Source of the DNA: Blasia pusilla
Lineage: Eukaryota
Reading direction: 5' to 3'
DNA: 64,000 nt
Assembly: GCA_050084515.1 (NCBI GenBank)
Contig: CM114271.1
Coordinates: 3,658,001 to 3,722,000, forward strand
This document shows positions 1 to 64,000 of the stretch, piece after piece. Numbering within the stretch: position 1 is the first letter of the stretch; each line of letters begins with the position of its first letter. Below the pieces are notes generated by a model, which did no database searches, was not told where the DNA came from, and worked only from the letters and a program-made list of their open reading frames with translations. Both the position numbers and the translations under genes were made by a program.

Positions 1-2080
1 CTTCACAAGAAGTAAACATGATTTTTCCTTCTTGAACGTATTTGGCTGTATCTCTTATGCTCATGTTCCTTCTGAGAGACATCAAAAATTAGACCCCAAG
101 TCTAAAAGATGTATCTTGATTGGCTATGCTGATGGAACTAAGAGGTATAAGTGCTACATTCCATCCTCTAGGCAGCTTATTATTAGTCGGGATGTTATCT
201 TTGATGAGCTAAAGTCATGGCATGCTCCATCTGAGCCTATTCCACCTCTAAACTTGTTTGTTGAGGGGGAGAATATGACTATAAATCAACAGACATTGTC
301 TTCAACTTCCCCAAGTACTAGTGCAGGATTAGGAGAGGTCCTAGATTCATCCGTTAAATCTGTGAGTCCATGGACGGGAAGAGTACATATTCAGTATGTT
401 AACACTAGTTAGAGCTCGAGTAAGGTGTCAGAGGCATCTACCTCTGAAAAACAACCTCGTAGATCAAGTAGAGTTACACATCCAGTTCATAGATTCATAA
501 ATGAAGGTTCCTTGCGACACATCATGCATATACGATGACTACCCTTCAAGAGCAGGAGCCGAGTTGTTTTGAAGAAGCTTCCAATAGATTGAAGCTATGG
601 AGGAAGAGCTTGATGCATTAAGACATCAACAAATATGGGAGTTGGTTGATATACCTTCCGGTAAGGAAGCTATTGGTTGCATATGGGTTTACAAAATCAA
701 GCGCAATCAAGATAGTATAATTAACAGATATAAAGCGAGATTGGTGGCTAAGGGCTATGCACAACAATTTGGTATCGATTATGAGGAAACGTTTAGCCCT
801 GTTGCAAAGATGATGACTACGAGAACAGCGGTTGCAGTTGCAATAAGTAAGAAGTGGAGATTATATCACATGGACGTCAAGAATGCCTTCTTGAATGGAG
901 ATCTATATGAGGAGGTATATATGACTCAACCACATGGATACGAGCATCCCAAGTTTCCATTTCGCGCATGCAGGTTGAAGAAAGCTCTATACAGGCTCAA
1001 ACAAGCTCCACGAGCTTGGTATGGCAAGATTACATACGTCCTACAAGAGTTGGGTTTTATGGTATGTGATTCTGACTCCTCGGTATATGTCTTGAGAGGA
1101 CAAGATTATACAGTTCTCATTGTATTGTACGTTGACAATCTCTTAATTACTGGGATTACTGAAGAAATGGTACAACAAGTAAAGCTTAAGTTACAAGCAG
1201 AATTTGATATGAAGGACTAGGGAGAACTCAAGTACTTCCTTAGTATTGAGTTTATCAAGGTTGGAGAGAGCATGCGGTTACTACAACGACAATATGCTCT
1301 TCATATGCTTTCAAAATATGGTATGACAGCTTGTAAGCCAATATCTACACCGTTGGACCAAAGCGTGAAGCTAAGAGTGGATGAAGGAGAGCTGCTTGCA
1401 GATTCTAATATGTACATGCGTATGGTTGGAAGTTTGATCCATCTAACTATAACCAGACCAGATTTGAGCTATGTTGTTGGCCTAGTGAGCCAGTTTATGC
1501 AAGCACCTCGAAAACCTCACCTTGATGCTGGGAGGAGGATTATGTTGTATGTGAAATTTTCTATTCAATACGGGCTAAAATTTAAACCTTCTCCGAGTTT
1601 TCAATTATAGGGATTCACAGATGGTGATTGGGCAGGAAGCGTGTTTGATCGACACTCCACATCTGGTTATTCATTTACTTTGGGAAGCGCAGCTATAAGT
1701 TGAGCTTCAAAGAAGCAACCTACAGTTGCTTTATCTTCAACACAGGTTGAGTATAGAGGAGCAACCAATGCAGCATGTGAGGCACTGTGGCTTCATCGAT
1801 TACTTGTTGAGATTGGTGTTAGTAACTTAGGACCTAGTGTAATATATGCAGACAACATTAGTAGCATCAAGCTTGCTAATAACCCCGTGTTTCATGCTCG
1901 TACAAATAATATTGAGATGCACTATCATTTTATCAAAGAGAAAGTGCTTGCATGAGAGATTGATCTTGTGTATATAGGTACAGATCAGCAAATTGTGGAC
2001 ATCTTTACAAAGTCATTGTCTAGAGATAAGTTTGAGATGTTTAGAAAGGATTTAGGCGTTAGAGATATCGATATGAGCTT

Positions 2081-2089
2081 GAGGGGGAG
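2081..2089 (+). other. Polypurine tract of copia A
   Basis: GAGGGGGAG directly before the LTR start. Confidence 0.85.
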
Positions 2090-2403
2090 TATTGAAGATT
2101 GAGTTACAGTCAAACTCATAAGACACCTAAAGTGCTATATTTGGCACTCACACGAAGTAGGGAAGCTTAATCTTGGTTAGTCAGTAAAGCACAATTATCT
2201 TAACTAGGATTGGTTAATCACAGTTAGGCTAACTCGAGACTATGGTTAACAGTAGGGTTAGGGTTGCTTGTACATACCCTATATAATTGAGAAGAGGACC
2301 AGCCTACACTCATTCTCTCATTGCAAATTTTGTTCTTCATGGTGGTGTGTGTGTGTCTGAAAGCCGTTTTCCACCATTTATGCTTGTTTCGCAGTTTTCC
2401 ACA
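2090..2403 (+). repeat. 3' LTR of copia A (TATTG...CCACA, ~314 bp)
   Basis: Follows the PPT; homologous to 42458-42577 plus 51516-51713 and to 55400-55596; contains TATATAA. Confidence 0.9.
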
Positions 2404-2405
2404 AT

Positions 2406-3046
2406 TGTCGTGCGTATACACATCGCTACACAACATACATCGATGTTACTGAACACACACACAAACACGTACGATCCCATGCTAACCCATGGCATCCAAA
2501 CAACGAGACAAGAAGTACTAAAATATCTCTAATAAAGTAAGATCCAATCTCTCTCTACACCATCTCACACCATAACTCTCAAAGGTGTGCACTCTCTCTC
2601 TCTCTCTCTCATGTCAAACCAAACCCATTCTCCATCTGAGAGGCTTGGGTTACACTCACAAGGCAAGGGACCATAGCTCCTCCGCCTTATGCCAAGAGGT
2701 TTAACAAAGAGAGAATGAGCTCTCAAGCTTTCTCTCCTTCAGATATACCCCTCCCCTCTCCCAAGCTTTCTCCATGGTAACCTATTCTCCCAAGTCACCT
2801 CCTTGGCTCTGGACCTGATGTAGGAGGTCAAGGGTCACCTACCAAAAATATAAAGTCGATCATATACTCAAAATGGTACTTACCTAAAATAGTAAGTTTC
2901 TCAATATGGCTCAAAATGAGCCGAAACAAAGGGGAAACCTGTCAGAAGGTCATCCTCGACCTACTGAGCGTGTCCTCTACTACTCACAAAGGCGCTCTAC
3001 TAGATCTCACTGATATATCTCTAATAGATCTCTAAAATACGTGACA
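2406..3046 (+). repeat. ~640-bp TG...CA dispersed unit (solo-LTR-like), copy 1; first 127 bp equal the terminal repeat of the MTase retroelement
   Basis: Starts TGTCGTGCG, ends CGTGACA; aligns in reverse complement with 8459-9106 and more weakly with 55694-56350. Confidence 0.75.
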
Positions 3047-4049
3047 CATTAGGCACTATAGAGCTACACAACTTCATTGCGGAGTTTAGGAGTTTGTGTG
3101 ACTCACAACGCGCTAGGAACTCTAGAGAGTTCAACCCGTTTACAACATGGAACGGTATGTTTCAGCATTTAGAGGGGGCGCCCATGGACAATAACCATGA
3201 GTTCTCCCACAGATATACCCAGGAGATTGAGGCATGGTGACTCTACTATGACCCACACTATGTGTCATAGACGGAGCCGCTCCTAAATGAGGAGGAGGAG
3301 TCATGAGAGGCTACTTCCTCTTCCATTAGTGATGTTTTAGGAGGGGTCACTCACACTGAAGCAGTTGCACCATCTAGTTGGGTTCGTCCCACGTTCAACC
3401 CTGTGGTTCAGTTCTTTGTTGAGTTGAGGGAGGGGGTGCTTCTTATGAACACCTCCCCTACATTGAGAGATGTTTTTAGGACCGCCGAGAATATTGAGTG
3501 CAACATGGCAAAGGAGATCGTAGCCACCATGGGTTCTGGGCGAGAGCAGTCACGATTGTCTGCACCACTAGTGCAGCAATGTGGACTCCGAGATAGGTCG
3601 ACTGTGGCACCACGAGCTCACGGAGGATACTAGGCCGTGCCAGAGAGACATCCGCCTTCATATGCGGCTCAACAGCAGCCGCCTACGATTACTTGTTGGT
3701 CATGTGGTGGAGCCCATCATTAGTGCGATTGCACACGTAAGAGTCATGGACGTGTGCCTCAGCATGGCGGAGAAGATGGTGCTGCACCAAGAGGTTATCA
3801 GTGTGACTACTGTCAGAGGTATGTTCACACACGCGCCAAAAATTTTATTTTATATCGTGAGTTCTTGAGGTTGGGATGGTTGCTCAGATATAACAGCTAC
3901 AAGAGCAGATTGCCGTTATGGTTACCCGATGCTGGATGGCATCGGATCTTCGACGCTTAGCCACTGAGCATGTGCAGACCGCGTGGAGTGAGACATTTGC
4001 ACTAGAGTGTGACAGGTCAGAGGAACCCTAGGTAGGCAGGAGTGCTGCT

Positions 4050-5045
4050 ATGACCCCTTTGGACACCACCCCAATTGTGTGGTGCATACCAGAGCAGGGT
4101 ATTCGGGTGTTGGATCTCTTTGGAGGGATCAGCATTGGGTTAGCTGTTGTTTTGCACGCTGGAGTGCGCATACAACAATACCTATTTGTGGAGATTGATG
4201 ATATTGCAAGGCGCGCTTCACTTCACCATGTGGGGCTGTTACGCCTCCGTTTTCCCGACTTGTTGTCTACGTCCGCCATTCAGGGTTACCAGAGTTCCCT
4301 AGCGAGGGACATTTCATTGTTGGGGGCGCACGACTTGGAGCGGGTAGGGACCATAGACTTGGTCATTGCTGGTTGACCTTGTCAAGGCCAATCGAGTGCT
4401 GGACGAGGTAGCGGGTTAGTTGACACTCAGTCCATGTTGTTTTGGGAGATGATGCGGATCTTGCGACATTTACATGAGCATCAGCCTCATTCTCCATCTA
4501 CATTTTGGAGAATGTGCCGATTTTGGGCGATTCGAGGTCCTGCATGGTGACGAGTGCACATCATGTGCGCGCATGGATCGGCCTAGCAGTGTTTTTAGAT
4601 GCGGCGAGTGTAGGTTCTAGAGCACACCGCCCGCATCTTTGGTGGACCAACTTGGTACCACATGAGATGTTGCGGAGGGCTTATGCGAGAGTGGAGCGTC
4701 TCTCTGTGGGAGGATTCTATATTGGATCCGGGTCGTCGATCACAGGTAGTGAGGCACAATGGTCGACCGCCGTTGATTGTGGTCAACAGGATTGGCATGC
4801 CACGAGCAGCCTTTTCCACATTGGTGAGTTTTTCCACTTCCTATACATTCAAGGAGGCCGGACCTCGCTTGGTTTGGGATGACCATGTACAGAGGTTGGT
4901 GGAGCCCAACGCCGATGAGCGAGAGCGAGCGATGGGATTCCCCCACAGAAGTGACATTAGTACCGTCACTATCGAAGGCTTCACAACGTCATGTCTTGGA
5001 TCAGGCGATGAACCTGAACTGCTTGACATGGATTTTCAGCTTAGG
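4050..5045 (+). pseudogene. DNMT3-like C5 cytosine DNA methyltransferase domain in pol (disrupted)
   Basis: Motif I VLDLFGGIS, II FVEID, IV DLVIAG*PCQGQSSAG (PC codons 4377-4382), VI ENVP, VIII AHRPHLWWTN, IX ERERAMGFP, X RHVLDQAMNL. Confidence 0.9.
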
Positions 5046-5325
5046 AGTATTTGAGCGATGTCGTTTGAGGATACGACGGATCATAAAAGTTGCGTTGGTG
5101 AGCCCCATGCCTATCAAGGTGGCTGAGGCAATGGTTGGGGGCGAGACCCGAGGAGATCGACACACCAAGGGTGATCGGAAGAGACACCCTTGAACTTCTT
5201 GGGATGTTTTGCAGGTACGCTAGGAGATGATAGCCACAACATCGAGCGTGGTTTTGGGTACTGCACGTGGAGATGAGAGTTCTATTGTCCGAGATGGGGT
5301 TGCACCATAGCAACCACCGACATCC

Positions 5326-8147
5326 GTGTCAGAGAGTCCTACCGTAATCACGATGGAGACTTGGGAGCCAGATATGGGCCCTAAGTTAACAGGAGGAGAG
5401 CGGCGCCGGATACACCAAATCCTTAGGAGTTATAGGAGCTTTTTTGCATTTAGTATGCATGATTTGGCTACGCTGAAGGATTCAGGGATCCGCATTGAGT
5501 TTTTGAGTGACACACTGATCTTCCGACGACCCTACAGGTACACTCACATGGAGACGGCTCTAATTCAGAGTAAGAGCCATGACTTGGTTGGAGCAGGACT
5601 AGTGGAGATGTTGCATGCAGAGTATGCATCTGCCACTATCATGTCCGCCAAGAAGGATGTGCATGGCAATTGGACAGATAGGCGAATGTGTGGAGATTAC
5701 CAACCTATCAATATGCAGACGAAGCCCGATAGGTATGCCATGCCCACTCCTTAGGAGATCTTTGATGCGATTGGGCATGCAAAGGTCTTTAGTTCATTGG
5801 ATTTGCAAGCCGGAAACCATCAGCTACCTATCAGATTGGAGGACAGGCAAAAGAAGACATTTTGGGACATCGATCCTCACAAGAAGGATTGTTTGTACCC
5901 GTCGCCGTTCTTACCATTCGGGTTAAAGAATGCCCTGGTTGAGTTTAAGAGGGTCATGGATAAGATCTTGGCAGGTCTGGATTTTGCTAGGTATTATATT
6001 GATGACATCGTAGTCTTTAGCGCCACGGTTGAGGAGCATGAGCGACATCTAGAGGAGGTGTTTTGACGATTGCAATAACATGGGCTGAAGCTACATCCAG
6101 GCAAGTGCAAGTTCTTCTACGACCAGATTGAGTACTTGGATCATACGATATACCCAGGGGGCCATGGTGTGCAACAGACAAAGGTAGAGGCTATTTCACA
6201 CATTCCACACCCTACAGATGTGAGTCGAGTTCGTGCATTCATGGGATTGGAAAACTTCTATCGGCTGAGTGCGTCAAGGGTTTGATTTGATTTTGGCCGC
6301 TAACCTTGATGACCAAGGTGGATCGGGAGTGGCACTGGGAGGATGAGCAAGAGAGAGCATTTCACATGCTCAAGGACAGATTCACGTCCGCGCTCATATC
6401 GAGGAGACCAATCAAGGGGCGTCCTTTCCAGTTGCATACCGATTGGAGCATGTTGGGGCTTGGAGCTGTGCTCACCCAGCATGACGATGATGGTAGAGAG
6501 TTTGTGGTGGCTTACGCTAGTCGCTCGAACAACGCTGCAGAGGTGAAGTTTAGCTCGTATGAGGATGAATGCTTGGATGCAATGTGGGCTGTCGCACATT
6601 TCAGATGTTATCTATTCGGCAATCCCTTTACCATCATTACTGATCATGAGCCACTTAAGTGGTTCATGGAGTCCGACAAGCTTATAGGGGAGCTTGCAAG
6701 GTGGGATCTTTTGTTGTAGGAGTATCACTTCCAAGTGGTGCATAGACTTGGGACGCTCAACCATGATACACATGGTTTGAGCCATAACCCATGCCTGAGT
6801 CAGCGAGATACGACTGGAGCTCGTTGGCATGGTAAGAGTGATGAGGAGTTGGTGCCAGGATGGCTTGCGTCAGCCTATTTGGGCTTGTTGGCTATGGAGA
6901 GCCAGATTTTTTAGACTTCGATGGCGAGGTCTAATGGAGAGTCCTTAGATCCAGAGGCCGGTAAGGAGACGATAGTGGACGAGACATTCACGACGATGGA
7001 GTGGTCTTGGAGTACTTTTGTACTAGTAGCGTCACGAGCAAAGTGGATGCTAGAGAGCGGGATCAAATCCTACAACAAGCCAGACGGTTCCGGTGGGAGG
7101 GCACACATGTGTTGCGAGTGTCGGAGGATGGTAGAGTGCGTGTAGTGCCTCATGTCCACCAAGAGAGAGCACGTTTAGTGCGTCATGCCCACGAGAAGTT
7201 GGGTCATTTTGGAGTGAAGTGGACGTACAACTTGCTCCGCATTCAGTATTGGTGGCGAGGCATGCAGACTGACGTTCAACAATTTGTTGCCAGATGCATG
7301 GTGTGTGATCGAGTCCGAGCATCGTTCAATGCTCCGACTCCAAAGTTGTATCTTCTTCCGATCATGGATTTAGGTTATAGATGGAGTTTGGATTTTGCAA
7401 GACCTTTGCCTTTGATGGAGCGCCATAGTCGTTATGTGTTGGTGATGGTCGAGCACTTCTCGAAGTGGATAGAGTTGGTTGCATTGCGTGACAAAGCAAG
7501 TGAGGGAGTAGCGTATGCCTTCCTAGATCGAGTGTTGAGTCATAACGGCGCACCAGCTGAGGTGTTGACAAACCAGGGTATAGAGTTCCGCTGGGAGTTT
7601 CAAGCCTTGTGTGATCAGGCACTGATCAACCACCGCACTACTTTGCGAGATCATCTTGAGGCGGATGGACAAGCGGAGCGGGTTGTGAAGACGGTGAAGA
7701 GAGAACTACACAAGTATGGCTTGGAGAGAGGTCACCTAGGGGATTGGGACCTTCAATTGCCGTGGTTGGCGATGGGATACAGATTCAGCATGCACGCATC
7801 CTTAGTGTCTTTCTCACCGTACTTGTTGTTTTATGGCTGAGAGCCAGATTTACCTGCGGCCATTCGTCGAGATGTTGGTGAGGTGTTGAACCTTGATGAC
7901 CCTGATGTATGGATGCGAACATGTTCTCATAGGGCTGAGTTGTTTCGGAGAGTGATGCCCATGTTTGAGAACTTGGCGATTGCGCAACATCGGGATACCT
8001 TGAGGTTTGCGACTATTCGGGGAGGTGATTATCGACTCACTATCCGGAGTATGTGATGGATGTTCGAGAGGATGGCATATGGCATGTTTGACGCCATCTC
8101 TCTCTAGGGTTCCTCAGGGACGATGGATGTGTCCTAGATGTGCATAG
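5326..8147 (+). pseudogene. RT-RNase H-integrase-partial PHD region of copy 1
   Basis: ORF fragments 5326-5754, 5797-6066, 6306-6719, 7001-7840; HHCC and WSLDF...GQAER integrase core; ends [13 protein letters not shown]...WMCPRC. Confidence 0.9.
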
Positions 8148-8327
8148 AGTAGGTAGTTCTACATTCCGACTTGTGTCTGTGACATGGATGAAAAGAAGGC
8201 GACTAATGATGGGGCCACTTGAGCACCCGACCTTCTTGCTCTTAGCGTCCGAGAGATTTTGTCATGGTAGGTAGGGATAGATGGTTATCTGGAGTTAGAG
8301 GGACCTGACCACCAACTATGGGGGTGA

Positions 8328-8454
8328 TTGGAGATATTTTGGTACTTCTTGTCTCATTTTTTGGATGCCATGAGTTAACATGGGATCGTGCGTGTTTGTG
8401 TGTGTGTTCGGTGACAGCGATGTATGTTGTGTAGCGATGTGTATGCGCACGATA
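8328..8454 (+). repeat. 127-bp 3' terminal repeat of copy 1
   Basis: TTGGAGATATTTTGG...GCGCACGATA; same position after PHD stop as in copy 2; inverted relative to 2406-2532. Confidence 0.9.
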
Positions 8455-8458
8455 ACTA

Positions 8459-9106
8459 TGACATCTTTTAGGATAGATCGGTGAGATCTAGTAGAGCGTC
8501 TACGTGAGTAGTGGAGGACAGGCTCAGTAGGTCGAGGATGATCAGTTGAGGCCTCAGGAAACCTGAGAGAGCAGGTTTCCCCTTTGTTTCGGCTCATTTG
8601 GAGCCATATTGAGGAACTTACTATTTTAGGTAAGTACTATTTTGAGTATATATGATCGGCTTTCTATTTTTGGTAAGTAGCCCTAGATGTCCTACATGAG
8701 GTCAAGAGCCAAGGAGGTGACTTGGGAGCATATGTTACCATGGAGAGAGCTTGGGAGAGGGGAGGGGTATACCTCAAGGAAAGAGAGCTTGAGAGCTCAT
8801 TCTCTCTTTGTTGAACCTCTTGGCATGAGATGGCGGAGCTATGGTCTTGCTTGCCTTGTGTGTGTAATCCTAGCCTCTCATTAGGAGAGTGGGTTTGGTT
8901 TGACACTAAGAGAGACATCTGAGAGTGCACACATGTGAGAACTATGGTGTTGTGAGAGAGATTGGATCTTATTTTAATTGGAGATATTTTGGTACATCTT
9001 GTCTCGTTGTTTGGATGCCATGAGTTAGCATGGGATCGTGCGTGTTTGTGTGTGTGTGTTCGGTGACAGCGATGTATGTTGTGTAGCGATGTGTATGCGC
9101 ACGACA
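8459..9106 (-). repeat. ~650-bp TG...CA dispersed unit, copy 2 (inverted relative to 2406-3046)
   Basis: Reverse complement aligns along its whole length with 2406-3046; flanks ACTA/ACTG may be a 4-bp TSD with one mismatch. Confidence 0.8.
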
Positions 9107-9721
9107 ACTGAGATATTGGCCGAAAATGACTGTGAGAGCAATGGGGTTGAGGGCTAATTTGAGGGGCTTGGCTATCTTTCCCTATAGTTAGGGGAACCTC
9201 GGAGATTCCCAAAAGTACTAGTAAGGGAGGAGTCTCTCCAAGAAGTCTTGGAACACGAATCCCCACTTTGAGCATCAAACGGCGTCTCAAGGGCACGGGA
9301 TGGAACGGGGGTTTGGCGTTGGAACTCGAAACCCAAACCTGATCCAAGGGAGTGGACTTTGTACGCCACACTTGGATTCCGACCCATCTCTGATTTTGTG
9401 TGAGTCTCGGTTAGGGACTCATTAGAGGTCCATCGGACAGTTGGAACCGCCAGGCGCGAAACGCCGTTTGAGGTTCTTGAACCGACCAGAAAGTCTGTCC
9501 CAAGTCTTTCGAGACTTGCCTGTATTGTAAACCGTGAAACTAGGAAGGTTGAGCATTGATGAGAGGCCGAGACGAGAACTCGGAAAGTTAGCCCGCTGAT
9601 TGATCTAGATCCGACTAACCAGAGTGTGTGTTTGGATGCAGATCAGTGTTGAGAGCGTGAACTACTGAACACACGCTTTCGCAACAACAAAGATAAACGT
9701 TCAAGGAGAGTAGGCGCACGA
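9107..9721 (+). repeat. 3' part of an LTR homologous to solo LTR 62551-63564
   Basis: Shared blocks such as GTACTAGTAAGGG, CCCCACTTTG, AAGGGCAC, AAACCCAAACC, AGTAGGCGCA in the same order. Confidence 0.7.
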
Positions 9722-9841
9722 GGCCTATGGTCTCCATACATATATCATTCCATCTTCTATACTTTTGTTGGAGAGTAGGCGCACGATGCCTATGGTCTCC
9801 ATACATATATCCATCCATCTTCTATACTTTTATTGGAGAGT
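9704..9841 (+). repeat. ~66-bp local tandem duplication bounded by GGAGAGT
   Basis: GGAGAGTAGGCGCACGA...CTATACTTTT occurs twice in tandem. Confidence 0.85.
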
Positions 9842-9983
9842 GCCTTCTTGATTTGCAAACACTTGTCTACTTTACACATATGACAACTAAACAACAAGAA
9901 AATATTTTTATACTACGTGCGAGAAGAAAGAAATTTTGAATGTATCAATGACATGATTAATCTTTCCCGTGTCGTACGACTAG
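9821..9983 (+). mobile_element. Small non-autonomous Helitron-like element (family 1), degenerate
   Basis: 5' TCTATA...GGAGAGTGCCTTCTTGATTTGCAAAC; 3' CCCGTGTCGTACG then CTAG|T. Confidence 0.55.
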
Positions 9984-10048
9984 TGCTTAAACAAATTGGG
10001 AACCCATTGGTTGTACAACTACTGCTGATCAAAATGAGAATTCATCTA

Positions 10049-10242
10049 TCTATATCATAATTGGAGAGCGTCTTCTTGATCTGCAAACACCTTTTTGTTC
10101 GACATGTGACACCAAGCAACTAGAAAATGTTTTTCTATTCTACAACCAACAAGAAAAAAAATTCTCTTTACACGTAAAAAATAAATAAATTTATGCGCAA
10201 CACGATTAGCTCTTTCACTCCGGCGTTTCAGGAGTTCACTAG
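10049..10242 (+). mobile_element. Small non-autonomous Helitron-like element (family 1)
   Basis: A|TC start, conserved 5' block, ACTCC...GGAGT hairpin, CTAG|T end. Confidence 0.65.
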
Positions 10243-11374
10243 TTGGTTGTTGTACAACTAATGATTGCGCCAAGCGGGAATTCATTGAGTGAGGCACGAC
10301 CTCCTCTCCTTAGAACAATTCCACAAGTTAATGATTGTGTCGGATCGCATTAAGGACTGCAAGCCCTTTTTAGGGTTCCAAACTGTAGGGCAATTGCCAA
10401 AACCACTTCACTTCACGAAACTTGTGGAAACGTGTCTGGTGCGCTGCCAATAAGTGCAAACTCGAGAGTGATCGATACTCACGTCTTGAACAAGAAGAAG
10501 CCGTTTCTACGTGACAGCGAAAGTTGGAATCCATTGAGAATATATATCGGATTCCATGAAACATGAGCCCGTTCTTCCCACGAGTATTGAAGTATTGATG
10601 GCGGTGCAATCGCTTGCTTCCAGAAAGGGATGGGATGAGAATCGAGAGGTTAGTAGTGGTAGGGCATCGAAAGGGCGGCGAGCAAAGAGGAACCGTTGAA
10701 CTCCCCCACCCCTCCACACGAAACGCATCGATGCCTTCTTTACTGGCTGGTGATATTGTGAGTAAATGCGGTTGAGCCAAGAGCGCGATCTTGCAATGGA
10801 GTCGGAAAAGTATAGGTCGAAGTAAATGTTGCACGCAGCATACACGTTGTTTTGGAGTCCGTGGCGGTGGTGGTGTTTGCTAACTGCAGACATGAATCAT
10901 AGACCACTCCGTGGCTCGGCATCAGTCAATTACAGCAGCAGCAGTTACGTCGCGGATTTCTAGGGCACTAGGTGTGTCAATGATCAATCTGACCTCTGTC
11001 TGCTGTGGAAATTGGAAGTGGAGACTCGAGAGATCCCAATCCGGGCGTGTGTGCGACTATATGGAGGTGAGTTGAGTGCGAGGAGGTGCAAATGAAGAAA
11101 GAAGCTGTCAGTGGTAATTGTGCGGGGATTGGCTGGCGGCGATGGGGGGATTGGCGTTCAGTGCGAGCTTTAAATGCATGTTCCATAGGGCGCCTTGAAA
11201 TGCGTTGTTGATTTGATGATGCATGGATGTTGACTATATAGGGAGCCTTCTATTCCAACCAAGATTGATTCCCCCACCCTGGGGATGCGGCGTTGAAAGT
11301 TGAGAGCCTGCTTCTGAGGATGCACGTTCCAACTTCCACGGCTTCTTCGACAATTAATGAATGCATGGCGAGCG

Positions 11375-11454
11375 GCCTTTCCTTGAATTCCTTCTCAAGA
11401 GAAGGAAATCCGCGCAGCCTTTCCTTGAATTCCCTCTCAAGAGAAGGAAATCCG
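11375..11454. repeat. 42-bp tandem duplication; first unit holds a TTCCTTCTC-AA-GAGAAGGAA palindrome
   Basis: Read directly from the sequence. Confidence 0.85.
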
Positions 11455-13328
11455 AGCGCATCAAAGTTCAAACCACCTCCGTTCTCGTTGTGAGCGTCCG
11501 TTCTCCTCTCTTCTATCCTCCTCTCACGCCCGCACTCTTGACACTCCCTAAACTTCGGGCATCATGACTCTGTCTGGCAGAGTTGGTGGCAAACGCTCTT
11601 ATCTCCGCTCTCCTGTTCTCAATGCCACCTCTAATCTCAGTCTAGATCATAAACGAGAGCTCTATCAGATGAAGTTGGTAACAGATCATGTGTCTTCTCG
11701 TCTCCTCTCGCTGATGATCAAGAGTCAGGCAGAAAAAATTGGTGCAGAAACGCGCTTCTCTTCAGATCTGAAATTCGAGCGTGGAGTGTGTTGGTCCGGC
11801 AAATTTGGCGGCCGCTGTTTCTTCAGGCGAGCTCCATGAGATCGGCCATGGATCGCAGTGATCTACTTGTTGATTGGCGAAGAGAGTAGAAGGGATCTTG
11901 AAGCCCGGCGTGTAGTGTGTCAAGAGACTCAACCCCTACAACGCCTTTCGTTGTTGTGCCACCCACTCTCATCTATGACAGCACCTTGACAGGAAACCTC
12001 TTCCGAGTCTGCACTTCTTTCGTCTCGTCCATCCGGTTCCCTGGAGTTGCAAGCGGAGCAAGATTCGAAACCGGAGGACAGAGCGAGCTTTCGTAATTAC
12101 ACGAGTGCCGCTGGACACCGCAGACTCAGCGATCCGTGAGTCTTCACTAGAGAACTGATGTGATTTGGCCTTAAGAACTGACGTTTCTCTCTGTGCTCCA
12201 TTTGCGAATGTGTAATCAAAACCCTCCTGCCTCTGTTTAGCGTTCCATGTAAAGACCGGAAGCGTTCTCTCGGAGGGAGTACCGGACATGGTGAGCAAGT
12301 TTAATAAGATGAATCTCTGTCCATTCGGCACGCGCCTCTCTAGCGGGGAGAGAGAGCACGCAATTGCAAACCCTCGATTCAAGACTAGAAATGCTTCCCA
12401 CACAGGAAAGTTCGGGATGAGGATGGTCACAGCGTTCAGAGCGACCCGCCCGCGAGAGTGATGGTAGATCTGCGCAAGAGGGAGGGTGACTTAGGGTTTA
12501 GGTGATCTTTGGATATCCGTCCATCTACTTTCCTAGCTTCTAACATCTACCTCACGCCTCAACTCTCCGACCTCCATCTTCCTTCGATGTTTGCAAGCCC
12601 CAAGCAAACGCCACAAAGACTTATCTCTTGCCCCATCTTTCCACAAATCTACGATTAGAAGGACCAATTTATTGTTGGTTCCAGTCCTCAACGACGATAC
12701 ACAACTCTGATTCAACTCTATCTCACGTTCACATATTAGATCCTAACGTTCTTTAAGCTATACAAATTACACATACGTGAATGATCGCGACTCCTGAAAC
12801 AGACAGACACAGAAGTAAGTAGAGGATTCCTCTGGCCATCCAACTAACCAAGGGTTAGCGTTTCTTTGTCTCTTTCTCAAGTGCGCGGAAGATCCGCTAC
12901 AGAAGATTCCAGACTGATCTAGCGCAGGTGCAGGAGATTTGACTGTGCGTTTTACAGAAGAGATGAACAAGCAGTGAAAAGATAAGGTTTCGCTTCAGCA
13001 GTTGCGTGAACGAAGAATCAGTTTTATACACATGTCGTGAGTTGAGCTTGCCTGAGTGCTAAAGCTAGACGCCTTCCAGCTTCGGCGACGTAGCTGCTAC
13101 TAGCTTTGCGAGAGCTCCAATGTCCCCCACTCTACCTTCTTCTAAACATATACCTTCTTCTAAACATTTCGAGAAGAAGCCTCACCTCTATACCTCTCTT
13201 CTAGTGTGAGAGATTGTTTCCTCAGAAAGAGCAGTCCATCTCTTTGCGATTTTTCGCAGTGCTTAAGATGCAGAGAAGAAGACACTGCTGGGAAGCTGAG
13301 GGCCTTTGCTTCCGCCAGGAGCCGGCAA

Positions 13329-13871
13329 TCAGACATGTGAAGAAGAGCGCAGCTGCAGTGGATGCCGAGCCAGAGGGATCAATTCAGAGAGAGGCGTGGA
13401 GATGGGAGTGGCAAGCGGAGTCGGGAGAGGAGAACAACGGCACATGGGGCAAGAGGCATGTAGTCGTAGCCAAGAGTCGATGCAAGTCGCATGGAATACA
13501 TGTTTGCAGTCCGGCAGCATTCTCAGCACCTCCTCCTCTCGGTAATCCGCGAGACAGATTGCGCACGACGTCTCTTGAGGATGCGGAAGCTGTTTCTCCG
13601 AAGAATAGACAATTTTGGGATACGACTCCACCACAACCTGATCGAGACCGGTATTCAGCTGCGGCCATTGCTCCCCCACGACTTGGGCTTCTCCGGCGAA
13701 GCCGGCCTCCCCTCCGCTGTTCGATAGCCCACGTCCATTCACTCGCACGCAAACATACGATGCCAGCATAATCGTCGAGACCAGCACCAGAATCCCCACG
13801 GCTATGGCGATCCCATACCCCAAACCCACTCGACCGACATTAGCACCGAAGGACGTAGAATTATTACTCAT
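13329..13871 (-). CDS. ATL: ATL-family RING-H2 E3 ubiquitin ligase (180 aa, intronless)
   Basis: N-terminal hydrophobic helix, GLD motif, RING-H2 CAICLADY...LPDCKHVFHATCIDSWL...CPMCR, PTPL..PLSE tail. Confidence 0.95.
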   Translation of the reverse strand: MSNNSTSFGANVGRVGLGYGIAIAVGILVLVSTIMLASYVCVRVNGRGLSNSGGEAGFAGEAQVVGEQWPQLNTGLDQVVVESYPKIVYSSEKQLPHPQETSCAICLADYREEEVLRMLPDCKHVFHATCIDSWLRLHASCPMCRCSPLPTPLATPISTPLSELIPLARHPLQLRSSSHV

Positions 13872-15891
13872 CCTCGCTGTCTGTCATTCCAGATTCTCCT
13901 TCCAGTTTTGCACCACGATTTCGTGACTAACCCCCGTCCGTCCCTCCCTCCCTCCTCTCCACCCCTCCACGCTCAGCAAACCGAAGCCATCACTGGGGAT
14001 AGCGTGAAATTATACACCTAGAACCTCAATCTCCTGCTTCAGGTGAAGGAGAAATATCAGCGCCCTACCCCAGGGACAAAAATCGATTCATCTTCAATAC
14101 AACCTCTCTCACTCTCCCCCCTCCATGTCTCTCTCCGTGCCATTTCAGCTGCAATCGCCACTGCCACTGCTCGCTCACCACCTCATCAACCCGTCACACT
14201 CGCGCAGAGTTGCGACAGCTACCATCGCAGAGTCGAATCGTTGCCATCTCCTCCGCAGCTGCCGAGCGCATGGACAACAAAACACTCCGGGCACGCCAGG
14301 AACTAAAGTGCCGACTTCTTCTTCACCAGCTAGGTAGTGCCTGCTCCGCTTCGCCTGTGCCCATTCCCCTCCCTAATTTTCTAAACACCTCCACCTCTCC
14401 TACAAACACCCCCTCAACTGCCGACTTACTTCTTCACTACTTTACCCCGACTTCGCCTGCTTCTCCTGTGCCCGTTCTCCTCCCTAATTCTCGTCACCTC
14501 CACCTCCCTCACCAGTCCGTCCACTCCTCTGCAGGTTCTTACACACGCACGCACAAACACTCCCGAACGCATGCACATAAGCGCGCGCACGCACTCACAC
14601 ACACTTCTCCCGTCCACAGGGGCAGTCACCGCGGTAACCTAAACGGCAAGCAGCGTCTCGTCATCGGCGCCTTGCACAGCAGAGACGGAAATGGATCCAT
14701 TGACTTCTGACAGTGATGCACAGTTGTGGCGTTAAAATTTCAACCACCTCGTCTGCATTGATTGGTGCGGGAACCTTTTTTTTTCATCCCCCCATTCGGC
14801 CCCAGATTCTCCTCCTGCTTCTCCTCTTCTCCTTCTCTCTTCCTCCTCCTCTCCGTCCGTGTCTATATGTGTGTGCTTGTGTATGTACACGTCTACCGAG
14901 CGAGCTGCTGTCTTCGTGGGGCTGACTGCTTCATGAGGCCCATTAAACTTTTATGGGACTCGGTCTCGCGGGCCGTCACAGGATCTGGATCAGATCGCAC
15001 CCGGTGCGCTGATGAGGAGGAGACAGATGGTTAGCACCCCCCGCTGATGGGCGGAGCCCGCTTCCTTCCTTCCTTCCTTCCTTCCTGCGGAACTTGCTTG
15101 TCGGGTTCCACTCGGCGTGCTTATGGACATCATCATCTCTCTATTTAGACAGCTTGGAATTTTAGATGCTGCTGACTGGGTAGACGCGGAAGCTCCTGAC
15201 GCACTCATTGACCGAGCTCGGCCTCCTTTTGCCTCTTCGCCTCTTTGCATGAGCTTTCTCCTGCAGACATCGGGACAAAAGCAGTTTAGGCCAACTTAGA
15301 TAGCAGCTTTCCTTGAAAGGCTGGCCTACTGAGCCCCAGTTGGAGTCTTCATGCGGTGGGACTTCGGGTTCGGGACGTTCCGGTGGTGCCCATGTTGAGG
15401 CGACTGCTACTGTCATCATAAACTCGGCATGCCGCTTCGTAAATGTATTCAACCCCCACAACCAAAACACGTTTACGCATCAAGTGGAACTTATGTCGCC
15501 ATGATGTTCCCCACCGCTGCGTAGTTCGTCTCCATCTGCGTCATTACCATCGGAGTTTCGTTGCCAGGTGCTTTCATTGCATACACCATTCAGCTCGTCA
15601 TCAGAAGGGCAGAACATGGAGACAGATGGGAATGCGAAGGGGAGAGAGACTAATCGGTTACGATTAATTTTATTGAAATGCGGATCGCCAAGAGCGGGAA
15701 CGAACCACTATCAATCATGATAGCTTTCGATGGGATCACCACCAACGACTGCTAACTAACGAATGGGTAATGTACACTACTCTGTATTTTACATGTATTT
15801 ACAACTCCTGTACAGTTGTGACGATTCAGGGCGGAGCGCGCCCACTACCTATCAATCAACTGCAGCATTGATTATTGGCCTAAATTATCTC

Positions 15892-18800
15892 CTACCGACA
15901 TGCCGACACTGGACTATGCATCTGCTGACTAGCTGCGAAGTTCGTGCACAAGTTCCTTCTGGGCGAGTGCAAGTCTCGCAGATCACTCAAACGTCTCTTC
16001 TCTCCAGCGATTCTCGCCTGCAACAGAAAAGGGACCCCGAGTCAGAAATCTGTATTTGGTGTTATAAATGTCAGTCAGCGCGGCATACGAATAGAAGAGA
16101 GAATCCTGCCTAATCGAGAGAATGGCTAGAAGGGTCGGCAAGTTGGCTCCAGGTTAGATATAAAAACTAGACGGCTGGCTTAGCCGTACCTCCAGCTTCA
16201 GATCCTTGAGCTCTCTTTCCATAGCCTCAAGGCGGTCCTGTAGATGCGACAGAGCGTCCATTGCAGCAGCTGGATCAGGATCCCTTGATGTCCTCGAAGC
16301 GCCTGCTGCCTGCTTGTTCCAATCCGTAAATAGAAGGTCTTAATAGAAGGTCCTCAATCCCCAATTACACAAAAAAGTTCGTACATGATGACGTTAGGCA
16401 GCATTTGGGAAGACTACTGAACAACACACCACACAAACGATATGTTGGGATATTCCGACAGTGACCTGCATGATGGCTGTGCACAAACTCAGGAAATTTT
16501 GAGCCAGCTGCATCCTGTTCTCCTCGGAATCCTGCACAATTGAGCCTCAAATCAAAGATATGATACGAAACCTATCCAGCAAGTCACGTCGTTCCCGAGA
16601 ATATCAATCCTCGAAACCTCTACGAGAGTTTTTGATCGACTACCCACCAATATTCGGACAAAGACTTCACTTCAAGTCACGACCTCAAATATTGAAACAG
16701 TTCTGCATGCTTCTTCCTCAAGCACCTACAGCTATCTGTAACCAATCACATCTCTGAACTCCACGGGTCAAACCTGAAGTTTCTTCCGAAGGCGATCCTC
16801 CTCATCGAAGTTCAGGAATGGAGTCTTCCCATCTGTCGCCCGATACCGTGCTAGCTCATCGTTGACACGCGTGAAAAGGATCTCTGCCCGTCGTAGTTTT
16901 CCGCTCAGGTCCTCATTGAGCATCCTCAACGAATTATTCTCCTCCTACGGACGAGAGGGCAATGGGAGAGTTTCGTTAAGGCGTCATCACTTCCCAAGAA
17001 AGCAGCGAATGATACGTAGCGCGTTGCAAGTCCAAAACAATCACTACAGTGTCCAAGAATATGCACCTTAATTTTCGCATGGTGGTGTATCCTCTGCTGC
17101 AAGTTCTGCTGCCCTGACAGCTTGCGAATCTCCTCTTCCAGCTCGGTCATCTTCTTTTGCAGGAATGAGCAGTCCGCCTGCATGTCCAACCGGGTCTCGT
17201 TAAGGTTTGAAGAGGTCAACCAAGATCTCAATTATCTTGACCAATTCTAGCAGAACAGTGATCTGCCCAGTTTTGGCCGCTACTGCAACAACCTATTCGC
17301 CTTATCACAAAGCCCACCTTCAGCTTCTCGTTCTCCGAAGCTAGAGTTTGGTCTCTCAATCGCAGTTTTTCGGCAGAGACACGGGCAGCAACACACTCCG
17401 CCTGTCTGCGGTTGATCTCCTCTAGCCAACTGTAATCCACAAAGATCAGGCAAGTGTGACTCCACATTTTGAGAACCGCCGACAACAAAGTGTACTTAAA
17501 TGAGCAGTAGTGATGTCTATCGGGTATAGGGATACTTGACAAAAACGTCTCTTTCAGGTGGTTCATATTTCACCCACCTTTCTCTCTCGGTGATCAACTC
17601 GTTCAATCTTTCTCTCAGTTTCTCAAGCTCCTCTTCCTGCGCACATTAATGCGGTTTTTTTTACCACAACCAAAGAAAGTCGTGCAAAAGGCTCAGGATC
17701 TTGTAGAAATAATGGCCGATAGTACGAATACACAAAACATACCTTCTGATGGGCTTCAGCCGTACGGCGTCGCGCCTTATCAGCTATCTGCTGAACTTGT
17801 TGTTGATTCAACAGGCTCTGTCATGTTACCATTCAAACTATCAGCGATCAAACTATGCCTCGTGCTCCTCGTTCGATATCGAAACCTCTCTCGCACTCAA
17901 GAGCTGTGCAAACCACTCAACCGCTAACCACGGAAAACTTACAGCGTAGCTCGCTATATCCATCTTCACTCCCAGAAGGTCTCTGACAACGTCATGAGTC
18001 ATGCTCTCTGCTTCTGCAAGCTTGGTATTCAGCATAAACACCTGCATCATAGCGATTCGATGTTCAGAACTTCCGACCGTTTTTAGGAGCATCCCAATCA
18101 TTTCTTGGCCGCGAAAATGCACAGAATATTGATGTGTGTACCTCCTTTTGCCGGGAGGCAGCAGTGGATTCAAGCTCTCGAATCCTCCTTTTGGCTGCAG
18201 CAAGCTCCTCATCCATTTCAGAAGTTCTCTGCTGCGCCAGTCCAGACCCAATACACTTGAAAGGCGATCCTGATCCTTTGGTCTTGCTAGTTGTGGTCTT
18301 GTCGGCAGGCTTTGAACTCGTTGCCACGACCGACAGAACTTTCCGCTCTTCCATTTTGAGCTGATCAACCATCGCTTCAAGTGCTTTCAGCTGCAGCAGT
18401 AAGAATTTCAAATAATGACTTGGTCACTTATCCATCAATTTGGTGTTCATTCTAACTATTCGAGGAAAATGACGAAACAGAGAGTGCGCACGAACCTTTT
18501 GTTGGTTCTCAGATGCTTGTTTCTCTGCTCCTTGCAGCAATTCGGCAATGTGCGCCTTGCAGCTCCTTAGCTGCAGCGACATTAAACCACAATCTCCATT
18601 AGCACGTCAATTTTTTCATCACAACAAAATCGGCATCACTTCGTGTGCATTCGTCTATAAAGGTATGAATCACAATTTCCTTCACCTTCATCACAACACA
18701 CGAAGTTCTCGAAGGTACCTGAACATCTTTCTCTGCACATTCCTGTTGCAGGCTTTCAACTGACTGGCGTGCTTGTACTTGCTGGCTCCTCATTTCAATC

Positions 18801-21800
18801 ACGACTCTGTCATGAACAAATCACGGACAGAAAAGGGCATTATACACTATCCAATTATTAAGATCTAGCGGATCAAACTTTTGGACGACTCAACCGAATG
18901 TAATTCAAAATTTCAGAGATAGATATTAGAGATGATTGATTGCATACCTATCCAACTCAGTCTTGGCCGATTTCGCATCAAGGAAGTCCCTTCCTGTCTG
19001 CTCATCCTTGCGATCGATGGTAGTTCTCAACGACTGCATCTGCTTTCTGACCGCATTCAACTCCTTCTCTAATTCTTCTCTTCCGCGCCTTAGCCTCTCA
19101 GCTTCTCGCTTGACAATCCCCAGCTGAATTGCAACACAACCAAGTCAGCAATCGGTGACAACTGTACTACCTGAAAATCCAAAACCACCAAATGGGCAAG
19201 GGCCTTGTGCATACTTGACTCTCCAGGGCATATACAGTGCTCTCCAATTCTTCGACCGATTTTCCCAAAATATTAGCCACTTCTTCTTTTTCCTCCGCTT
19301 GACTCTTACTGATCTCTGCAATCTGCCAACCAGCACGACAGAATGCACAGATTTAGCGACATCGTACACCGCCCATGATCAAAGCTTAGAACAAGATAAG
19401 GAAACCGGCCTGGGAAAAACAGGTCGGCTCGATGTGAAGATGCAGACCTGACGGGCCTCTGCTGCAACCACTTCACGCTCATCAGCGAGTTTCTGTACCA
19501 TCTCCAGCTGCTCGGTGAGAACGACGACATCCGTGTGCAGTTTATCCCGTTCATCTTCGACAGCTTTCAATTCATTTCTGAGATTCTGAAGGGTACGGAC
19601 AGAGTTTTGTGCTTCCAGCATCAGCTCTTCTGCAAGGAGATCCAAAGCATGGCGCTTCTCATCGAGCTCCTCCTCCAACGCGGAGTTTTTCACCTGCAGG
19701 TTCTCCAGATCAGCTGTCAGCGACCTGTCCTTATCCTGCACGGTATCTCTCGCGGATAATGCAGCCCGGAAATTCTCATCTGCAAGCTGCTGGAGATCGA
19801 GCACGTTTTCCTTGAATTCTAGGAACAGGCCGAGGAAATCCCGTTTCTCGACCTTCCCTCGCAACAGGTTCAGCTCCGCCAACAGCGGGGAGAGGTCTGG
19901 CATTTCAGACAATGAGCTCTCCCAGAATTCCACAGTACTCGTCAAGGTCTGCCGAAGCACGTCATAGTCGTGCTTGAGCAGGTTCATCACCTCAGAATTT
20001 CGAGACTTCTGTGCAGCACGTTCCTCCTCCAGGTTCTTGATACAGAGCTCACTTTGGCTCTGAAGCTCGTCCGCAGCAGTCAGCTCATTCCTGAGGTTCT
20101 GAATGGTAGACACAGAGTTTTGCTCTCCCAGCATCAGCTCATCGGCCAGGACCTCCAGGGCATTTCGCTTCTCTTCAAGCTCTTCCTCCAAGGCGGAGTT
20201 CCTCAACTGCAATTTCTCTATATCAGCCACGAGGGAAGTGCCCTTTTCCTGCGCAATTTGTTTCTGAGCTAAAGCAACCAGAAAGTTTTCTTCTGCTATC
20301 TGCTGGAGATCATGTACACTCTTTTTGAATTCATTAAACACGCAAAGCAGGTCCCGTTTCTCAATATTCCCTCGCAACAAATTCAACTCATCGAACAGCA
20401 GTGAGAGGTCTGGCATCTCAGAAATAGAGCTCTCCAAAAATTCCATGGTACTCGCCAGGGTTTGTCGGAGAAGGTCATATTCGTGCTTGTGAACATTGAG
20501 CACCTCCACATGTCGAAGATTTTGTGCAACAAGTTCGTCCTTGAGGTTCTTTAAATCATGGTCCTTTTGGATCAATTCTTGCTCAAGCGTCGCGACGATA
20601 CCCTGGGACGTTTGAATTTCGGACCTGAGGAGGTCGAGATTCCTGCAATTTTCAGCGACATGATTCGCATTCAGAGTGTCCAAGAACAACTCCTTCTGCG
20701 ACAGATTCTGCTCAAGCGTAGCCACTGTACCTTGAAGAAGTTCCAATTGTGATTTCATCGTGTTGCTCTCATCTACGAAGATCTCAATTCTTGTGTGAAG
20801 CTCTTCCAACCGTTGAGTCAACAAAAGCTGGGATTCGTTTCGATCCTCGATCTTTCCGAGACATTGATTCGTACTAGCGTTGGGAGCTCCAGAAGACATC
20901 CCATCTACCTTCTTCAGGATATCATGCAACTGGTGAACAACCCAAAGATCTTGATCTGAGGCTCTGCTCTGTTCCTGGTCAAGCTCTCCCTCCAAGTCCA
21001 TCACCACTCGCTTGTTCCTTTCTTTCTCCTCTTCAAGGCCAACAACTCTGTCCTCCGCCACAACAAGACGGTACTTCAAACCGTCGATCTCCTGCACTGC
21101 GGACTCCAGTTTGTCCTTCAAATCCTCTAGTTCCTGCTCCTTCGATGTGTACAGTTGCTCTTCACACTTGCGCGCTTCCTTCAAGTCTTCAACAGTTGCC
21201 TTCTTCTCCAGAATGTCCCTCTCAAGACCAAGCGCTTTCTCCTTAACTTCAATCAGTTGAAACTTCAACTCCTCATTATCCTGCACACAGTCTTCAAACT
21301 TCAGCTTCACATTCTCTAGTTCCGTCTCCTTCGATTCCACGATCTGCCTTTCACACTTGAGTTCTTCTTCGAAAGATTCAACGGCGCTCCGCTGCCTTTC
21401 GATGTCCTCTTCCAGACAAATTACTTTCCCCTCCAGTTCAGCTACTAAGCTCATCCACTGCTCTTTCTCCTGCACAGAGGATCCTAACTTGAACTTCAGA
21501 TCCTCGAGCTCCAGCGCCTTCGAATCAAGCATGTGCCCTTCAGTCTCGAGTTCTTCTTGGAACGACTCAACCACTCTCCGCTGACTCTCGGTTTCCTCAT
21601 CCAGAGACAGCACTCTTGCCTCCAGCTCGGAAACTACGCTCTTCAATTCCTCGTTCTGCTTGACAGAAGACTCAAGCTTCACCTTCATATTTTCACACTC
21701 TGCCTCCTTCGATTGCCGCATCTGCTCTTCACTCTTGAGCTCTTCTTCGAGCGATTCTACAGCTTTCCTCAACCTTCCCGCTTCCTCCTCCTCACGAACT

Positions 21801-24800
21801 ACTCTGTCCTCCAACTTGGTGACTACGCTCATCAATTTCTCATTCTCCAGAACAGAGGATTGAAAAGTCATCTTCAGTTCCTCTATCTCCATCGCTTTCG
21901 AGTCCAGCACCTGACATTCACTCTTGAGTTCCGCTTCGAGCAATGCCACTGCTTCGCAGTACCTTTCGGCGCCCTCCTCAAGACTAAAGACTCTTTCCTC
22001 CAACGTTGCCACTACACTCTTCAATTCCACATTCTCTTGCGCAGAGAGTTGAACCTCCATCTTCAGATCCTCTAACTCCATCACTTTCGAGTCCAGCACC
22101 TGACGTTCACTCTTGAGTTCCGCTTCGAGCAATTCCACTGCGTTGCACTGCCTTTCAATGTCCTCTTGTAGACACACGACTCTTTCCTCCAACGTCGCCT
22201 CTACGCTCTTCAATTCCACATTCTCTTGCGCAGAGGATTGAAACTTCATTTTCAGATCCTCCAACAGCACCTCCTTCGAGTCCAGCACATGACCTTCACA
22301 CTTCCGCTCTTCTTGAAACGATTCTACTGCTCTGCGCTGCCTTTGGGTATCCTCCTCGAGAAAAACTACTCTCTCCTCCAACTTTGCAACTACACTCCTC
22401 AACATATCGCATTCTCGCTCAGTGAATTCGGATTTCAGTTTTGCATCACCAAGCTGTGAGGAAGTAGCATCAAGCACCTGCTTTTCCCGCATGAGTTCTT
22501 CCTGTGAGACTTGGAGATCTCTGTCTTTCTCCTCATTGGCCCCCTGAAGCCCAACCACACGGGCCTCCAAATCACTAATGCGACATTTGAGCGAATTATT
22601 TTCTTCCGTAGAGGAGACCAGTTTCACCTTCACGTGCTCGAGTTCATCTTCTGCAGCTTCGAACTCTTCCTCCAGAACTTTCAGAGCTTCCTTATTCCTC
22701 TCTAGATCGTCACTAAGCTCAACTTCACTTTCCTCCAACTCCGTAACCAACCGATTCAAATCGGCATTCTCCTTCAGAGAAGCGTCCAATTGAACCTTCA
22801 CGTCGTCTGATTCCCTCTCCATAGCTTCAAACTCTTCCTCTTGACGATTGAACCCTTCCTCTAAGTCTTTCAAGGCCCTGTTTTTCATGTCGATGAGTTC
22901 CTCTAAGCCGATCACTCTCTGATTCAACTCATCCAATTGATCATTCGAACAATCTGCACTACTCCTTTCCGCTTTCGCCATTTCCAACTGCTGCTCCATG
23001 GAAAGTAAAGCTGCATTCGTCTCTGCCGTACTGGATTCCAGGTTCCTGATGATGTTTTCAAGTTCAAACTCAGATGCGGCAAGTTTACATTTTAGCTCTT
23101 CTATCTCTACTTGTCGGGCTTCAAGACAAGTTTCAGTATCCTTTGTAGCGGAAGCACTTCGTTGAATAGCCTCCAAGACACTTTTCTTCTGGTCGAAAAA
23201 TACCACACAAAAGGATTCGATTTCCCCTCTAAGTTCTTTTGATCCTAGCCCGTGCAGCAGGTCCTTCTTCATCAGATGTACCTCTCCCGAAAGAGCAATC
23301 ATTTCCCGCTCATGTTCCTCTTGGAGATCGCCTATTTCTTTATACACAAGATCTACGACACCTAGCATTTTGGACAGCTCCAGAACCGTCTCTTCGCACA
23401 ACCCCAACAAGTGATTCTTCTCCCTCTCCATGTCATTGTTGAGATTCGTTATCTCTGTGACAAGTTGGTCCCTCTCCGCCTGGGCTATAGATCTCAAAGA
23501 AATTTCACGCTCAGACTTCGAGTCTTGCGCATGGTGTTTCGCAGCCTCGTTAGCCCTCACCAACGCATTCACCAGCACTTCAGCTTCCATTAACGTGGCT
23601 TGGCTATCCTGGAATTGCTGATGCATAATGGCAGCTTCCCGACCCTTCTCGCTTGCCTCGAGCTTCGCAGCCGACATCTCTTTGTGCAACTCTTCTCTTT
23701 CCTTCCGCCATTCTTTCTCTGCGTCATACATTTTGTCTTCCCACTGAGACAAGATTCCTCCAACTTTCTGCATCTCCCTCTCGAAAGATTCGATCTGGAG
23801 TTGCCTCTTAGACAACTCATCCTCGGCCGTCGCCAGATTCATGGAGATAACGTCGTTCAAGCGAACACTTTCCTGATAGACCATAGCCAGTCGATCCTTC
23901 TCACCTTGCATCTTGTCCATCTCAAGCTCAGCCTCCTTCAGGTTCGAGATTGCGATCTCCATCTCTTTCCTTGCAGACAAGATGGTGCTATCTTTCTCAA
24001 AAATGGTGGCCCTGAGCCCATCGACAATCTCCTTTTCATTGTGCTCACTTGAGACATCCTGGAATTTCATATTCATCCTTGCAGACATGGACGCCAATTC
24101 GTTCAGTTTCTCCACCATCCCTTCTTTCTCGGCCTTCCAGCTTTCTTCTGAAAGGACGTACTGCTGTAGTAAGGTCTGCACGGCAGCAACCTTTTCGTCA
24201 GCTTCCACACATTTACCCTCCAACAGTTCCGAATTCGCCTTCATAGTATCAAGCTCTACTTGTTGCTGTTCCACCTTCGACATAGCGACTAATAATTCCT
24301 CATGCACATCTTCTAACTCTTTCTCCAACTCTGCCTTTCGGACACTCAAAGATTCCACAGTCTCCATCATGCTTGACATCTCCTTTTCGGTGGCGGACAG
24401 CCTCAACTCAGCGACATGAGGCTGCTCCCGCAGCTGCGTTTCACTGGCCTCTAATTTCGCTTTGAGAACATTCATCTCCTTCTCCAAGATCTCTTTCTCA
24501 TTAAGAAAGTTGTTTTTCTCTAGCAGGAACTCCTCGTATGCCTTCTGGAGGGTGAAGGCCTGCAACTGGGTCTGTCCAAATTTGTTCTGCAAGAGAGTCA
24601 GCTCTTCCTCTGTATCTTTCAGAGTTTGGATGTTACAAGAGGCTGCGGACTCCAACATTTCCACATCATCCTCTAGAAGACCTCTCGCTGTCTCCAGGTC
24701 TCCCAATTCCTCGTGCAGCGCGGTCATTCTTCTGTCAGCTTCCTCAAATACTTGCCGACTTCTCGTGAAACCATCAAATACGGCCTCTTCCCTCTCATGA

Positions 24801-27800
24801 ACCTCTGCATTCAAGAGCTTCAAATCCAGTTGAAGCATTTCCTTCTTGACTCGCATGTCCTGTACCTCTTGCTCTGCAGTTGCCTGTTCACACTCCCATA
24901 CCCTCTTAGCCTCCATCAACTCTTCCATTCGTAGTGATATCGAGCGCTCCCGCATTTCTGCTTCACTAACCCTGGCTTGTACTCTGGCCAGATCTCCCTG
25001 AATTTGAATCAGAGCCTGCTCTTTATCATTGCAAGCCTTTTCGGCTTCCACAGAAGCACATACCAACTTAATCCTCTCAGCTTCCAGTTCCTCTTTGGCA
25101 ACAGTAAGCGCCTCGATACCTTTCGCCATTTCTGAAACTCTGAATTCCGCTTGCTTCAAGTTGGACTCGAGACTTAGAACTTCTAGACGCAGAGATTCTA
25201 CCAACTTCTCATGCTCCAAACATTCATGCTCGGTCTGCTCTTGCTCTAGGATCAGGGTAGCCTTCTCGTCTGCCCACTTTTGAGACTTGGCGATCTCTTT
25301 ATCTAGAGCCTGCTGGCATGCTTCATGATCTAAGTGTGCGCATTCAAGCTCTCTGTCTCTGAGCTTCAACGCCGTGGTTACTGAAGAAAGTTTAGACTCT
25401 AAACTCTCCAACACTGATGTCTGCGATGCGAAATCTTCCTCCAGAGCTCTCACTTTGGAGAGGCTAACATGCAAGCTTTCCTCAGCCGATTCAAGACTCT
25501 CTGCACTCGCTTCGAAATGTGATACTGCATCCAATGCATTCTCCAGTCCCTCTTTGACGGAATTCATGAAATAATCACTCTCTACCATCCAAGTCTCACG
25601 GGAGGAGACTGCATGGGACACTACTTTCAAAGCCTTACTCTCTACTTCAGAAACTTGCAATTCAGCCTTCAATAACAACTCTTCCACCTGGCCGATGAGC
25701 ACCTGGCTTCTGGCGTATTTCACTTCCAGAACTTGGAATTGCGACTTCAAGGAGTCATTATCACGAACAGCAAGCTCATGCTCCTGGGCTAGCTTCTCAT
25801 GTCCCTCAACTAGAGACCGATATTGATCCGCCAGCATTTCCTTGTGGGAACGATACTCTTCCAGTTTCTCCTGCAAGGACGCGATTTCGATCTCCTTTTC
25901 CGCCACTGCAATTTGAGCCTCTTGATTCTGTGTTCCCAGCGTGATCTTAGCCACTTTGAGCTCCTTGATCCTGTCAAGAAGCTGTTCCACCAGCACAAAA
26001 GCAGCCATCGATTTCTTTTCCGACTCTCGGATCATGGATTTCCCATCTTTTGAATCCAAGATTGGTTCCTTCTCGGGTGAGCAAGAACCAGCCAACACCG
26101 CTTCACTAAGGGCTCTAACCTTCTCTTCTGTTTCCCTGACCAGCGATTGGGCATCCTGCAATCGGTTCTGCAGGAGCACACCTTTCAGCATCTCAACCTT
26201 CGACTTATCTACCCTTTGAAGGTTCTCCAACTCGATTGCTGAACTTGACTTTTGAGCGATGGATTCCTGGATGATCTCATCCATTTCTTTAGAAGCTTCT
26301 ATGAGCGCCTGATCTCCTTCGGAAAGGTAGTCGATAAGTTTGGCCGTAGCACTTTCCCAATCTTTGTGAAGGCCCCGAATTTCAGCATCCTTTCCACTCA
26401 ATATAGCTTCGTATTTACTAGCTAAATGTCCCTTTTCTCCAGCCAATTTCTCAACATTCAGTTGCTGCTCTTCCAACTCTTTCTCCAATTGAAGGATTTG
26501 CAGCTTCGCCATGGCTTCCAATTCCGCCCCGGCAGCCACATCCTCTCTCAATTCCAGGATCTCGGACTGCATTGAAGTGATGGCAAGAGCTGTCTCTGTC
26601 TCCACTTCTGATCTCGTCACTTCCATTTCATTCTCGCGAGCGATCCGAAGAGCCCTCTCCTCCTGAAACTGCTTGTTGGCTCTTCTGACCTCCTCTCTCT
26701 CCCGTCTAGCTTTCTCCAACTTCTTTTGCAAACCGTAAAGAGCAGGCTCATAGGCGCTTTTCCCTCGCCTTTGAAAGCTGGTGTTCTCCGTTTGCTCAAG
26801 AACTTCTGATCTCTCTTCGTTTACGTTGGGCTGCTTCAACGAATCCAGCAGCATGGAGTGCTCGGTTTGCAGATTCTCAAGCTCATTGATGGAGAACAAT
26901 TGTTGTCCTTCAAGAGCCTGCACAATATTTTGCTCGTGCTGAACTCTAGCTAAAGCTTCTTCGAGCTGCTTTGACAAGACTTCGATCCTCTCTTCGGCTA
27001 CCGAGCGCTGTTCTTGCTCCTCCTTCAAAACAGCCTCAAGAGACTCGAGCTCCAGCTGCAGCTGCATAATTTCTTCAGAGTGCCTCATTTCAAGCTCTTG
27101 CACCTTCGACCATCTTTCTTGTGCGGACACTTTCCCCACCCCATGCTTCTCCAGCGTGCTTGGCCCTTGGGCAACTTCTTCCGAGACCACGACGCCCCTT
27201 ACTTCCACTGCTTCAGTCGTCTGATCCGCTCCGACTCTTCCAGAAAGTTCGGCTATAAGATCTTGAGCTTCCCTGAGCTGTGTCCTCAATTCGGATTCCT
27301 GAAATAACAATACGAAGGTGGGTATCAGTAACCTTCGAACCACCTGAAGACGCACATCTGTCCACAACTAACATCTATGCTCAGAATTCTTTCAACGACG
27401 TCAGCATACCTGGATGCGCCAAAGCATGGCCGATTCTTGAATGTGGGTCAACGACTCGCGCTGCTGTAGAGCAATCTCCTCGGTTTCCAGTCGTATACGC
27501 TTCACCGTAGCTTGGGCAGTGGACGCAGTCTCCTGTAGGCATCACCGATCAATGGTGAGTGGCTGCTTCTTTTCACCTGCAATCTCACGTATCGGGATAG
27601 AGAGAAAACATGGTAGAAGATGTACCTGGGCTGCAGCAAGACTGGCCTCGGTGCTGTGAAGCCGCTCGGTAACTTCCTCAGCGGACACGAGCTCATTCTT
27701 CCATGTCTCCAAAGACTGATTACAGTGTCGAGGAGCAAGTTAGCAAACATCGACCATGATAAAACGCGCTTGCGAGAACTGACTCAATGATACTACATGT

Positions 27801-30800
27801 GATTCATACAAACGTTAAATACCTGAAGATCAGCTCGTAGATTCTCAGCGTTTTGAAGTGCATTTTGAAGCTGTTCCTGCATTTGCTCACGAAGCCTAGC
27901 TTCTTGCGACCACCGCTCTTCCCCCTGCCAACCAATCATAAACGTCTTAGGCACCACTTTCCTATTTTACTTCCATTACGCTCGATGTGTACCCTCTCGA
28001 TCCAACCACTGCCAGAACCCAAAAGACACCCGACCGGAAACTCGTTCATTCGGCAGGCGAACTCACCTTCTGCAGCTCCAACCTCAACTCCTCGATTGTG
28101 ATCTGACTCTCAGATTGCTCCTGATGAGCAGCACTCGACAACGTCTCCTGCGTAGGACCAAAACTTCGATCTAATCAAAACCGGGCCTACGTTATGAACT
28201 CAATTCAATTATCTGCTCCAGACGACCTGGAAATTTTGCAAAGAACCTTAATTAATGAAGGGAAGATACGTACTTTAAGAGCCTCGACTTCGATTTGCTT
28301 TCCTGCACAGTTAACCTTGAGCTCCGCCACCATTGCCTGCAGTTGATCGACTTGTCTGTGACAGCAACAACGCGAACTCGATAATTAGCGTTAAGCTTCA
28401 TTGATCATGCACCGCTCGTGGAAACACGAGACTTGATGGAAGGAGTAGTATTTATAACACTGTTTATGACAGGGCAGTTGCATGCAGACCTACGTCGCCT
28501 CTTAATGTAAATCATTCACGGGTGGTACCTCGCCAGCTCGGCGTTTGCGATAAGGCAGTTGTTTAGGTTGTCACGACACTCCTTCACTTCCTTCTCATAG
28601 CTATCGACCTGCACGATTCCAGACGAGGTAGCATATTCAGGAATGAGCCCATGTCGAATCCATGCAAAGCGGCGTAGAAGATGTCAACTGCTCGCGCAAA
28701 ATGGAGTACGGGCGAGCCCAATTACCTCTATGAGTAGTAGCTCATTTTCCCGAGCACGTGCATCGATCTCGGGAATGAGGGCTCGCTTCTGTGAGGTCCA
28801 CAAAGAAAATGAGTTCACTCTCGGAAAATGAAACACAGTGGACCGTCAAGCGCAATGAATTACTTAATAAAATCAACCCCAATTGTGTTTCTTAATGAAA
28901 TCAACCCGAATGCGCAGTTACTGCGTAAACCTATGGGAATGTTACCTGAGGTGTGGTGAGCCTCTCAAGAGCTTGCTCCTCCCCTAATTTCTCATCCAGA
29001 ATCTCTAGAAGCTGTGTGCAACACCAATGTGCAGACAGACAGATTTAATATCAGTTACGCGATTCGCAAATGACTGTCACGTACAGGAAACTGCCCATCT
29101 GACGCAGATGTGTTTCTCATGTTTACGCTCCGGAAACACTAAATCAGCAGTAACAAATTCTCACCATGAACGAAAGCTTAACTCATTGCAACCTGTCACT
29201 CCTCTAGTCCTCTGCATGGTTTTGCATAAACGATGACGATTTAGGCTCCAGATCTCGGTGAGAGACTCTACCTGATTTCTAAGCCCCGTAACCTCTTCGA
29301 GTAGAATATCCTTCTCACCACAGTCGTGAAATTCTTGATACCTGTATTACAGGCCCATTAGTTAAACAATCTTCGAATTGCATGAAAATTTGAAACAAAA
29401 ACGTTGCGTCGAATCTTAATGGACAGTACCTCCGTAGCTGCTCCATTAAGCGTATATTTTCCATCGCAAAGCGAGTCAGCTCGGGATTTCGGTCCACGCG
29501 GGCTCGAATCAACTGAAGCTCCTCCATCAAAGCCTTTTTCTCTTCCTTATAAAATGATTCCACAGATAATACGTTGTCGGCAACACCCTCCAATCTGCGA
29601 ATTTTATCCTCCCGGAACCGTAACATCATTTTGGAACATTGTGAATCCTCTTCACGTTGCCGGACCTGCAAAGACCAGAACATAAGAGCATCACCGTGCC
29701 GTTGGACACATACGCATCTCGGATACACACGCCAAAGCTCGCTTGGCGGTCAAATATAATGCGGCCGGCGCTCCAAGGTCGAATGTAAGATAAACACAGC
29801 CTTTTTGTTCGAATGTATTGCATGAAATCACTGTCGACTCATGACTCCGAAGTCAAGAAAGACTTTCAAGCGAAAGAGAACCCTACAGAAGGGATGAAGA
29901 CGGTGGGTATTGTGCAAAATTCGGGGATAGAAACGAGAGAACGCGAGTGTACAACATTTCTGACCAAACTCATAAGCACATATCGGGACGAAATCGCTTA
30001 ATTTCAAAACATCCACCTTCCCGATGCATTAAGTCCATGGCAACATTGACGAACTTGGAGCAGATGCAGGAGCCGTTGGTTTCAAACCAAACGTGTCAAC
30101 ATTGGAATTTCTGTGTATTGGTAGAGAGCCATACCAGACGATTTAGCTGTTCAATCTCAGAAGCCAGCTTCTTCGTCATGTCCTCAGCAACCTGTTCTCT
30201 TCGTAGGGACCCTGCTAGGACAGCTTCGATGGCCCTCAGTTTCTGATGAGGAAAGTAAACGACGAGAGATTAGTTTTGATGAAATCGCGAATAAGATAAG
30301 ACGTATAATTGAATTATGTCCGTGAATGTGAATGTTGAGCATAGTACCTTGTCAACGGTGACAATGGCCTTCGACTTGCTCGCATCCAATGAATCACGAT
30401 GGGAGTCTACATCCATGTTGTCTCCACTATTTTCTGCCTCTACCGAACCATTCTGGAGTGACGAAAATCGCATTGATGGAGTCCTTGAGATGCTTTCTCG
30501 ACGGAGACGATCCACTTCGACCTTTTCATTCAGAAACGAAGAATCAGATGCAGCGGTGGCTAGCATTGCACCAGGCGTTCCAAGATTCCTAACAATACAG
30601 CTTCAACCGTGACTGAAAAATGGGTTTGTATCGTGCTGCTTACTTTAAGATCCTGAATTTGCTGGCGCAGAGCGATGACATCCCCAGAAGCATCTTGGTT
30701 GATTACAGCCTGTTCCAAACAAGAGCCCGGATTGATTAGAACGTCCGTGAGTAGTATGATCGCACGTTTGAACACGCACCGAGCGATGGGAAATCAGACC

Positions 30801-33800
30801 AGAGCAGCCTAGAGGATGCAGACGCGCTAAGGAACTTGAGTCATCATGAGGCTCTCTCATCTGGAGGAATGGAGGTGGCAAGGAAGTTTAGAAGCGTACA
30901 TTATTACGAATGAACTTCGCACGCTGCGCAAATTTTAATGTACTCAATGTCTCCATGGCATTGCTGCACAATTAAGCACACACAAGAGGACCAGACAGCT
31001 CAAAAGTCAGATGTGCAGACAGATCATGCGTGGACAGATTGCTACGTGGCATCTCATACAAAACTCAAGGAACACTGGAAACTTCTTTCAGGAGAAAATC
31101 ATTTTCTTCTGTAAGTACCAATGAATGAACAGCCAGTATACCTTTGCAGTACCAATGAGATCATTATTACAGAAACTCTAGGACGAACTTACCAGCTAGA
31201 AGGGCTGACGTTGGCTATCATGATCGTTTTCGAGTTTCCACCCAGAGAATCCTAACAATACAGTAGAAATGTAAGGGCCAAGGAGAAGCTCCTACACAGG
31301 AATGCAACGCGATGGACTTGACGACATAATCCCACAGAGTTCCATTCCGAACTTTCAAATGTCCATTTGACTTCGGGTAATTCAGCCTTAATATCAAGAA
31401 AGCTCCAAAATCTAAATTTAAAATCAAGTTTGTAGAAACCTGGAGGAGGAATGTCAGCTTGGAATCTCGGTACGGAACATGGCGTTGTTTGCCGTTCGCA
31501 ACATCAACAAGAATCATTATGACCAATCTGTAATGAACCATGCAACCAACCCAAAGCCTCATTATGATACTATAAATGTGATGCACTCAAAATTATGCCA
31601 AAATGAATTTGATTGGAACGGAGACCCACGTGGAACTAGCTGGTATCTCAGCAAATCCATCAACTGAATCCCGGAACCCAAGAGGTTTCTATACTATGGC
31701 GAATAATGTACTTACCCAAGGGTGGACAACGATTTGTTGATGTTCGCGGCTTCTTTTAACCGGCCTCCCTCAGCACCTGAACTTTTCTGCCTGTAGCCAT
31801 GTCATGCGCAAATTCGAGTCAAATTAAACTGTTATGTGAGAACTTTACGTCAGTCAGTGATGTCCTCTAACTGTAACCTGGAGGTAATTGATGATGCACC
31901 TAAATCTGACGAAACGCTAACACGACGAAACCGAACGGATTTGATTCGTCAGTGGTTACCGCTCTGAGCCTGCGAGGTCGACCAGGTGCAGCCGCCCATA
32001 GCGAGAGCTGGTCATGGTGTTAATCTCCCACTGTGTAGAACGACAAGAACGAGTGAAAAGGGGCAAACAACTTATCAAGCTTGAATCTTTGGTGGAGCTA
32101 CAAAACGTCTGAAAGATTACAAACATTTCTAACGAACAACAATTGGGACCAGCTTGTTAGCTTTTTCATGGCCGCGAATAGTCACCTTGCTTTCCACGAC
32201 ACAAGTGAAGACACTGTGAGAACGACTGCTCTCTCTGTTCATGTTCGTCGACGCAACTTTACGGCTGGCAGCTCCCTGTAGCTCAAGGACAACACTATGG
32301 AGTCAGAGAACAATTAGACTGGTTTTTTTCCCCTAAATCACTGATCTGGATCAAGCGCACTCGAAAGTGTGAAAGCTCCTGAGACTACAAGTGTGAAATT
32401 TGACTAAACTTCGGAAGAGGTTCGAGAATCCATAAGCTTTTTCTGAGGTAACCACCAGTCCATACGTGTATCCTGAGACATCACACGATATCGCCGTTGA
32501 GTCTTTGTAGTTACTTCATCACCTCAAAAAATTTCTAAGCAGGTTTCCACGAATGACGAGAAACCCACGATCTAACACTTCCCAGGGCATCTATCAAACA
32601 CGTCTACAGCCCACAAGAGTAAGAGGAGATGCCTTTACATTGCTCTCAAAACTGCTCATAAAATCAAACCTGGTAGTTGGAAGTGCCTAGGTATGTCCCC
32701 AAGTCAGAGGAAGGGAAGGGTGCAAACATGAACCTGGAGAAGCAGCTGAATAACATCTTGTACACTTCGCACCTCGACCTCAGATAGATTCTCAACATAG
32801 ACCCCTTTCTTCGCATCTTCTCGCAGCTGTAACATAGCCACTAGAGTGAGACGGGCCATATTCCTTGGACCATTTAGAATCATTCTATACAGAGGACTAG
32901 TCCAAACGACGAGTTCCAGAAACCTCTGCGTAATACTCAAGTTGCAAATGGCAGAAAGTGGCATGCAGATCGAGGCACTCACTTGCAAGTTCGTTGACGA
33001 AGGTTCTAGCAGATCAGTGATCTGCTCATTGTAAATTTCCAAGAATGAAACTTTACAGGAATACTTCAGTTGTTCGTGCCTTCGGCTCTCTTGTTCCTGC
33101 TTGTAAGAAATGGAAATAGCTTAGGGTAATGGCTTCGGTCTGGAAGAAACCTTCAATTTGAAATCACCTATCAGCATTCAGAGCAGGAGTGGCGCAAATA
33201 TTTACCCTTCTAATCCTCGCAAATAAGTATTCGAAAACACGAGGCGTCATTCCCCTCTGCTCGCTCGGCCTAAAATCAAGATCTTCAATATCTCCGAGCA
33301 TCGTATGTGTCTTTCCACTTCCTGTCTGCAATAATTCGGCAACAGTCCAGGCATCAGAGGCACCCCTGTCGAACCAGACCTGTCAACTATATTTCCTCTG
33401 GCAGGAAAGGAATTTGGTAACATTAATTTACCTGCGGGTAAGACCTCTATGCGACGAGTTACAACTTGATTCATGCTTACTCACCTCCGAAAGATGGAAC
33501 CAACAAAACTACCAGAAATATTTTATTTGTGATCGCAACTCTTGGACCCGAACAACGCCAAAAGCGAATCATGACAGCTACTGGCAATTTTTTTATTCAG
33601 GACATGTTCGACAACTTGAACCAGGTTATAGGTTGCTTACTTGTCCATAAGCAAACATACAGCTGTTGTAGCCTGACATGCAATTTTCCACCATCGGTAG
33701 ACCAGCGACTTTGAAAAGCTTTTCCTGCACGTTCGTTGGATAAACGAAGATTTTCAGAAGGCTTTCCAAGGGTTTACCACCACAGAAGAATCGACAGTCA

Positions 33801-35331
33801 ATTTGGGACGACATTCCTATGAGGATCCGTGTGTACCTGCGTAATTGCTTCCCCGGCAACATGATCAAATGTGTATCGAGACTCTGGCTGTCCGAGCCAA
33901 GTAAGAGTGTGAGAACTTTCTTGTCTTAAGCACCTACTAGATCCTTGCGCAGCCAGTTCACTGTTGTTGATGGGTCGAGTCCGAATCAAAACCTGGCAGA
34001 GACGGTGAAACGATCACATCAACTAAATGGAAGGAAGTAATTGCCTACAGATCTGACAAAAGAGAACCACGGAGTCGGAAGCCGGATTTTTCGGGTCCTC
34101 CCTTCCCCTATTGATCGTTTACCAAAGGGAGAAATTGCAATCTCGCAATATCACTTGCGCAGCGTATTACGGCTTTCTACTCTTCTCATTGGCTGGACTT
34201 ACTCTCTCCCTCATAGGAAGACTACGCCTCATAATCGTTCATCTTCACACAGGTCCTAGTTCGTTAAAGACGAGCTGATTAACGGACCTCAGCACTTGTG
34301 AAACATCGATCTTGCCTTGCCAGGTCGACTAGTGGAGTGGAGTACATTCTGCACTAGGGACAGCGCTACAACCTCGTGAACAGCCAAGCCCTGAGACTCT
34401 TGTAGCTTCATACCTGAACGTTGTGGTCGTTCCAGAAACTAGGATCTTCTTCCAGATCGAAATGCTGTGGTAGAAATACATTATCCGCAGCCTGCGCAAC
34501 AACGGCTTTAGGTGGTTGTAGGCCCATGGTTCGGGTGAGTACGTGCTGTGAGCCTGCAGAACGGACATTTGCGAGTCCCGCAGTACCCCCATTGCTTGTG
34601 CTCGATTGTTGACCATACTTCAGGGACCTGGAAGCGCTCTTGCTAGGTGTGCCATGTTGGGACTGATTGTTCACCCCAGACTCCGAATCGTAGCCTGACC
34701 TTCCTGCAGCTGTTGCGCTCGTTTTTGGCGTTGTCTGCGCACTCCCTCCACTCACTCTCCTTGCAGAGTTGGGGAGGACCTGTGGAATCGCATTACAATT
34801 TCCATTCAATCCTGAACTAGTCGCAGTAACTTCGGACGAAGCTGATTGCTTCAAAGGTCGTGGAGTAGCAACCTCCGACCCACCGTCAGCTGGAATATGT
34901 TCATGCTGAATCCGTGAGCGCGCTTGAGAAGGAGAGCTTTTGGAACCGGAAGCAACTGTATTTGATGAATGGTTTTGCCAAGTGTACTTGCTCTTTGGAC
35001 CTAAGGGAACAACAGATGACGCGTTCTTCTCCGGAGTCCCATTGACACTCCCTTCCGAGTTCTCGAGATGAGGATATTTTTCGGCACCGTGGAATGAGAG
35101 TTTCCCTTTCGCCCGCGGAGTTTGCTGCTCTCCCTTAGAGTTATCCGGTTGCGACCGCTCAGTAGGAGGGGTGAGCGGATTCCGCAAAGTCTCCGAAATG
35201 GGGCACAGAGGCTGTCGACCAGGAGTGGTTGCTGTAGAAGAGTCAGTTCCTGAGACACTTGCATCGGTTAGATCGTTCTTTCTTGATGTACTGCGCATGA
35301 AGAGCCGGAGGGGAGAAATTCCCTTCGCCAT
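15892..35331 (-). CDS. KIN12: Kinesin-12, POK-like (multi-exon, roughly 4,300 aa by rough exon sum)
   Basis: ATG 35331; N-terminal extension ending EEDPSFWNDHNVQV; motor motifs across GT-AG introns (FAYGQ/TGSGKT, EIYNEQITDLL, NRESSRSH, LVDLAGSE, HVPYRDSKLTFLLQ); long coiled coil; C-terminal GQQNLQQRIHHHAKIK; stop 15892-15894. Some small exon borders not checked. Confidence 0.92.
19448..27298 (-). other. Single 7,851-bp coiled-coil exon of the kinesin
   Basis: Uninterrupted ORF 19379-27367; AG acceptor at 27300-27299, GT donor at 19447-19446. Confidence 0.85.
20990..22930 (-). repeat. About ten 63-aa (189-bp) coding tandem repeats in the kinesin stalk
   Basis: Recurring ELKxExQxLDSK...ENxELKSVVAxLEERV unit with 189-bp spacing (e.g. 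~21892 vs ~22081). Confidence 0.85.
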
Positions 35332-36057
35332 TCTGCTCGTACTTCTCCGGAGACCCCTGATGATGCGTCCCTTGACCGCAATCCAACCCCTTCTCGACGC
35401 AATTCGAATGGCTTTCAAAAGATCAAGACAGTGCCAAGAGAACGTATTGCCAAGTGCAATGAGGGAAACATAATCAGAGCTACGGAAATCCGTGATTGGA
35501 AACTTCTCTCGCTTTTCAGATTATCCAAAACGCAGTCCTGGCGGCGGAGACTTCCAAATTTATCTTACAATCCTTGCCACTAGAAAAGCTGCTCTCCTTT
35601 CTCGCAATCAAGAATCACGACCATTAGCTCATGCGGAATGAGCGTCCACTTCTTGAGCCCGAGTGAGGCTTCTTGAAGTCGACTGTTCGTCTTCCTATTC
35701 CCCAAATGTGACAACGTCAGTTGTCACAGCCGAGAATGGAGGACTTTCTCAATTGCAGGGTTTCACCCACCGTCTGGCTTTTCTTCAATCCTTCTCTCGT
35801 TAGAGAAACTAGACACCAACTCGCCACCCTCTCTATCTCTCTCGTCTGAATAGTTTACACTACTACTGATTGCAAACATACGTTGCCTACAGAGCGATTT
35901 CCCGTTGCTTCTCTGGAAACATGACAAGACACTATACAGTCCTGGCTCCTTGTCAGAATGCTAAGGTTAAAGTATCTCCAGCAGATTATCTCCTGCGAGC
36001 CTCTCGCTCGCTCATATAAACCTTGCACAGTCCAGACTGTCCAATACGTCCTAGGAC

Positions 36058-36942
36058 TCCAACGGTACACTACCACAACACTATAAGCAGACAGAGACGG
36101 CAGTACGATGGAAGAGAAAGTCGTCGCGCTCCATTCTATTTCTGCCTACCACCTATCTATCAAATCAAACCGCAGCTGCTTATCTCATCAAGCTTAAGAC
36201 CAAAAGCCTCCACATCAATAATTCTTTCTTTCTCCCCTCTGTCAAGATCGCAAAACAAAACCACCGCTGCCTGACACTCAGTACTCTCAGTACACAGCGA
36301 GCAAGGCACCACCACAGCACCTGATAGGCGACCGAGCTACAAATCAAAGCTCCAGTCATCTCCGCTTCTCTCGGTCGTAAATGCGGAGTTCCAACGGTAC
36401 GCGTTCCATGGATCGAACGGATGACGGAGTGCGCGAAAGTGCAGATCGCGCTCCTCACAGGAGCAAAGCGCGAGAGAGAGAGAGCACACAAAGAACAAGA
36501 GAGCTCTACAGGAAGCAGCGCCAGAGGACAGTTCCACGTGGACTGAACGAGTTCAAATTCTTCGTCTACGGAAACTCTCCCCACCAACGGACAGGTCGAC
36601 GGAGGACAACCGCGGCTAAACGGACGGAGCGCTTCCCCGGCGGAGTGCTCTCCCCGCACCACGACCACGAGCTCCACTGACTAACTACATGGACCGTAAG
36701 ATTTGAACTCCCGCCGTAGATCTCCAATCGACGGTCATAATCTCAGACCACGCAGCAGTTTTCTCGCGAACTGCGTAGAGGTAGCACGAATTGCATGCAT
36801 AGATGGATGATGGATATCATGCTTCCATGCATGCATGCATGCATGCCTTCAATTCGCGCCTGTCGTCTTGCAGCTCTGCTGCACTCTCTATTACGTTTCT
36901 GTGCAGAGTTTGAATTTTCCCAACGGTCGTCCTCACCAACGG
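36058..36942. promoter_or_regulatory. Cluster of MSA cores (AACGG) and CHR-like TTTGAA upstream of the kinesin
   Basis: AACGG at 36061, 36393, 36416, 36586, 36619, 36922, 36938; TTTGAA at ~36702 and ~36909, TTCAAA at ~36552. Confidence 0.65.
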
Positions 36943-37642
36943 CTAGTCCATCCGCACGGGAGACGGAAGTCCCACTGTCGTATGTTCATAAACCCTCCGT
37001 CCTCTAGGCCCAGGGTTCCGTCGTCTCGTAGGATCCGTACAACGCTCTTAAAAACCGAATTCTTTTGCTGGAGCTGATTCCCTTTTTTTTCTTTCTTATA
37101 ATTTTTTATTTTTAATGGTAAGTGGTGAATTAAGATGTGCAAGGACTCAAATGAATTTCCCTTTGTTGTAAGAGGTAAGGCCTGTTATTTTTATGAAAAT
37201 GTTACTTAAGTCTTGCTTTGAAAGGATTCATGCAAAAGATTTCATGTCTATCTTGTGTATGTGTGTGTTCTCTCTACTTTTATTGCGCCCATCATCTCCA
37301 CTCGAGAAATGGGTTGTCCTTAGCCACTGCGATATTTTATCGTAGGCAACGGGTCTCCATAGCTTTGCAGCGTGTCTAGGAAAGTGGGCTTTTGCGGCGG
37401 GCTTGGGCGGTTGGAGACGCCAATGCCAGAGGCCCACTTAGGAGTAGTCATAGTTCTCTAGATGTTGCTGATATTCTCTCTACTGTTGGTTATTTTGGTC
37501 GTTAGGGGGGGAGGCCCCCTTCTTTCTCCTCGAGGCCAGTTTTGGCTATTGGGGTTTTTTGGCTCTCTATGCCCCCTCGTTTGTATCGTGATGGGTTTCC
37601 CATCCTATTTTCTATTTATATGTTTATTTTTCCTTTATAATA

Positions 37643-37818
37643 CTAGTGGGCAGCCCGTGCCATGCATCTTGTTAGAAAAAAATAAATTCTTGTCCAGAGA
37701 ATGAAAAGCATTTTCTTGTTGTCTATTTAAGGAGAAACTTTTCTTGTTGCCCACTTGCCACATGTAAAGCAGAGAGGTATTTGCAAATAAAGAAGGCACT
37801 CTCCCATAATAATATAGA
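37643..37818 (-). mobile_element. Small non-autonomous Helitron-like element (family 1)
   Basis: On minus strand: A|TCTATATTATTATGGGAGAGTGCCTT ... GCACGGGCTGCCCA CTAG|T. Confidence 0.65.
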
Positions 37819-37844
37819 TGGTTACCTTTAGCTACTATACTCTC

Positions 37845-38227
37845 GGGCAAGTCCTCATCAACAATTTTTTAGTGTTGGAGGATCCCCATTGTTGTCCCGA
37901 ATGCATCTTGGGGCTAAAAGTTATGGTCCGAAATGTAGTCATCTTCCCCAAACGCGCATTCCAAAACTGGTTCTCACCTCTTTGGCAACCAACCTTCCAA
38001 GACTCAACTCATCTCAAGTCTTGGTTCACGTTTGGTCTAGATTTCCCGATCGCGACTACTAACGCATGAAACGCACAACTTTGTTTCGCGTTTCGTCTCT
38101 TGGATTTTTCCAAGAGACTTTTCCAAAAGCCTCTCCAAAGCGCGATCATCGCAACGTGAGTCCACTTGAGTTATGATGCTCCGCTTGGTGCCTACTTGGT
38201 GTTCATTTGGTTACGAGGGTAGCAACA
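37845..38227 (-). repeat. 5' part of an LTR homologous to solo LTR 62551-63564
   Basis: Minus strand begins TGTTGCTACCCTCGTAACCAAA, matching the 62551 start; internal blocks colinear. Confidence 0.7.
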
Positions 38228-40798
38228 ATAGGGCAAGTTAAGGGTCTAGGGTTGGATGTCATGGTCTGTCGAGACCGAGTTTTTCATATGGATAACATTA
38301 GAGTTCATTTTATCGGTAGACTACAGAGCCAGTCGAGATCGAGTTTTTCATACAAATAACAAAAGAATTCAATTTATTTGATTCTCCAATTAAGAGGGGC
38401 AGAAGATGTTGTATAATTGGATTTATAGGCTATGAGGGTTGCTAGGACGTTGGACATTTCTTGCCCCCAAAACTTTTGGGGGCATGAAATTTAGTGAGGC
38501 CCTAGGGTCAAGAGGACGTTACGTCCATGGGATGTACCCTCATAGGTCCTCTTTGGCAAGATAAGGTGGCGAATTTTAGTGCACTACTGTCCAACCTATA
38601 TAAAATAGATCGATAAACATGTTTGATTGGTTTGGAAAAAGAAAATATGCCACCCATGTTTTTAGGGTCCATGTAGTGTTTGAAAATGAAGAAGTCATCC
38701 TCCCTTAACAGTATGGATTTTGTCTATGGGTCCTAGCGAACAACAAATATTTGGAGGAGTTTTTTGAGATGGATATTAGGAATGGGTATTCTTTGTAAGG
38801 TCATCTTGTAAATCCGATGATTTTTTTAATTGGCGCAAAAATTGTTGAATGAAACATTGATATGGAGAAGCTAGTGTCTTTGTAAAAATTCAATTTTTAG
38901 AAAGTTAAGAAAACATTTCAGTGAGATAAATAGGTGTATGCCCTTGGTGGTTGCGAGTTTACATGCAACACGATGGGGTTGAGTGGCACTTAATGGGCTC
39001 GACGATGTTTAAAAGATGTCAATCGCTACGAGATGGCCCCCTCATAAGATGAATCTGTTTTGGGGTTCTAATTGAAGATTGGGCATACAAGAATTTGAAA
39101 ATTGGGCCAAAAAAAAATTCAACCATATAAAATATCGGTAAATATTCTTAATCCACATGATATCTATCAAATATTCCCTACTAGAAAATGAAATTATATG
39201 TAATATTCTCTTTCCCATGCTCACTGTTTTGCAAGCTCTCCACTAACTCTATTCAGAGCTTGTTGAGTGACAACTAACCCCTTAATATCCAAGACTTGGA
39301 GCATCTTGGAGAATAATGTAAATACCTTTTACACCAAGCTATCCAAAAAAGCTACTCAAAACAACTAAGTGGATGGCTTTTCTCATACGATATATATTAG
39401 CCTTGTGGCCCTCATAGTGTACCAGTAGGTACTCGAGGCTAACGATGGGAAGTTTTAATTACCCATCATTAGCCACTTACATTGCAATGATGGACCCCAA
39501 CTTACCTTGAATAGACACTCACGGTTGCCAAATTGAACTCTCCAAAATTGACTCTAAATTAGCCAAACACACCTGTCAAGACATGCTAAACACCCAACGA
39601 CGATCCTTGTGTAGCAACACCATAACTAGGACCAGAATAGGAAACCCCACATCAAAAGAGGAAACCACAACAAAACCACACGATGAAACAACCTCTAGCA
39701 ACGTTGGACGGTTGGCCTAGGACCCATGGAACTTTTCCATGGGGACCGTATCTTAAAGTACAAGCAACGAGTCTTTATCTCTTTACAATGTGCAAAGCTA
39801 TTGGGCTTAAGTGGTAAACTCATGGTGTAGACGACGCAATAGCTAGAGGTTCTCTTGTTGATAATCATGTTTCTTTCGATATCGCTTATATTATTTTTTA
39901 TGTTGGTGAGTTTGGATTTTACAAGATTCCTCATTTTTTCTTTGTCCCTTGTCGGGTTGGCCTTTGTGTTCCCTAGCTCTATAAGTCCCCCTCTTTCTAC
40001 TTCTGATGATTGCTCCCACCTTCTTTTATTCAACTTGTTATTTCTTCATTTTGCATATTCTTCTCATAACCTTTGTGAAGAAGTAATCTTCGTATATAAG
40101 CATAATTGCCAATAATCATACCGATAAACACTTCTCCTAAGTGTGGAGAAAAATAGTCAAATCTTGACTTATGTTTCAAGCAAAGAGGCTCTTGCAAATT
40201 ATAAAGCTTCACTTCATTACTAATATAAACAAGTGAGGTGACTATGCAATATATGGTCATTAGATTTTACTTTGTAAAATTTTCCATTGAAAAGTTAGCA
40301 TGTGTATAAATAAATATTAAATGTATAATAAAATTTTCATTTTATGTTATGAAATTACTGAAATTTTTGTTTATTTCATGTAAGAATCTCCTCATACAAA
40401 ACATTTTGCATGTAAATTACCCTCTTCCTTTGAATATAAGTTCATAAGGTAAGCATGTATTGGAAAGTTATATCCCATAGAGATAACTGAATCCTTATTC
40501 ACAATGGAGTCAAAAGTAACGTAAGTACATAGCATATAATTTTTACAAGATTTATATTTTGTCATTATTTTCAAGGATGAATTCATAAAATAATTCCACA
40601 CAAGCGAGAATAATATTTAATTCATCATCCTCACAAGAGACCATATATATGATCTCTTTAAAGTTTCTTGGATAATTTCCATGATAAAGAAGTCTTGACA
40701 AAATTTCTCACTAAAGATTATAAGTTTTCCCCCAAATGGTGAATCTATCAAGGCAAGAGATACCAATCCCATGATATCTTATGGAGTATAATTCACAA

Positions 40799-40800
<2 letters not shown>

Positions 40801-40859
<59 letters not shown>
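40801..40859. repeat. (GA)n microsatellite
   Basis: Read directly. Confidence 0.98.
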
Positions 40860-40862
<3 letters not shown>

Positions 40863-42577
40863 TATTCTACACGACCATATCATAATCTTGAAAGTTAATT
40901 AAGTCCAAAGATAGTATGGCATTCAAGAACAACAACTTAGGGGTTTTTGTAATTACGTGACTTAATTCATATAAGAGATCCTATTTGAGTGGAACAAAAA
41001 TTCAACTCCATAATCTAGTGGATCGAATAGTTTTATTTTAAGATTGAAGGGTGAAATGGGTCAATGGAGTTGAGAATCTCAACAAGTCTCATAAACTTAT
41101 TCGGAGCAGAAGAACACTTCACTATTGTCCTCAAGAAGTCCCAATTGAATAGAAACTTCTTAAAATTTTGATATAGCACTCCATCCAAAGTTCCCAAAAA
41201 TTCATATAAAGTTGCACCTCGAACACGATGAAAAAGAAATCACAACTAATGACATTCTCCATTGTTTATGAAGAAGTATAATCATTTAGTACACTCTATA
41301 ATGCGCTCTTCTACCCAATTCTTCATATCAAAGTTAAGTTTTTAAATTGAATATAATATAAGAGAATGGGATGTATATTATAGTGCAATCTGTACTAGAT
41401 TACCAATAGGATGATCGCAATATTTTCTTCTTCGTATCCTATGAGTTCATCTTTTATTATACCAACGATAATATGAAGGAAACTAGAGATATACATATCA
41501 ACAAGCAAGAGGAAATAATCAAATACTTGTAAACCACTATGTTATGGCGATCTCCTTGTTTCTCTGAATAACATCCTTAAGCGCCTCATCATTATTGAAG
41601 TAAGCTATTTAAATAAACTATTTGTGCCATTAGTAGATGAACGGCTAATCTCACGATACGTGGATATTTTACAAACAAATCAAATTTCAAAATTTTCCAA
41701 CATGCCTCACAAGAAGAAATATATCTCACGCAATAAAGGAAGAAGTTAGTACAAATAGAAATAAATAACGAATCTTTATGAAAATATTTTAAGAAATCCT
41801 TAGGAGAATCAAATCATCCAAAGATTCTTATATGCATATTCTATTAGTATTTTATAACAAAAAGAGTGTTGGTATCTTATACTAAAATCAAGGATAATAT
41901 ATATGATTAATATAAAATCAAGGATAATACATAAGGCATGATCCATCGATTAACAACTATTTTTCAAAAATATTTGTAAATATGGATAGGGAATTTCCTA
42001 TCCACATATGGAGCATTGAGATTTAATTCTCCACATAGACCATTAATTATGCAATTATCCATACTAAAATAAATTATAGGATCAATATTGGATCAAGAAT
42101 TTCAACATATGTTATATTATCATAATCAAAAGCAATATGTGATTTATCCCCGCATGCCAAAATAATCAAAATACGAACATATGGAAAGTCTCTTTTTTGA
42201 AAGTCCACCACATGGATGCATACCAAAATATTACCAAAAATATTTTTTTTTCTTCATGAGTGTTAAAATCCTCCTCGTCTCCTTTAGTTGACCAAACAAT
42301 AATGTTCGTGTAATCTCATGCCACTTAGGATTACATGTCATGGTAAAAAAGTAATAAAAGTTAGGAGTAGTAGTCACTTGGGATATGTATGGATAGAAAA
42401 AGTGCATATTTTCGGAAGAAAAGATTTAGATAGTTAGAAAAAAGAAAAGGTATACGGTATTGAAGATTGAGTTACAGTCAAGCTCATGAGACACCTGAAC
42501 TGCTACATTTGGTACTCACACGAAGTAGGGAAGCTTAATCTTGGTTAGTCAGTTAAGCGCAATTATCTTAACTAGGG

Positions 42578-42704
42578 TGTTGTGCGCATACACATCGCTA
42601 CACAACATACATCGTTGTCACCGAACACACACACAAACACGCACGATCCCATGCTAACTCATGGCATCCAAACAACAAGACAAGAAGTACCAAAATATCT
42701 CCAA
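42578..42704 (+). repeat. Terminal inverted repeat (3' end of copy 2)
   Basis: Reverse complement of 51389-51515, about 11 mismatches in 127 bp by manual alignment. Confidence 0.92.
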
Positions 42705-42884
42705 TCGCCTCCTTAGCTGGTGGTTAGGTCCCTCTAACTCCAGAGAGCCATCTATCCCTACCTACCGTGATATACATCTCTCGGACGCTAAGAGCAAGAA
42801 GGCCAGTGCTCATGTGGTCCCATCATTAGTCGCCTTCTTGTCATCCATGTCACAGACATAAGTCAGAATGTATAAGTACCTACT

Positions 42885-43211
42885 CTATATACATCTGGGA
42901 CACATCCATTGTACATGAGGAACCCTAATGAGAGGTGGCGTCAAACATGCCATATGCCATCCTCTTGAACATCCATCACAGACTAGCATAGTGGCTGCAC
43001 CACGGACAGAACCACACAACATACACCGCAAGCTTGTAGGAACTATTGCTAAGCTCGGATCAACTGTACCATCAATGTTAGGAAGGTGACATGGCGCACA
43101 ATTACGCACGTGGTTCTTCCATACCATACCATCGCGTCCCTCCAGCAAGAGAACACCGGATGGCAAAACGTCACGCACTCTCAAGATAGTGCGCCATGCA
43201 GTCACATCCAA
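42885..43211 (-). pseudogene. Integrase C-terminal extension with PHD finger
   Basis: C4HC3: CMLC...[29 protein letters not shown]; in frame with integrase across a TAG at 43251. Confidence 0.92.
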
Positions 43212-43250
43212 CGTCGTCGGTGCCGTCTACTGCAAGTAGACATAATCTCC

Positions 43251-45790
43251 CTAATGAAACCTCCGGATAGTTGGTCGATAACTACCACCCCGAATAGTCG
43301 CATACCTCAACGTATCCCGATGCTGCGCGATCGCCAAGTTCTCGAACGTCATGGGCATCACTCTTCGAAACAACTCAGTCCTTTGAGAACATGCTCGCAT
43401 CCATACATCTGGGTCATCAAGGTCCAGGACCTCACCAACATCTCGATGAATGGCCGCAGGTAAATCTGGCTCTCGGCCATAAAGTAGCAAGTACGGTGAA
43501 AAAGACGCTAAGGATGCTTGCCTGCTGAATCTATATCCCATCGCCAACCACGGCAACTGGAGGTCCCAATCTCCTAGGTGACCTCTCTGCAAGCCATACT
43601 TGCGTAAACCCCTCTTCATCGTCTGCACAATTCTCTCCGCTAATCCATCCGCCTCGGGATGATCTCGCGAAGTCATGCGGTGGTCGATCAGCGCCTGATC
43701 ACACAAGGCCTGGAACTCACCGTGAAACTCGGTACCCTGGTCTGTCAACATCTTAACTGGTGCGCCATAATGACTCAGCACTCTGTCAAGGAAGGCATAA
43801 GCTACTCCCTCACTCGCTTTGTCAGGCAATGCAACCAACTCGATCCACTTCGAGAAGTGCTCAACCATCACCAACACATAACGACTGTGACACTCGGTCA
43901 AAGGCAAAGGTCCTGAAAAATCCAAACTCCATCTATACCCTAAGCGCATGATCGGTAATGGATACAATTTTGGAGTTGGAGCATTGAACGATGCTCGGAC
44001 TCGATCACACACCATGCACTTGGAAACAAATAACTCAACGTCAATCTGCATGCCTTGCCACCAATACTGAATCTGGAGCAAGTTGTACGTCTGCTTCACC
44101 CTAAAGTGACTCAACTCCTTGTGGGCATGCTGCACTAGTGGTGCTCTCTGTGAAGGATTCGGCACTACGCGTACTCTATCATCCTCCCAAACCCTCAAAA
44201 CATGTATCCCCTCCCAACGGAACCGTCTGGCCCGCTGTAGGATCCAATCCTGCTCTCTAGCACCCACGATTTCCGCAACGCTACCAGTATGAAGGAACTC
44301 CAAGACTACTCCATCATCATTAATATCTCGACCACCTATCGTCTCCTCACTGGCCTCGAGATCCAAGGACTCTCCACTAGACCTCGCCATCGAAGTCTCC
44401 ACACTCTGGCTCTCCATGGCCAACATGGCTAAATAGGCTGACTTGTGCCATTCTGGCACTGACTCCTCATCACTCTCTCTATGCCATCGAGCTCCAGTCG
44501 CATCTTGCTGGCTCGGGCATGGGTTACGACTCAACCCATCTGCATCTTGGTTGAGCATCCCAAGTCTATGTACCACCTGAAAATCATACTCCTGCAACAA
44601 TAGAGCCCATCTCGCAAGCTTCCCTGTAAGCTTGTTGGACTTCATCAACCACTTTAGTGGTTGATGATCAGTGATGATGGTAAAGGGGTTGCCGAATAAG
44701 TAACACCTCAAAATACGCGACAACCCACACTGCAGCCAAGCACTCACCCTCAAATGAGCTATACTTCGCCTCTGCAGTGTTGTTCGAGCGTCTAGCGTAA
44801 GCCACCACGAACTCTCTACCCTCATCATCATGTTGGGTGAGCACTGCTCCAAGCCCCAACATGCTCCAATCTGTGTGCAATTGGAAAGGACGCCCCTGAT
44901 CGGTCTCCTCAAGATGGGCGCGGACGTCAACCTATCCTTGAGCAAGTGAAATGCTCGCTCCAGCTCATCCCCCCAGTTCCACTTGTGATCTACCTTGGTC
45001 AGCAAGGTTAGCGGCTTCGCAATCGAACTGAATCCCTTGACGTACCGCCGATAGAAATTCGCCAATCCCATGAATGCGCGAACATGGCTCACGTTTGTAG
45101 GGCATGGAATGCGTGAGATAGCCTCTATCTTCATCTGCTAAACACCAAGGCCCCTTGGGTATATCGTATGACCCAAGTACTCAATCTGGTCATAGAAGAA
45201 CTTGCACTTGCCTCGATGTAGCTTCAGCCCATGTAGTTGCAATCGTCAAAACACCTCCTCAAAATGTCGCTCATGCTCCTCAATCGTGGCGGGAAAGACT
45301 ACAATGTCATCAATATAACACCTAGCGAAATCCAGACCAGCCAAGATCCTATCCATGACCCTCTGAAACTCATCCGAGGCGTTCTTTAACCCAAATGGTA
45401 AGAATGGCCACTAGAACAAACAATCCTTCCCGTGAGGATCGATGCCCCAAAATGCCGTCTTTTTCCTGTCCTCCAATTTGATAGGCAGTTGATGGTATTT
45501 GGCTCGCAAATCCAATGAACCAAAGACCTTTGCGTGACCAATCGCATCAAAGATCTCCTCAAGGATGGGCATGGCATACCTGTCGGACTTCGTCTGCCGA
45601 TTGATAGGTCGGTAATCCCCACACATCCGCCTATCCGTCCAGCTGCCATGCACATCCTTCTTGGTAGGCATGACAGTGGCTGATGCTTACTCCCCATGTG
45701 ACACCTCCAGTAGTCTTGCTCCGACCAAGTCCTGGCTCCTACTCTAAATCAGATCTCTCTCCATATCACTGTACCTGTAGGGTCGTCACT
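43251..45790 (-). pseudogene. RT, RNase H and integrase of copy 2
   Basis: RMCGDYRPINRQT, CYIDDIVVF, HTDWS..LGAVL, TDHQPL, HHCC, D(WSLDF)-D(LTDQG)-E(GLAER); several stops and frameshifts. Confidence 0.93.
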
Positions 45791-46284
45791 CGACAACTCA
45801 ATTCGGATCCCCGGTCCCTTCAGCGTACCCAAATCCTCCATGTTAAACGCAAAGCAGCTCCTATAACTCGTGAGGAACTGATGTATCCGGCGCCGCTCTC
45901 CTCCTGTCAACTTAGGGCCCATATCTGGCTCCCAAGTCTCCATCGTGACTACGATAGGACTCTCCGGTGCATATCGGGGGTTGCTTATGTGCAACCCCGT
46001 CTCGAACAATAACACTCGGCCGCTCTCCTCCAGCCAACTGCAAACTCTGATCTCCTCCACATGCACTGTCTAGAACCACGCTCGATGATGTGGCTATCAT
46101 CTCATGGCATACCTGCAAAACATCCCAAGAAGTCCAAGGGTGTCTCTCCCGATCTCCCCTAGTGTGTCGATCTCCTTGGGAGTTGCCCCCAGCCACTGCC
46201 TCCACCGTCTCGATAGACATGGGGCTCACCAACGCAACCGTTGTGATCTGTCGCGATCTCATACGACGTTGCTCCGCCACTTCC

Positions 46285-47280
46285 AAGCTGAGGATCCATG
46301 TCAAGCAGTTCAGGTCCATCGCCTGACCCAAGACATGGCGTCGTGATGCCTCTGACAGTGACGGTACTGCCGTCATTCCTATGGGAAATCCCATGGCTTG
46401 CTCTCTCTTTTCGGCGTTGGGCTCCACCAACCGCTGAACCTGGTTATCCCAAACCAAGCCAGGACCGGCCTTTTTGTATGCATAAGAAGCGGGAAAACTC
46501 ACAAACGTGGGCAAGGCTGCCCGCGGGCTGCCTACCCTATTGACCACAGTCAACGGTGGTCGATCATTGTGCCTCACTGCCTGTGATCGACAACCTGGAT
46601 CCAGAATGGAATCCACTAACAAATGGGAGGGGCGGTCCACTCTCCCATACGCCCTCCGTAACACCGCATGGGGCATCAAGTTGGTCCATCATAGATGTGG
46701 GCAATGGGCTCTAGAACCTACACTCGCCGCATCTAAGAATACTGTTGGGCCGATCCAGGCACGCACCTGATGAACACTCGTCACCACCTGTGACCTGAAG
46801 TCTCCTAAGATTGGCACATTCTCCTGAATGTAGGCTGGAGAACGAGACTGGTGCTCCTGCAACTGCCGTAAGACCCTCAACATCTCCCAAAACAACGTGG
46901 ATTGATTGTCAGCCAACCCACTGCCTCGTCCAGCACTCGATTGGCCCTCACATGGCCAACCGGAAATGACCAAATCAATGGTCCCTACCCGCTCTAAGTT
47001 CTCGCCCAAAGAACGTAAATACCCTCGTAAGGAAGCGTGGTATCCTGCATCATGGACGCTTGCATAATAGGTCAGGAAAACGTAGGCGTAACTGCGCCAC
47101 ATGTCGTAGTGAGATGCGCCTTGCAACATCATCACTCTCCACATACACGTAGTGCTGCACTCGTAATCCTACTTGCAAAATAGCAGCTAACCCGGTGCTA
47201 ATCCCTCCAAAGAGATCTAACACTCGAATACCCTCCTCGAGAATACACCACATAATGGGTGTGGTATCCAAGGGTGTCAT
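46285..47280 (-). pseudogene. DNMT3-like C5 cytosine DNA methyltransferase domain of copy 2 (disrupted)
   Basis: VLDLFGGIS; YVESD; DLVISGWPCEGQSSAG (PC codons 46950-46955); QENVP; AHCPHL*WTN; EKREQAMGFP; RRHVLGQAMDL. Confidence 0.92.
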
Positions 47281-47899
47281 CGTAGCACTCCCTGCTACCT
47301 CGGGTTCCTCAGACCCGTCATGCTCCGGTGTAAACGCCTCGCTCCACGCGGTCTACACGTGCTCATCTGCCAATCGTTGAAGCTCCTCAGTCAAGCCCCA
47401 CAGCGGCACCTCTCCTCAAACGAAACTCAAGTGCCCGCTCAACTTCGACGGTTCCACCGAACCCGAAATTGCAAAATCTATGAATGGGCTCCTTCCGTCA
47501 ACGTGGGAAAACCCACCCCCGTTCGAATCAGCCGGTGGGGTGCTTCAAAGCACGTCCATGAAACTTGGGACCGTGGTTTTACATCCAATACGTGGGCTAA
47601 AAGGAAGAAGATGAAGGAGGGAAGGGGGGTCAGATATAAAATTTTTAATTAATCATCCACTTTAAAGGGGTCTCGGCAACGAGCAACCTTCACAAAATGA
47701 TACGGCTTCCATTACACTCCTCTCCATAGAATTATCAAGAACGGGAGTATCCTCTGCATGGACATGTCCCTAAATCAAATCACTAGGCCAAGTGATGGCA
47801 CTGCTAAATGCTGCTAATGTTGCCATCTCTTGTGGCCGTTGCTCGATCATTGCACCTGTGAATCGAACGGGTAATTAGCTAAGGCGCCCATCACCTGAC

Positions 47900-48355
47900 T
47901 GGCATCCTGGTCTGTAGGATGCAGACTCCCCCCCAGTAATCCCGGGAAAACCCCATCGGGTATAACACTGATCCACCAACCAAGACGTCGTAGGACTCTG
48001 CATTAGTCACTATCGCCTTGGCTCGCACGACGGACTCATCTCTAGGATGTCTTTAGCGAATCCTCACCACGACCTCCTGTCGGGTGATATACTATGTGGT
48101 ACTTGCTCCACCCAAGGATGCCTGTATCCGAAATGGACAACGCTCCACATCGGCTCTCGTCAAGCCCAATCCTCTAAATGACGCTTTCCCCAACATCAGG
48201 GGTTGCGCTCCTGAATCCAACAAGACACGTTGCAGACTAAAAGCTCTATCTTCAGGACTCACCAACTCAAAGACCTCTCCTCGATTATCCAGCAACACAA
48301 CACCATGAGAAGCCATGGCACGCTCTATCGCGGGTCTAGAGGGCATCTCCGCCAT
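47900..48355 (-). pseudogene. Retropepsin-type aspartic protease of copy 2
   Basis: VLLDSGAQPLM active-site motif; downstream YDVLVG-like motif. Confidence 0.85.
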
Positions 48356-48930
48356 CCTAGCAGCCGTAGCCTGCTATGAATCTGACGTGGACGGCCCGAG
48401 CATCCGCTCCAAGGGCAGGTCCATCACCTCCTCTGCAATCATCTCTGAATGTGATGCAAGAACTCCAACTCCACGCTCACATAGTGAAGCGGTCACCCAA
48501 AAAGCCTCGGCGGACGTACCCCCCAACATCATAACATCGGAAGAAGAAAATAAAGAAGCGCGGTACACAATGGTGGCCGCCCCCAACAATGTCCTCCACA
48601 CATGCCCCTCCTGAGCATCAACAATAGGAGTCGTTGCACTCGCTTCTCCCATCGTCCTCCATGCTTGCACACCAACAACATCACCAACTCTCCAGGAACT
48701 CTAATCAGGATCCATCGATGGGGTCCTCATCGCCTCAGACAACGTGAAAGACTGAGGAAGCCTTGTCTATTTCCTGGCATCCCCTCGCTATGGATCCAAC
48801 TCTGTGGCTGCTCCATGCGTCACAACTGCGGCTGCCTCCATCTAGGCAATCCCGCACATCCAACTTGGATCCTCCATATCTCTAGCTGCTCCATATGATG
48901 TCGATGCTACGGATCCGGCATCAGGTAATC

Positions 48931-50325
48931 TCAATGCCATAGCGGCAATCTGCTCTTGTAGCTGATGTACCTGAGGAGCCATCCTAGCCTCTCGCTCGGC
49001 ATCTCCCTCGACACGTCTAGGTGGTAGGACTCTCGGAGAATCTTTATGCCCAAACCACCTCCACGGGAAGCTCCACCACCGTGTTGGGCAACTCCAGCTC
49101 CTCGTCCTCCAACGGGACTACCTGGTGCACGATCTCTAGGCCCACCCAGATCGGCTACTTGCTCTAGTGCCCTCTTTGGCCCTCGTTCCGGACGTAACTC
49201 AGGATGTAAACTCAAAAACATGGCGCGTGTATGACCATATCTCTGACAATAGTCACACTGATAACCTCCTGGTGCAGCACCATCTCCTCCTCCATGTTGA
49301 GGCACACGTCCATGACCCTAACGAGTGCAATCGCGCTGATGATGGGCTCCACCACATGACCAACAAGTAATAGAAGGCGGTTGCTACTGAGCAGCATATG
49401 AAGGCGGAGGTCTCTATGGCACGGCCTCTCGGTATCCTCCCTGAGCTCGTGATGCCATATTCAACCTATCTCGGAGTCCACGTTGCTGCACAGGTGGTGC
49501 GGACAATCGTGATTGCTCTCGCCTAGAACCCATGGTGGCTACGCTCTCCTCCGCCATGTTGCGCTCAATGTTCTCATCGGTCCTAAAAATATCTCTCAAC
49601 GTAAGGGAGGTGTTCATAAGAAGCACCGGTGTCCGCAGGGTCCGATCCATCTACGCGTACCATGATTGGATAGCCTGAGCCTCTATCACCCCTTGAGTGA
49701 AGTTGATCAACCGGCGCAATTGAGTGTAAGTCTCACGTAAACTCTCATCCGGGTGCCTCTGGAAGTTGTTGATGCTCCGCAACTTCTCCGTCCGTACCCC
49801 CTGGTAGCTCGCCCTGAACTCAACAAAGAACTCAACCACGGGGTTGAACTTGTGACAAACCCGACTAGACGGTGCAACTTCTCCAATGCGAGTGACCCCT
49901 CCTAAAACATCACTAGTGGAAGAGGAAGTAGCCTCTCCTGAATCCTCCTCCTCCTCTGGGAACGGCTCCGTCCATAACATAAAGTGTGGATCATAGTAGA
50001 GCCTCCACGCCTCGATCTCACGTGCATATCTTTGAGAGAACTGATGGTAATTGTCCACGGGCGCCCCCTCTAAATCGTGGAACATACTAGTCCATGCAAT
50101 AAACAGGTTAAACTCTCTAGAGTTCCTAGCTCGCTCTGAATCACACAAACTCCTTAACTCCGCAATGAAGTCGTGTAGCTCTATGGTGCCTATAGCACCC
50201 AAAAACCTACGCGGTCCTCTACCTTGGTCGTCCATCTCGTACGCCCAACTGGTAGGACCACTCGATGTGTACGGTGGATCACTAACACACTCCTCTACAC
50301 GCTCCCCCTCCTTTGAAGACGACAC
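48931..50325 (-). pseudogene. Gag-like region with two zinc knuckles
   Basis: ORF 49651-50325 (FQRHPDESLRETYTQLRRL), CWSCGGAHHQRDC and CDYCQRYGHTRAMF. Confidence 0.75.
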
Positions 50326-51388
50326 AGAAGGAGAGGTGGTCTCTCACTTGGAGACCCTTGAAACCTCGCATCACTCCGAGTAAACCCTCTAGAGCTACTC
50401 TGAGGTCCACTACCTCGCCTCTCAAAATCCTAAAAGGACGTCGTGATGGCCCTCGTGCCCCTCTCACATGATCACTCTCAACCTCGTGAGTAATCTCTCA
50501 ATCACTCATCCCAAACATCGGCACTCGATCTACACTCTCCCTCCACGAGACGTGTAACAAGCGGCAACAAGCCGCGTGGTGCGGAAAATCGATCAGGCTA
50601 TCATCTCATAGACAACCTACCCTCAACTCTGGGCATCCCACACAGGTCTATGTCCCCTAAACCACATACATAAATAATGCTCTCAGCATCCACACAACCC
50701 AATATCCCCAAATAAACTACCCAAATCCTAGAATCCCTCACGCGTGCAGGGTAAAGGACCAGAATGGATAACCTGAATACACGTCGATGTCACTCCTCAG
50801 CAACAGCAAATCTCGACCCTAACTCGGTCATGGAGACAACTCCTCCAATCAGCAAGTCATACTCCTCCCGTACTGACGTTGCTCAAAACTCCTTGATAGA
50901 CAGTGCGACTCCAACGGAACGATGCGACGTTGCAGGCGGCACGGAAAGGCTACGAACCGCACGGCCGTCGATGGTGGGATGCGCCACTCGGCGGCATACC
51001 CTCCTCAATCAACAATAAACCCACACTCTCCTCCACAATGACGGTGCGGTGCGGCCATAAGCGGCAATCGGCGGCGCGTTGCGGCTACGAGCGTCACAAC
51101 ACAGTACTCGATCGTCGTCAAACGACTACCAATCACAACATAGCATCATGAAATCAAAACTCAAACACCATAATTGAAGGTCATCTGCCATCACTGGTTG
51201 ATGACAAAACTGTGATGACGGTGGCGGCCAAAACAAAGTATGTGGTGGCGACGCAAGTCAGAGAATCATCGAACATCGTGGAAGATCCTCCACTCCGTAA
51301 CGGCGGCAATGCCAACCAAAGGGTGGACAACGGAAGGTGGATCGTTGACGGTGACGGTTGACTGTTGATGGTGACGTTGACGGTTGAA

Positions 51389-51515
51389 TTGGAGATATTT
51401 TGGTACTTCTTGTCTCGTTGTTTGGATGCCATGAAATAGCATGGGATCGTGCATGTTTGTGTGTGTGTTTGGTAACAGCAATGTATGTTGTGTAGCGATG
51501 TGTACGCGCACGATA
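51389..51515 (-). repeat. Terminal inverted repeat (5' end of copy 2)
   Basis: Reverse complement of 42578-42704; ORF track shows MASKQ.DKKYQNISN on opposite strands at the two ends. Confidence 0.92.
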
Positions 51516-51713
51516 TGGTTAATCACAATTAGTCTAACTCAATACTATCATTAGGGTTAGGGTTAGGCTATGTCCCATAGGCTATGTCCTATGGGACATA
51601 GCCTATGGGACCAACCTCCACTCATTCTCTCATTGCAAGTTTTGTTCTCCATGGTAATGTGTGAGTGTGAGAGTCGTTTCCCACCAGTTATGCTTCTTTA
51701 GCAATTTCCCACA

Positions 51714-51725
51714 TGATATTAGAGC
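51714..51725 (+). other. Degenerate tRNA-iMet primer-binding site of copia B
   Basis: TGATATTAGAGC vs canonical TGGTATCAGAGC, directly after LTR-terminal CA. Confidence 0.8.
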
Positions 51726-52244
51726 GATAGGAGAACATTACTTGAAATTCTTGGTGTTTGAGGGGATAAGAGAGGCAACAGAAGGCAAAATTTTAGTTTG
51801 GGAGAAGGAAATGTTATTCAGAGCTCATTGGGTGCAGATTTCAAGTGGAGCTTTGACGGTGATAAAACTTTGGAGGCATTTTTTAGGGCTTTCCCAGTCC
51901 ATTTAGCCATCTGGGTCCGTAACAACTAGAACGATGCCAAAGGCTTATTCTAGCCACTACAAATGAATGGTTCCAAAAGCTCATTGAGAGCTTTCCAACG
52001 CACCCAAAATCGCTTGATTATGAGATTCTGAGCTCCTGCAGTAGCAATTTCAGTGTAGGAAAGTGCAATTAGTGAAGAAAAGTTGTGGAGTTTGCTCTCT
52101 ACAGGCCAATTTCGACTAGTTCTTTCATACAGTTGATCAATTTTGGAAAATTTCAAGTCAATTTCTATGTAGGAATGGTCTATGCTTCAATTGGAGTAGT
52201 AGAGAGCCTGAAATTATATTTTTTTGTGAGTGAAATCGTTCGTC

Positions 52245-55200
52245 ATGGAGCATTCCTCAACTGATATGATACATGAGAAGCTAGATAAACAGAATTACAA
52301 TGTTTGGAAGTTTCGCATGAAAAACTTTCTCGTGGGTCAAGAACTATGGGAGCTTGTCATAGGTGATGAGGCCAAGCTTGAAGGTGACTCAACAGACTTG
52401 AATGTTCGCGCCTGGAACAAACGCGCAAGGCAAGTAATCCACTGTATTTCAATAACGATCAGTTTGCCAATGATAGGTCACATTCAAGATTTTGATATTC
52501 CGAAGGAGGCCTGGGATGCATTGGAAAAGTTGTTCCATACATCTATCAAGGCCAAAAAGCTTCAATTGAAACAGGAATTGAACGAAATGAGGAAATGATC
52601 GTAGAGCATCAATGATTATATTTTGAGTATCAGACATATTGTTGATCACTTGAATAGCTTTGGAGTGACAGTAGAAGATGATGATATGAGTTTGTTCACT
52701 CTTCAAGGCCTTCCAAAGGATTATAAGTCCTTTGAGATATCTATCTCTGTGAGAGAAGTATCCAACCTTTCAAGAGTTAGTCTCACTGTTAATCAATGAA
52801 GAGATGCGCCTAGTAGGCAACGGTAATTGCTCTAGTCTGCAAGAGATTGCGCTATTTGCATGTTATGGATCAAACAGAGGCAGGGGTCGTGGCACAAGCT
52901 TCCGTGGTCGAAGTGGATATCAAGCATATGTAGGAAGAGGCACTCAATATAATTTCACTCAATCAACTATGAACCAATACCAGACACAATCACAAGGTGG
53001 TGATAGTGGAAACCGTTGGGATCGAGGTCAGCAGTAGAGGGTCCATGGATCTTGCAATTACTGTGGGATAAAGGGTCACTATGCAAATTTTTGCTTCAAG
53101 AAGAAGGCAGATATCTCTGTAGGACAGATAATAGAACAGGGTTATCAAGTGAAATTTAACGCAGATGGTTGTTGCATTGAAACAATGGATGACCAGACTA
53201 CGATAGCCAAAGGAACTAGATTTGGCAGAATGTTCAAATTAGATATTTTCTATGCGAGATATTCAAACAACAATGTATGGTCAAATCGGCCAACAAGTCA
53301 CAGATCTAAATATGTGGCATATAAGAATTGGACATATAAATCTTCAAAAATTATAGATTCTTTCATCATCTAATATAGTAATAGGACTCCCTAAATTAGC
53401 GAGTCCTGCTACGTTAGAGGTATGTCCTCCTTGCCAATTTGGAAAACAAGCTAGATTTCTTTTTCCAAAGCAAGATAGAAGAGCATCCAGAATATTGGAG
53501 TTGATCCACAATGATTTGTGGACAACATCATAACATAGCCTTATTGGTTGTCAGTACTTTGTTTCATTTATTGATGACTTCTATAGGTATATATGGGTAT
53601 ACTTTCTGAAAGCCAAGTCAGAGGTGTTCTCAGTGTTCCAAACATTCAGAGTTCTAGTAGAAAACCAGACTGGACAACACATTCTAAAATTACGTTGTGA
53701 TGGAGGAGGAGGGTATCTTTCAACAGAGTTTGATGACTATTTATATGAGCATGGCATCCAACGTCAAGTGACTTGCCGTTATACTCCACAACAAAATGGA
53801 GTGGCCAAGAGGAAGAATCGACATATTGCTGAAGCGGCACGAGCTATGCTGAATGAGAAGAACATGCCTAAGGTCTATTGGGTAGAGGTTGTAGCATGTG
53901 CAGTCTTCTTAATCAACCGAACTCCAACAACATGAGTTCATAATGAAACTCCATTCGAAGTCTTCACAAGAAGTAAACCTGATTAGACCCCAAGTCTGAA
54001 AGATGTATCTTCATTGGCTATGCTGATGGAATTAAGGGATATAAGTGCTACATTCCATCCTCTAGGCAGCTTATTATTAGTCAGGATGTTATCTTTGATG
54101 AGCTAAAGTCATGGTATCCTTCATCTGAGCATCTTCCACCTCTAAACTCGTCTGTTGAGGGGGGAGAATAGGATTGCAAACCAACAGACATTGTCTTCAA
54201 CTTCCCCAAGTACTAGTCCAGGATTAGGAGAGGTCCTAGATTCATCAGTTAAATCTGTGATTCCATGGATGGGAAGAGTACGTATTCAATCTTTTGACAC
54301 TAGTTAGAGGTCGAGTCAGGTGTCAGAGGCATCTACCTCTGAACAACAACTTCGTAGATCAAATAGAGTTACACATCTAGTTCATTTTAGGGTATGTGAT
54401 TCTGACTCCTCGTTATATGTCTTGAGAGAACAAGATCATACGGTTTTCATTATGTTGTATGTTGACGATCTCCTTATTATTGGGAATAGTGAAGAAATGG
54501 TATAATAAGTCAAGCTTAAGTTACAAGAAGAATTTGATATGAAGGACTTGGGAGAACTCAAGTACTTCCTTGGTATTGAGTTTATTAAGATAGGAGAGAG
54601 CATGTGGTTACTACAACGATAATATGCTTTTCATATGCTTTCAAAATATTGTATGACGGCTTGTAGTCAATCTCTATACCGTTGGATCAGAGTGTGAAGC
54701 TAAGAGTGGATGAAGGAGAGTTGCTTGCAGATTCTAATATGTACATGCGTATGGTTGAAAGTTTGATGGATCTAAGTATAACCAGACCAGATTTGAGCTA
54801 TGTTGTTGGCCTAGTGAGCCAATTTATGTAAGCAACTCGAAAACCTCACCTTGATGTTGTGAGGAGGATTATGCGGTATGTGAAATTCTCTATTCAATTC
54901 GGGCTTCAATTTGACCCTTCTCCTAGTTTTCAACTACAAGGATTCACAGATGTTGATTGGGCAGGAAGCGTGTCTGATCGACACTCCACATCTGGTTATA
55001 CATTTACTTTGGGAAGCGTAGTTATAAGTTGGGCTTCAAATAAGCAACCTACAATTGCTTCATCTTCAATAGAGGCTGAGTACAGAGGAGCAACCAATGT
55101 AGCATGTGAGGCGGTGTGGCTTTATCGATTACTTGTTGAGATTGATGTTAGTAACTTAGGACCTAGTGTAATATATGCAGAAAATATTAGTAGCATCAAG

Positions 55201-55399
55201 CTAGCTAATAACCCTGTGTTTCATGCTCGTACAAAGCATGTTAAGATGCACTATCATTTTATCAGAGAGAAAGTGCTTGCAGGAGAAATTGATCTTGTGT
55301 ATATAGGTACAGATCAGCAAATTGCTGACATCTTTACAAAGACATTGTCTATAGATAAGTTTGAGATGTTTAGAAATGATTTAGCGTTAGAGATATCGA
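52245..55399 (+). pseudogene. Copia B gag-pol remnant (protease and most of RT deleted)
   Basis: KLDKQNYNVWKFRMK gag start, CNYCGIKGHYANFC knuckle, LRCDGGGGY...TPQQNGVA integrase, RT 3' end, FTDVDWAG...IADIFTK RNase H. Confidence 0.9.
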
Positions 55400-55596
55400 C
55401 TAGGGTTAGTTAATCACAGTTAGTCTAACTCGAGACTATGGTTAAGGTTAGGGTTAGGGTTGCTTGTACATACCCTATATAATTGAGAAGGGGACCAGCC
55501 TCCACTCATTCTCTCATTGCAAATTTTGTTCTCCATTGTGGTGTGTGAGTATGAGAGCCGTTTCCGACCAATTATGCTTCTTTAGAAATTTTCACA
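55400..55596 (+). repeat. 3' LTR of copia B, lacking PPT and first ~110 bp
   Basis: Comparison with 2061-2403. Confidence 0.85.
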
Positions 55597-55693
55597 TACG
55601 GATCAAAGGTACCAATTAGAATCTCCAACCATCCTACACACAAAGTCTTACAAAAATAGAATGTATAAAGTAGGATGGAGGTTATGTGATTAA

Positions 55694-55939
55694 TATTATG
55701 AACATACACATAGCCATAAAACATACATTGCATCAACCACACAAAATATTGCACCCATTCATTCATCCTAAAAATATAAATGTGGAGGCCAGTAGTTACC
55801 AAAATATCTCCATAAATAAAATGTAAAATAGACGTAGTTCTCACAAATACCTCCATAAATGCAAAACTCTCTCTCTCTTTCTTTCTCTTTCTTTCTTTCT
55901 TTCTTTCTTTCTTTTTCTCTCTTTCTTTCTTTCTTTCTT

Positions 55940-55996
<57 letters not shown>

Positions 55997-56350
55997 CAAC
56001 AAGGAGCACTTTAGCTCCACCGCCTCATAGAAAAGAGGTTCAACAACAAAACAATGAGCTCCCAAACTCTCTCCCAAAATCCTTTCCTTGGTCACATCCA
56101 CAAAGAAGTTATCTCCTTGATCCCAAACCTGATTTAGTGGATCAAAGGTCATATTCTATAAATATAAAGTTAAATATTTAACAATAGGGAGCTTATCCGA
56201 AGTTGTAAGTTCTTCAAATAGGCTCCAAATAACCCCAAACAAAGGGGACAACTCCTCTTTCGGATTATCCTACTCCTCAACAAATCATTTATGACCTATT
56301 GGATTTGACTTCTTGTCTCCCTTAGAGTATTGCACGAATACTCTACGTTC
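55694..56350 (+). repeat. Old, CpG-depleted third copy of the ~640-bp unit, with an expanded CT/CTTT microsatellite (55867-55993)
   Basis: Colinear blocks CATACACAT, ACCAAAATATCTCCA, TAGTTCTCACA, AAGAGGTTCAACAA, AATGAGCTC, GTAAGTT, AAACAAAGGGGA. Confidence 0.6.
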
Positions 56351-56364
56351 CACCATAAAAGATA

Positions 56365-56545
56365 CTAGCCAGTATCCGTGTTGTGCAAGGATGAATGAAA
56401 ATTAGCTTGAGAAGATAAAGGGCTCAAATTTCAAAAGAGGCTAGTGGGGAGAACAACACCTTTCAATCAATTAGAGGCCAAAACAGACAAGTGTCCTCAA
56501 GAGGGAAGGCACCCCTATAAAGGCACTCTCCCATAATATAAAAGA
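56365..56545 (-). mobile_element. Small non-autonomous Helitron-like element (family 1), degenerate
   Basis: On minus strand: A|TCTTTTATATTATGGGAGAGTGCCTT ... GCACAACACGGA ... CTAG|T. Confidence 0.55.
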
Positions 56546-58058
56546 TTATATTGATCCTTAAAGAGAAGTATATTACAATGAGTCTGCAATTGACAAGATT
56601 TTGTTGTGAATACATATTCCATATCTCATACCTTTATTTTCAATAAGATAGTAACTATTATTTTGATTTTAATATGTATTTGGTAGTATCAATCTTGATC
56701 TAACTGGAGATGCAACAGGGGATTCTTATAAGAGGTTGGGTTCAGAGGAATAGAAGAATTCATAGATGAATAATCACACTTTGTTACACCAAAGGGGATT
56801 ATCTTTTGCTTGCAGCTAAATTTTGAGTCTAATTATCAACTCTGCGACTATCTTGTGCTTGCAGTCATGCGACTTATTTGCAAATTATAATTAAGTCTCG
56901 ATTCTTTTGCAAGTCTCAACATTTGCAAGCTAGTTGAAAATCATACCACTTGCAAGACAACCGCATATTACATTGCAAACTAAGTTGCGATGGAGTTCCA
57001 AAGTGCGATTCTAGAAACTCAAAAAATTCGAATATCGAGACTTGCAACTAAGCCATAACTTGCGACTATTTTTCGAGAGTCAAAACTCACAAATTATGAC
57101 TACGTTATAAGTCTTGTGGGTTGTAAATCAAAATTTATGAGTTATGACACAAAATTATTGGCCATAAATTCCCCTTTTGCCTTCAATTTTCTCCATTTCC
57201 ACTTTTCCTCCAAGCTTTCCAAGGCTCCTCTCATCACTTTGCAACCCCTTTCTTTCTATAGTAGAGCTAACTCTTAATTATTTTCGGGTGGGAGTTTTCT
57301 TTTATATTGAGAGACATATTGATGATTAAATTTTATTGTCTTCCATGTTTTGTTCTAAAATTCAAGTGAACAAAGAAAAAAATCCATCCTAACAAAATTG
57401 GAAGGAGCCAAATCCCTCTTAAACATGTCTTTCATAAACCCGAATATGAGTCTAAATGGAGCAAAAAAGATCAAAAAACAACTAGTTTGCAAGTGTTGAA
57501 AACCATTACTTTGCGATTGTGTTGCAATTATGTTTTTGCAACTTATTTACGACTAGGCAGACTTATAAGCTCTTTGCGATCCAAGTGTGAGTATCGGGCG
57601 GTTGTGTTCTGGCTAATTTTAAGTCATTGCAATTGTATTTCAAGTATTATAAAATGACACTTCAAATTAAAGTCATGATGTAATTGCAAAGTGTTGCTCG
57701 AAATCATAAGCGTGCGACTATGTTATGGCTATCACACTCGCAAATTTAAAATTTCCTTGCATCTATATATGTAGCCATTATGTTGCGATTGTTTTTCTCT
57801 CACACCCGCAAAATTTCTCACAAGGTAGAAGTGTTAGACAAAGAGAAACTTGCGTAGATGGATTCATTTATTGCCACAAAAGATCGTTTCTCAAAGTCTT
57901 GAGGTTGTGTGTAGATCTCAATTTCCTTGTGGACGATTCTAGCTTGTTAGAGAAAGAGACGAGTTCTTAAGTAAATATGCCTCCACTTCCTTAAACTTAT
58001 GGGCCATACAATGGTGAGGTTATATTGATATACCAAACCAATAAACAACAGCACGCAA

Positions 58059-58300
58059 TCTATATTATTATTGGAGAGTGCCTTCTTGATTTGCAAACAC
58101 CTTCTTGATTTGCAAATTGTTTGACATGCGGCAACTAGGCAGCAAGAATTTTTCACACGCTACGGGTAGCAGATTTTTCTTTAAAATTTATGTGTAATAT
58201 CATTAGTCCTTTCACTCACGTCCCCTCCTTTTCACGTGCCGCACGAAGGACTTCTCAAATACTTTTTTATTTCCCGTGCCTCGTACGGGCACCTTACTAG
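58059..58300 (+). mobile_element. Small non-autonomous Helitron-like element (family 1)
   Basis: A|TC start; CCCGTGCCTCGTACGGG hairpin; CTAG|T end; no TSD. Confidence 0.75.
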
Positions 58301-59037
58301 TCATACTATTCAAGGCGTTAGCCCTTGCTTAGATAGTCCCAATGAAAGGCATGTGTGAAGCCTTTCAATTTTTATATAATTTTGCCCATACTAAGCCAAA
58401 ACTTGAATAGAAAATAGGTTTTAATAATTATATCAATTTTTGTTTCAAATAAAATTTAAAAACTAGAATTTCTGTGAACGGATTGTGAGTCTTTTTCATG
58501 ATAAATTTATTTTTTCATTTTAAAATTCTAAAATCTAAATTAAATATTAAGGAAAAACTAAAATTTTTAATTTCAAGTTAATTTTAGAAGGGAAATTGCA
58601 TATTAATTTAGAAAATTAAAAAGAATGATAATAGTAGAATAGTGGAAATTTCCTTATTCTTCAAAAAAGATGAAAAATATTTTAATTAATTTTTTATTTT
58701 CAAGCTTTAAATTGTGAGGGATTTCAAAAAAAAAATTGAGACAAACTTTGGTTCAAAATGAGTGATTTTTTTTCACTAATTGAGAGATAGGAGCTGGAAA
58801 AATAAGGATAATTGCTTTCTTTCTAAATTAATAAGGGAAAAGATAAGCATTCCTTACAAATCAAAATTAGAGTCTCATGATTATTCGTATATTTAAGAGA
58901 AAAATTATCTTTGCTATTTATTTTTCAACTTCATAATTTCAACATGTGTATGATGTAATGGTTTAACTTTCCATTTGTGAGGTATTTTCATTTCCATCAA
59001 TCGGGCTGAGTGCATCGCACGGACAAAACATTACTAG
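58301..59037 (+). mobile_element. AT-rich non-autonomous Helitron-like element (family 2)
   Basis: Starts TCATACTATT, ends GTGCATCGCAC hairpin then CTAG|T; homologous copy starts at 63720. Confidence 0.6.
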
Positions 59038-60833
59038 TTGGTTTGAATCATTTTGAATATCATGTTGAGACCTTAGAAATGACTCTCTACTAGATATCAC
59101 TCATCCCTTCTAATCCAAAAGTCCTAAAACGATTATGTGTGGCCTTCATATTTGTATGCTCCTTTGATTTCAGAGCTAGAGAAGTTACCAAAATGGAATT
59201 AAAATAAAAAGCCCTAATTCTTGAAGTTAAATCCTATTTCAAGTTTTGGAATCTGATGGAGTAATCTAAACCATCCACATAGTTTTAAGAAGTCTTTTAG
59301 TCCCATAGAAGAAATAATGCTTTCCAACATGTAAGATATGAGATTTCTCAAAGAGATTACATTGAAGAGTCGTGCGCCAAAAGAACAAGTTGCATAATAA
59401 GCATTGATCATCCTTCAATCATGAAACTTTGTCATGGTATCAATGGCCATAGGAAAGGAAGTACAAACTCCTCCAAGCCTGTTGGCTATTGCATGTATTG
59501 GCATGGAATTCAAAATGATACTTGGAAATTTTTGTGTCATTTTCTTTGCAATAGAGAAAATATATATTGAACCGAGTTGTTCCTATTAGTTGATATATTT
59601 TTTCTCCCCTCGGTCAAATTTTTAGGCACATCCAATGAGTAGATATAACTTATAAGCATAATTGAAAGAAAATAATACACCTTGAAGTGAAGTGGAATCA
59701 TCTTATGGATCTTTTGGTTATTGTAAAACAATGTCTTTTAGTTATAAAATCATCTCTTATCATGCAAAATCCTCAAACATTTGGAGGACATATAAGACCA
59801 AAAAATGATTATGTTGAGTTTTTTTTTTAAAAGCCATCTAAGGGTGCAAAGATTGAATTACTCAAAGAGATAACGGAAGTGTTGGGCGATGGGAGGAGAG
59901 GCTAAAACATCAATCGTGATTATCTTATAATCCTCAAAATTTATCATGCCATATGCCACTATGGGGAGAGGACTCGAGAGGTTGTATGAATTCTTTCAAA
60001 ACCATTTTATTTATTGACATGAAATTAGGAATTTGGAATTCCATTTTTATTTCATGATAGTTTCCGATTATCAAGATCAAATGTTTCAACAACTTGAAAA
60101 CATTTGTTTCTCCATTGTCCCAAATTTTAAGGCTCATCTCATGTTTAGAGCTTACGTACAACCCGTTTGTTTTCCAGGTATTGTTCAAGAAAAGCCAAGA
60201 TCTTCTTGGCCAATCTCTTGTCTTAAGTAGTGATAGTTTACATGACAAAGAGTTTAATTGCGTAGTAATAACTAGGATATAGACACGTGTGGGAGAGGAG
60301 TTGACATGGCATAAACTAGGATGGTGTCCCATAACCCAAGGGAACAAGTTGGCATAGACACTTGATGAAGCAAGTTAAAATATGGGGGCCATGCTTAAAA
60401 GTTTTAGATTCTTGATGAAATTAATTTGAATATCTATTAGCTCATCACTATGAGAAGCTTACAAGAACATTTCTAGAAGAAAGATTTTTATTTCCAAGTT
60501 CACATGAAGTGAAGCACTTAACCAATGTCATGATCGCACCAAAAATGATATACAATTTGAAAGAAAATATTTTGTAGAGAGAAATATCCATAGGTATGGG
60601 GCTTTCGTATCAGGCACTCCAAAGAACTCAAAGGAATCTTTGCAATCATAATTTGATTATGATATGCAAATATTGAGACAAGAATATGTTAGAGTGACAA
60701 GGATGATTGTAAAGTCCAACTCACTTCGGGAGGGGCTACTCGCTATTCAATCTATTAATATGGAAACATAGGAATATTTTATCATATAACTCGAGTGCTT
60801 ACATGTTGATTGTGGGTAACTCATCCAAAATAA

Positions 60834-61034
60834 TCTATATTATTATTGGAGAGTACCTTCTTGATTTGCAAACACGTCTTTGTTTGATATGTAGCAACCG
60901 GGCAGCAAGAATTTTTTTTATTATGGGGCAGAAAATAAATATTAATCCCTTTGAGGCAACAACAACAAGAAGAAGATTTTGTGTGTAACTAATTAGTCCC
61001 TCCACTCATGTGCATAGCACGAGCTACCCACTAG
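60834..61034 (+). mobile_element. Small non-autonomous Helitron-like element (family 1)
   Basis: A|TCTATATTATTATTGGAGAG start; GTGCATAGCAC hairpin; CTAG|T end. Confidence 0.7.
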
Positions 61035-62550
61035 TTTCTTTCATATTTGAGTTTGCAATAAAAGTGACATTCTTATCATCATATAGTGGCCTTTATTCTA
61101 AAAAATGATTCTTTCTAGCTTTGATTTTTTTTGTCATATGTGTAAAATCAATTTTATCATTAAAAAACTCTTTTTTTCATGAAGATAAATTATTTGCTTG
61201 TGATTTATTTAATTTTCCCAATTTGAGCGAGAATTTGAGTAAAACCAAATACTCAATAGATGTTTCTAATGAAAAAATATATATTTTTATAGATGATACC
61301 CAATATCAAACAAAATTTTTTTTATGAAAGAATAAATGTTTCTTCTTATGTTGTTGTCAACTTGTTTGGCCCCTTGATAGAAAATTTCCAACTTATTGTT
61401 CTCCAATTATTTTTACATGGAATGGAAAAAAAAGTCCATATATCTATGCTATTTTCAGTTATACCCATCTCACGTTTCAAACATCCAAGACATCGACACT
61501 TCTCATTTTTTAGCAATACAAGTTTGCCACCTATCTCACATGTTTACTTGAGGGTTTGTATATGAAATATGATGATCACTGATTCAAATTTTATCACGAG
61601 GTGATCCATTTGATCATGACCGTCATTGCACGGATAGAGCATCCACTTTTCCGAATGCCAGTGCATTGCATGGGCATCTTAAAAGTATAAGAAGATGGGG
61701 GAACTCATCGGAAGTATAATGAGGGATGCCTTAGCGAGTCGAGGAACATTAAGTGATGGAGAGACTTATATAACATGGTATCCCCCACAATGTCAACCCG
61801 CCACAAAAGCACATTGGTTTTGGCCCACTGCAAAGTGATGGAGACACATTGTCTACAATACAATAGTACAAAGCTAAATACAACTTATTTCTCGAGGGGA
61901 GAAGATGGGCACACTCTATGAGAAAAGCGTCGAACTTCTCATACATAACTCCATAAATCTCAATAGCAAATGGGATGAAGCAATGCCTTTTGAAAAGGCA
62001 TCTCTATAGTTTAGTCTTTTTCTCTAGCACCATAGCTATAGACTTTAGCACCATGGCTATCGCCGCTTCTTATAGCAATTTCCCTTGTTCAACCACATAT
62101 TCCCAAATTGACCCTCATGTGGGATCTCCAATTAACTATGATGTCCACCACCATTATGTTAGCCTCTATTGTCAGGCATTGGATGAGGGAATCCTAGATA
62201 GAATAGTGCCACTCTCTATGCACATGGAATTAGCTCTTGCGAATCATACATAACATGCTATCCCTCACAACCTATTCTACCCCCGTTGTTTTATAAAGGA
62301 ACTTACTTGGCACCCTATCGATTGCAGCAAGTCATATAGTGAACACATACATACAAGAGTGGCTAAGTGTGGATGTATTTTACCGAGATCGCATTTAGAT
62401 TACAGTACATCAATAAAATTGTGGCATACGCCTCAAATTGTGGCCCCTTCCTTGTAGAATGTGGTTCCTCGTAGATTATAGTGGTAGCTTTGTTTTATAT
62501 GTAATTTTTTCTATTACTATGAGTATGCCATAAATTATTATCAGAATATA

Positions 62551-63564
62551 CGTTGCGACCCTCATAACCAAACGAGTGCCAAGCGGAACATCAAAACTCT
62601 AGCGGGCTCACACTAGGAGGGTTTGCGCGTTGGAGTGGTGTCTTGAGAGACGCAAAAGACACAAGAGATGAGACGAGAGAAAGGTCGAGTGTTTCATGCG
62701 TTTATAGTAACAACTAGGAAACCTGAACCAAACATCAACCAAGACTTGAGAGGAGACGAGTCTAGGAAGAGTGGCTGCCAAAGAGGTGAGAACCGGATTT
62801 GGAACGTGATTGTTATTTGGGGTTTTAACTATATTTTGGACCATTACTTTTAGTCCCAAGATGAATTTTGGACAAGTAAGGTGGCGTTGGAAAACTTATG
62901 AAAAATCACTTCCAATGCACTAAAGATCTTAGAAAATGCATAAGCACAGACTGAGAAATTGCCCAAAAACAACTATATGAGGAGTTTGGTTGAGGGATAA
63001 AAAGAGGGGCTTGAATGTCTCTTCCCCAAAAGTTAGGGGGAGGTGGAGAACCCTAGAAGTACTAGTAAGGGGGAAAGGTCTCTAAGAGTGCTTGGGACTC
63101 GCACCCCACTTTGGGGCGCCACGAGGTGAACCAAGGGCACAGAATGGATTGGGAGTTTGACGTTGGGATTCCAAACCCAAACCAAGTCAGATAAAGTGGA
63201 TTTCGGTGGCCACTATTGAATTCCAACCCGCCACTCATTTAAGTGGATCTTGGTTAGGGGTTTATGCGAAGTCCATTGGATAGTTGGGATCGCTAAGCGT
63301 GCGAACGCTGTTTTAAGTGTCTAGGCTATCCAAAAAGGATGTCCCAAGTCTCAGAAGACTTGCCCATGTTGGGAAGCTAGGAACAAGGAAGGTGGAGCTT
63401 GACACATGGACGAGTTGAGAACTCGGAGAGTTGGAAGGCTGATTGGCCTAGACCTGACTAATGTGAGTGTGTTTAGGTGCAAATTAATAGTAAAAGCGTG
63501 TCCTATTAAACGTACGCTTCCGCAATAATAGAGATTGACGTTTAAGGGAAGTAGGCGCATGACA
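62551..63564 (+). mobile_element. Solo LTR (~1 kb) of an unidentified LTR retrotransposon
   Basis: CGTTG (TGTTG in the 38227 copy)...GACA; flanks ATATA/CTATA as probable 5-bp TSD; two partial copies elsewhere in window. Confidence 0.7.
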
Positions 63565-63719
63565 CTATAAGTAGCATAATTATCATTATAATTGTGCAAT
63601 GACAAGCACATGATGGCATTATTTGCCTCGAAAGTTTGACAATGCCATATTGTGGTACTAGTTTAATTGTGGTAGTTACCATTATCTTCTTAACCAAAGC
63701 TCCATTTTAGATGCAACAA

Positions 63720-64000
63720 TCATACTATTAAGGGCTTTAGCCTTGGCTAAGAGGTTCCGTGTGAAGGCTCTCAATTTCTTAATTATTGTTTAATTTTCCC
63801 TATTCTTGGCTAAGATTTGAATAAAAAAAGGTTTTTAATAATTATTAATTAAAAAATGTTTTTTTAAAAATTTAAATTTAAAAATTGAATCTAAAAAAAC
63901 TATTTACCTCTTTTTCATTATCAGTTTCTTTATTCATTTTAGAAATTTAAACTTTTATTTCAAAATTTAGGAAAAAAACTAAAATTTTTAATTTCAAGTT
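63720..64000 (+). mobile_element. 5' part of Helitron-like family 2 copy (runs off window)
   Basis: A|TCATACTATT start and AAAAACTAAAATTTTTAATTTCAAGTT block shared with 58301-59037. Confidence 0.55.

Follow-up and report, generated by a model that had tools for sequence, protein, structure and literature searches.

Judging by its sequence, the element at positions 42578 to 51515 of the 64,000-nucleotide stretch of DNA analyzed here (the window) belongs to Gypsy-DNMT3, a clade of Ty3/gypsy retrotransposons from the green lineage, and its inverted ends most likely arose secondarily, by rearrangement of the 3' end unit of that family. We refer to this decayed, nearly full-length element as copy 2; copy 1 (positions 2406 to 9107) is also decayed. 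At a probability of roughly 55%, copy 2 is a decayed Gypsy-DNMT3 member whose inverted ends are secondary and unused in replication. What is new here is the occurrence of inverted-end forms without target duplication in a known, barely described family.

The coding strand of copy 2 is the minus strand, with the order gag-PR-DNMT-RT-RH-IN-PHD. The features of the element and of the site in which it lies are as follows.

42458-42577, plus strand: initial 120 nt of a Copia element's 5' LTR (the LTR resumes at 51516-51714)
42578-42705, minus strand: 3' terminal unit B
42705-42714, minus strand: polypurine tract (PPT)-like run AAGGAGGCGA, immediately upstream of B
42888-43226, minus strand: C-terminal PHD finger of the integrase (Pfam, E 9.3e-11)
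43254-45785, minus strand: RT, RNase H, Integrase_H2C2 and rve (DDE) region (Pfam and alignment to relatives)
46269-47304, minus strand: C5 cytosine DNA methyltransferase (DNMT) region, broken by stops and frameshifts
47918-48226, minus strand: protease-like stretch, 27 to 31% identical to the PR region of the relatives' polyproteins
49654-50343, minus strand: gag-like ORF of 230 aa between stops
50193-51387, minus strand: leader X, GC rich, with the Met of the gag-like ORF near 50238
51388-51515, minus strand: 5' terminal unit b', a complete inverted B with the outer end TATCG (consensus TGTCG)

Both copies gave Pfam matches to RVT_1, RT_RNaseH(_2), Integrase_H2C2 and rve, in that order on the coding strand, and the largest open piece of this region in copy 2 (43254-45137) covers 628 aa. 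The DNMT region had a PF00145 match (E 3.5e-9) at 46692-47168, was 38 to 46% identical to the DNMT part of the relatives over 46269-47304, and showed weak matches to the M.HhaI and DRM2 structures, while no solved structure matched the 258-aa frame at 45915-46688. The PR of copy 2 was detected solely by tblastn with the relatives, and the region is missing from copy 1. The gag-like ORF of copy 2 is homologous to the 5' ORF in six relatives and had no match in a Pfam search. The gene set given in the preliminary description (gag, PR, RT, RH and a DDE integrase) therefore stands for RT, RH and IN by Pfam and for PR by tblastn, with gag as an ORF lacking a Pfam match. That description had overlooked the DNMT fragment, the PHD finger and the B-A-B order with which copy 1 terminates on its 3' side.

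The ends of copy 2 had been reported as inverted terminal repeats with the consensus TGTCG...CGACA, and our analysis bears this out. The arms (42582-42705 and 51388-51511) form an inverted repeat of 124 nt that is 93% complementary (92.7% identity by blastn), and the remaining inverted pairs in 41000-53000 measured at most 28 nt (70 to 84%). The actual termini are TGTTG at 42578 and CGATA at 51515 (pattern TGTYG...CRAYA), the consensus above being that of the five end-unit copies in the window. Along the same lines, a 26-nt degenerate end motif was found five times in the window (2406, 8429, 9081, 42578, and 51490), against an expected count of 0 from 100 shuffles. As also stated before, no direct repeat of either end was found inside copy 2 or adjoining it, no TGG-type primer-binding site was seen by eye beside the 5' unit, and a purine run directly precedes the 3' unit, AAGGAGGCGA in copy 2 and GGGGGTGA at the corresponding place in copy 1. 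The earlier view of a gypsy-type RT/DDE-integrase element without direct LTRs, overlooked by LTR finders, is thus correct, and LTR-based annotation tools would miss or mislabel the whole Gypsy-DNMT3 family.

By sequence comparison, this inverted repeat consists of unit B at the 3' end and a second B, inverted, at the 5' end, where the inner end of b' coincides exactly with the start of B. Leader X, which follows b', contains no Pfam domain and has no similarity to unit A in either orientation (Smith-Waterman scores of 14 and 10, with shuffle means of 12.6 and 11.1).

Since the Copia LTR is split at 42577/51516, copy 2 sits inside it. The Copia element (42458-55597) has an intact 5-bp target duplication, TACGG (42453-42457 and 55598-55602), and once copy 2 is taken out the two parts of its LTR join up uninterrupted, 1 nt short on balance and with nothing duplicated. 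This site weighs heavily against an assembly artefact, in which the assembler would have inverted a segment locally or built a chimera from a highly repeated family. Given the extreme abundance of the family, collapsed or wrongly joined copies are conceivable; when reads were mapped onto copy 1, the only copy used for mapping, just 351 of 114,767 whole-genome reads were at least 99% alike. However, a single Copia LTR runs on from one flank of copy 2 to the other with nucleotide precision, the Copia target duplication is perfect over its 5 bp at a distance of 13 kb, which a mis-join would not yield, and the same end unit was found five times with exact boundaries. In addition, 1583 whole-genome reads extend past 9106, the end of the last B of copy 1, into unlike flanks (agreement of 0.33). 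An artefact is hardly credible on this evidence.

The second element and a solitary end unit comprise the following.

2406-3045, plus strand: 5' side of copy 1, inverted A-B unit (b' 2406-2533, a' 2534-3045)
3046-8326, plus strand: body of copy 1, DNMT-RT-RH-IN (Pfam and sequence comparison)
8327-9107, plus strand: 3' end of copy 1, B-A-B (B1 8327-8457, AC, A2 8460-8976, B2 8977-9106/7)
55691-56365, minus strand: solitary A-B unit, old and strongly decayed, without gypsy body (approximate limits)

In copy 1, the segment 2406-3045 is the reverse complement of 8460-9107. The inverted unit adjoins the gag-like ORF about 50 codons in, the leader and start codon being absent, and the TATA-like motif of its A faces outward. 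Also missing from the body are the PR region (about 1.8 kb) and two further segments, one of 184 nt at 3430 and one of about 270 nt at 8048. Copy 1 shows no target duplication, at a site that is uninformative in this respect, with the end of a Copia 3' LTR 2 nt from the unit's outer end. A segmental duplication as the origin of the two copies was rejected, given that each lies at a different position with respect to the Copia LTR. Among the reads, joints between 2533 and 8327 (opposite strands) and from 8975 to 8327 merely reflect the sameness of the B copies, and the orientation of RNA reads across the inverted unit follows from 3' unit reads mapping to either copy. No direct joint of the A end to the body was present among the 15 joints listed (there were 276 further ones), and depth was low over 2928-3064.

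The repeated hits around copy 1 raise the question of whether nesting and deletion after insertion would suffice. Older A-B or B-ended units would then have lain beside or inside ordinary copies, and later deletions together with the Copia insertion would have given apparent inverted ends. In copy 1, the lineage of the inverted unit is more ancestral than that of the 3' unit belonging to the copy itself (15 private changes in a' and 29 in a2 when the old solitary unit served as outgroup), a solitary A-B unit does occur elsewhere in the window, and the proximity of the Copia 3' LTR end indicates a region that was hit repeatedly; the same proximity, on the other hand, requires Copia to have landed within 2 nt of the unit's end. 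Copy 2 fits this explanation poorly, since its two outer ends adjoin one and the same nucleotide position in a single Copia LTR, without duplication, so that b'-X-body-B was placed as a single piece. We consider nesting and deletion by themselves quite improbable.

We compared copy 2 with its homologues. The clade was first described by de Mendoza et al. in 2018, with KnitGypsy-Dnmt3 of Klebsormidium nitens (PMC5890265), and the name Gypsy-DNMT3 is used in a bioRxiv preprint (10.64898/2026.05.21.726589). In the available text of this literature, supplements apart, the end structure is dealt with in one figure-legend sentence only (PMC5890265), and the legends have the repeats of KnitGypsy-Dnmt3 arranged as in a DIRS element, A-coding-B-A-B. 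Our search returned 365 long homologues (PF00145 was present in 37 of the 120 listed) and showed gypsy-type elements with DNMT and PHD to be widespread in green algae and streptophytes. The relatives' polyproteins align with copy 2 over PR, DNMT and RT-IN-PHD at 27 to 46% identity; KFL_009030040 of K. nitens (P0018) aligns over PR, DNMT and RT-IN, with 42 to 46% over DNMT plus RT-IN.

The metagenomic relatives have split direct repeats, in the form A-int-PPT-B-NN-A-B or A-int-PPT-B, with the termini TGTCATG...CACGACA and no full LTR pair at the ends. A G-run PPT stands immediately before B, and unit A, in which a TATA-like motif is present, terminates with CA ahead of the internal region. Direct B1/B2 repeats were found in 9 of the 27 relative loci with sufficient 3' flank, four of which (L052, L062, L064, and L070) also had a direct A1/A2 pair, and an inverted 3' unit upstream inside the element in none of the 27. 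The preliminary description had held that direct repeats in most full-length copies would tell against it. Such repeats are indeed what the metagenomic relatives display: a direct A start upstream of the integrase was detected in 7 of 80 loci and seen individually in 4 more (11 in total), while a search for the B end in reverse complement gave 0 of 80. The closest relatives (L020, L079, L018, and L006) have no long terminal repeats and represent the short A-int-B form. One locus, L039, was considered as an inverted-end element and rejected, its repeat lying outside the element, which itself is A-int-B with the target duplication CCAA. Among the eight loci examined for 4-bp target duplications, these were perfect in L006, L052, L039, and L062, matched at three of four positions in L018 and L064, and were absent in L079 and L070. 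At the nucleotide level, the b of the window matched the relatives' B with 77 to 87% identity over 36 to 73 nt, at the end of B, with the 5' b' matching in reverse, and neither A nor X had a match to the metagenomic loci. The 5' inverted B of copy 2 and the inverted A-B of copy 1 were in none of the relatives examined.

An absence of this kind bears on the possibility that the inverted ends are heritable, i.e., that in this host the split direct repeats were remodelled to DIRS1-like inverted terminal repeats. Such a variant would have an inverted A-B on the left and A-B on the right, with the internal B similar to an internal complementary region; its left repeat would be rebuilt from the right one during cDNA synthesis (through a panhandle or by extension on a cDNA template), and integrase would use the two B ends as substrates. 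Copy 1 has exactly this layout, with B1 located 2 nt before the right repeat, and copy 2 would be the short form, comparable to A-int-B in the relatives. Moreover, two independent copies at different sites each carry a 5' terminal inverted B with exact unit boundaries, target duplications are absent as in DIRS elements, and tyrosine-recombinase elements likewise come in inverted-repeat and split-direct-repeat types. The DIRS-1 model, as given in the available text of its source, restores the left repeat from the right (PMC7192593).

The sequences of the arms point the other way. In copy 1, a' and a2 are 84.5% identical, whereas b1 and b2 are 95% identical. Private changes number about 8 in each 5' b' copy and 1 to 4 in the 3' copies, a two- to threefold excess in the 5' units, although these numbers are small (about 16 versus 7) and the excess might be due to quicker decay of 5' ends. 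The two 5' b' copies have one common change, so that the derived changes shared by them are no more than expected by chance. The 5' and 3' units thus appear to have been non-identical at insertion, which argues against arms that are regenerated together. An undescribed replication mode, as proposed earlier, finds no support here: the inverted arm is the family's unit B repeated. In addition, the inverted A of copy 1 removes the gag start and has its TATA-like motif pointing outward, the internal B amounts to just one half of a junction copy of the DIRS type, and no match to a tyrosine recombinase (PF00589) was found in 40 frames (46 to 628 aa) of both copies. On balance, a heritable variant is rather unlikely.

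A secondary origin of the inverted ends is the view that we favor. It is backed by the lack of a target duplication at copy 2 and by the truncation of gag by the inverted unit of copy 1, and we count the solitary A-B unit, and the private changes of a' and a2 measured against it, as further signs. The 4-bp target duplications of the relatives imply that these are inserted by the DDE integrase. We infer a permuted-LTR logic in the family: as B starts just after the PPT and A ends in CA, the ordered pair B+A would resemble one LTR, and the integrated forms would then look like an LTR element opened inside its LTR, at a short palindromic site (...CACGACA NN TGTCATG...). As to the manner of joining, we infer that an inverted by-product or a separate family unit may have been joined to a body already without its own A1, and that in the case of copy 2 the product would have been placed into the Copia LTR without an integrase-type target duplication.

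Some observations do not sit easily with a secondary origin. Both body-containing copies have an outer 5' inverted B with exact boundaries, which would be unlikely if such joins were rare. The termini of copy 2 are exact within the Copia LTR despite the lack of a target duplication. Residue 42 of its gag lies 1295 nt from the terminus, compared with ca. 1505 to 1830 nt from the A start in six relatives, so the inverted B stands at about the place expected for A1 and looks orderly rather than random.

Either way, the relatives indicate that an integrase-bearing retrotransposon can exist without LTRs in its integrated form, with exact TG..CA ends, 4-bp duplications and an internal site where the ends abut. 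These abutting internal ends make it testable whether a retroviral-type integrase acts from an internal or circle-junction site. Inverted ends of secondary origin would illustrate how the by-products of an unusual cycle become fixed in genomes. Heritable ones would contradict the rule of direct repeats for integrase retroelements; an element that propagates with inverted ends and no target duplication would be the first of its kind among retrotransposons with a retroviral-type integrase, and it would mirror the dichotomy between DIRS1 and PAT/Ngaro inside one clade.

Compared with known systems, the window element shares with canonical Ty3/gypsy elements the PR-RT-RH-IN order, Integrase_H2C2 plus rve, a PPT before the 3' repeat and TG..CA ends, to which the relatives add the 4-bp target duplication; unlike them, it has no direct LTR pair when integrated, it carries DNMT and PHD in addition, and a TGG-type primer-binding site was not seen next to its 5' unit. 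PAT-like and Ngaro elements (A1-int-B1-A2-B2) have the repeat layout found in the metagenomic relatives and at the 3' end of copy 1. They use a tyrosine recombinase and generate no target duplication, whereas the relatives found here have integrase-type TG..CA termini and 4-bp duplications. DIRS-1 and DIRS-like elements resemble the window elements, as far as the available text of the source goes, in their inverted terminal repeats, the absence of target duplication, a methylase in many members and, for copy 1, an internal copy of end sequence adjoining the right repeat (PMC7192593). They differ in that the window element has a DDE integrase and, by its Pfam domain set, a gypsy-type RT, the internal B of copy 1 copies one end and not both side by side (copy 2 has none), and the arms of copy 1, at 84.5%, would not have been co-regenerated. 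Ginger1/2 transposons likewise combine TIRs with a gypsy-like integrase and, in the available account, lack RT, RNase H and gag (PMC2836005), in contrast to the full retrotransposon gene set, PPT and B-A-B of the window element, with no target duplication at copy 2. The intermediate towards Ginger that had been suggested is unsupported, copy 2 being a member of a described clade with 4-bp duplications in its relatives. Within Gypsy-DNMT3 itself, the window copies, both decayed, depart from the family in that the direct A at the 5' end is replaced by an inverted B (copy 2) or an inverted A-B (copy 1) and in that copy 2 has no target duplication. They share with it the C5 methylase inside a gypsy-type polyprotein, upstream of RT, the lack of ordinary LTRs and, in copy 1, B-A-B at the 3' end.

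Copy 2, the gypsy-type element at 42578-51515, codes on the minus strand, and its 5' end is therefore 51515. As the preliminary description had it, the two ends are reverse complements, with arms of 124 nt (42582-42705 and 51388-51511) that are 93% complementary; all remaining inverted pairs in 41000-53000 were of 28 nt or less. A degenerate 26-nt end motif occurred at five sites in the window (2406, 8429, 9081, 42578, and 51490), with none expected from 100 shuffles. A search for a direct repeat of either end of copy 2 found none, in agreement with the first account, and the purine run noted there, AAGGAGGCGA, lies immediately upstream of the 3' unit. Pfam and the alignment of relatives' polyproteins placed the coding regions of copy 2 as follows.

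Coding features of copy 2
42888-43226, minus, PHD finger (Pfam)
43254-45137, minus, Integrase_H2C2, rve, and part of RT_RNaseH (Pfam)
46692-47168, minus, C5 DNA methylase fragment, PF00145, E value of 3.5e-9 (Pfam)
45785-42891, minus, RT-RH-IN-PHD (polyprotein alignment)
47304-46269, minus, DNMT (polyprotein alignment)
48226-47918, minus, PR (polyprotein alignment)
49654-50343, minus, gag-like frame of 230 aa, with homology to the 5' frames of six relatives

The order along the element by relatives' polyproteins is PR, DNMT, RT-RH-IN-PHD, and the gag-like frame had no Pfam match. In copy 1 (2406-9107, plus strand), Pfam matched RVT_1 and RT_RNaseH; across both copies, RVT_1, RT_RNaseH, Integrase_H2C2, and rve confirm the proposed RT, RH, and DDE integrase content. 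Stops and frameshifts were abundant in both, and no tyrosine recombinase was seen in 40 scanned frames of the two copies. The longer homologues numbered 365 proteins with E values of ≤0.001, from 4,661 candidates. Among the 120 listed, most carried RVT_1, RT_RNaseH, Integrase_H2C2, rve, and PHD, 37 (manual count) also had PF00145, the highest identity to the window's frame was ca. 52%, and the named sources included Klebsormidium nitens, Closterium, Chlamydomonas reinhardtii, and Haematococcus lacustris. Copy 2 is genuine but decayed and belongs to the Gypsy-DNMT3 clade. Three proteins of the same integrase-PHD clade (P0110, P0116, and P0119) had PF05869, a Dam-type adenine methylase, replacing or alongside the C5 methylase, in agreement with a 2026 preprint that concerns adenine methylases in retrotransposons.

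The end structure of relatives was studied in 80 metagenome loci (39 to 74% protein identity). A direct repeat of end unit B (B1/B2) lay closely 3' of the integrase in 9 of the 27 loci having sufficient 3' flank, and 4 of those 9 (L052, L062, L064, and L070) additionally had a direct pair of end unit A, which combined gives A1-int-B1-A2-B2. A direct A start was found 5' of the integrase in seven loci, plus L062, L064, L070, and L039. In the relatives nearest to the window, the B terminus is conserved as ...TATGTTGTATGACGATATGTATTCGCACGACA; beyond it comes flank or, alternatively, 2 to 3 nt and then TGTCATGACC..., where A begins. None of the 80 loci contained the B end in reverse complement.

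Whole elements and target duplications of relatives
L006, 9,887 nt, A-int-B; TGTG, perfect
L018, 9,791 nt, A-int-B; 3 of 4 bp match
L039, 9,131 nt, A-int-B; CCAA, perfect
L052, 11,027 nt, A-int-B-A-B; AATC, perfect
L079, 9,814 nt, A-int-B; none
L062, TTTA, perfect
L064, 3 of 4 bp match
L070, none

A G-run stands immediately 5' of B, and unit A has a TATA-like GGGGGTATAAAG ca. 140 nt in and the terminus ...TTTTCA. Judged from these sequence features, B followed by A would be parts of one LTR, with its start after the polypurine tract (PPT), a promoter, and a CA end in front of the internal region. Elements in their integrated form may represent an LTR element opened within the LTR at a short palindrome, ...CACGACA NN TGTCATG..., via circles or via cuts at internal sites of linear DNA. 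Because of the 4-bp duplications, the integrase would perform the joining. These loci also showed a telomere-like repeat, GGTTTAGGGTTAG, in unit A (L004 to L079), a perfect 56-nt palindrome in B1 of L062 (12279-12334) that is absent from its B2, and an insertion with identical flank (AACCCCCTTGTG...) shared by L079 and L080, from two separate metagenome records.

In the window, the B unit matches the last 36 to 73 nt of relatives' B at 77 to 87%, a nucleotide-level homology, and the 5' unit matches relatives' B in reverse. The inverted ends of copy 2 are thus the family's B unit, one in place and one inverted at the 5' end: the layout is inverted B, a 1,195-nt leader, body, PPT, and B, with no unit A anywhere in the copy. 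The other units are the following.

End units of copy 1 and solitary unit
8327-8457, plus, B1 of copy 1
2 nt (AC) between B1 and A2, plus
8460-8976, plus, A2 of copy 1, starting with a decayed TGTCAC
8977-9107, plus, B2 of copy 1
ca. 55691-56365, third, old A-B unit without body

The 3' end of copy 1, B1-AC-A2-B2, follows the canonical order. On the 5' side of this copy, 2406-3045 repeats A2-B2 in reverse complement (84.5% over 655 to 658 aligned positions). Within the old unit, 55868-55993 is a (CTTT)n/(CT)n microsatellite; its place is taken in the younger A units by a short (GA)n run, at which reads also break (loose ends at 8905).

A Copia element (42458-55597) with its own 5-bp duplication, TACGG, intact carries copy 2 within its 5' LTR. 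Once copy 2 is removed, this LTR reads through without interruption, showing a net 1-nt loss and no duplication, in contrast to the relatives. An assembly artefact is very improbable, given that the Copia flanks are exact to the nucleotide. Pure nesting is compatible with copy 1, is incompatible with copy 2, and is unlikely overall. The inverted A-B of copy 1 adjoins the gag-like frame ca. 50 codons in, without leader or start codon.

Identity within copy 1 is 84.5% between the inverted A and A2 and 95% between B1 and B2. The three 3' B units of both copies are mutually 95 to 96% identical, while the two 5' B units are 90 to 93% identical to all others and 89.7% to one another, with ca. 8 private changes each versus 1 to 4 per 3' unit; the one change common to both is about the chance expectation. 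With the old unit as the outgroup, the inverted A had 15 private changes and A2 had 29. Together, these values indicate that the 5' units did not arise by copying of the 3' units at insertion and do not descend as a single diverging lineage either. They oppose a heritable DIRS1-like variant, which we regard as less probable. Its layout resembles the DIRS-1 model (PMC7192593), in which the right repeat serves to restore the left one and the ends are copied in an internal region. Order is favored by the outer position of the inverted B in both copies, where the unit limits are exact. This unit of copy 2 stands at the approximate place of A1, gag residue 42 being 1,295 nt from the end; in relatives (A of ca. 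337 nt), this residue is ca. 1,505 to 1,830 nt from the A start.

We consider it somewhat probable (ca. 0.55) that the inverted ends of copy 2 are secondary: a body without its own A would have been joined to a B-ended by-product or to another unit of the family. The joined piece may be an A-B unit or the B fragment to the left of the internal site, and the whole product would have been placed in the Copia LTR without an integrase-type duplication. This secondary origin gives no account of exact termini kept despite the absent duplication. Of the new replication mode proposed initially, the inverted ends themselves are real; the arm comparisons speak against their inheritance, and a secondary origin is the leading explanation.

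Sequencing reads were mapped to copy 1 only, at a threshold of 85% likeness. Of 114,767 whole-genome reads, 351 were ≥99% alike, and the family therefore comprises hundreds of copy equivalents or more; mismatches were mainly C>T and G>A. At position 9106, 1,583 reads continued into unlike flanks (agreement of 0.33), indicating that the B end is a true terminus in many copies. The listed read joints on copy 1 reflect only how alike the B copies and the A copies are. Transcription of the family in the host was seen (window 1900-9600, one RNA run), with sense-strand coverage climbing 5' to 3': over the body, first mates were mostly on the minus strand, from ca. 13 at the 5' side to ca. 160 near the 3' end. 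Direction was reversed over the inverted unit (93 versus 10.5, compared with 9.8 versus 87 over the 3' unit), as expected if 3'-unit reads map to either copy. At 9311, 88 RNA reads with identical continuation depart the flank, a sign of possible splicing or of a chimeric transcript at that point.

Among the neighboring elements, the Copia elements at 1-2403 (RVT_2 at 588-1217) and 42458-55597 are of one family, with an LTR of ca. 315 nt (TATTGAAG...CCACA) that contains a telomere-like repeat, TTAGGGTTAGGGTTAGG, at 51551-51567. Past the 3' LTR end of both comes an inverted gypsy-family A-B unit, 2 nt away in one case and 93 nt away in the other, and a third gypsy piece lies within a Copia LTR; this placement reflects either insertion preference or coincidence. 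At 19379-27367 (minus strand), a single 2,662-aa open frame without a Pfam match has six tandem 189-nt (63-aa) repeats (21265-22398) and a strong GC skew.

The clade of the window's elements is KnitGypsy-Dnmt3 of de Mendoza et al. 2018 (PMC5890265). A figure legend of that paper likens its repeat order to that of a DIRS element, a structure given as A-coding-B-A-B in the legend of Fig. 1; the literature searches returned no further description of the clade's ends. This kind of element is already known, though briefly described, and inverted-ended copies without duplication are new. As far as the searches show, so are the relatives' exact termini, their 4-bp duplications, the two integrated forms, and the internal site of abutting ends.

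What the first reader, a model, noticed from the sequence alone, without database searches (positions are those of the whole stretch)
42885..43025. PHD finger fused to the integrase C-terminus: a reader-plus-writer pair on one retroelement
Seen: intact C4HC3 PHD in copy 2 and its second half in copy 1 (8049-8147). Known: chromoviruses carry a chromodomain at this position to guide integration, and animal DNMT3 couples its MTase to the PHD-like ADD domain that reads unmethylated H3K4. Inference: the MLVCD pattern with no evident aromatic cage suggests an unmodified-H3 reader. It could steer integration, and perhaps methylation, to silent chromatin.
Basis: partly seen in the sequence, partly recalled or inferred. 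Interest (0 to 1): 0.7.

Follow-up and report, generated by a model that had tools for sequence, protein, structure and literature searches.

The report
PHD finger on a retrotransposon integrase
A real, conserved PHD zinc finger sits at the very end of the integrase of a jumping gene that also carries a DNA methyltransferase; it is probably a chromatin-targeting device of a kind already known, and both copies here are dead.

Summary
Window 42885-43025 (minus strand) encodes a complete C4HC3 PHD finger (Pfam PF00628, E 9.3e-11). It lies in the integrase frame of a decayed Ty3/gypsy-type element whose pol reads Dnmt3-like methyltransferase, RT, RNase H, integrase, PHD. Copy 1 keeps only the second half of the finger, after a deletion. 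In 119 of 120 listed database relatives the PHD is in one ORF with the integrase, and it is under purifying selection. No relative carries a chromodomain. Its nearest solved relatives by sequence and by fold are cage-less PHDs solved with unmodified H3 tails (KDM5A/B PHD1, BHC80, ATXR5, BAZ2A, UHRF1). No H3K4me3 reader appears among them. The likeliest role is tethering the intasome to H3 tails to choose integration sites, as chromodomains do in chromoviruses. Two cautions apply. The window's own sub-lineage lacks the acidic residues that contact K4 and T3 in KDM5B, so K4me0 specificity is unproven. The methyltransferase lies far from the PHD, and in a separate ORF in an intact relative, so ADD-DNMT3-style coupling is unlikely. 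A Dnmt3-like domain occurs in 75 of 122 relatives, in two different positions. PHD-bearing algal Gypsy elements and Gypsy-DNMT3 elements are both published, but I found no paper discussing the pairing.

The parts
42885..43025 (-). PHD finger (C4HC3), last domain of pol, plus the stop codon (copy 2)
   Evidence: Translation; Pfam PF00628 E 9.3e-11; AF2 model block pLDDT 77-91 over this part; Foldseek PHD hits
43026..43226 (-). Integrase C-terminal SH3-like beta domain and a low-confidence linker to the PHD
   Evidence: Three strands at residues 16-39 of P0001; block pLDDT 55-56 over residues 41-60; conserved in 26 relatives
43227..43253 (-). Two in-frame TAG stops that break integrase from PHD in this decayed copy
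43254..45137 (-). RNase H (part) and integrase: H2C2 zinc domain about 43992-44159, DDE core about 43656-43940
   Evidence: Pfam PF17917, PF17921, PF00665
45140..45785 (-). Reverse transcriptase region, same frame, with in-frame stops
   Evidence: tblastn of P0014 and P0122; translation
45915..47241 (-). Dnmt3-like C5 cytosine methyltransferase domain (motif IV PC and motif VI ENV visible)
   Evidence: Pfam PF00145 E 3.5e-9; best PDB match DNMT3A catalytic domain E 4.9e-5; tblastn
42578..42705 (.). 3' terminal repeat A' of copy 2, inverted relative to 51388-51515
   Evidence: 124 nt, 93% complementary
51388..51515 (.). 5' terminal repeat A of copy 2
2400..9110 (+). Copy 1 of the same family. 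Left repeat 2400-3032; DNMT about 4092-5012; RT 5350-6264; RNase H 6297-6824; integrase 6983-8047; half PHD 8049-8147; internal repeat A' 8327-8460; right inverted repeat 8460-9110

Best explanation
The segment encodes the C-terminal PHD finger of the integrase of a Ty3/gypsy-type retroelement. By architecture the element resembles the published streptophyte Gypsy-DNMT3 elements. SHOWN: the finger is real. It is the last domain of pol, joined by a low-confidence (probably flexible) linker to the integrase SH3-like C-terminal domain. It is conserved and under purifying selection across a large green-algal lineage. It belongs by sequence and fold to the cage-less PHD class. Both window copies are pseudogenes, while relatives in the same organism are transcribed. 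INFERRED: after pol processing the finger stays on integrase and binds the N-terminal tail of histone H3. It would use the retained R2-binding Asp after C3, the beta-strand M-L-V and the Trp before C7. This tethers the intasome to nucleosomes that are not H3K4-trimethylated and biases integration toward silent, repeat-rich chromatin. The role would match that of the chromodomain in chromoviruses. The Dnmt3-like domain is a separate module of the polyprotein. Any cooperation with the PHD would operate at the level of the element, not within one polypeptide.
For: Pfam PHD E 9.3e-11, in frame with integrase. PHD and integrase share one ORF in 119 of 120 listed relatives, and none of the 120 has a chromodomain. 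C4HC3 regex matches 116 of 120. Intact locus L001 has ORF2 = RT-RH-IN-PHD, 1047 aa. All eight Zn ligands and the Trp before C7 are invariant in 27 aligned sequences. dN/dS between L001 and L002 is 0.038 over 666 codons and 0.094 over the 45 PHD codons, with dS 0.61. Nearest solved sequences are CHD4 PHD2, KDM5B/A PHD1, Lid, KMT2D, KAT6A, DPF3, PHF12, PHF21A/BHC80, ATXR5, AIRE, BAZ2A/B and UHRF1; none of the best 60 shown is named ING, BPTF or TAF3. Foldseek PHD-only matches have rmsd 1.3-2.8 A: BHC80 2puy, ATXR5-H3 5vab, BAZ2A-unmodified H3K4 4q6f, and UHRF1-unmodified H3 3zvy, which is the 2.8 A match. The KDM5B contacts D328 (H3R2), L324-326 and W351 map to D84, M80-V82 and W107 of the window finger. 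The residue two before His is Gly in 111 of 117 family fingers, so there is no cage Trp. Stranded RNA reads from the same species label cover every bin from DNMT to PHD at 85-95% likeness, with first mates on the plus strand at 25-255 versus 0-18 on the minus strand. Copy 2 sits inside, and copy 1 abuts, a Copia-family repeat.
Against: No binding data exist. No histone sequence was available for a complex prediction. In the window finger and its 12 closest relatives, the positions matching KDM5B E321 (H3T3) and its acidic neighbours carry G, A, T, R, K or P and none is acidic. The D308 (H3K4) position is T in the window and acidic in only 2 of the 12 closest relatives. The other deep clade keeps an acidic patch: D or E in 66 of 90 at C3-8. 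Specificity for K4me0 is therefore doubtful in this sub-lineage. The insertion-site evidence is two old copies, confounded by selection after insertion. The target-site duplication was not resolved. The placement of the cage Trp in H3K4me3 readers comes from my recall, not from a call.
Confidence: 0.6

Rival explanations
1. The finger binds the H3 N-terminus (A1 and R2) but is blind to K4 methylation, or reads another feature such as R2 or K9 state or an H3-like N-terminus of a non-histone protein. UHRF1 and CHD4 PHDs behave this way. Targeting would then not be toward K4me0 chromatin specifically.
For: The R2 Asp, the beta strand and the Trp are retained while the acidic K4 and T3 contacts are absent in the window sub-lineage. 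UHRF1 PHD (including its PAF15 complex 6iiw) and CHD4 PHD2-H3K9me3 (2l75) are among the closest folds.
Against: Most of the family keeps an acidic patch typical of K4me0 readers: D or E in 66 of 90 at C3-8 in the other clade. No direct data exist either way.
Confidence: 0.2
2. Reader-writer coupling. The PHD guides or gates the element's own Dnmt3-like enzyme so that methylation is laid on K4me0 chromatin, as ADD does in animal DNMT3.
For: A Dnmt3-like domain was found by BLASTP in 75 of 122 family proteins, in both deep clades. In the larger clade it lies directly N-terminal of integrase-PHD: RT-RH-DNMT-IN-PHD in 52 ORFs that contain RT.
Against: In the window's clade the DNMT lies between protease and RT, about 1300 aa from the PHD. 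In L001 it is in ORF1, separated from ORF2 by a TAG. A nested subclade (P0062, P0063, P0074, P0119) keeps the PHD; in the three that contain RT (P0062, P0063, P0119) no DNMT-like domain was found, and P0074 has no RT in its ORF and is less informative. The finger is a canonical PHD, not an ADD. Yeast assays of the KnitGypsy-Dnmt3 domain detected no methylation, which the authors called inconclusive (PMC5890265 section 10).
Confidence: 0.1
3. The finger is not a chromatin reader. It could be a structural zinc module of the intasome, or a docking site for a host or element protein such as a nuclear import or capsid factor.
For: Nothing specific. PHD folds can bind non-histone partners: a UHRF1 PHD-PAF15 entry is among the hits.
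Against: Sequence and fold neighbours are overwhelmingly histone-tail readers. The H3-contact residues D84 and W107 are conserved family-wide: Asp after C3 in 107 of 117 and Trp in 110 of 117.
Confidence: 0.08
4. Chance ORF, or a host PHD exon lying next to a transposon.
For: None.
Against: Same frame as integrase, present in both copies, and fused in more than 100 intact relatives.
Confidence: 0.01

Closest known systems
KnitGypsy-Dnmt3 of Klebsormidium nitens (de Mendoza et al. 2018, PMC5890265; read: section 9, section 10, passages, one supplement file)
   Same: Gypsy domain set with a Dnmt3-type methyltransferase inside pol, combined with a DIRS-like repeat arrangement. Copy 1 shows inverted 630-bp terminal repeats plus an internal copy of the tip.
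   Different: The words PHD, finger and reader are absent from the paper's main text and from the one held supplement. The figure is not held, so the domain may be drawn there. The window's organism is not known to me.
Chromoviruses (Ty3/gypsy with a C-terminal integrase chromodomain; Gao et al. 2008, as cited in bioRxiv 10.1101/2021.11.30.470311, passages)
   Same: A histone-reader module at the same place, after the integrase C-terminal domain. The proposed role in integration targeting is the same.
   Different: Different fold and ligand class (PHD versus chromodomain). No chromodomain occurs in any of the 120 listed relatives.
PHD-bearing green-algal transposons (REM1 and Gypsy-7a_cRei of Chlamydomonas; PMC8557442 and PMC9940879, passages)
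   Same: Gypsy elements of green algae that carry a PHD finger as an accessory domain. Named relatives here come from Haematococcus, Pleodorina and Tetrabaena.
   Different: The REM1 paper is not held, so domain position and relatedness are untested. No methyltransferase appears in the Gypsy-7a_cRei legend.
KDM5A/B PHD1, BHC80/PHF21A, ATXR5, BAZ2A and UHRF1 PHD fingers
   Same: Best sequence matches (E 1e-11 to 1e-7) and best fold matches. They share the Asp after C3, the hydrophobic strand and the Trp before C7.
   Different: The window sub-lineage lacks the acidic K4 and T3 contacts described for KDM5B PHD1 (PMC4225485, passages).
ADD domain of animal DNMT3
   Same: A reader of the H3 tail present in the same genetic unit as a Dnmt3-type enzyme.
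   Different: The window finger is not an ADD. It is not adjacent to the methyltransferase, and in L001 it is in another ORF. The properties of ADD are recalled, not taken from a call.
EpiLTRs (chromodomain + DAM + DNMT retrotransposons; bioRxiv 10.64898/2026.05.21.726589, passages)
   Same: LTR retrotransposons that combine DNA methyltransferase(s) with a chromatin reader.
   Different: That preprint lists streptophyte Gypsy-DNMT3 as a separate acquisition and does not mention a PHD on it.

Membership tests
PHD finger (Pfam PF00628) | C4HC3 zinc-ligand pattern with canonical spacing | tested here: met
   All eight ligands are invariant in 27 sequences.
PHD finger (Pfam PF00628) | Profile score above the curated cut-off | tested here: met
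   42 bits against a cut-off of 24, E 9.3e-11.
PHD finger (Pfam PF00628) | PHD fold | tested here: met
   AF2 block pLDDT 77-91 over the finger. Foldseek rmsd 1.3-2.8 A to solved PHDs.
H3K4me3-reading PHD (ING/BPTF type) | Aromatic cage including a Trp two residues before the His (position recalled from memory) | tested here: not met
   Gly at that position in the window and in 111 of 117 family fingers. None of the best 60 shown PDB sequence hits is named ING, BPTF or TAF3.
Unmodified-H3K4 (K4me0) reading PHD (KDM5B PHD1 / BHC80 type) | Asp after C3 pairing with H3R2; hydrophobic strand; Trp lining the A1 pocket | tested here: met
   D84, M80-V82 and W107 map to KDM5B D328, L324-326 and W351.
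Unmodified-H3K4 (K4me0) reading PHD (KDM5B PHD1 / BHC80 type) | Acidic side chain(s) contacting the K4 ammonium and T3 (KDM5B D308, E321) | tested here: not met
   T64 and A77 in the window. The 12 closest relatives have no acid at the E321-equivalent positions. The feature is met in the other deep clade.
Unmodified-H3K4 (K4me0) reading PHD (KDM5B PHD1 / BHC80 type) | Measured preference for K4me0 peptide | not testable with these tools
   Needs ITC or a peptide array.
Ty3/gypsy integrase | H2C2 zinc domain plus DDE core, downstream of RT and RNase H | tested here: met
   PF17921, PF00665 and PF17917 in order. A family profile matches Ty3 Gag-Pol 7q5b at E 3.2e-29.
Chromovirus | Chromodomain at the integrase C-terminus | tested here: not met
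   No PF00385 in the window ORFs or in the 120 precomputed domain lists.
Streptophyte Gypsy-DNMT3 (KnitGypsy-Dnmt3) | Dnmt3-type methyltransferase in the pol frame of a Gypsy element | tested here: met
   One frame runs from DNMT to PHD in copy 2. The best PDB match is DNMT3A.
Streptophyte Gypsy-DNMT3 (KnitGypsy-Dnmt3) | DIRS-like repeat arrangement | tested here: met
   Copy 1 has inverted terminal repeats plus an internal complementary copy. Copy 2 keeps only 124-128-nt inverted ends.
Streptophyte Gypsy-DNMT3 (KnitGypsy-Dnmt3) | Sequence relatedness to the published elements | not testable with these tools
   The published sequences are not held. The nearest named relative is a Coleochaete scutata transcript.
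DNMT3 ADD-type reader-writer fusion | Reader domain adjacent to the methyltransferase in one mature polypeptide | tested here: not met
   DNMT at 1380-1481 and PHD at 2765-2808 in P0161. They are in different ORFs in L001. Maturation itself was not tested.

The most novel reading that the evidence does not exclude
An ancient Ty3/gypsy lineage spread through green algae (streptophyte and chlorophyte) has kept an H3-tail PHD reader on its integrase together with a Dnmt3-like writer through at least one domain reshuffle. The writer sits before RT in one clade and between RNase H and integrase in the other. The two modules would form an element-level loop: the PHD sends new copies into H3K4-unmethylated chromatin, and the methyltransferase marks the cDNA or the landing site so that it stays in that state. 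The larger clade may add a third module, an adenine-methyltransferase-like tail after the PHD.
Probability: 0.2. Interest if true: 0.7.

Novelty: new variant of a known kind. Interest (0 to 1): 0.45.

Why it matters
Retroelements that carry their own chromatin readers and DNA-modifying enzymes show how genomic parasites navigate and edit host epigenomes. Chromodomain targeting is the textbook case, and DNMT-bearing elements were reported in 2018. This analysis shows that the streptophyte-type Gypsy-DNMT3 architecture also ends in a conserved PHD finger. It also shows that PHD and a Dnmt3-like domain travel together in 75 of 122 sampled relatives across green algae. That provides a natural system for two questions: whether integration targeting and self-methylation cooperate, and what a PHD with a non-acidic K4 pocket reads. 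The window copies themselves are dead and add no new mechanism.

Tried and rejected
No whole genome is held for the window, so copy counts and insertion-site statistics in the host could not be made.

Earlier-findings look-ups returned nothing.

Alternative genetic code: I asked whether the in-frame TAGs are sense codons. The 13 internal stops of copy 2 are a mix of 6 TAG, 4 TGA and 3 TAA, so I read this as decay.

Target-site duplication: the alignment of flanks against uninterrupted Copia copies was ambiguous.

Foldseek's best E-values were to PHF1 Tudor-PHD entries, but at rmsd about 10 A over 103 columns. I did not read these as a domain-arrangement match.

The run index listed no RNA holder. 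Raw RNA reads were laid instead.

The PDB profile search with the IN-PHD-tail alignment showed only integrase and PHD hits among the best 60. It therefore gave nothing on the tail.

Literature: the REM1 paper is not held. One search was too broad to be useful. One search with five required terms found 0 papers. The PDF supplements of PMC5890265 and its Fig. 4c could not be seen and may show the PHD.

Full report
**Observation**

The minus-strand ORF 42885-43226 ends in a complete C4HC3 finger. Pfam PF00628 matches it end to end at E 9.3e-11 and 42 bits, against a cut-off of 24. It lies in the same frame as the upstream 628-aa ORF 43251-45137, which carries the RNase H, integrase zinc-binding and integrase core domains. 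Two TAG codons eight codons apart separate the two ORFs.

A second copy lies on the plus strand. Self-BLAST aligns 3944-8049 with 47386-43261 at 82% identity, and 8038-8450 with 42993-42582 at 90%. Copy 1 therefore lacks about 270 bp, which covered the integrase C-terminal part and the first half of the finger. The remaining half at 8049-8147 reads from the residue before C3 to the stop, in a different frame from its integrase.

**The element**

In copy 2 a single frame runs from a C5 methyltransferase domain to the PHD stop. Along it lie the methyltransferase (Pfam PF00145, E 3.5e-9), RT, RNase H, integrase and the PHD. The frame is broken by 13 in-frame stops (6 TAG, 4 TGA, 3 TAA) and no frameshift was detected: tblastn matches stay in one frame. 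I read this as decay, not as an alternative genetic code. Copy 1 has stops, frameshifts and the deletion.

The methyltransferase is closest to the DNMT3A catalytic domain among solved structures (E 4.9e-5).

Copy 1 is bounded by 630-bp inverted repeats (2400-3032 and 8460-9110). An extra internal copy of the tip lies at 8327-8460. Copy 2 keeps only 124-128-nt inverted ends.

Gypsy domains, a Dnmt3-type enzyme and DIRS-like repeats are the combination described for KnitGypsy-Dnmt3 of Klebsormidium nitens (PMC5890265, section 9). I could not compare sequences, and the window's organism is not known to me.

**Relatives**

A search with the integrase-PHD read-through (X at the two stops) found 257 proteins at E <= 1e-5 among 8000 scored candidates. 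Of the 120 listed:
- 119 carry PF00628 together with integrase domains, covering 94-100% of the query.
- None carries a chromodomain.
- 12 carry PF00145.

A C4HC3 regex finds the finger in 116 of the 120.

Named sources are Haematococcus, Pleodorina and Tetrabaena. One of the closest hits, P0006 at 67% identity, is a Coleochaete scutata transcript.

The intact locus L001 is 68% identical over the PHD region. Its ORF1 carries protease and DNMT and ends in TAG. ORF2 follows in the same frame with RT, RNase H, integrase and the PHD, 1047 aa in all. The full-length relative P0161 (2811 aa) reads protease 1004-1095, DNMT 1380-1481, RT 1845-2008, RNase H 2072-2201, integrase 2384-2552 and PHD 2765-2808.

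**Selection and expression**

L001 and L002 differ at dS 0.61 but dN 0.023. This gives dN/dS of 0.038 over 666 codons and 0.094 over the 45 PHD codons (one pair only).

RNA reads from two runs with the same species label cover all 30 bins from DNMT to the terminal repeat. First mates lie on the plus strand at depth 25-255 and on the minus strand at 0-18. If the libraries are of the usual stranded type, this means sense transcripts. Only 2 of 4136 and 6 of 4458 laid reads are at least 99% alike to the window, so the RNA comes from relatives and not from this dead copy.

Reads that run past 42578 continue into sequence that, by eye, matches the reverse complement of copy 1's right repeat. Copy 2 therefore appears to have lost that repeat.

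**What kind of PHD**

The nearest solved sequences are CHD4 PHD2, KDM5B and KDM5A PHD1, Lid, KMT2D, KAT6A, DPF3, PHF12, PHF21A/BHC80, ATXR5, AIRE, BAZ2A/B and UHRF1. There are 65 distinct sequences at E <= 1e-3.

An AlphaFold model built on 27 sequences has block pLDDT of 77-91 over the finger and 55-56 over the preceding linker. Foldseek aligns the finger at 1.3-2.8 A to BHC80, ATXR5-H3, BAZ2A-unmodified H3K4, DPF3, MOZ, CHD4/5, and at 2.8 A to UHRF1-unmodified H3.

I mapped the finger onto the KDM5B PHD1-H3K4me0 structure paper (PMC4225485, passages) through the printed alignment:
- Retained: D328 (H3R2), the L324-326 strand and W351, as D84, M80-V82 and W107.
- Not retained: D308 (K4) is T64 and E321 (T3) is A77.

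Across the family, the Asp after C3 is present in 107 of 117 fingers, the Trp in 110 of 117, and Gly two residues before the His in 111 of 117. The acidic patch before the M-L-L strand is common in the larger clade: D or E in 66 of 90 at C3-8. It is absent from the window and its 12 closest relatives, which carry G, A, T, R, K or P there.

'No aromatic cage' is therefore supported, with the cage position taken from my recall. 'Binds an H3-like N-terminus' is plausible. 'Specific for K4me0' is open for this sub-lineage.

**Reader plus writer**

BLASTP with the family's own DNMT segments finds the domain in 75 of 122 family proteins:
- 52 have it between RNase H and integrase.
- 19 truncated ORFs have it just before integrase.
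- 4 have it before RT.

Of the 47 without a match, 24 are terminal-PHD ORFs that start at most 217 aa before RT. They cannot show an upstream DNMT, and L001 explains them by its in-frame stop.

A tree of the integrase-PHD region (123 rows, quick IQ-TREE, midpoint root for drawing only) splits into two groups with SH-aLRT 96:
- 29 rows with a terminal PHD. This group includes the window, and the DNMT lies before RT in all 5 informative rows.
- 94 rows in which 34-502 further residues follow the PHD (4 of the 94 did not match the C4HC3 regex, so their tails were not measured). The DNMT lies between RNase H and integrase in 71 of them.

A nested subclade (P0062, P0063, P0074, P0119) keeps the PHD; in the three that contain RT no DNMT-like domain was found.

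The pairing is therefore old and widespread, but the PHD is the more constant partner and is tied to integrase. In the window's clade the two modules are far apart, or in separate ORFs. The published yeast assay of the KnitGypsy-Dnmt3 domain detected no methylation, which its authors called inconclusive. I rate direct ADD-like coupling as unlikely.

**Insertion context**

Copy 2 interrupts a Copia-family repeat. Its flanks 42457-42576 and 51516-51713 match 2089-2208 and 2211-2403. Copy 1 abuts another copy of that repeat at 2399/2400. This fits landing in repeats, but it rests on two old copies.

**Literature**

- PHD fingers on transposons, including Chlamydomonas Gypsy elements, are published (passages of PMC8557442, PMC9940879 and PMC6673714).
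- PHD and chromodomain co-occurrence with RT and integrase domains is reported across eukaryotes (bioRxiv 10.1101/2021.11.30.470311, passages).
- A 2026 preprint lists streptophyte Gypsy-DNMT3 among TE-borne DNMTs and describes chromodomain-DAM-DNMT 'EpiLTRs'. It has no passage on a PHD in Gypsy-DNMT3.
- The main text of PMC5890265 does not contain 'PHD', 'finger' or 'reader', nor does its one held supplement contain 'PHD'. Its figures and PDF supplements were not visible.
- Searches found no paper discussing the PHD-DNMT3 pairing.

**Verdict**

This is a real and correctly located feature. It is a member of a known kind of device, a chromatin reader on an LTR-retrotransposon integrase, sitting on a known kind of element (Gypsy-DNMT3). 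The new points are the conserved pairing across green algae, the two domain orders, and the non-acidic pocket of this sub-lineage.

Noticed in passing
window 2400-3032, 8327-8460, 8460-9110: Copy 1 has DIRS-like architecture: 630-bp inverted terminal repeats plus an internal copy of the outer 130 bp next to the right repeat. Yet it encodes a DDE integrase, not a tyrosine recombinase. How such ends are made by reverse transcription and joined by an integrase is unclear.
   Followed up: partly
L001 3489-3491: In an intact relative, ORF1 (protease-DNMT) and ORF2 (RT-RH-IN-PHD) share one frame, separated by a single TAG. Ten of the closest database ORFs start 88-154 aa before RT. This suggests a conserved stop and programmed read-through.
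   Followed up: partly
P0051 residues about 750-937 (relatives with a tail after the PHD): In the larger clade, 34-502 residues follow the PHD in the rows where the finger matched the regex. The ESM Atlas structure rows resemble phage adenine-specific DNA methyltransferases (TM by row 0.71-0.74, feature scores 0.86-0.87, so a lead only). Pfam gives weak MethyltransfD12 hits in 2 of 6 proteins (E 0.03-0.18). This may be a third epigenetic module.
   Followed up: partly
window 42457-42576 and 51516-51713; 88-2399; 53982-55593: There are three copies of one Copia-family repeat. Copy 2 of the PHD element is inserted into one of them, and copy 1 begins exactly where another ends.
   Followed up: partly
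window 45689-45914 (minus strand): Seven of the 13 in-frame stops of copy 2 cluster in the 80 codons between the DNMT and RT. No frameshift was detected across 4.3 kb.
   Followed up: no
window 8038-8450 versus 42582-42993: The 3' end (half PHD, 3' untranslated part, terminal repeat) is 90% identical between the two copies, against 82% for the 4.1-kb coding part. This hints at recombination or gene conversion between copies.
   Followed up: no
window 19379-27367 (minus strand): A 2662-aa open frame with no Pfam match, internal repeats of about 70-74% identity and strong GC and AT skew.
   Followed up: no
window 13329-13883 (minus strand): An ORF with a RING-H2 finger (PF13639, E 4.9e-14), probably part of a host gene.
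   Followed up: no
window 40001-42000: A stretch of 30% G+C, against 45-53% in the neighbouring elements.
   Followed up: no

What the first reader, a model, noticed from the sequence alone, without database searches (positions are those of the whole stretch)
46285..47280. Ty3/gypsy polyprotein carrying a DNMT3-like C5 DNA methyltransferase between protease and RT
Seen: a full-length C5-MTase motif set in canonical order (I FGG, II E, IV PC, VI ENV, VIII AH..L.WTN, IX E...MGFP, X R.VLGQ) lies between the LDSGA protease and RT, and at the same place in a second diverged copy (4050-5045). It is therefore a family trait, not a one-off capture. The catalytic Pro-Cys and ENV survive in both copies. 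Known: motifs VIII-X resemble DNMT3 (AHRARYFWGN, EMERVFGFP, RQRLLGRSW) and the order is not permuted as in plant DRM. From memory, DNMT-bearing retrotransposons were reported in dinoflagellates and a charophyte alga; I do not know of a described land-plant family, but could not search. Inference: the enzyme would be released by the protease, packaged and could methylate the element's own cDNA or the insertion site.
Basis: partly seen in the sequence, partly recalled or inferred. Interest (0 to 1): 0.92.

Follow-up and report, generated by a model that had tools for sequence, protein, structure and literature searches.

The report
Moss-type jumping gene carrying DNA methyltransferase
Two dead copies of a gypsy-like retrotransposon carry their own DNMT3-like DNA cytosine methyltransferase, a family that also sits, partly intact, in liverworts and peat mosses and seems undescribed in land plants.

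Summary
Copy 1 (minus strand, 42578-51515) reads gag, zinc knuckle, protease, C5 DNA methyltransferase (46284-47280), RT, RNase H, integrase, PHD finger. Copy 2 (plus strand) has the methyltransferase at 4050-5046 before RT but has lost about 1.8 kb including the protease. Both copies are pseudogenes. The domain passes Pfam PF00145 and ranks DNMT3A/B/C first among solved structures, with unpermuted motif order. It is a family trait: relatives at 60-69% identity occur in Marchantia, Riccia, Calypogeia and Sphagnum and in 62 metagenome loci. dN/dS between the two window copies is 0.25 in the methyltransferase core and 0.35 in RT-RNase H-integrase.

New points:
- The methyltransferase ends the Gag-protease frame, just before a conserved in-frame stop (TAG/TAA CAA CCN). 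This matches the tobacco mosaic virus CAR-YYA leaky-stop signal, and RT follows in the same frame.
- A larger sister group, found in a green alga, places the domain between RNase H and integrase. The two arrangements split on one tree branch.
- Relatives show the A-coding-B-A-B repeats reported for KnitGypsy-Dnmt3 of Klebsormidium.

Enzyme activity, packaging and self-methylation remain untested. No land-plant description was found in seven literature searches.

The parts
42578..51515 (-). Copy 1, whole inserted unit (8.9 kb): gag, CCHC, protease, methyltransferase, RT, RNase H, integrase, PHD. Degenerate.
   Evidence: Self-BLAST and junction sequences. Genomic reads of run X18 join 42576/42578 directly to 51518, which are empty sites in other copies of the flanking repeat.
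51388..51513 (-). 5' terminal 'a' segment of copy 1, an inverted copy of the 3' terminal B segment
   Evidence: 92.7% complementary to 42582-42705
49651..50343 (-). gag open frame of copy 1 (GPRRFLGAIGTIELHDF...)
   Evidence: tblastn with the L008 gag-protease frame covers 50313-49117 at 36% identity.
48931..49317 (-). Fragment with the CCHC zinc knuckle (CDYCQRYGH)
   Evidence: Read from the translation. Relative P0088 hits Pfam zf-CCHC.
48092..48373 (-). Aspartic protease fragment (LLDSGAQPLMLG)
   Evidence: No Pfam hit on the window fragment itself. Relative P0088 hits Asp_protease_2 at E=8.8e-5.
46284..47280 (-). DNMT3-like C5 DNA methyltransferase domain of copy 1, pseudogenised: frameshift near 47045-47065, in-frame TGA at 46689-46691
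   Evidence: PF00145 at E=3.5e-9. Read-through with X. tblastn. Alignment A2.
45984..45986 (-). Codon AAG at the position where relatives and copy 2 carry the conserved stop between the methyltransferase frame and pol
43251..45785 (-). RT, RNase H and integrase of copy 1 (several frames)
   Evidence: Pfam RT_RNaseH 4.1e-12, Integrase_H2C2 1.4e-13, rve 5.8e-13; RVT_1 at 8.4e-4 is below its cut-off. tblastn at 65% identity to L008 pol with 5 stops.
42885..43226 (-). C-terminal extension of integrase with a PHD finger
   Evidence: Pfam PF00628 at E=9.3e-11. Closest solved PHD fingers are CHD4, KDM5A/B and KAT6A. Conserved after integrase in 15 loci.
42578..42705 (-). 3' terminal B segment of copy 1, preceded by a G-rich tract
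   Evidence: Its outer ~60 nt are 73-76% identical to segment B of loci L010 and L001.
3049..3864 (+). gag remnant of copy 2, followed by the ~1.8 kb deletion that removed the CCHC and protease region
4050..5046 (+). Methyltransferase domain of copy 2: 5 stops, at least one frameshift, stop directly before PCQG
   Evidence: No Pfam hit on its four fragments.
5305..5313 (+). TAG CAA CCA, the conserved stop with a CAR-YYA context between the methyltransferase frame and pol in copy 2
   Evidence: The same context is seen in 20 of 21 loci. The motif is taken from a passage of PMC2754532.
5317..7840 (+). RT, RNase H and integrase of copy 2
   Evidence: Pfam RVT_1 1.1e-12, RT_RNaseH 4e-31, Integrase_H2C2 3.4e-16, rve 2.5e-10. 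tblastn.
8049..8147 (+). PHD finger remnant of copy 2
   Evidence: tblastn at 82% identity to the copy 1 PHD
8327..9110 (+). 3' repeat module B1 (8327-8455), A2 (8460-8976), B2 (8977-9110) of copy 2
   Evidence: B1 and B2 are 94.7% identical. Same order as in locus L010.
2402..3032 (.). Inverted A-B piece directly upstream of the truncated gag of copy 2, probably the end of another, inverted copy
   Evidence: 84% identical in reverse to 8460-9110, against 94.7% for B1 versus B2

Best explanation
The window holds two decayed copies of a gypsy-like retrotransposon family that I call type A.

Shown by sequence.
- The first reading frame encodes Gag, a zinc knuckle, an aspartic protease and, as its last domain, a DNMT3-like cytosine-5 DNA methyltransferase.
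- In relatives and in copy 2, a conserved in-frame stop in a TMV-type context (TAG/TAA CAA CCN) follows.
- Then, in the same frame, come RT, RNase H, a DDE integrase and a C-terminal PHD finger.
- The methyltransferase is an integral, selected part of the element.
- The family is shared with liverworts and Sphagnum mosses. It is the sister of a larger group, type B, found in a chlorophyte alga among others, that carries the same domain between RNase H and integrase.

Inferred.
- About 0.6: the stop is leaky. RT and integrase would then be made as a minority read-through product, while the methyltransferase is made in Gag-like amounts.
- About 0.35: in intact copies the protease releases an active de novo methyltransferase inside the particle. 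It would methylate the element's own cDNA before or at integration.
- Weaker inference: the PHD finger steers integrase to chromatin with an unmodified histone H3 tail.

The two window copies themselves can no longer do any of this.
For: Identity of the domain.
- PF00145 above its cut-off.
- All six motif blocks in order, and conserved across 26 aligned sequences.
- A profile search of solved structures gives DNMT3A 4.8e-18, DNMT3B 2.4e-15, DNMT3C 6.8e-15, DRM 2.3e-9 (motifs I-VI only), HhaI 8.8e-5 and DNMT2 1.4e-3. No DNMT1 or chromomethylase appears among the 49 hits.
- In Foldseek, every listed hit, down to rank 48, is DNMT3A/B/C.

Family trait.
- 75 and 21 homologous proteins, including 14 long Marchantia models and Sphagnum, Calypogeia and Riccia proteins.
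- 62 metagenome loci.
- Pfam order on relatives is CCHC-protease-methyltransferase (P0088) and methyltransferase-RT-RNase H (P0081).

Selection.
- Window copy 1 against copy 2: omega is 0.25 over 316 methyltransferase codons, 0.35 over 660 RT-integrase codons and 0.94 in the linker after the domain.
- Loci L001 against L008: dN 0.29, dS 1.79, omega 0.16.

Stop signal.
- The methyltransferase core and the start of pol are in the same frame in 22 of 33 loci.
- 20 of 21 loci read TAG or TAA followed by CAA CCN. L008 and window copy 2 read TAG CAA CCA.
- A passage of PMC2754532 names CAR YYA after UAG as essential for TMV read-through.

One lineage with type B.
- RT-RNase H 42%, integrase 31-43%, PHD region 39-48% and methyltransferase 34-39% identity.
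- Types A and B separate on one branch: FastTree support 75-96, and IQ-TREE SH-aLRT 100 for 22 type A and 40 of 132 type B rows.

Transcription of family members.
- RNA runs X19-X21 give 215, 301 and 254 reads on 42000-52000.
- Nearly all have the first mate on the plus strand, which is sense for the element if the library is of the usual stranded kind.
Against: - No activity is shown. Both window copies are dead.
- Only 2 of the 57 loci with a methyltransferase match keep a full domain free of stops and frameshifts.
- The isolated Klebsormidium Gypsy-Dnmt3 domain gave no methylation in yeast. The authors called that inconclusive (passage).
- The structure model is weak: mean pLDDT 54.8, with the region between motifs VIII and IX below 50.
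- No tree with named host DNMT3, DRM, CMT or MET1 could be made. 'DNMT3-derived' therefore rests on rankings against solved structures.
- Most stop contexts end in CCC, not the YYA of the published consensus. One distant locus, L054, has a different context.
- RNA reads are few and 95-99% alike, so they come from other copies. Depth over the methyltransferase is 0.1-4.
- CpG observed/expected in the element (0.70-0.78) equals the window mean (0.74), which gives no sign of special methylation history.
Confidence: 0.8

Rival explanations
1. The methyltransferase acts in trans on host chromatin and not on the element's own cDNA. It might shape methylation around new insertions, or on competing elements or genes. 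Alternatively it serves mainly as a DNA-tethering module for the particle or pre-integration complex.
For: - Placing the domain in the abundant Gag-protease frame would give far more enzyme than one cDNA needs.
- A chromatin-reading PHD finger travels with the element.
- The published discussion leaves the role open (passages).
Against: No data separate cis from trans action. The domain has no nuclear-targeting or histone-reading partner in the same frame that I could see.
Confidence: 0.2
2. The domain is a pseudo-enzyme or an RNA-directed enzyme. It would be kept for binding or methylating the genomic RNA, or for a structural role in the particle, without DNA methyltransferase activity.
For: - The Klebsormidium domain gave no DNA methylation in yeast.
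- The published discussion raises RNA methylation for the LINE-borne enzymes.
Against: - SAM-binding FGG, catalytic Pro-Cys, ENV and the arginine-rich motif VIII are invariant or nearly so in 26 sequences.
- The closest relatives are DNA enzymes (DNMT3), far ahead of DNMT2.
Confidence: 0.1
3. In this genome the family is extinct. The methyltransferase is only a relic, and the RNA reads are read-through or noise from dead copies.
For: - Both window copies are broken.
- Only 2, 11 and 5 of the RNA reads are 99% or more alike to copy 1.
- Most related loci elsewhere are also dead.
Against: - Genomic read depth over the element is ten to several hundred times that of one flank bin. This is a rough measure, but it implies many copies not examined here.
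- Reads are strand-biased to the sense direction.
- This rival concerns present activity only, not what the domain is.
Confidence: 0.3
4. Chance juxtaposition: a host methyltransferase gene fragment was interrupted by, or lies nested within, an ordinary gypsy element.
For: None beyond the general frequency of nested insertions in this window.
Against: - The position, and where indels have not shifted it the frame, are the same in two window copies 17% apart and in dozens of loci and proteins from several genera.
- The domain has no introns.
- A conserved stop and linker join it to pol.
Confidence: 0.01

Closest known systems
KnitGypsy-Dnmt3 of the charophyte Klebsormidium nitens (de Mendoza et al. 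2018, PMC5890265; passages read)
   Same: - An intronless DNMT3-like, unpermuted methyltransferase inside the coding region of a gypsy-type element with a DDE integrase.
- Purifying selection on the domain (published Ka/Ks below 0.2; here 0.16-0.25).
- Repeats in the order A-coding-B-A-B, seen here in locus L010 and as the B-A-B module of window copy 2.
   Different: - The hosts here are land plants (liverworts and Sphagnum by name).
- Here the domain ends the Gag-protease frame, upstream of a conserved stop. The paper says the Klebsormidium domain lies 'in the Pol polyprotein ORF'.
- Its exact domain order is in a figure and in supplements that I could not see.
- No Klebsormidium sequence was available by name, so direct kinship is untested.
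Type B elements (RT, RNase H, methyltransferase, integrase, PHD), including proteins of the chlorophyte Hariotina reticulata in EukProt
   Same: The same methyltransferase clade, RT, integrase and PHD finger, all at 31-48% identity.
   Different: - The domain sits after RNase H.
- Types A and B are split by one well-supported branch.
- I found no paper naming this group.
SymbioDIRS-Dnmt3 and SymbioLINE-Dnmt of dinoflagellates (same paper)
   Same: A retrotransposon-borne C5 methyltransferase. Alternative domain orders occur within one family. The DIRS enzymes methylate CG de novo in yeast.
   Different: They belong to other element classes (tyrosine recombinase or LINE) in an unrelated host lineage, and the authors hold them to be independent acquisitions.
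Cellular DNMT3 (human DNMT3A/B, mouse DNMT3C; plant DNMT3 such as MpDNMT3b)
   Same: They are the best sequence and fold matches, with the same motif order and shared details in motifs VIII to X.
   Different: - About 20% identity.
- PCQ in place of PCN in motif IV, and a longer conserved stretch between motifs VIII and IX.
- No PWWP or ADD domain.
- Part of a retroelement polyprotein.
Chromoviruses (gypsy elements with a chromodomain after integrase)
   Same: A histone-reader module fused to the C-terminus of integrase.
   Different: Its closest solved relatives are CHD4, KDM5A/B PHD1, KAT6A, DPF3, PHF21A, ATXR5 and AIRE. From recall these mostly bind the unmodified H3 tail, and binding was not tested.
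Leaky stop of tobacco mosaic virus (UAG CAR YYA); gag-pol read-through of gammaretroviruses (recalled)
   Same: An in-frame stop between an abundant upstream product and the polymerase. The downstream hexanucleotide is identical in type, CAA CCA.
   Different: Most loci have CCC as the second codon. Read-through was not measured. I found no report of this signal in a plant gypsy element, but I did not search for one specifically.

Membership tests
C5 cytosine DNA methyltransferase (Pfam PF00145) | Profile match above the curated cut-off | tested here: met
   Copy 1 fragment 46689-47168 scores 37 bits against a cut-off of 22. Relatives score 27.6-45.5 bits. None of the 4 copy 2 fragments hit.
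C5 cytosine DNA methyltransferase (Pfam PF00145) | Motifs I (FxGxG), IV (PC), VI (ENV), VIII, IX and X in canonical order | tested here: met
   Alignment A2. P110, N155 and W109 are invariant. C111, E154 and V156 are 90% or more conserved in 26 sequences. Both window copies carry the residues but are interrupted.
C5 cytosine DNA methyltransferase (Pfam PF00145) | Catalytic activity on DNA | not testable with these tools
   The only published test of a Gypsy-Dnmt3 domain was negative and called inconclusive.
DNMT3 subfamily | Closest to DNMT3 catalytic domains, not to DNMT1, CMT, DNMT2 or bacterial enzymes | tested here: met
   Solved-structure searches by sequence, profile and fold.
DNMT3 subfamily | Branches within the DNMT3 clade in a tree with named DNMT1, DNMT3, DRM, CMT and DNMT2 | not tested
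   No named host sequences could be fetched. The best 150 of 6326 hits all scored like the transposon-borne family (E-values of 1e-57 or lower).
DNMT3 subfamily | Regulatory PWWP or ADD domains (animals), or the plant DNMT3 N-terminal domain | tested here: not met
   Pfam finds only retroelement domains and a PHD finger after integrase.
DRM (plant rearranged DNMT3) | Circularly permuted motif order (VI-X before I-V) | tested here: not met
   The order is I to X. DRM chains match only the motif I-VI part.
Ty3/gypsy (Metaviridae) LTR retrotransposon | Gag with CCHC, aspartic protease, then RT, RNase H and DDE integrase in that order | tested here: met
Ty3/gypsy (Metaviridae) LTR retrotransposon | Two direct long terminal repeats and a short target-site duplication | tested here: inconclusive
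   - Relatives L001 and L010 have direct repeats 8.7 kb apart. L010 shows A...B-A-B and not two simple LTRs.
- Window copy 1 is bounded by 124-128 nt inverted copies of B.
- No clear duplication is visible at its ends.
KnitGypsy-Dnmt3 | DNMT3-like domain within the coding region of a gypsy element, intronless, under purifying selection | tested here: met
KnitGypsy-Dnmt3 | Repeat layout A-coding-B-A-B | tested here: met
   - L010: A 1676-2017, B 10238-10350, A 10350-10691, B 10693-10805.
- Window copy 2: B-A-B at 8327-9110.
- The 5' ends of both window copies are atypical.
KnitGypsy-Dnmt3 | Sequence kinship with the Klebsormidium copies, and the same domain order | not testable with these tools
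   No named Klebsormidium sequence was returned. The figure and supplements of PMC5890265 are not held.
DIRS-like retrotransposons | Tyrosine recombinase in place of a DDE integrase | tested here: not met
   Pfam rve and Integrase_H2C2 are present. No phage-integrase hit.

The most novel reading that the evidence does not exclude
Bryophyte gypsy elements make a de novo DNA methyltransferase as the last domain of the abundant Gag-protease precursor, ahead of a TMV-type leaky stop. Every particle would then be loaded with enzyme, and integrase would carry a reader of unmodified histone H3. This would be a self-contained 'write and read' epigenetic kit. New cDNA would enter the genome already methylated in a host-like pattern. 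The kit would be old enough (shared with chlorophyte algae) to have traded methyltransferase domains with the plant's own DNMT3 genes.
Probability: 0.2. Interest if true: 0.85.

Novelty: new variant of a known kind. Interest (0 to 1): 0.62.

Why it matters
Cytosine methylation is the main way plants silence transposons, so a transposon that brings its own de novo methyltransferase turns the usual picture around.

- Until now this was described for dinoflagellates and one charophyte alga, and the charophyte enzyme could not be shown to work.
- This family puts the phenomenon into land plants. It includes Marchantia polymorpha, a genetically tractable model, where gene models with an unbroken Gag-protease-methyltransferase frame exist.
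- Two questions therefore become directly testable: whether the enzyme is active, and whether cDNA is methylated before integration.
- The conserved leaky-stop context predicts how much enzyme is made relative to RT.
- The split into two domain orders shows that the module has been moved within one element lineage.
- For annotation, such models should not be counted as host DNMT genes.

Tried and rejected
- Whole-genome search: no genome is held for this window.
- Earlier notes of this scan: nothing near this place or by sequence.
- Tree with host DNMT3, DRM, CMT and MET1: not possible. The exhaustive profile search returned 6326 hits, but its best 150 all scored like the transposon-borne family and carry no names.
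- Structure: the AlphaFold model is only moderate (pLDDT 54.8), so I use the fold search only as a ranking.
- CpG depletion as a sign of self-methylation: uninformative.
- Naming the organism: run and organism names are coded. The protein-atlas search with the neighbouring coiled-coil protein gave only generic coiled-coil clusters. There are no Rfam families or tRNAs in the window.
- RNA holders: no RNA holder was listed by the index. Expression evidence comes only from the laid raw reads.
- DIRS1-like reading of copy 2 (inverted terminal repeats plus an internal complementary region): set aside. The 5' piece 2402-3032 is only 84% identical to the 3' A-B, while B1 and B2 are 94.7% identical. 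It is more likely the end of another, inverted copy.
- Target-site duplication of copy 1: not decidable, because the flanking repeat copies differ at the junction.
- tRNA primer-binding site after repeat A: none was obvious by eye, and I did not pursue it.
- Literature: searches, and passages of eight papers, gave no land-plant gypsy element with a DNMT.
- Limits of that literature check: subscription journals and the supplements of PMC5890265 could not be seen and may hold relevant species lists or domain maps.
Full report
**What is there.** The minus strand between about 42.6 and 51.5 kb carries a gypsy-like retroelement, copy 1.
- Stop-to-stop frames read, in element order:
  - gag (49651-50343);
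  - a CCHC knuckle (in 48931-49317);
  - a protease with LLDSGAQP (48092-48373);
  - three fragments of a C5 methyltransferase (47352-47050, 47168-46689, 46688-45912);
  - RT, RNase H and integrase (45785-43251);
  - a PHD finger (43226-42885).
- Pfam confirms DNA_methylase on the middle fragment (E=3.5e-9, 37 bits, cut-off 22). It also confirms RT_RNaseH, Integrase_H2C2, rve and PHD (E=9.3e-11).
- The first and last methyltransferase fragments and the protease fragment give no Pfam hit on their own.
- A second copy lies on the plus strand at about 3.05-9.1 kb.
  - Its RT, RNase H and integrase pass Pfam.
  - None of its four methyltransferase fragments does.
  - A tblastn with an intact relative's domain covers 4050-4940 (48% identity, 5 stops) and 4945-5046.
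- The two copies are 83% identical in DNA over 4077 aligned bases.
- Copy 2 lacks about 1.8 kb that holds the knuckle and protease in copy 1.

**State of the domain in the window.**
- Copy 1 has motif I at 47197-47217, Pro-Cys at 46950-46955 and ENV at 46815-46823.
- It also has a frameshift near 47045-47065 and an in-frame TGA at 46689-46691, where relatives have the first Trp of LWWTN. It reads PCE where relatives read PCQ.
- Copy 2 reads G*PCQG and has four more stops and at least one frameshift.

**What kind of methyltransferase.**
- A single relative (P0002) searched against solved structures finds DNMT3A first (8.4e-11). DNMT3B, DNMT3C, DRM, bacterial enzymes and DNMT2 follow.
- A profile of 26 family members sharpens the ranking: DNMT3A 4.8e-18, DNMT3B 2.4e-15, DNMT3C 6.8e-15, tobacco DRM 2.3e-9 and Arabidopsis DRM2 5.4e-7 (both only over motifs I-VI, as expected for a permuted enzyme), HhaI 8.8e-5 and DNMT2 1.4e-3.
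- No DNMT1 or chromomethylase is among the 49 hits.
- An AlphaFold model of the intact domain of locus L001 is only moderate. Mean pLDDT is 54.8 and the stretch between motifs VIII and IX is below 50.
- With that caveat, every hit that Foldseek listed, down to rank 48, is DNMT3A, 3B or 3C.
- A tree with named host enzymes could not be built (see the limits below).

**A family, and where it lives.**
- The domain finds 75 proteins of 230-734 aa and 21 of 735-2095 aa.
- Named sources are Marchantia polymorpha (14 of the 21 long ones), Riccia sorocarpa and Calypogeia fissa (liverworts), and five Sphagnum species or hybrids. Identities to the window are 60-69%.
- Pfam on relatives shows knuckle, protease, methyltransferase (P0088) and methyltransferase, RT, RNase H (P0081).
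- P0079 (Marchantia) and P0102 are unbroken Gag-protease-methyltransferase frames of 1278 and 1322 aa.
- A scan of metagenome contigs gave 62 loci.
  - Of the 57 with a methyltransferase match, only L001 and L008 keep a full domain without stop or frameshift.
  - As in the window, most copies are dead.
- An exhaustive profile search of 1.84 billion representatives gives 6326 hits at E of 0.001 or lower, 1447 at 1e-10 and 403 at 1e-30.

**Selection.**
- Between the two window copies, the methyltransferase core has dN 0.146, dS 0.581 and omega 0.25 over 316 codons.
- RT-RNase H-integrase has omega 0.35 over 660 codons. The linker after the domain has omega 0.94 over 75 codons.
- Between the two intact loci L001 and L008, omega is 0.16 with dS 1.79.
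- Against all 19 loci compared, the window domain has dN of 0.25-0.34. Synonymous sites are saturated against 18 of them and dS is 2.5 against the other.
- Close, dead copies give higher values. The median is 0.49 over 166 pairs, as expected from neutral decay after insertion.
- These are my own Nei-Gojobori counts, with stop codons skipped.

**A conserved stop after the methyltransferase.**
- The long protein models end a few dozen residues after motif X. In the loci this end is a stop codon, followed in the same frame by pol.
- The methyltransferase core and the start of pol are in the same frame in 22 of 33 loci. The other 11 carry indels.
- Of 21 junctions read, 20 are TAG (11) or TAA (9) followed by CAA CCN. 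L054, a distant member, differs.
- L008, which is 65% identical to L001 in the methyltransferase domain, and window copy 2 (5305-5313) both read TAG CAA CCA. Copy 1 has AAG at that codon (45984-45986).
- A passage of PMC2754532 states that the six nucleotides CAR YYA after the UAG are essential for read-through of tobacco mosaic virus RNA in plants.
- I infer a leaky stop.
  - Gag-protease-methyltransferase would be the main product.
  - The fusion with RT, RNase H, integrase and PHD would be a minor one.
- This is not measured, and most loci have CCC where the consensus has YYA.

**A sister group with another domain order.**
- Two distant hits (P0094 and P0097, 39% identity) read RT, RNase H, methyltransferase, integrase, PHD.
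- Searching with P0094 found 64 such proteins, most with those Pfam domains. Three are from the chlorophyte Hariotina reticulata in EukProt.
- By BLAST against reference pieces, 321 stored proteins have the methyltransferase.
  - 150 show this order or parts of it (type B).
  - 40 show protease-methyltransferase or methyltransferase-RT (type A, the window's).
  - 131 hold the domain alone.
- Types A and B are similarly distant in every shared domain: RT-RNase H 42%, integrase 31-43%, PHD region 39-48% and methyltransferase 34-39%.
- On a FastTree of 197 domains, one branch separates all 22 type A rows from all 132 type B rows, with support 75-96 depending on which unlabelled rows are included.
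- IQ-TREE (short search) on the 22 type A rows and 40 randomly drawn type B rows gives SH-aLRT 100.
- The simplest reading is one element lineage in which the module moved once. The root is unknown.

**PHD finger.**
- It follows integrase in copy 1, as a remnant in copy 2 (8049-8147), and in 15 loci at 63-77% identity. It is also present in type B.
- Its closest solved relatives are the PHD fingers of CHD4, KDM5A/B, Lid, KMT2D, KAT6A, DPF3, PHF12, PHF21A, ATXR5, AIRE and UHRF1.
- From recall, most of these bind the unmodified H3 tail. A targeting role like that of chromodomains in chromoviruses is an inference.

**Ends of the element.**
- Locus L010 shows repeat A (1676-2017), the coding region, then B (10238-10350), A (10350-10691) and B (10693-10805). 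A G-run lies just before the first B. L001 has direct repeats 8747 bases apart, cut by the end of the locus.
- This is the 'A-coding-B-A-B' layout that de Mendoza et al. give for KnitGypsy-Dnmt3 (legend passages).
- Window copy 2 ends in the same B-A-B module (8327-9110). The outer 60 bases of its B are 73-79% identical to B of L010 and L001.
- The 5' ends are odd.
  - Copy 2 is truncated in gag and abuts an inverted A-B piece (2402-3032) that is only 84% like its own. This is probably another copy.
  - Copy 1 is bounded by 124-128-base inverted copies of B (92.7% alike) and sits between two halves of a repeat that is contiguous at 2089-2403.
  - Genomic reads join those halves directly, skipping the element.
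- I leave the inverted ends of copy 1 unexplained.

**Reads.**
- Runs and organism names are coded.
- Three RNA runs of the same species label place 215, 301 and 254 reads on 42000-52000. Almost all are 95-99% alike, so they come from other family members.
- Reads lie mostly on the integrase-PHD-B end. First-mate-on-plus depth there is up to 23, against mostly 0-2.5 (once 4.6) for the other direction.
- Over the methyltransferase bins the depth is 0.1-4.0 and 0.
- If the library is of the common stranded kind, these are sense transcripts. I could not calibrate this on a host gene.
- Genomic depth in run X18 sums to about 5-200 over the bins of the element's interior and about 450 in the bin holding B. 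One flank bin has 0.3. This is a rough sign of many copies.

**Comparison and novelty.**
- The closest described system is KnitGypsy-Dnmt3 of Klebsormidium.
- The 2025 and 2026 papers from the same group still cite only that case for streptophytes (passages).
- Papers on Marchantia and Physcomitrium DNMT3 do not mention transposon-borne copies (passages).
- Seven full-text searches found no land-plant report.
- I therefore rate this a new variant of a known kind, for three reasons.
  - The hosts are land plants.
  - The domain sits in the Gag-protease frame before a leaky-stop signal.
  - There is a sister group with the other order.

**Limits.**
- The Klebsormidium domain order is in a figure and supplements that I could not see.
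- No named Klebsormidium or host DNMT3 sequences were available.
- No activity is shown, and the published yeast test of the Klebsormidium domain was negative and inconclusive.

Noticed in passing
window 19379-27367 (minus strand): One uninterrupted 2662-aa open frame with no Pfam family. It is rich in E, L, K and Q like a giant coiled-coil protein, and has a 189-base tandem repeat (3.2 copies) at 21801-22402. It explains the strong GC and AT skew of 20-28 kb. The atlas search gave only generic coiled-coil clusters.
   Followed up: partly
window 588-1955 (plus strand): Frames that read like the RT and RNase H part of a Ty1/copia element (for example VLYVDNLLITG). They are broken by stops and were not checked with Pfam.
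   Followed up: no
window 2089-2403; 42457-42576 with 51516-51713; 55399-55593: A repeat ('g-f') that is contiguous beside copy 2, split by copy 1, and present a third time, followed by a diverged A-like piece (56106-56300). Both window elements touch it. Whether it is a preferred target or part of a larger composite repeat is open.
   Followed up: partly
window 42578-42705 and 51388-51513: Copy 1 is bounded by inverted copies of the 3' segment B, not by repeat A at its 5' end. The distance from the 5' end to the gag start codon (about 1280 bases) matches that in L010 and L001 (about 1330).
   Followed up: partly
proteins P0155, P0157, P0173 (EukProt, Hariotina reticulata) and 61 further proteins: A large group of gypsy-like polyproteins with the order RT, RNase H, DNMT3-like methyltransferase, integrase, PHD finger, often with a long C-terminal extension. 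It is present in a chlorophyte alga and in many metagenomes. I found no paper naming it.
   Followed up: partly
locus L028 17681-18004: A second, distant PHD-finger match (38% identity to the window's) about 2 kb downstream of the first. It may belong to a neighbouring element of the other type.
   Followed up: no
locus L008 321-6809: A near-intact relative: three frames in one phase, separated by single stops. Its CpG depletion is very strong (observed/expected 0.28), far below the other copies (0.57-0.78).
   Followed up: no
window 40001-42000 and 52000-64000: AT-rich stretches (GC 0.30-0.39) flank the GC-richer element (0.51-0.53).
   Followed up: no
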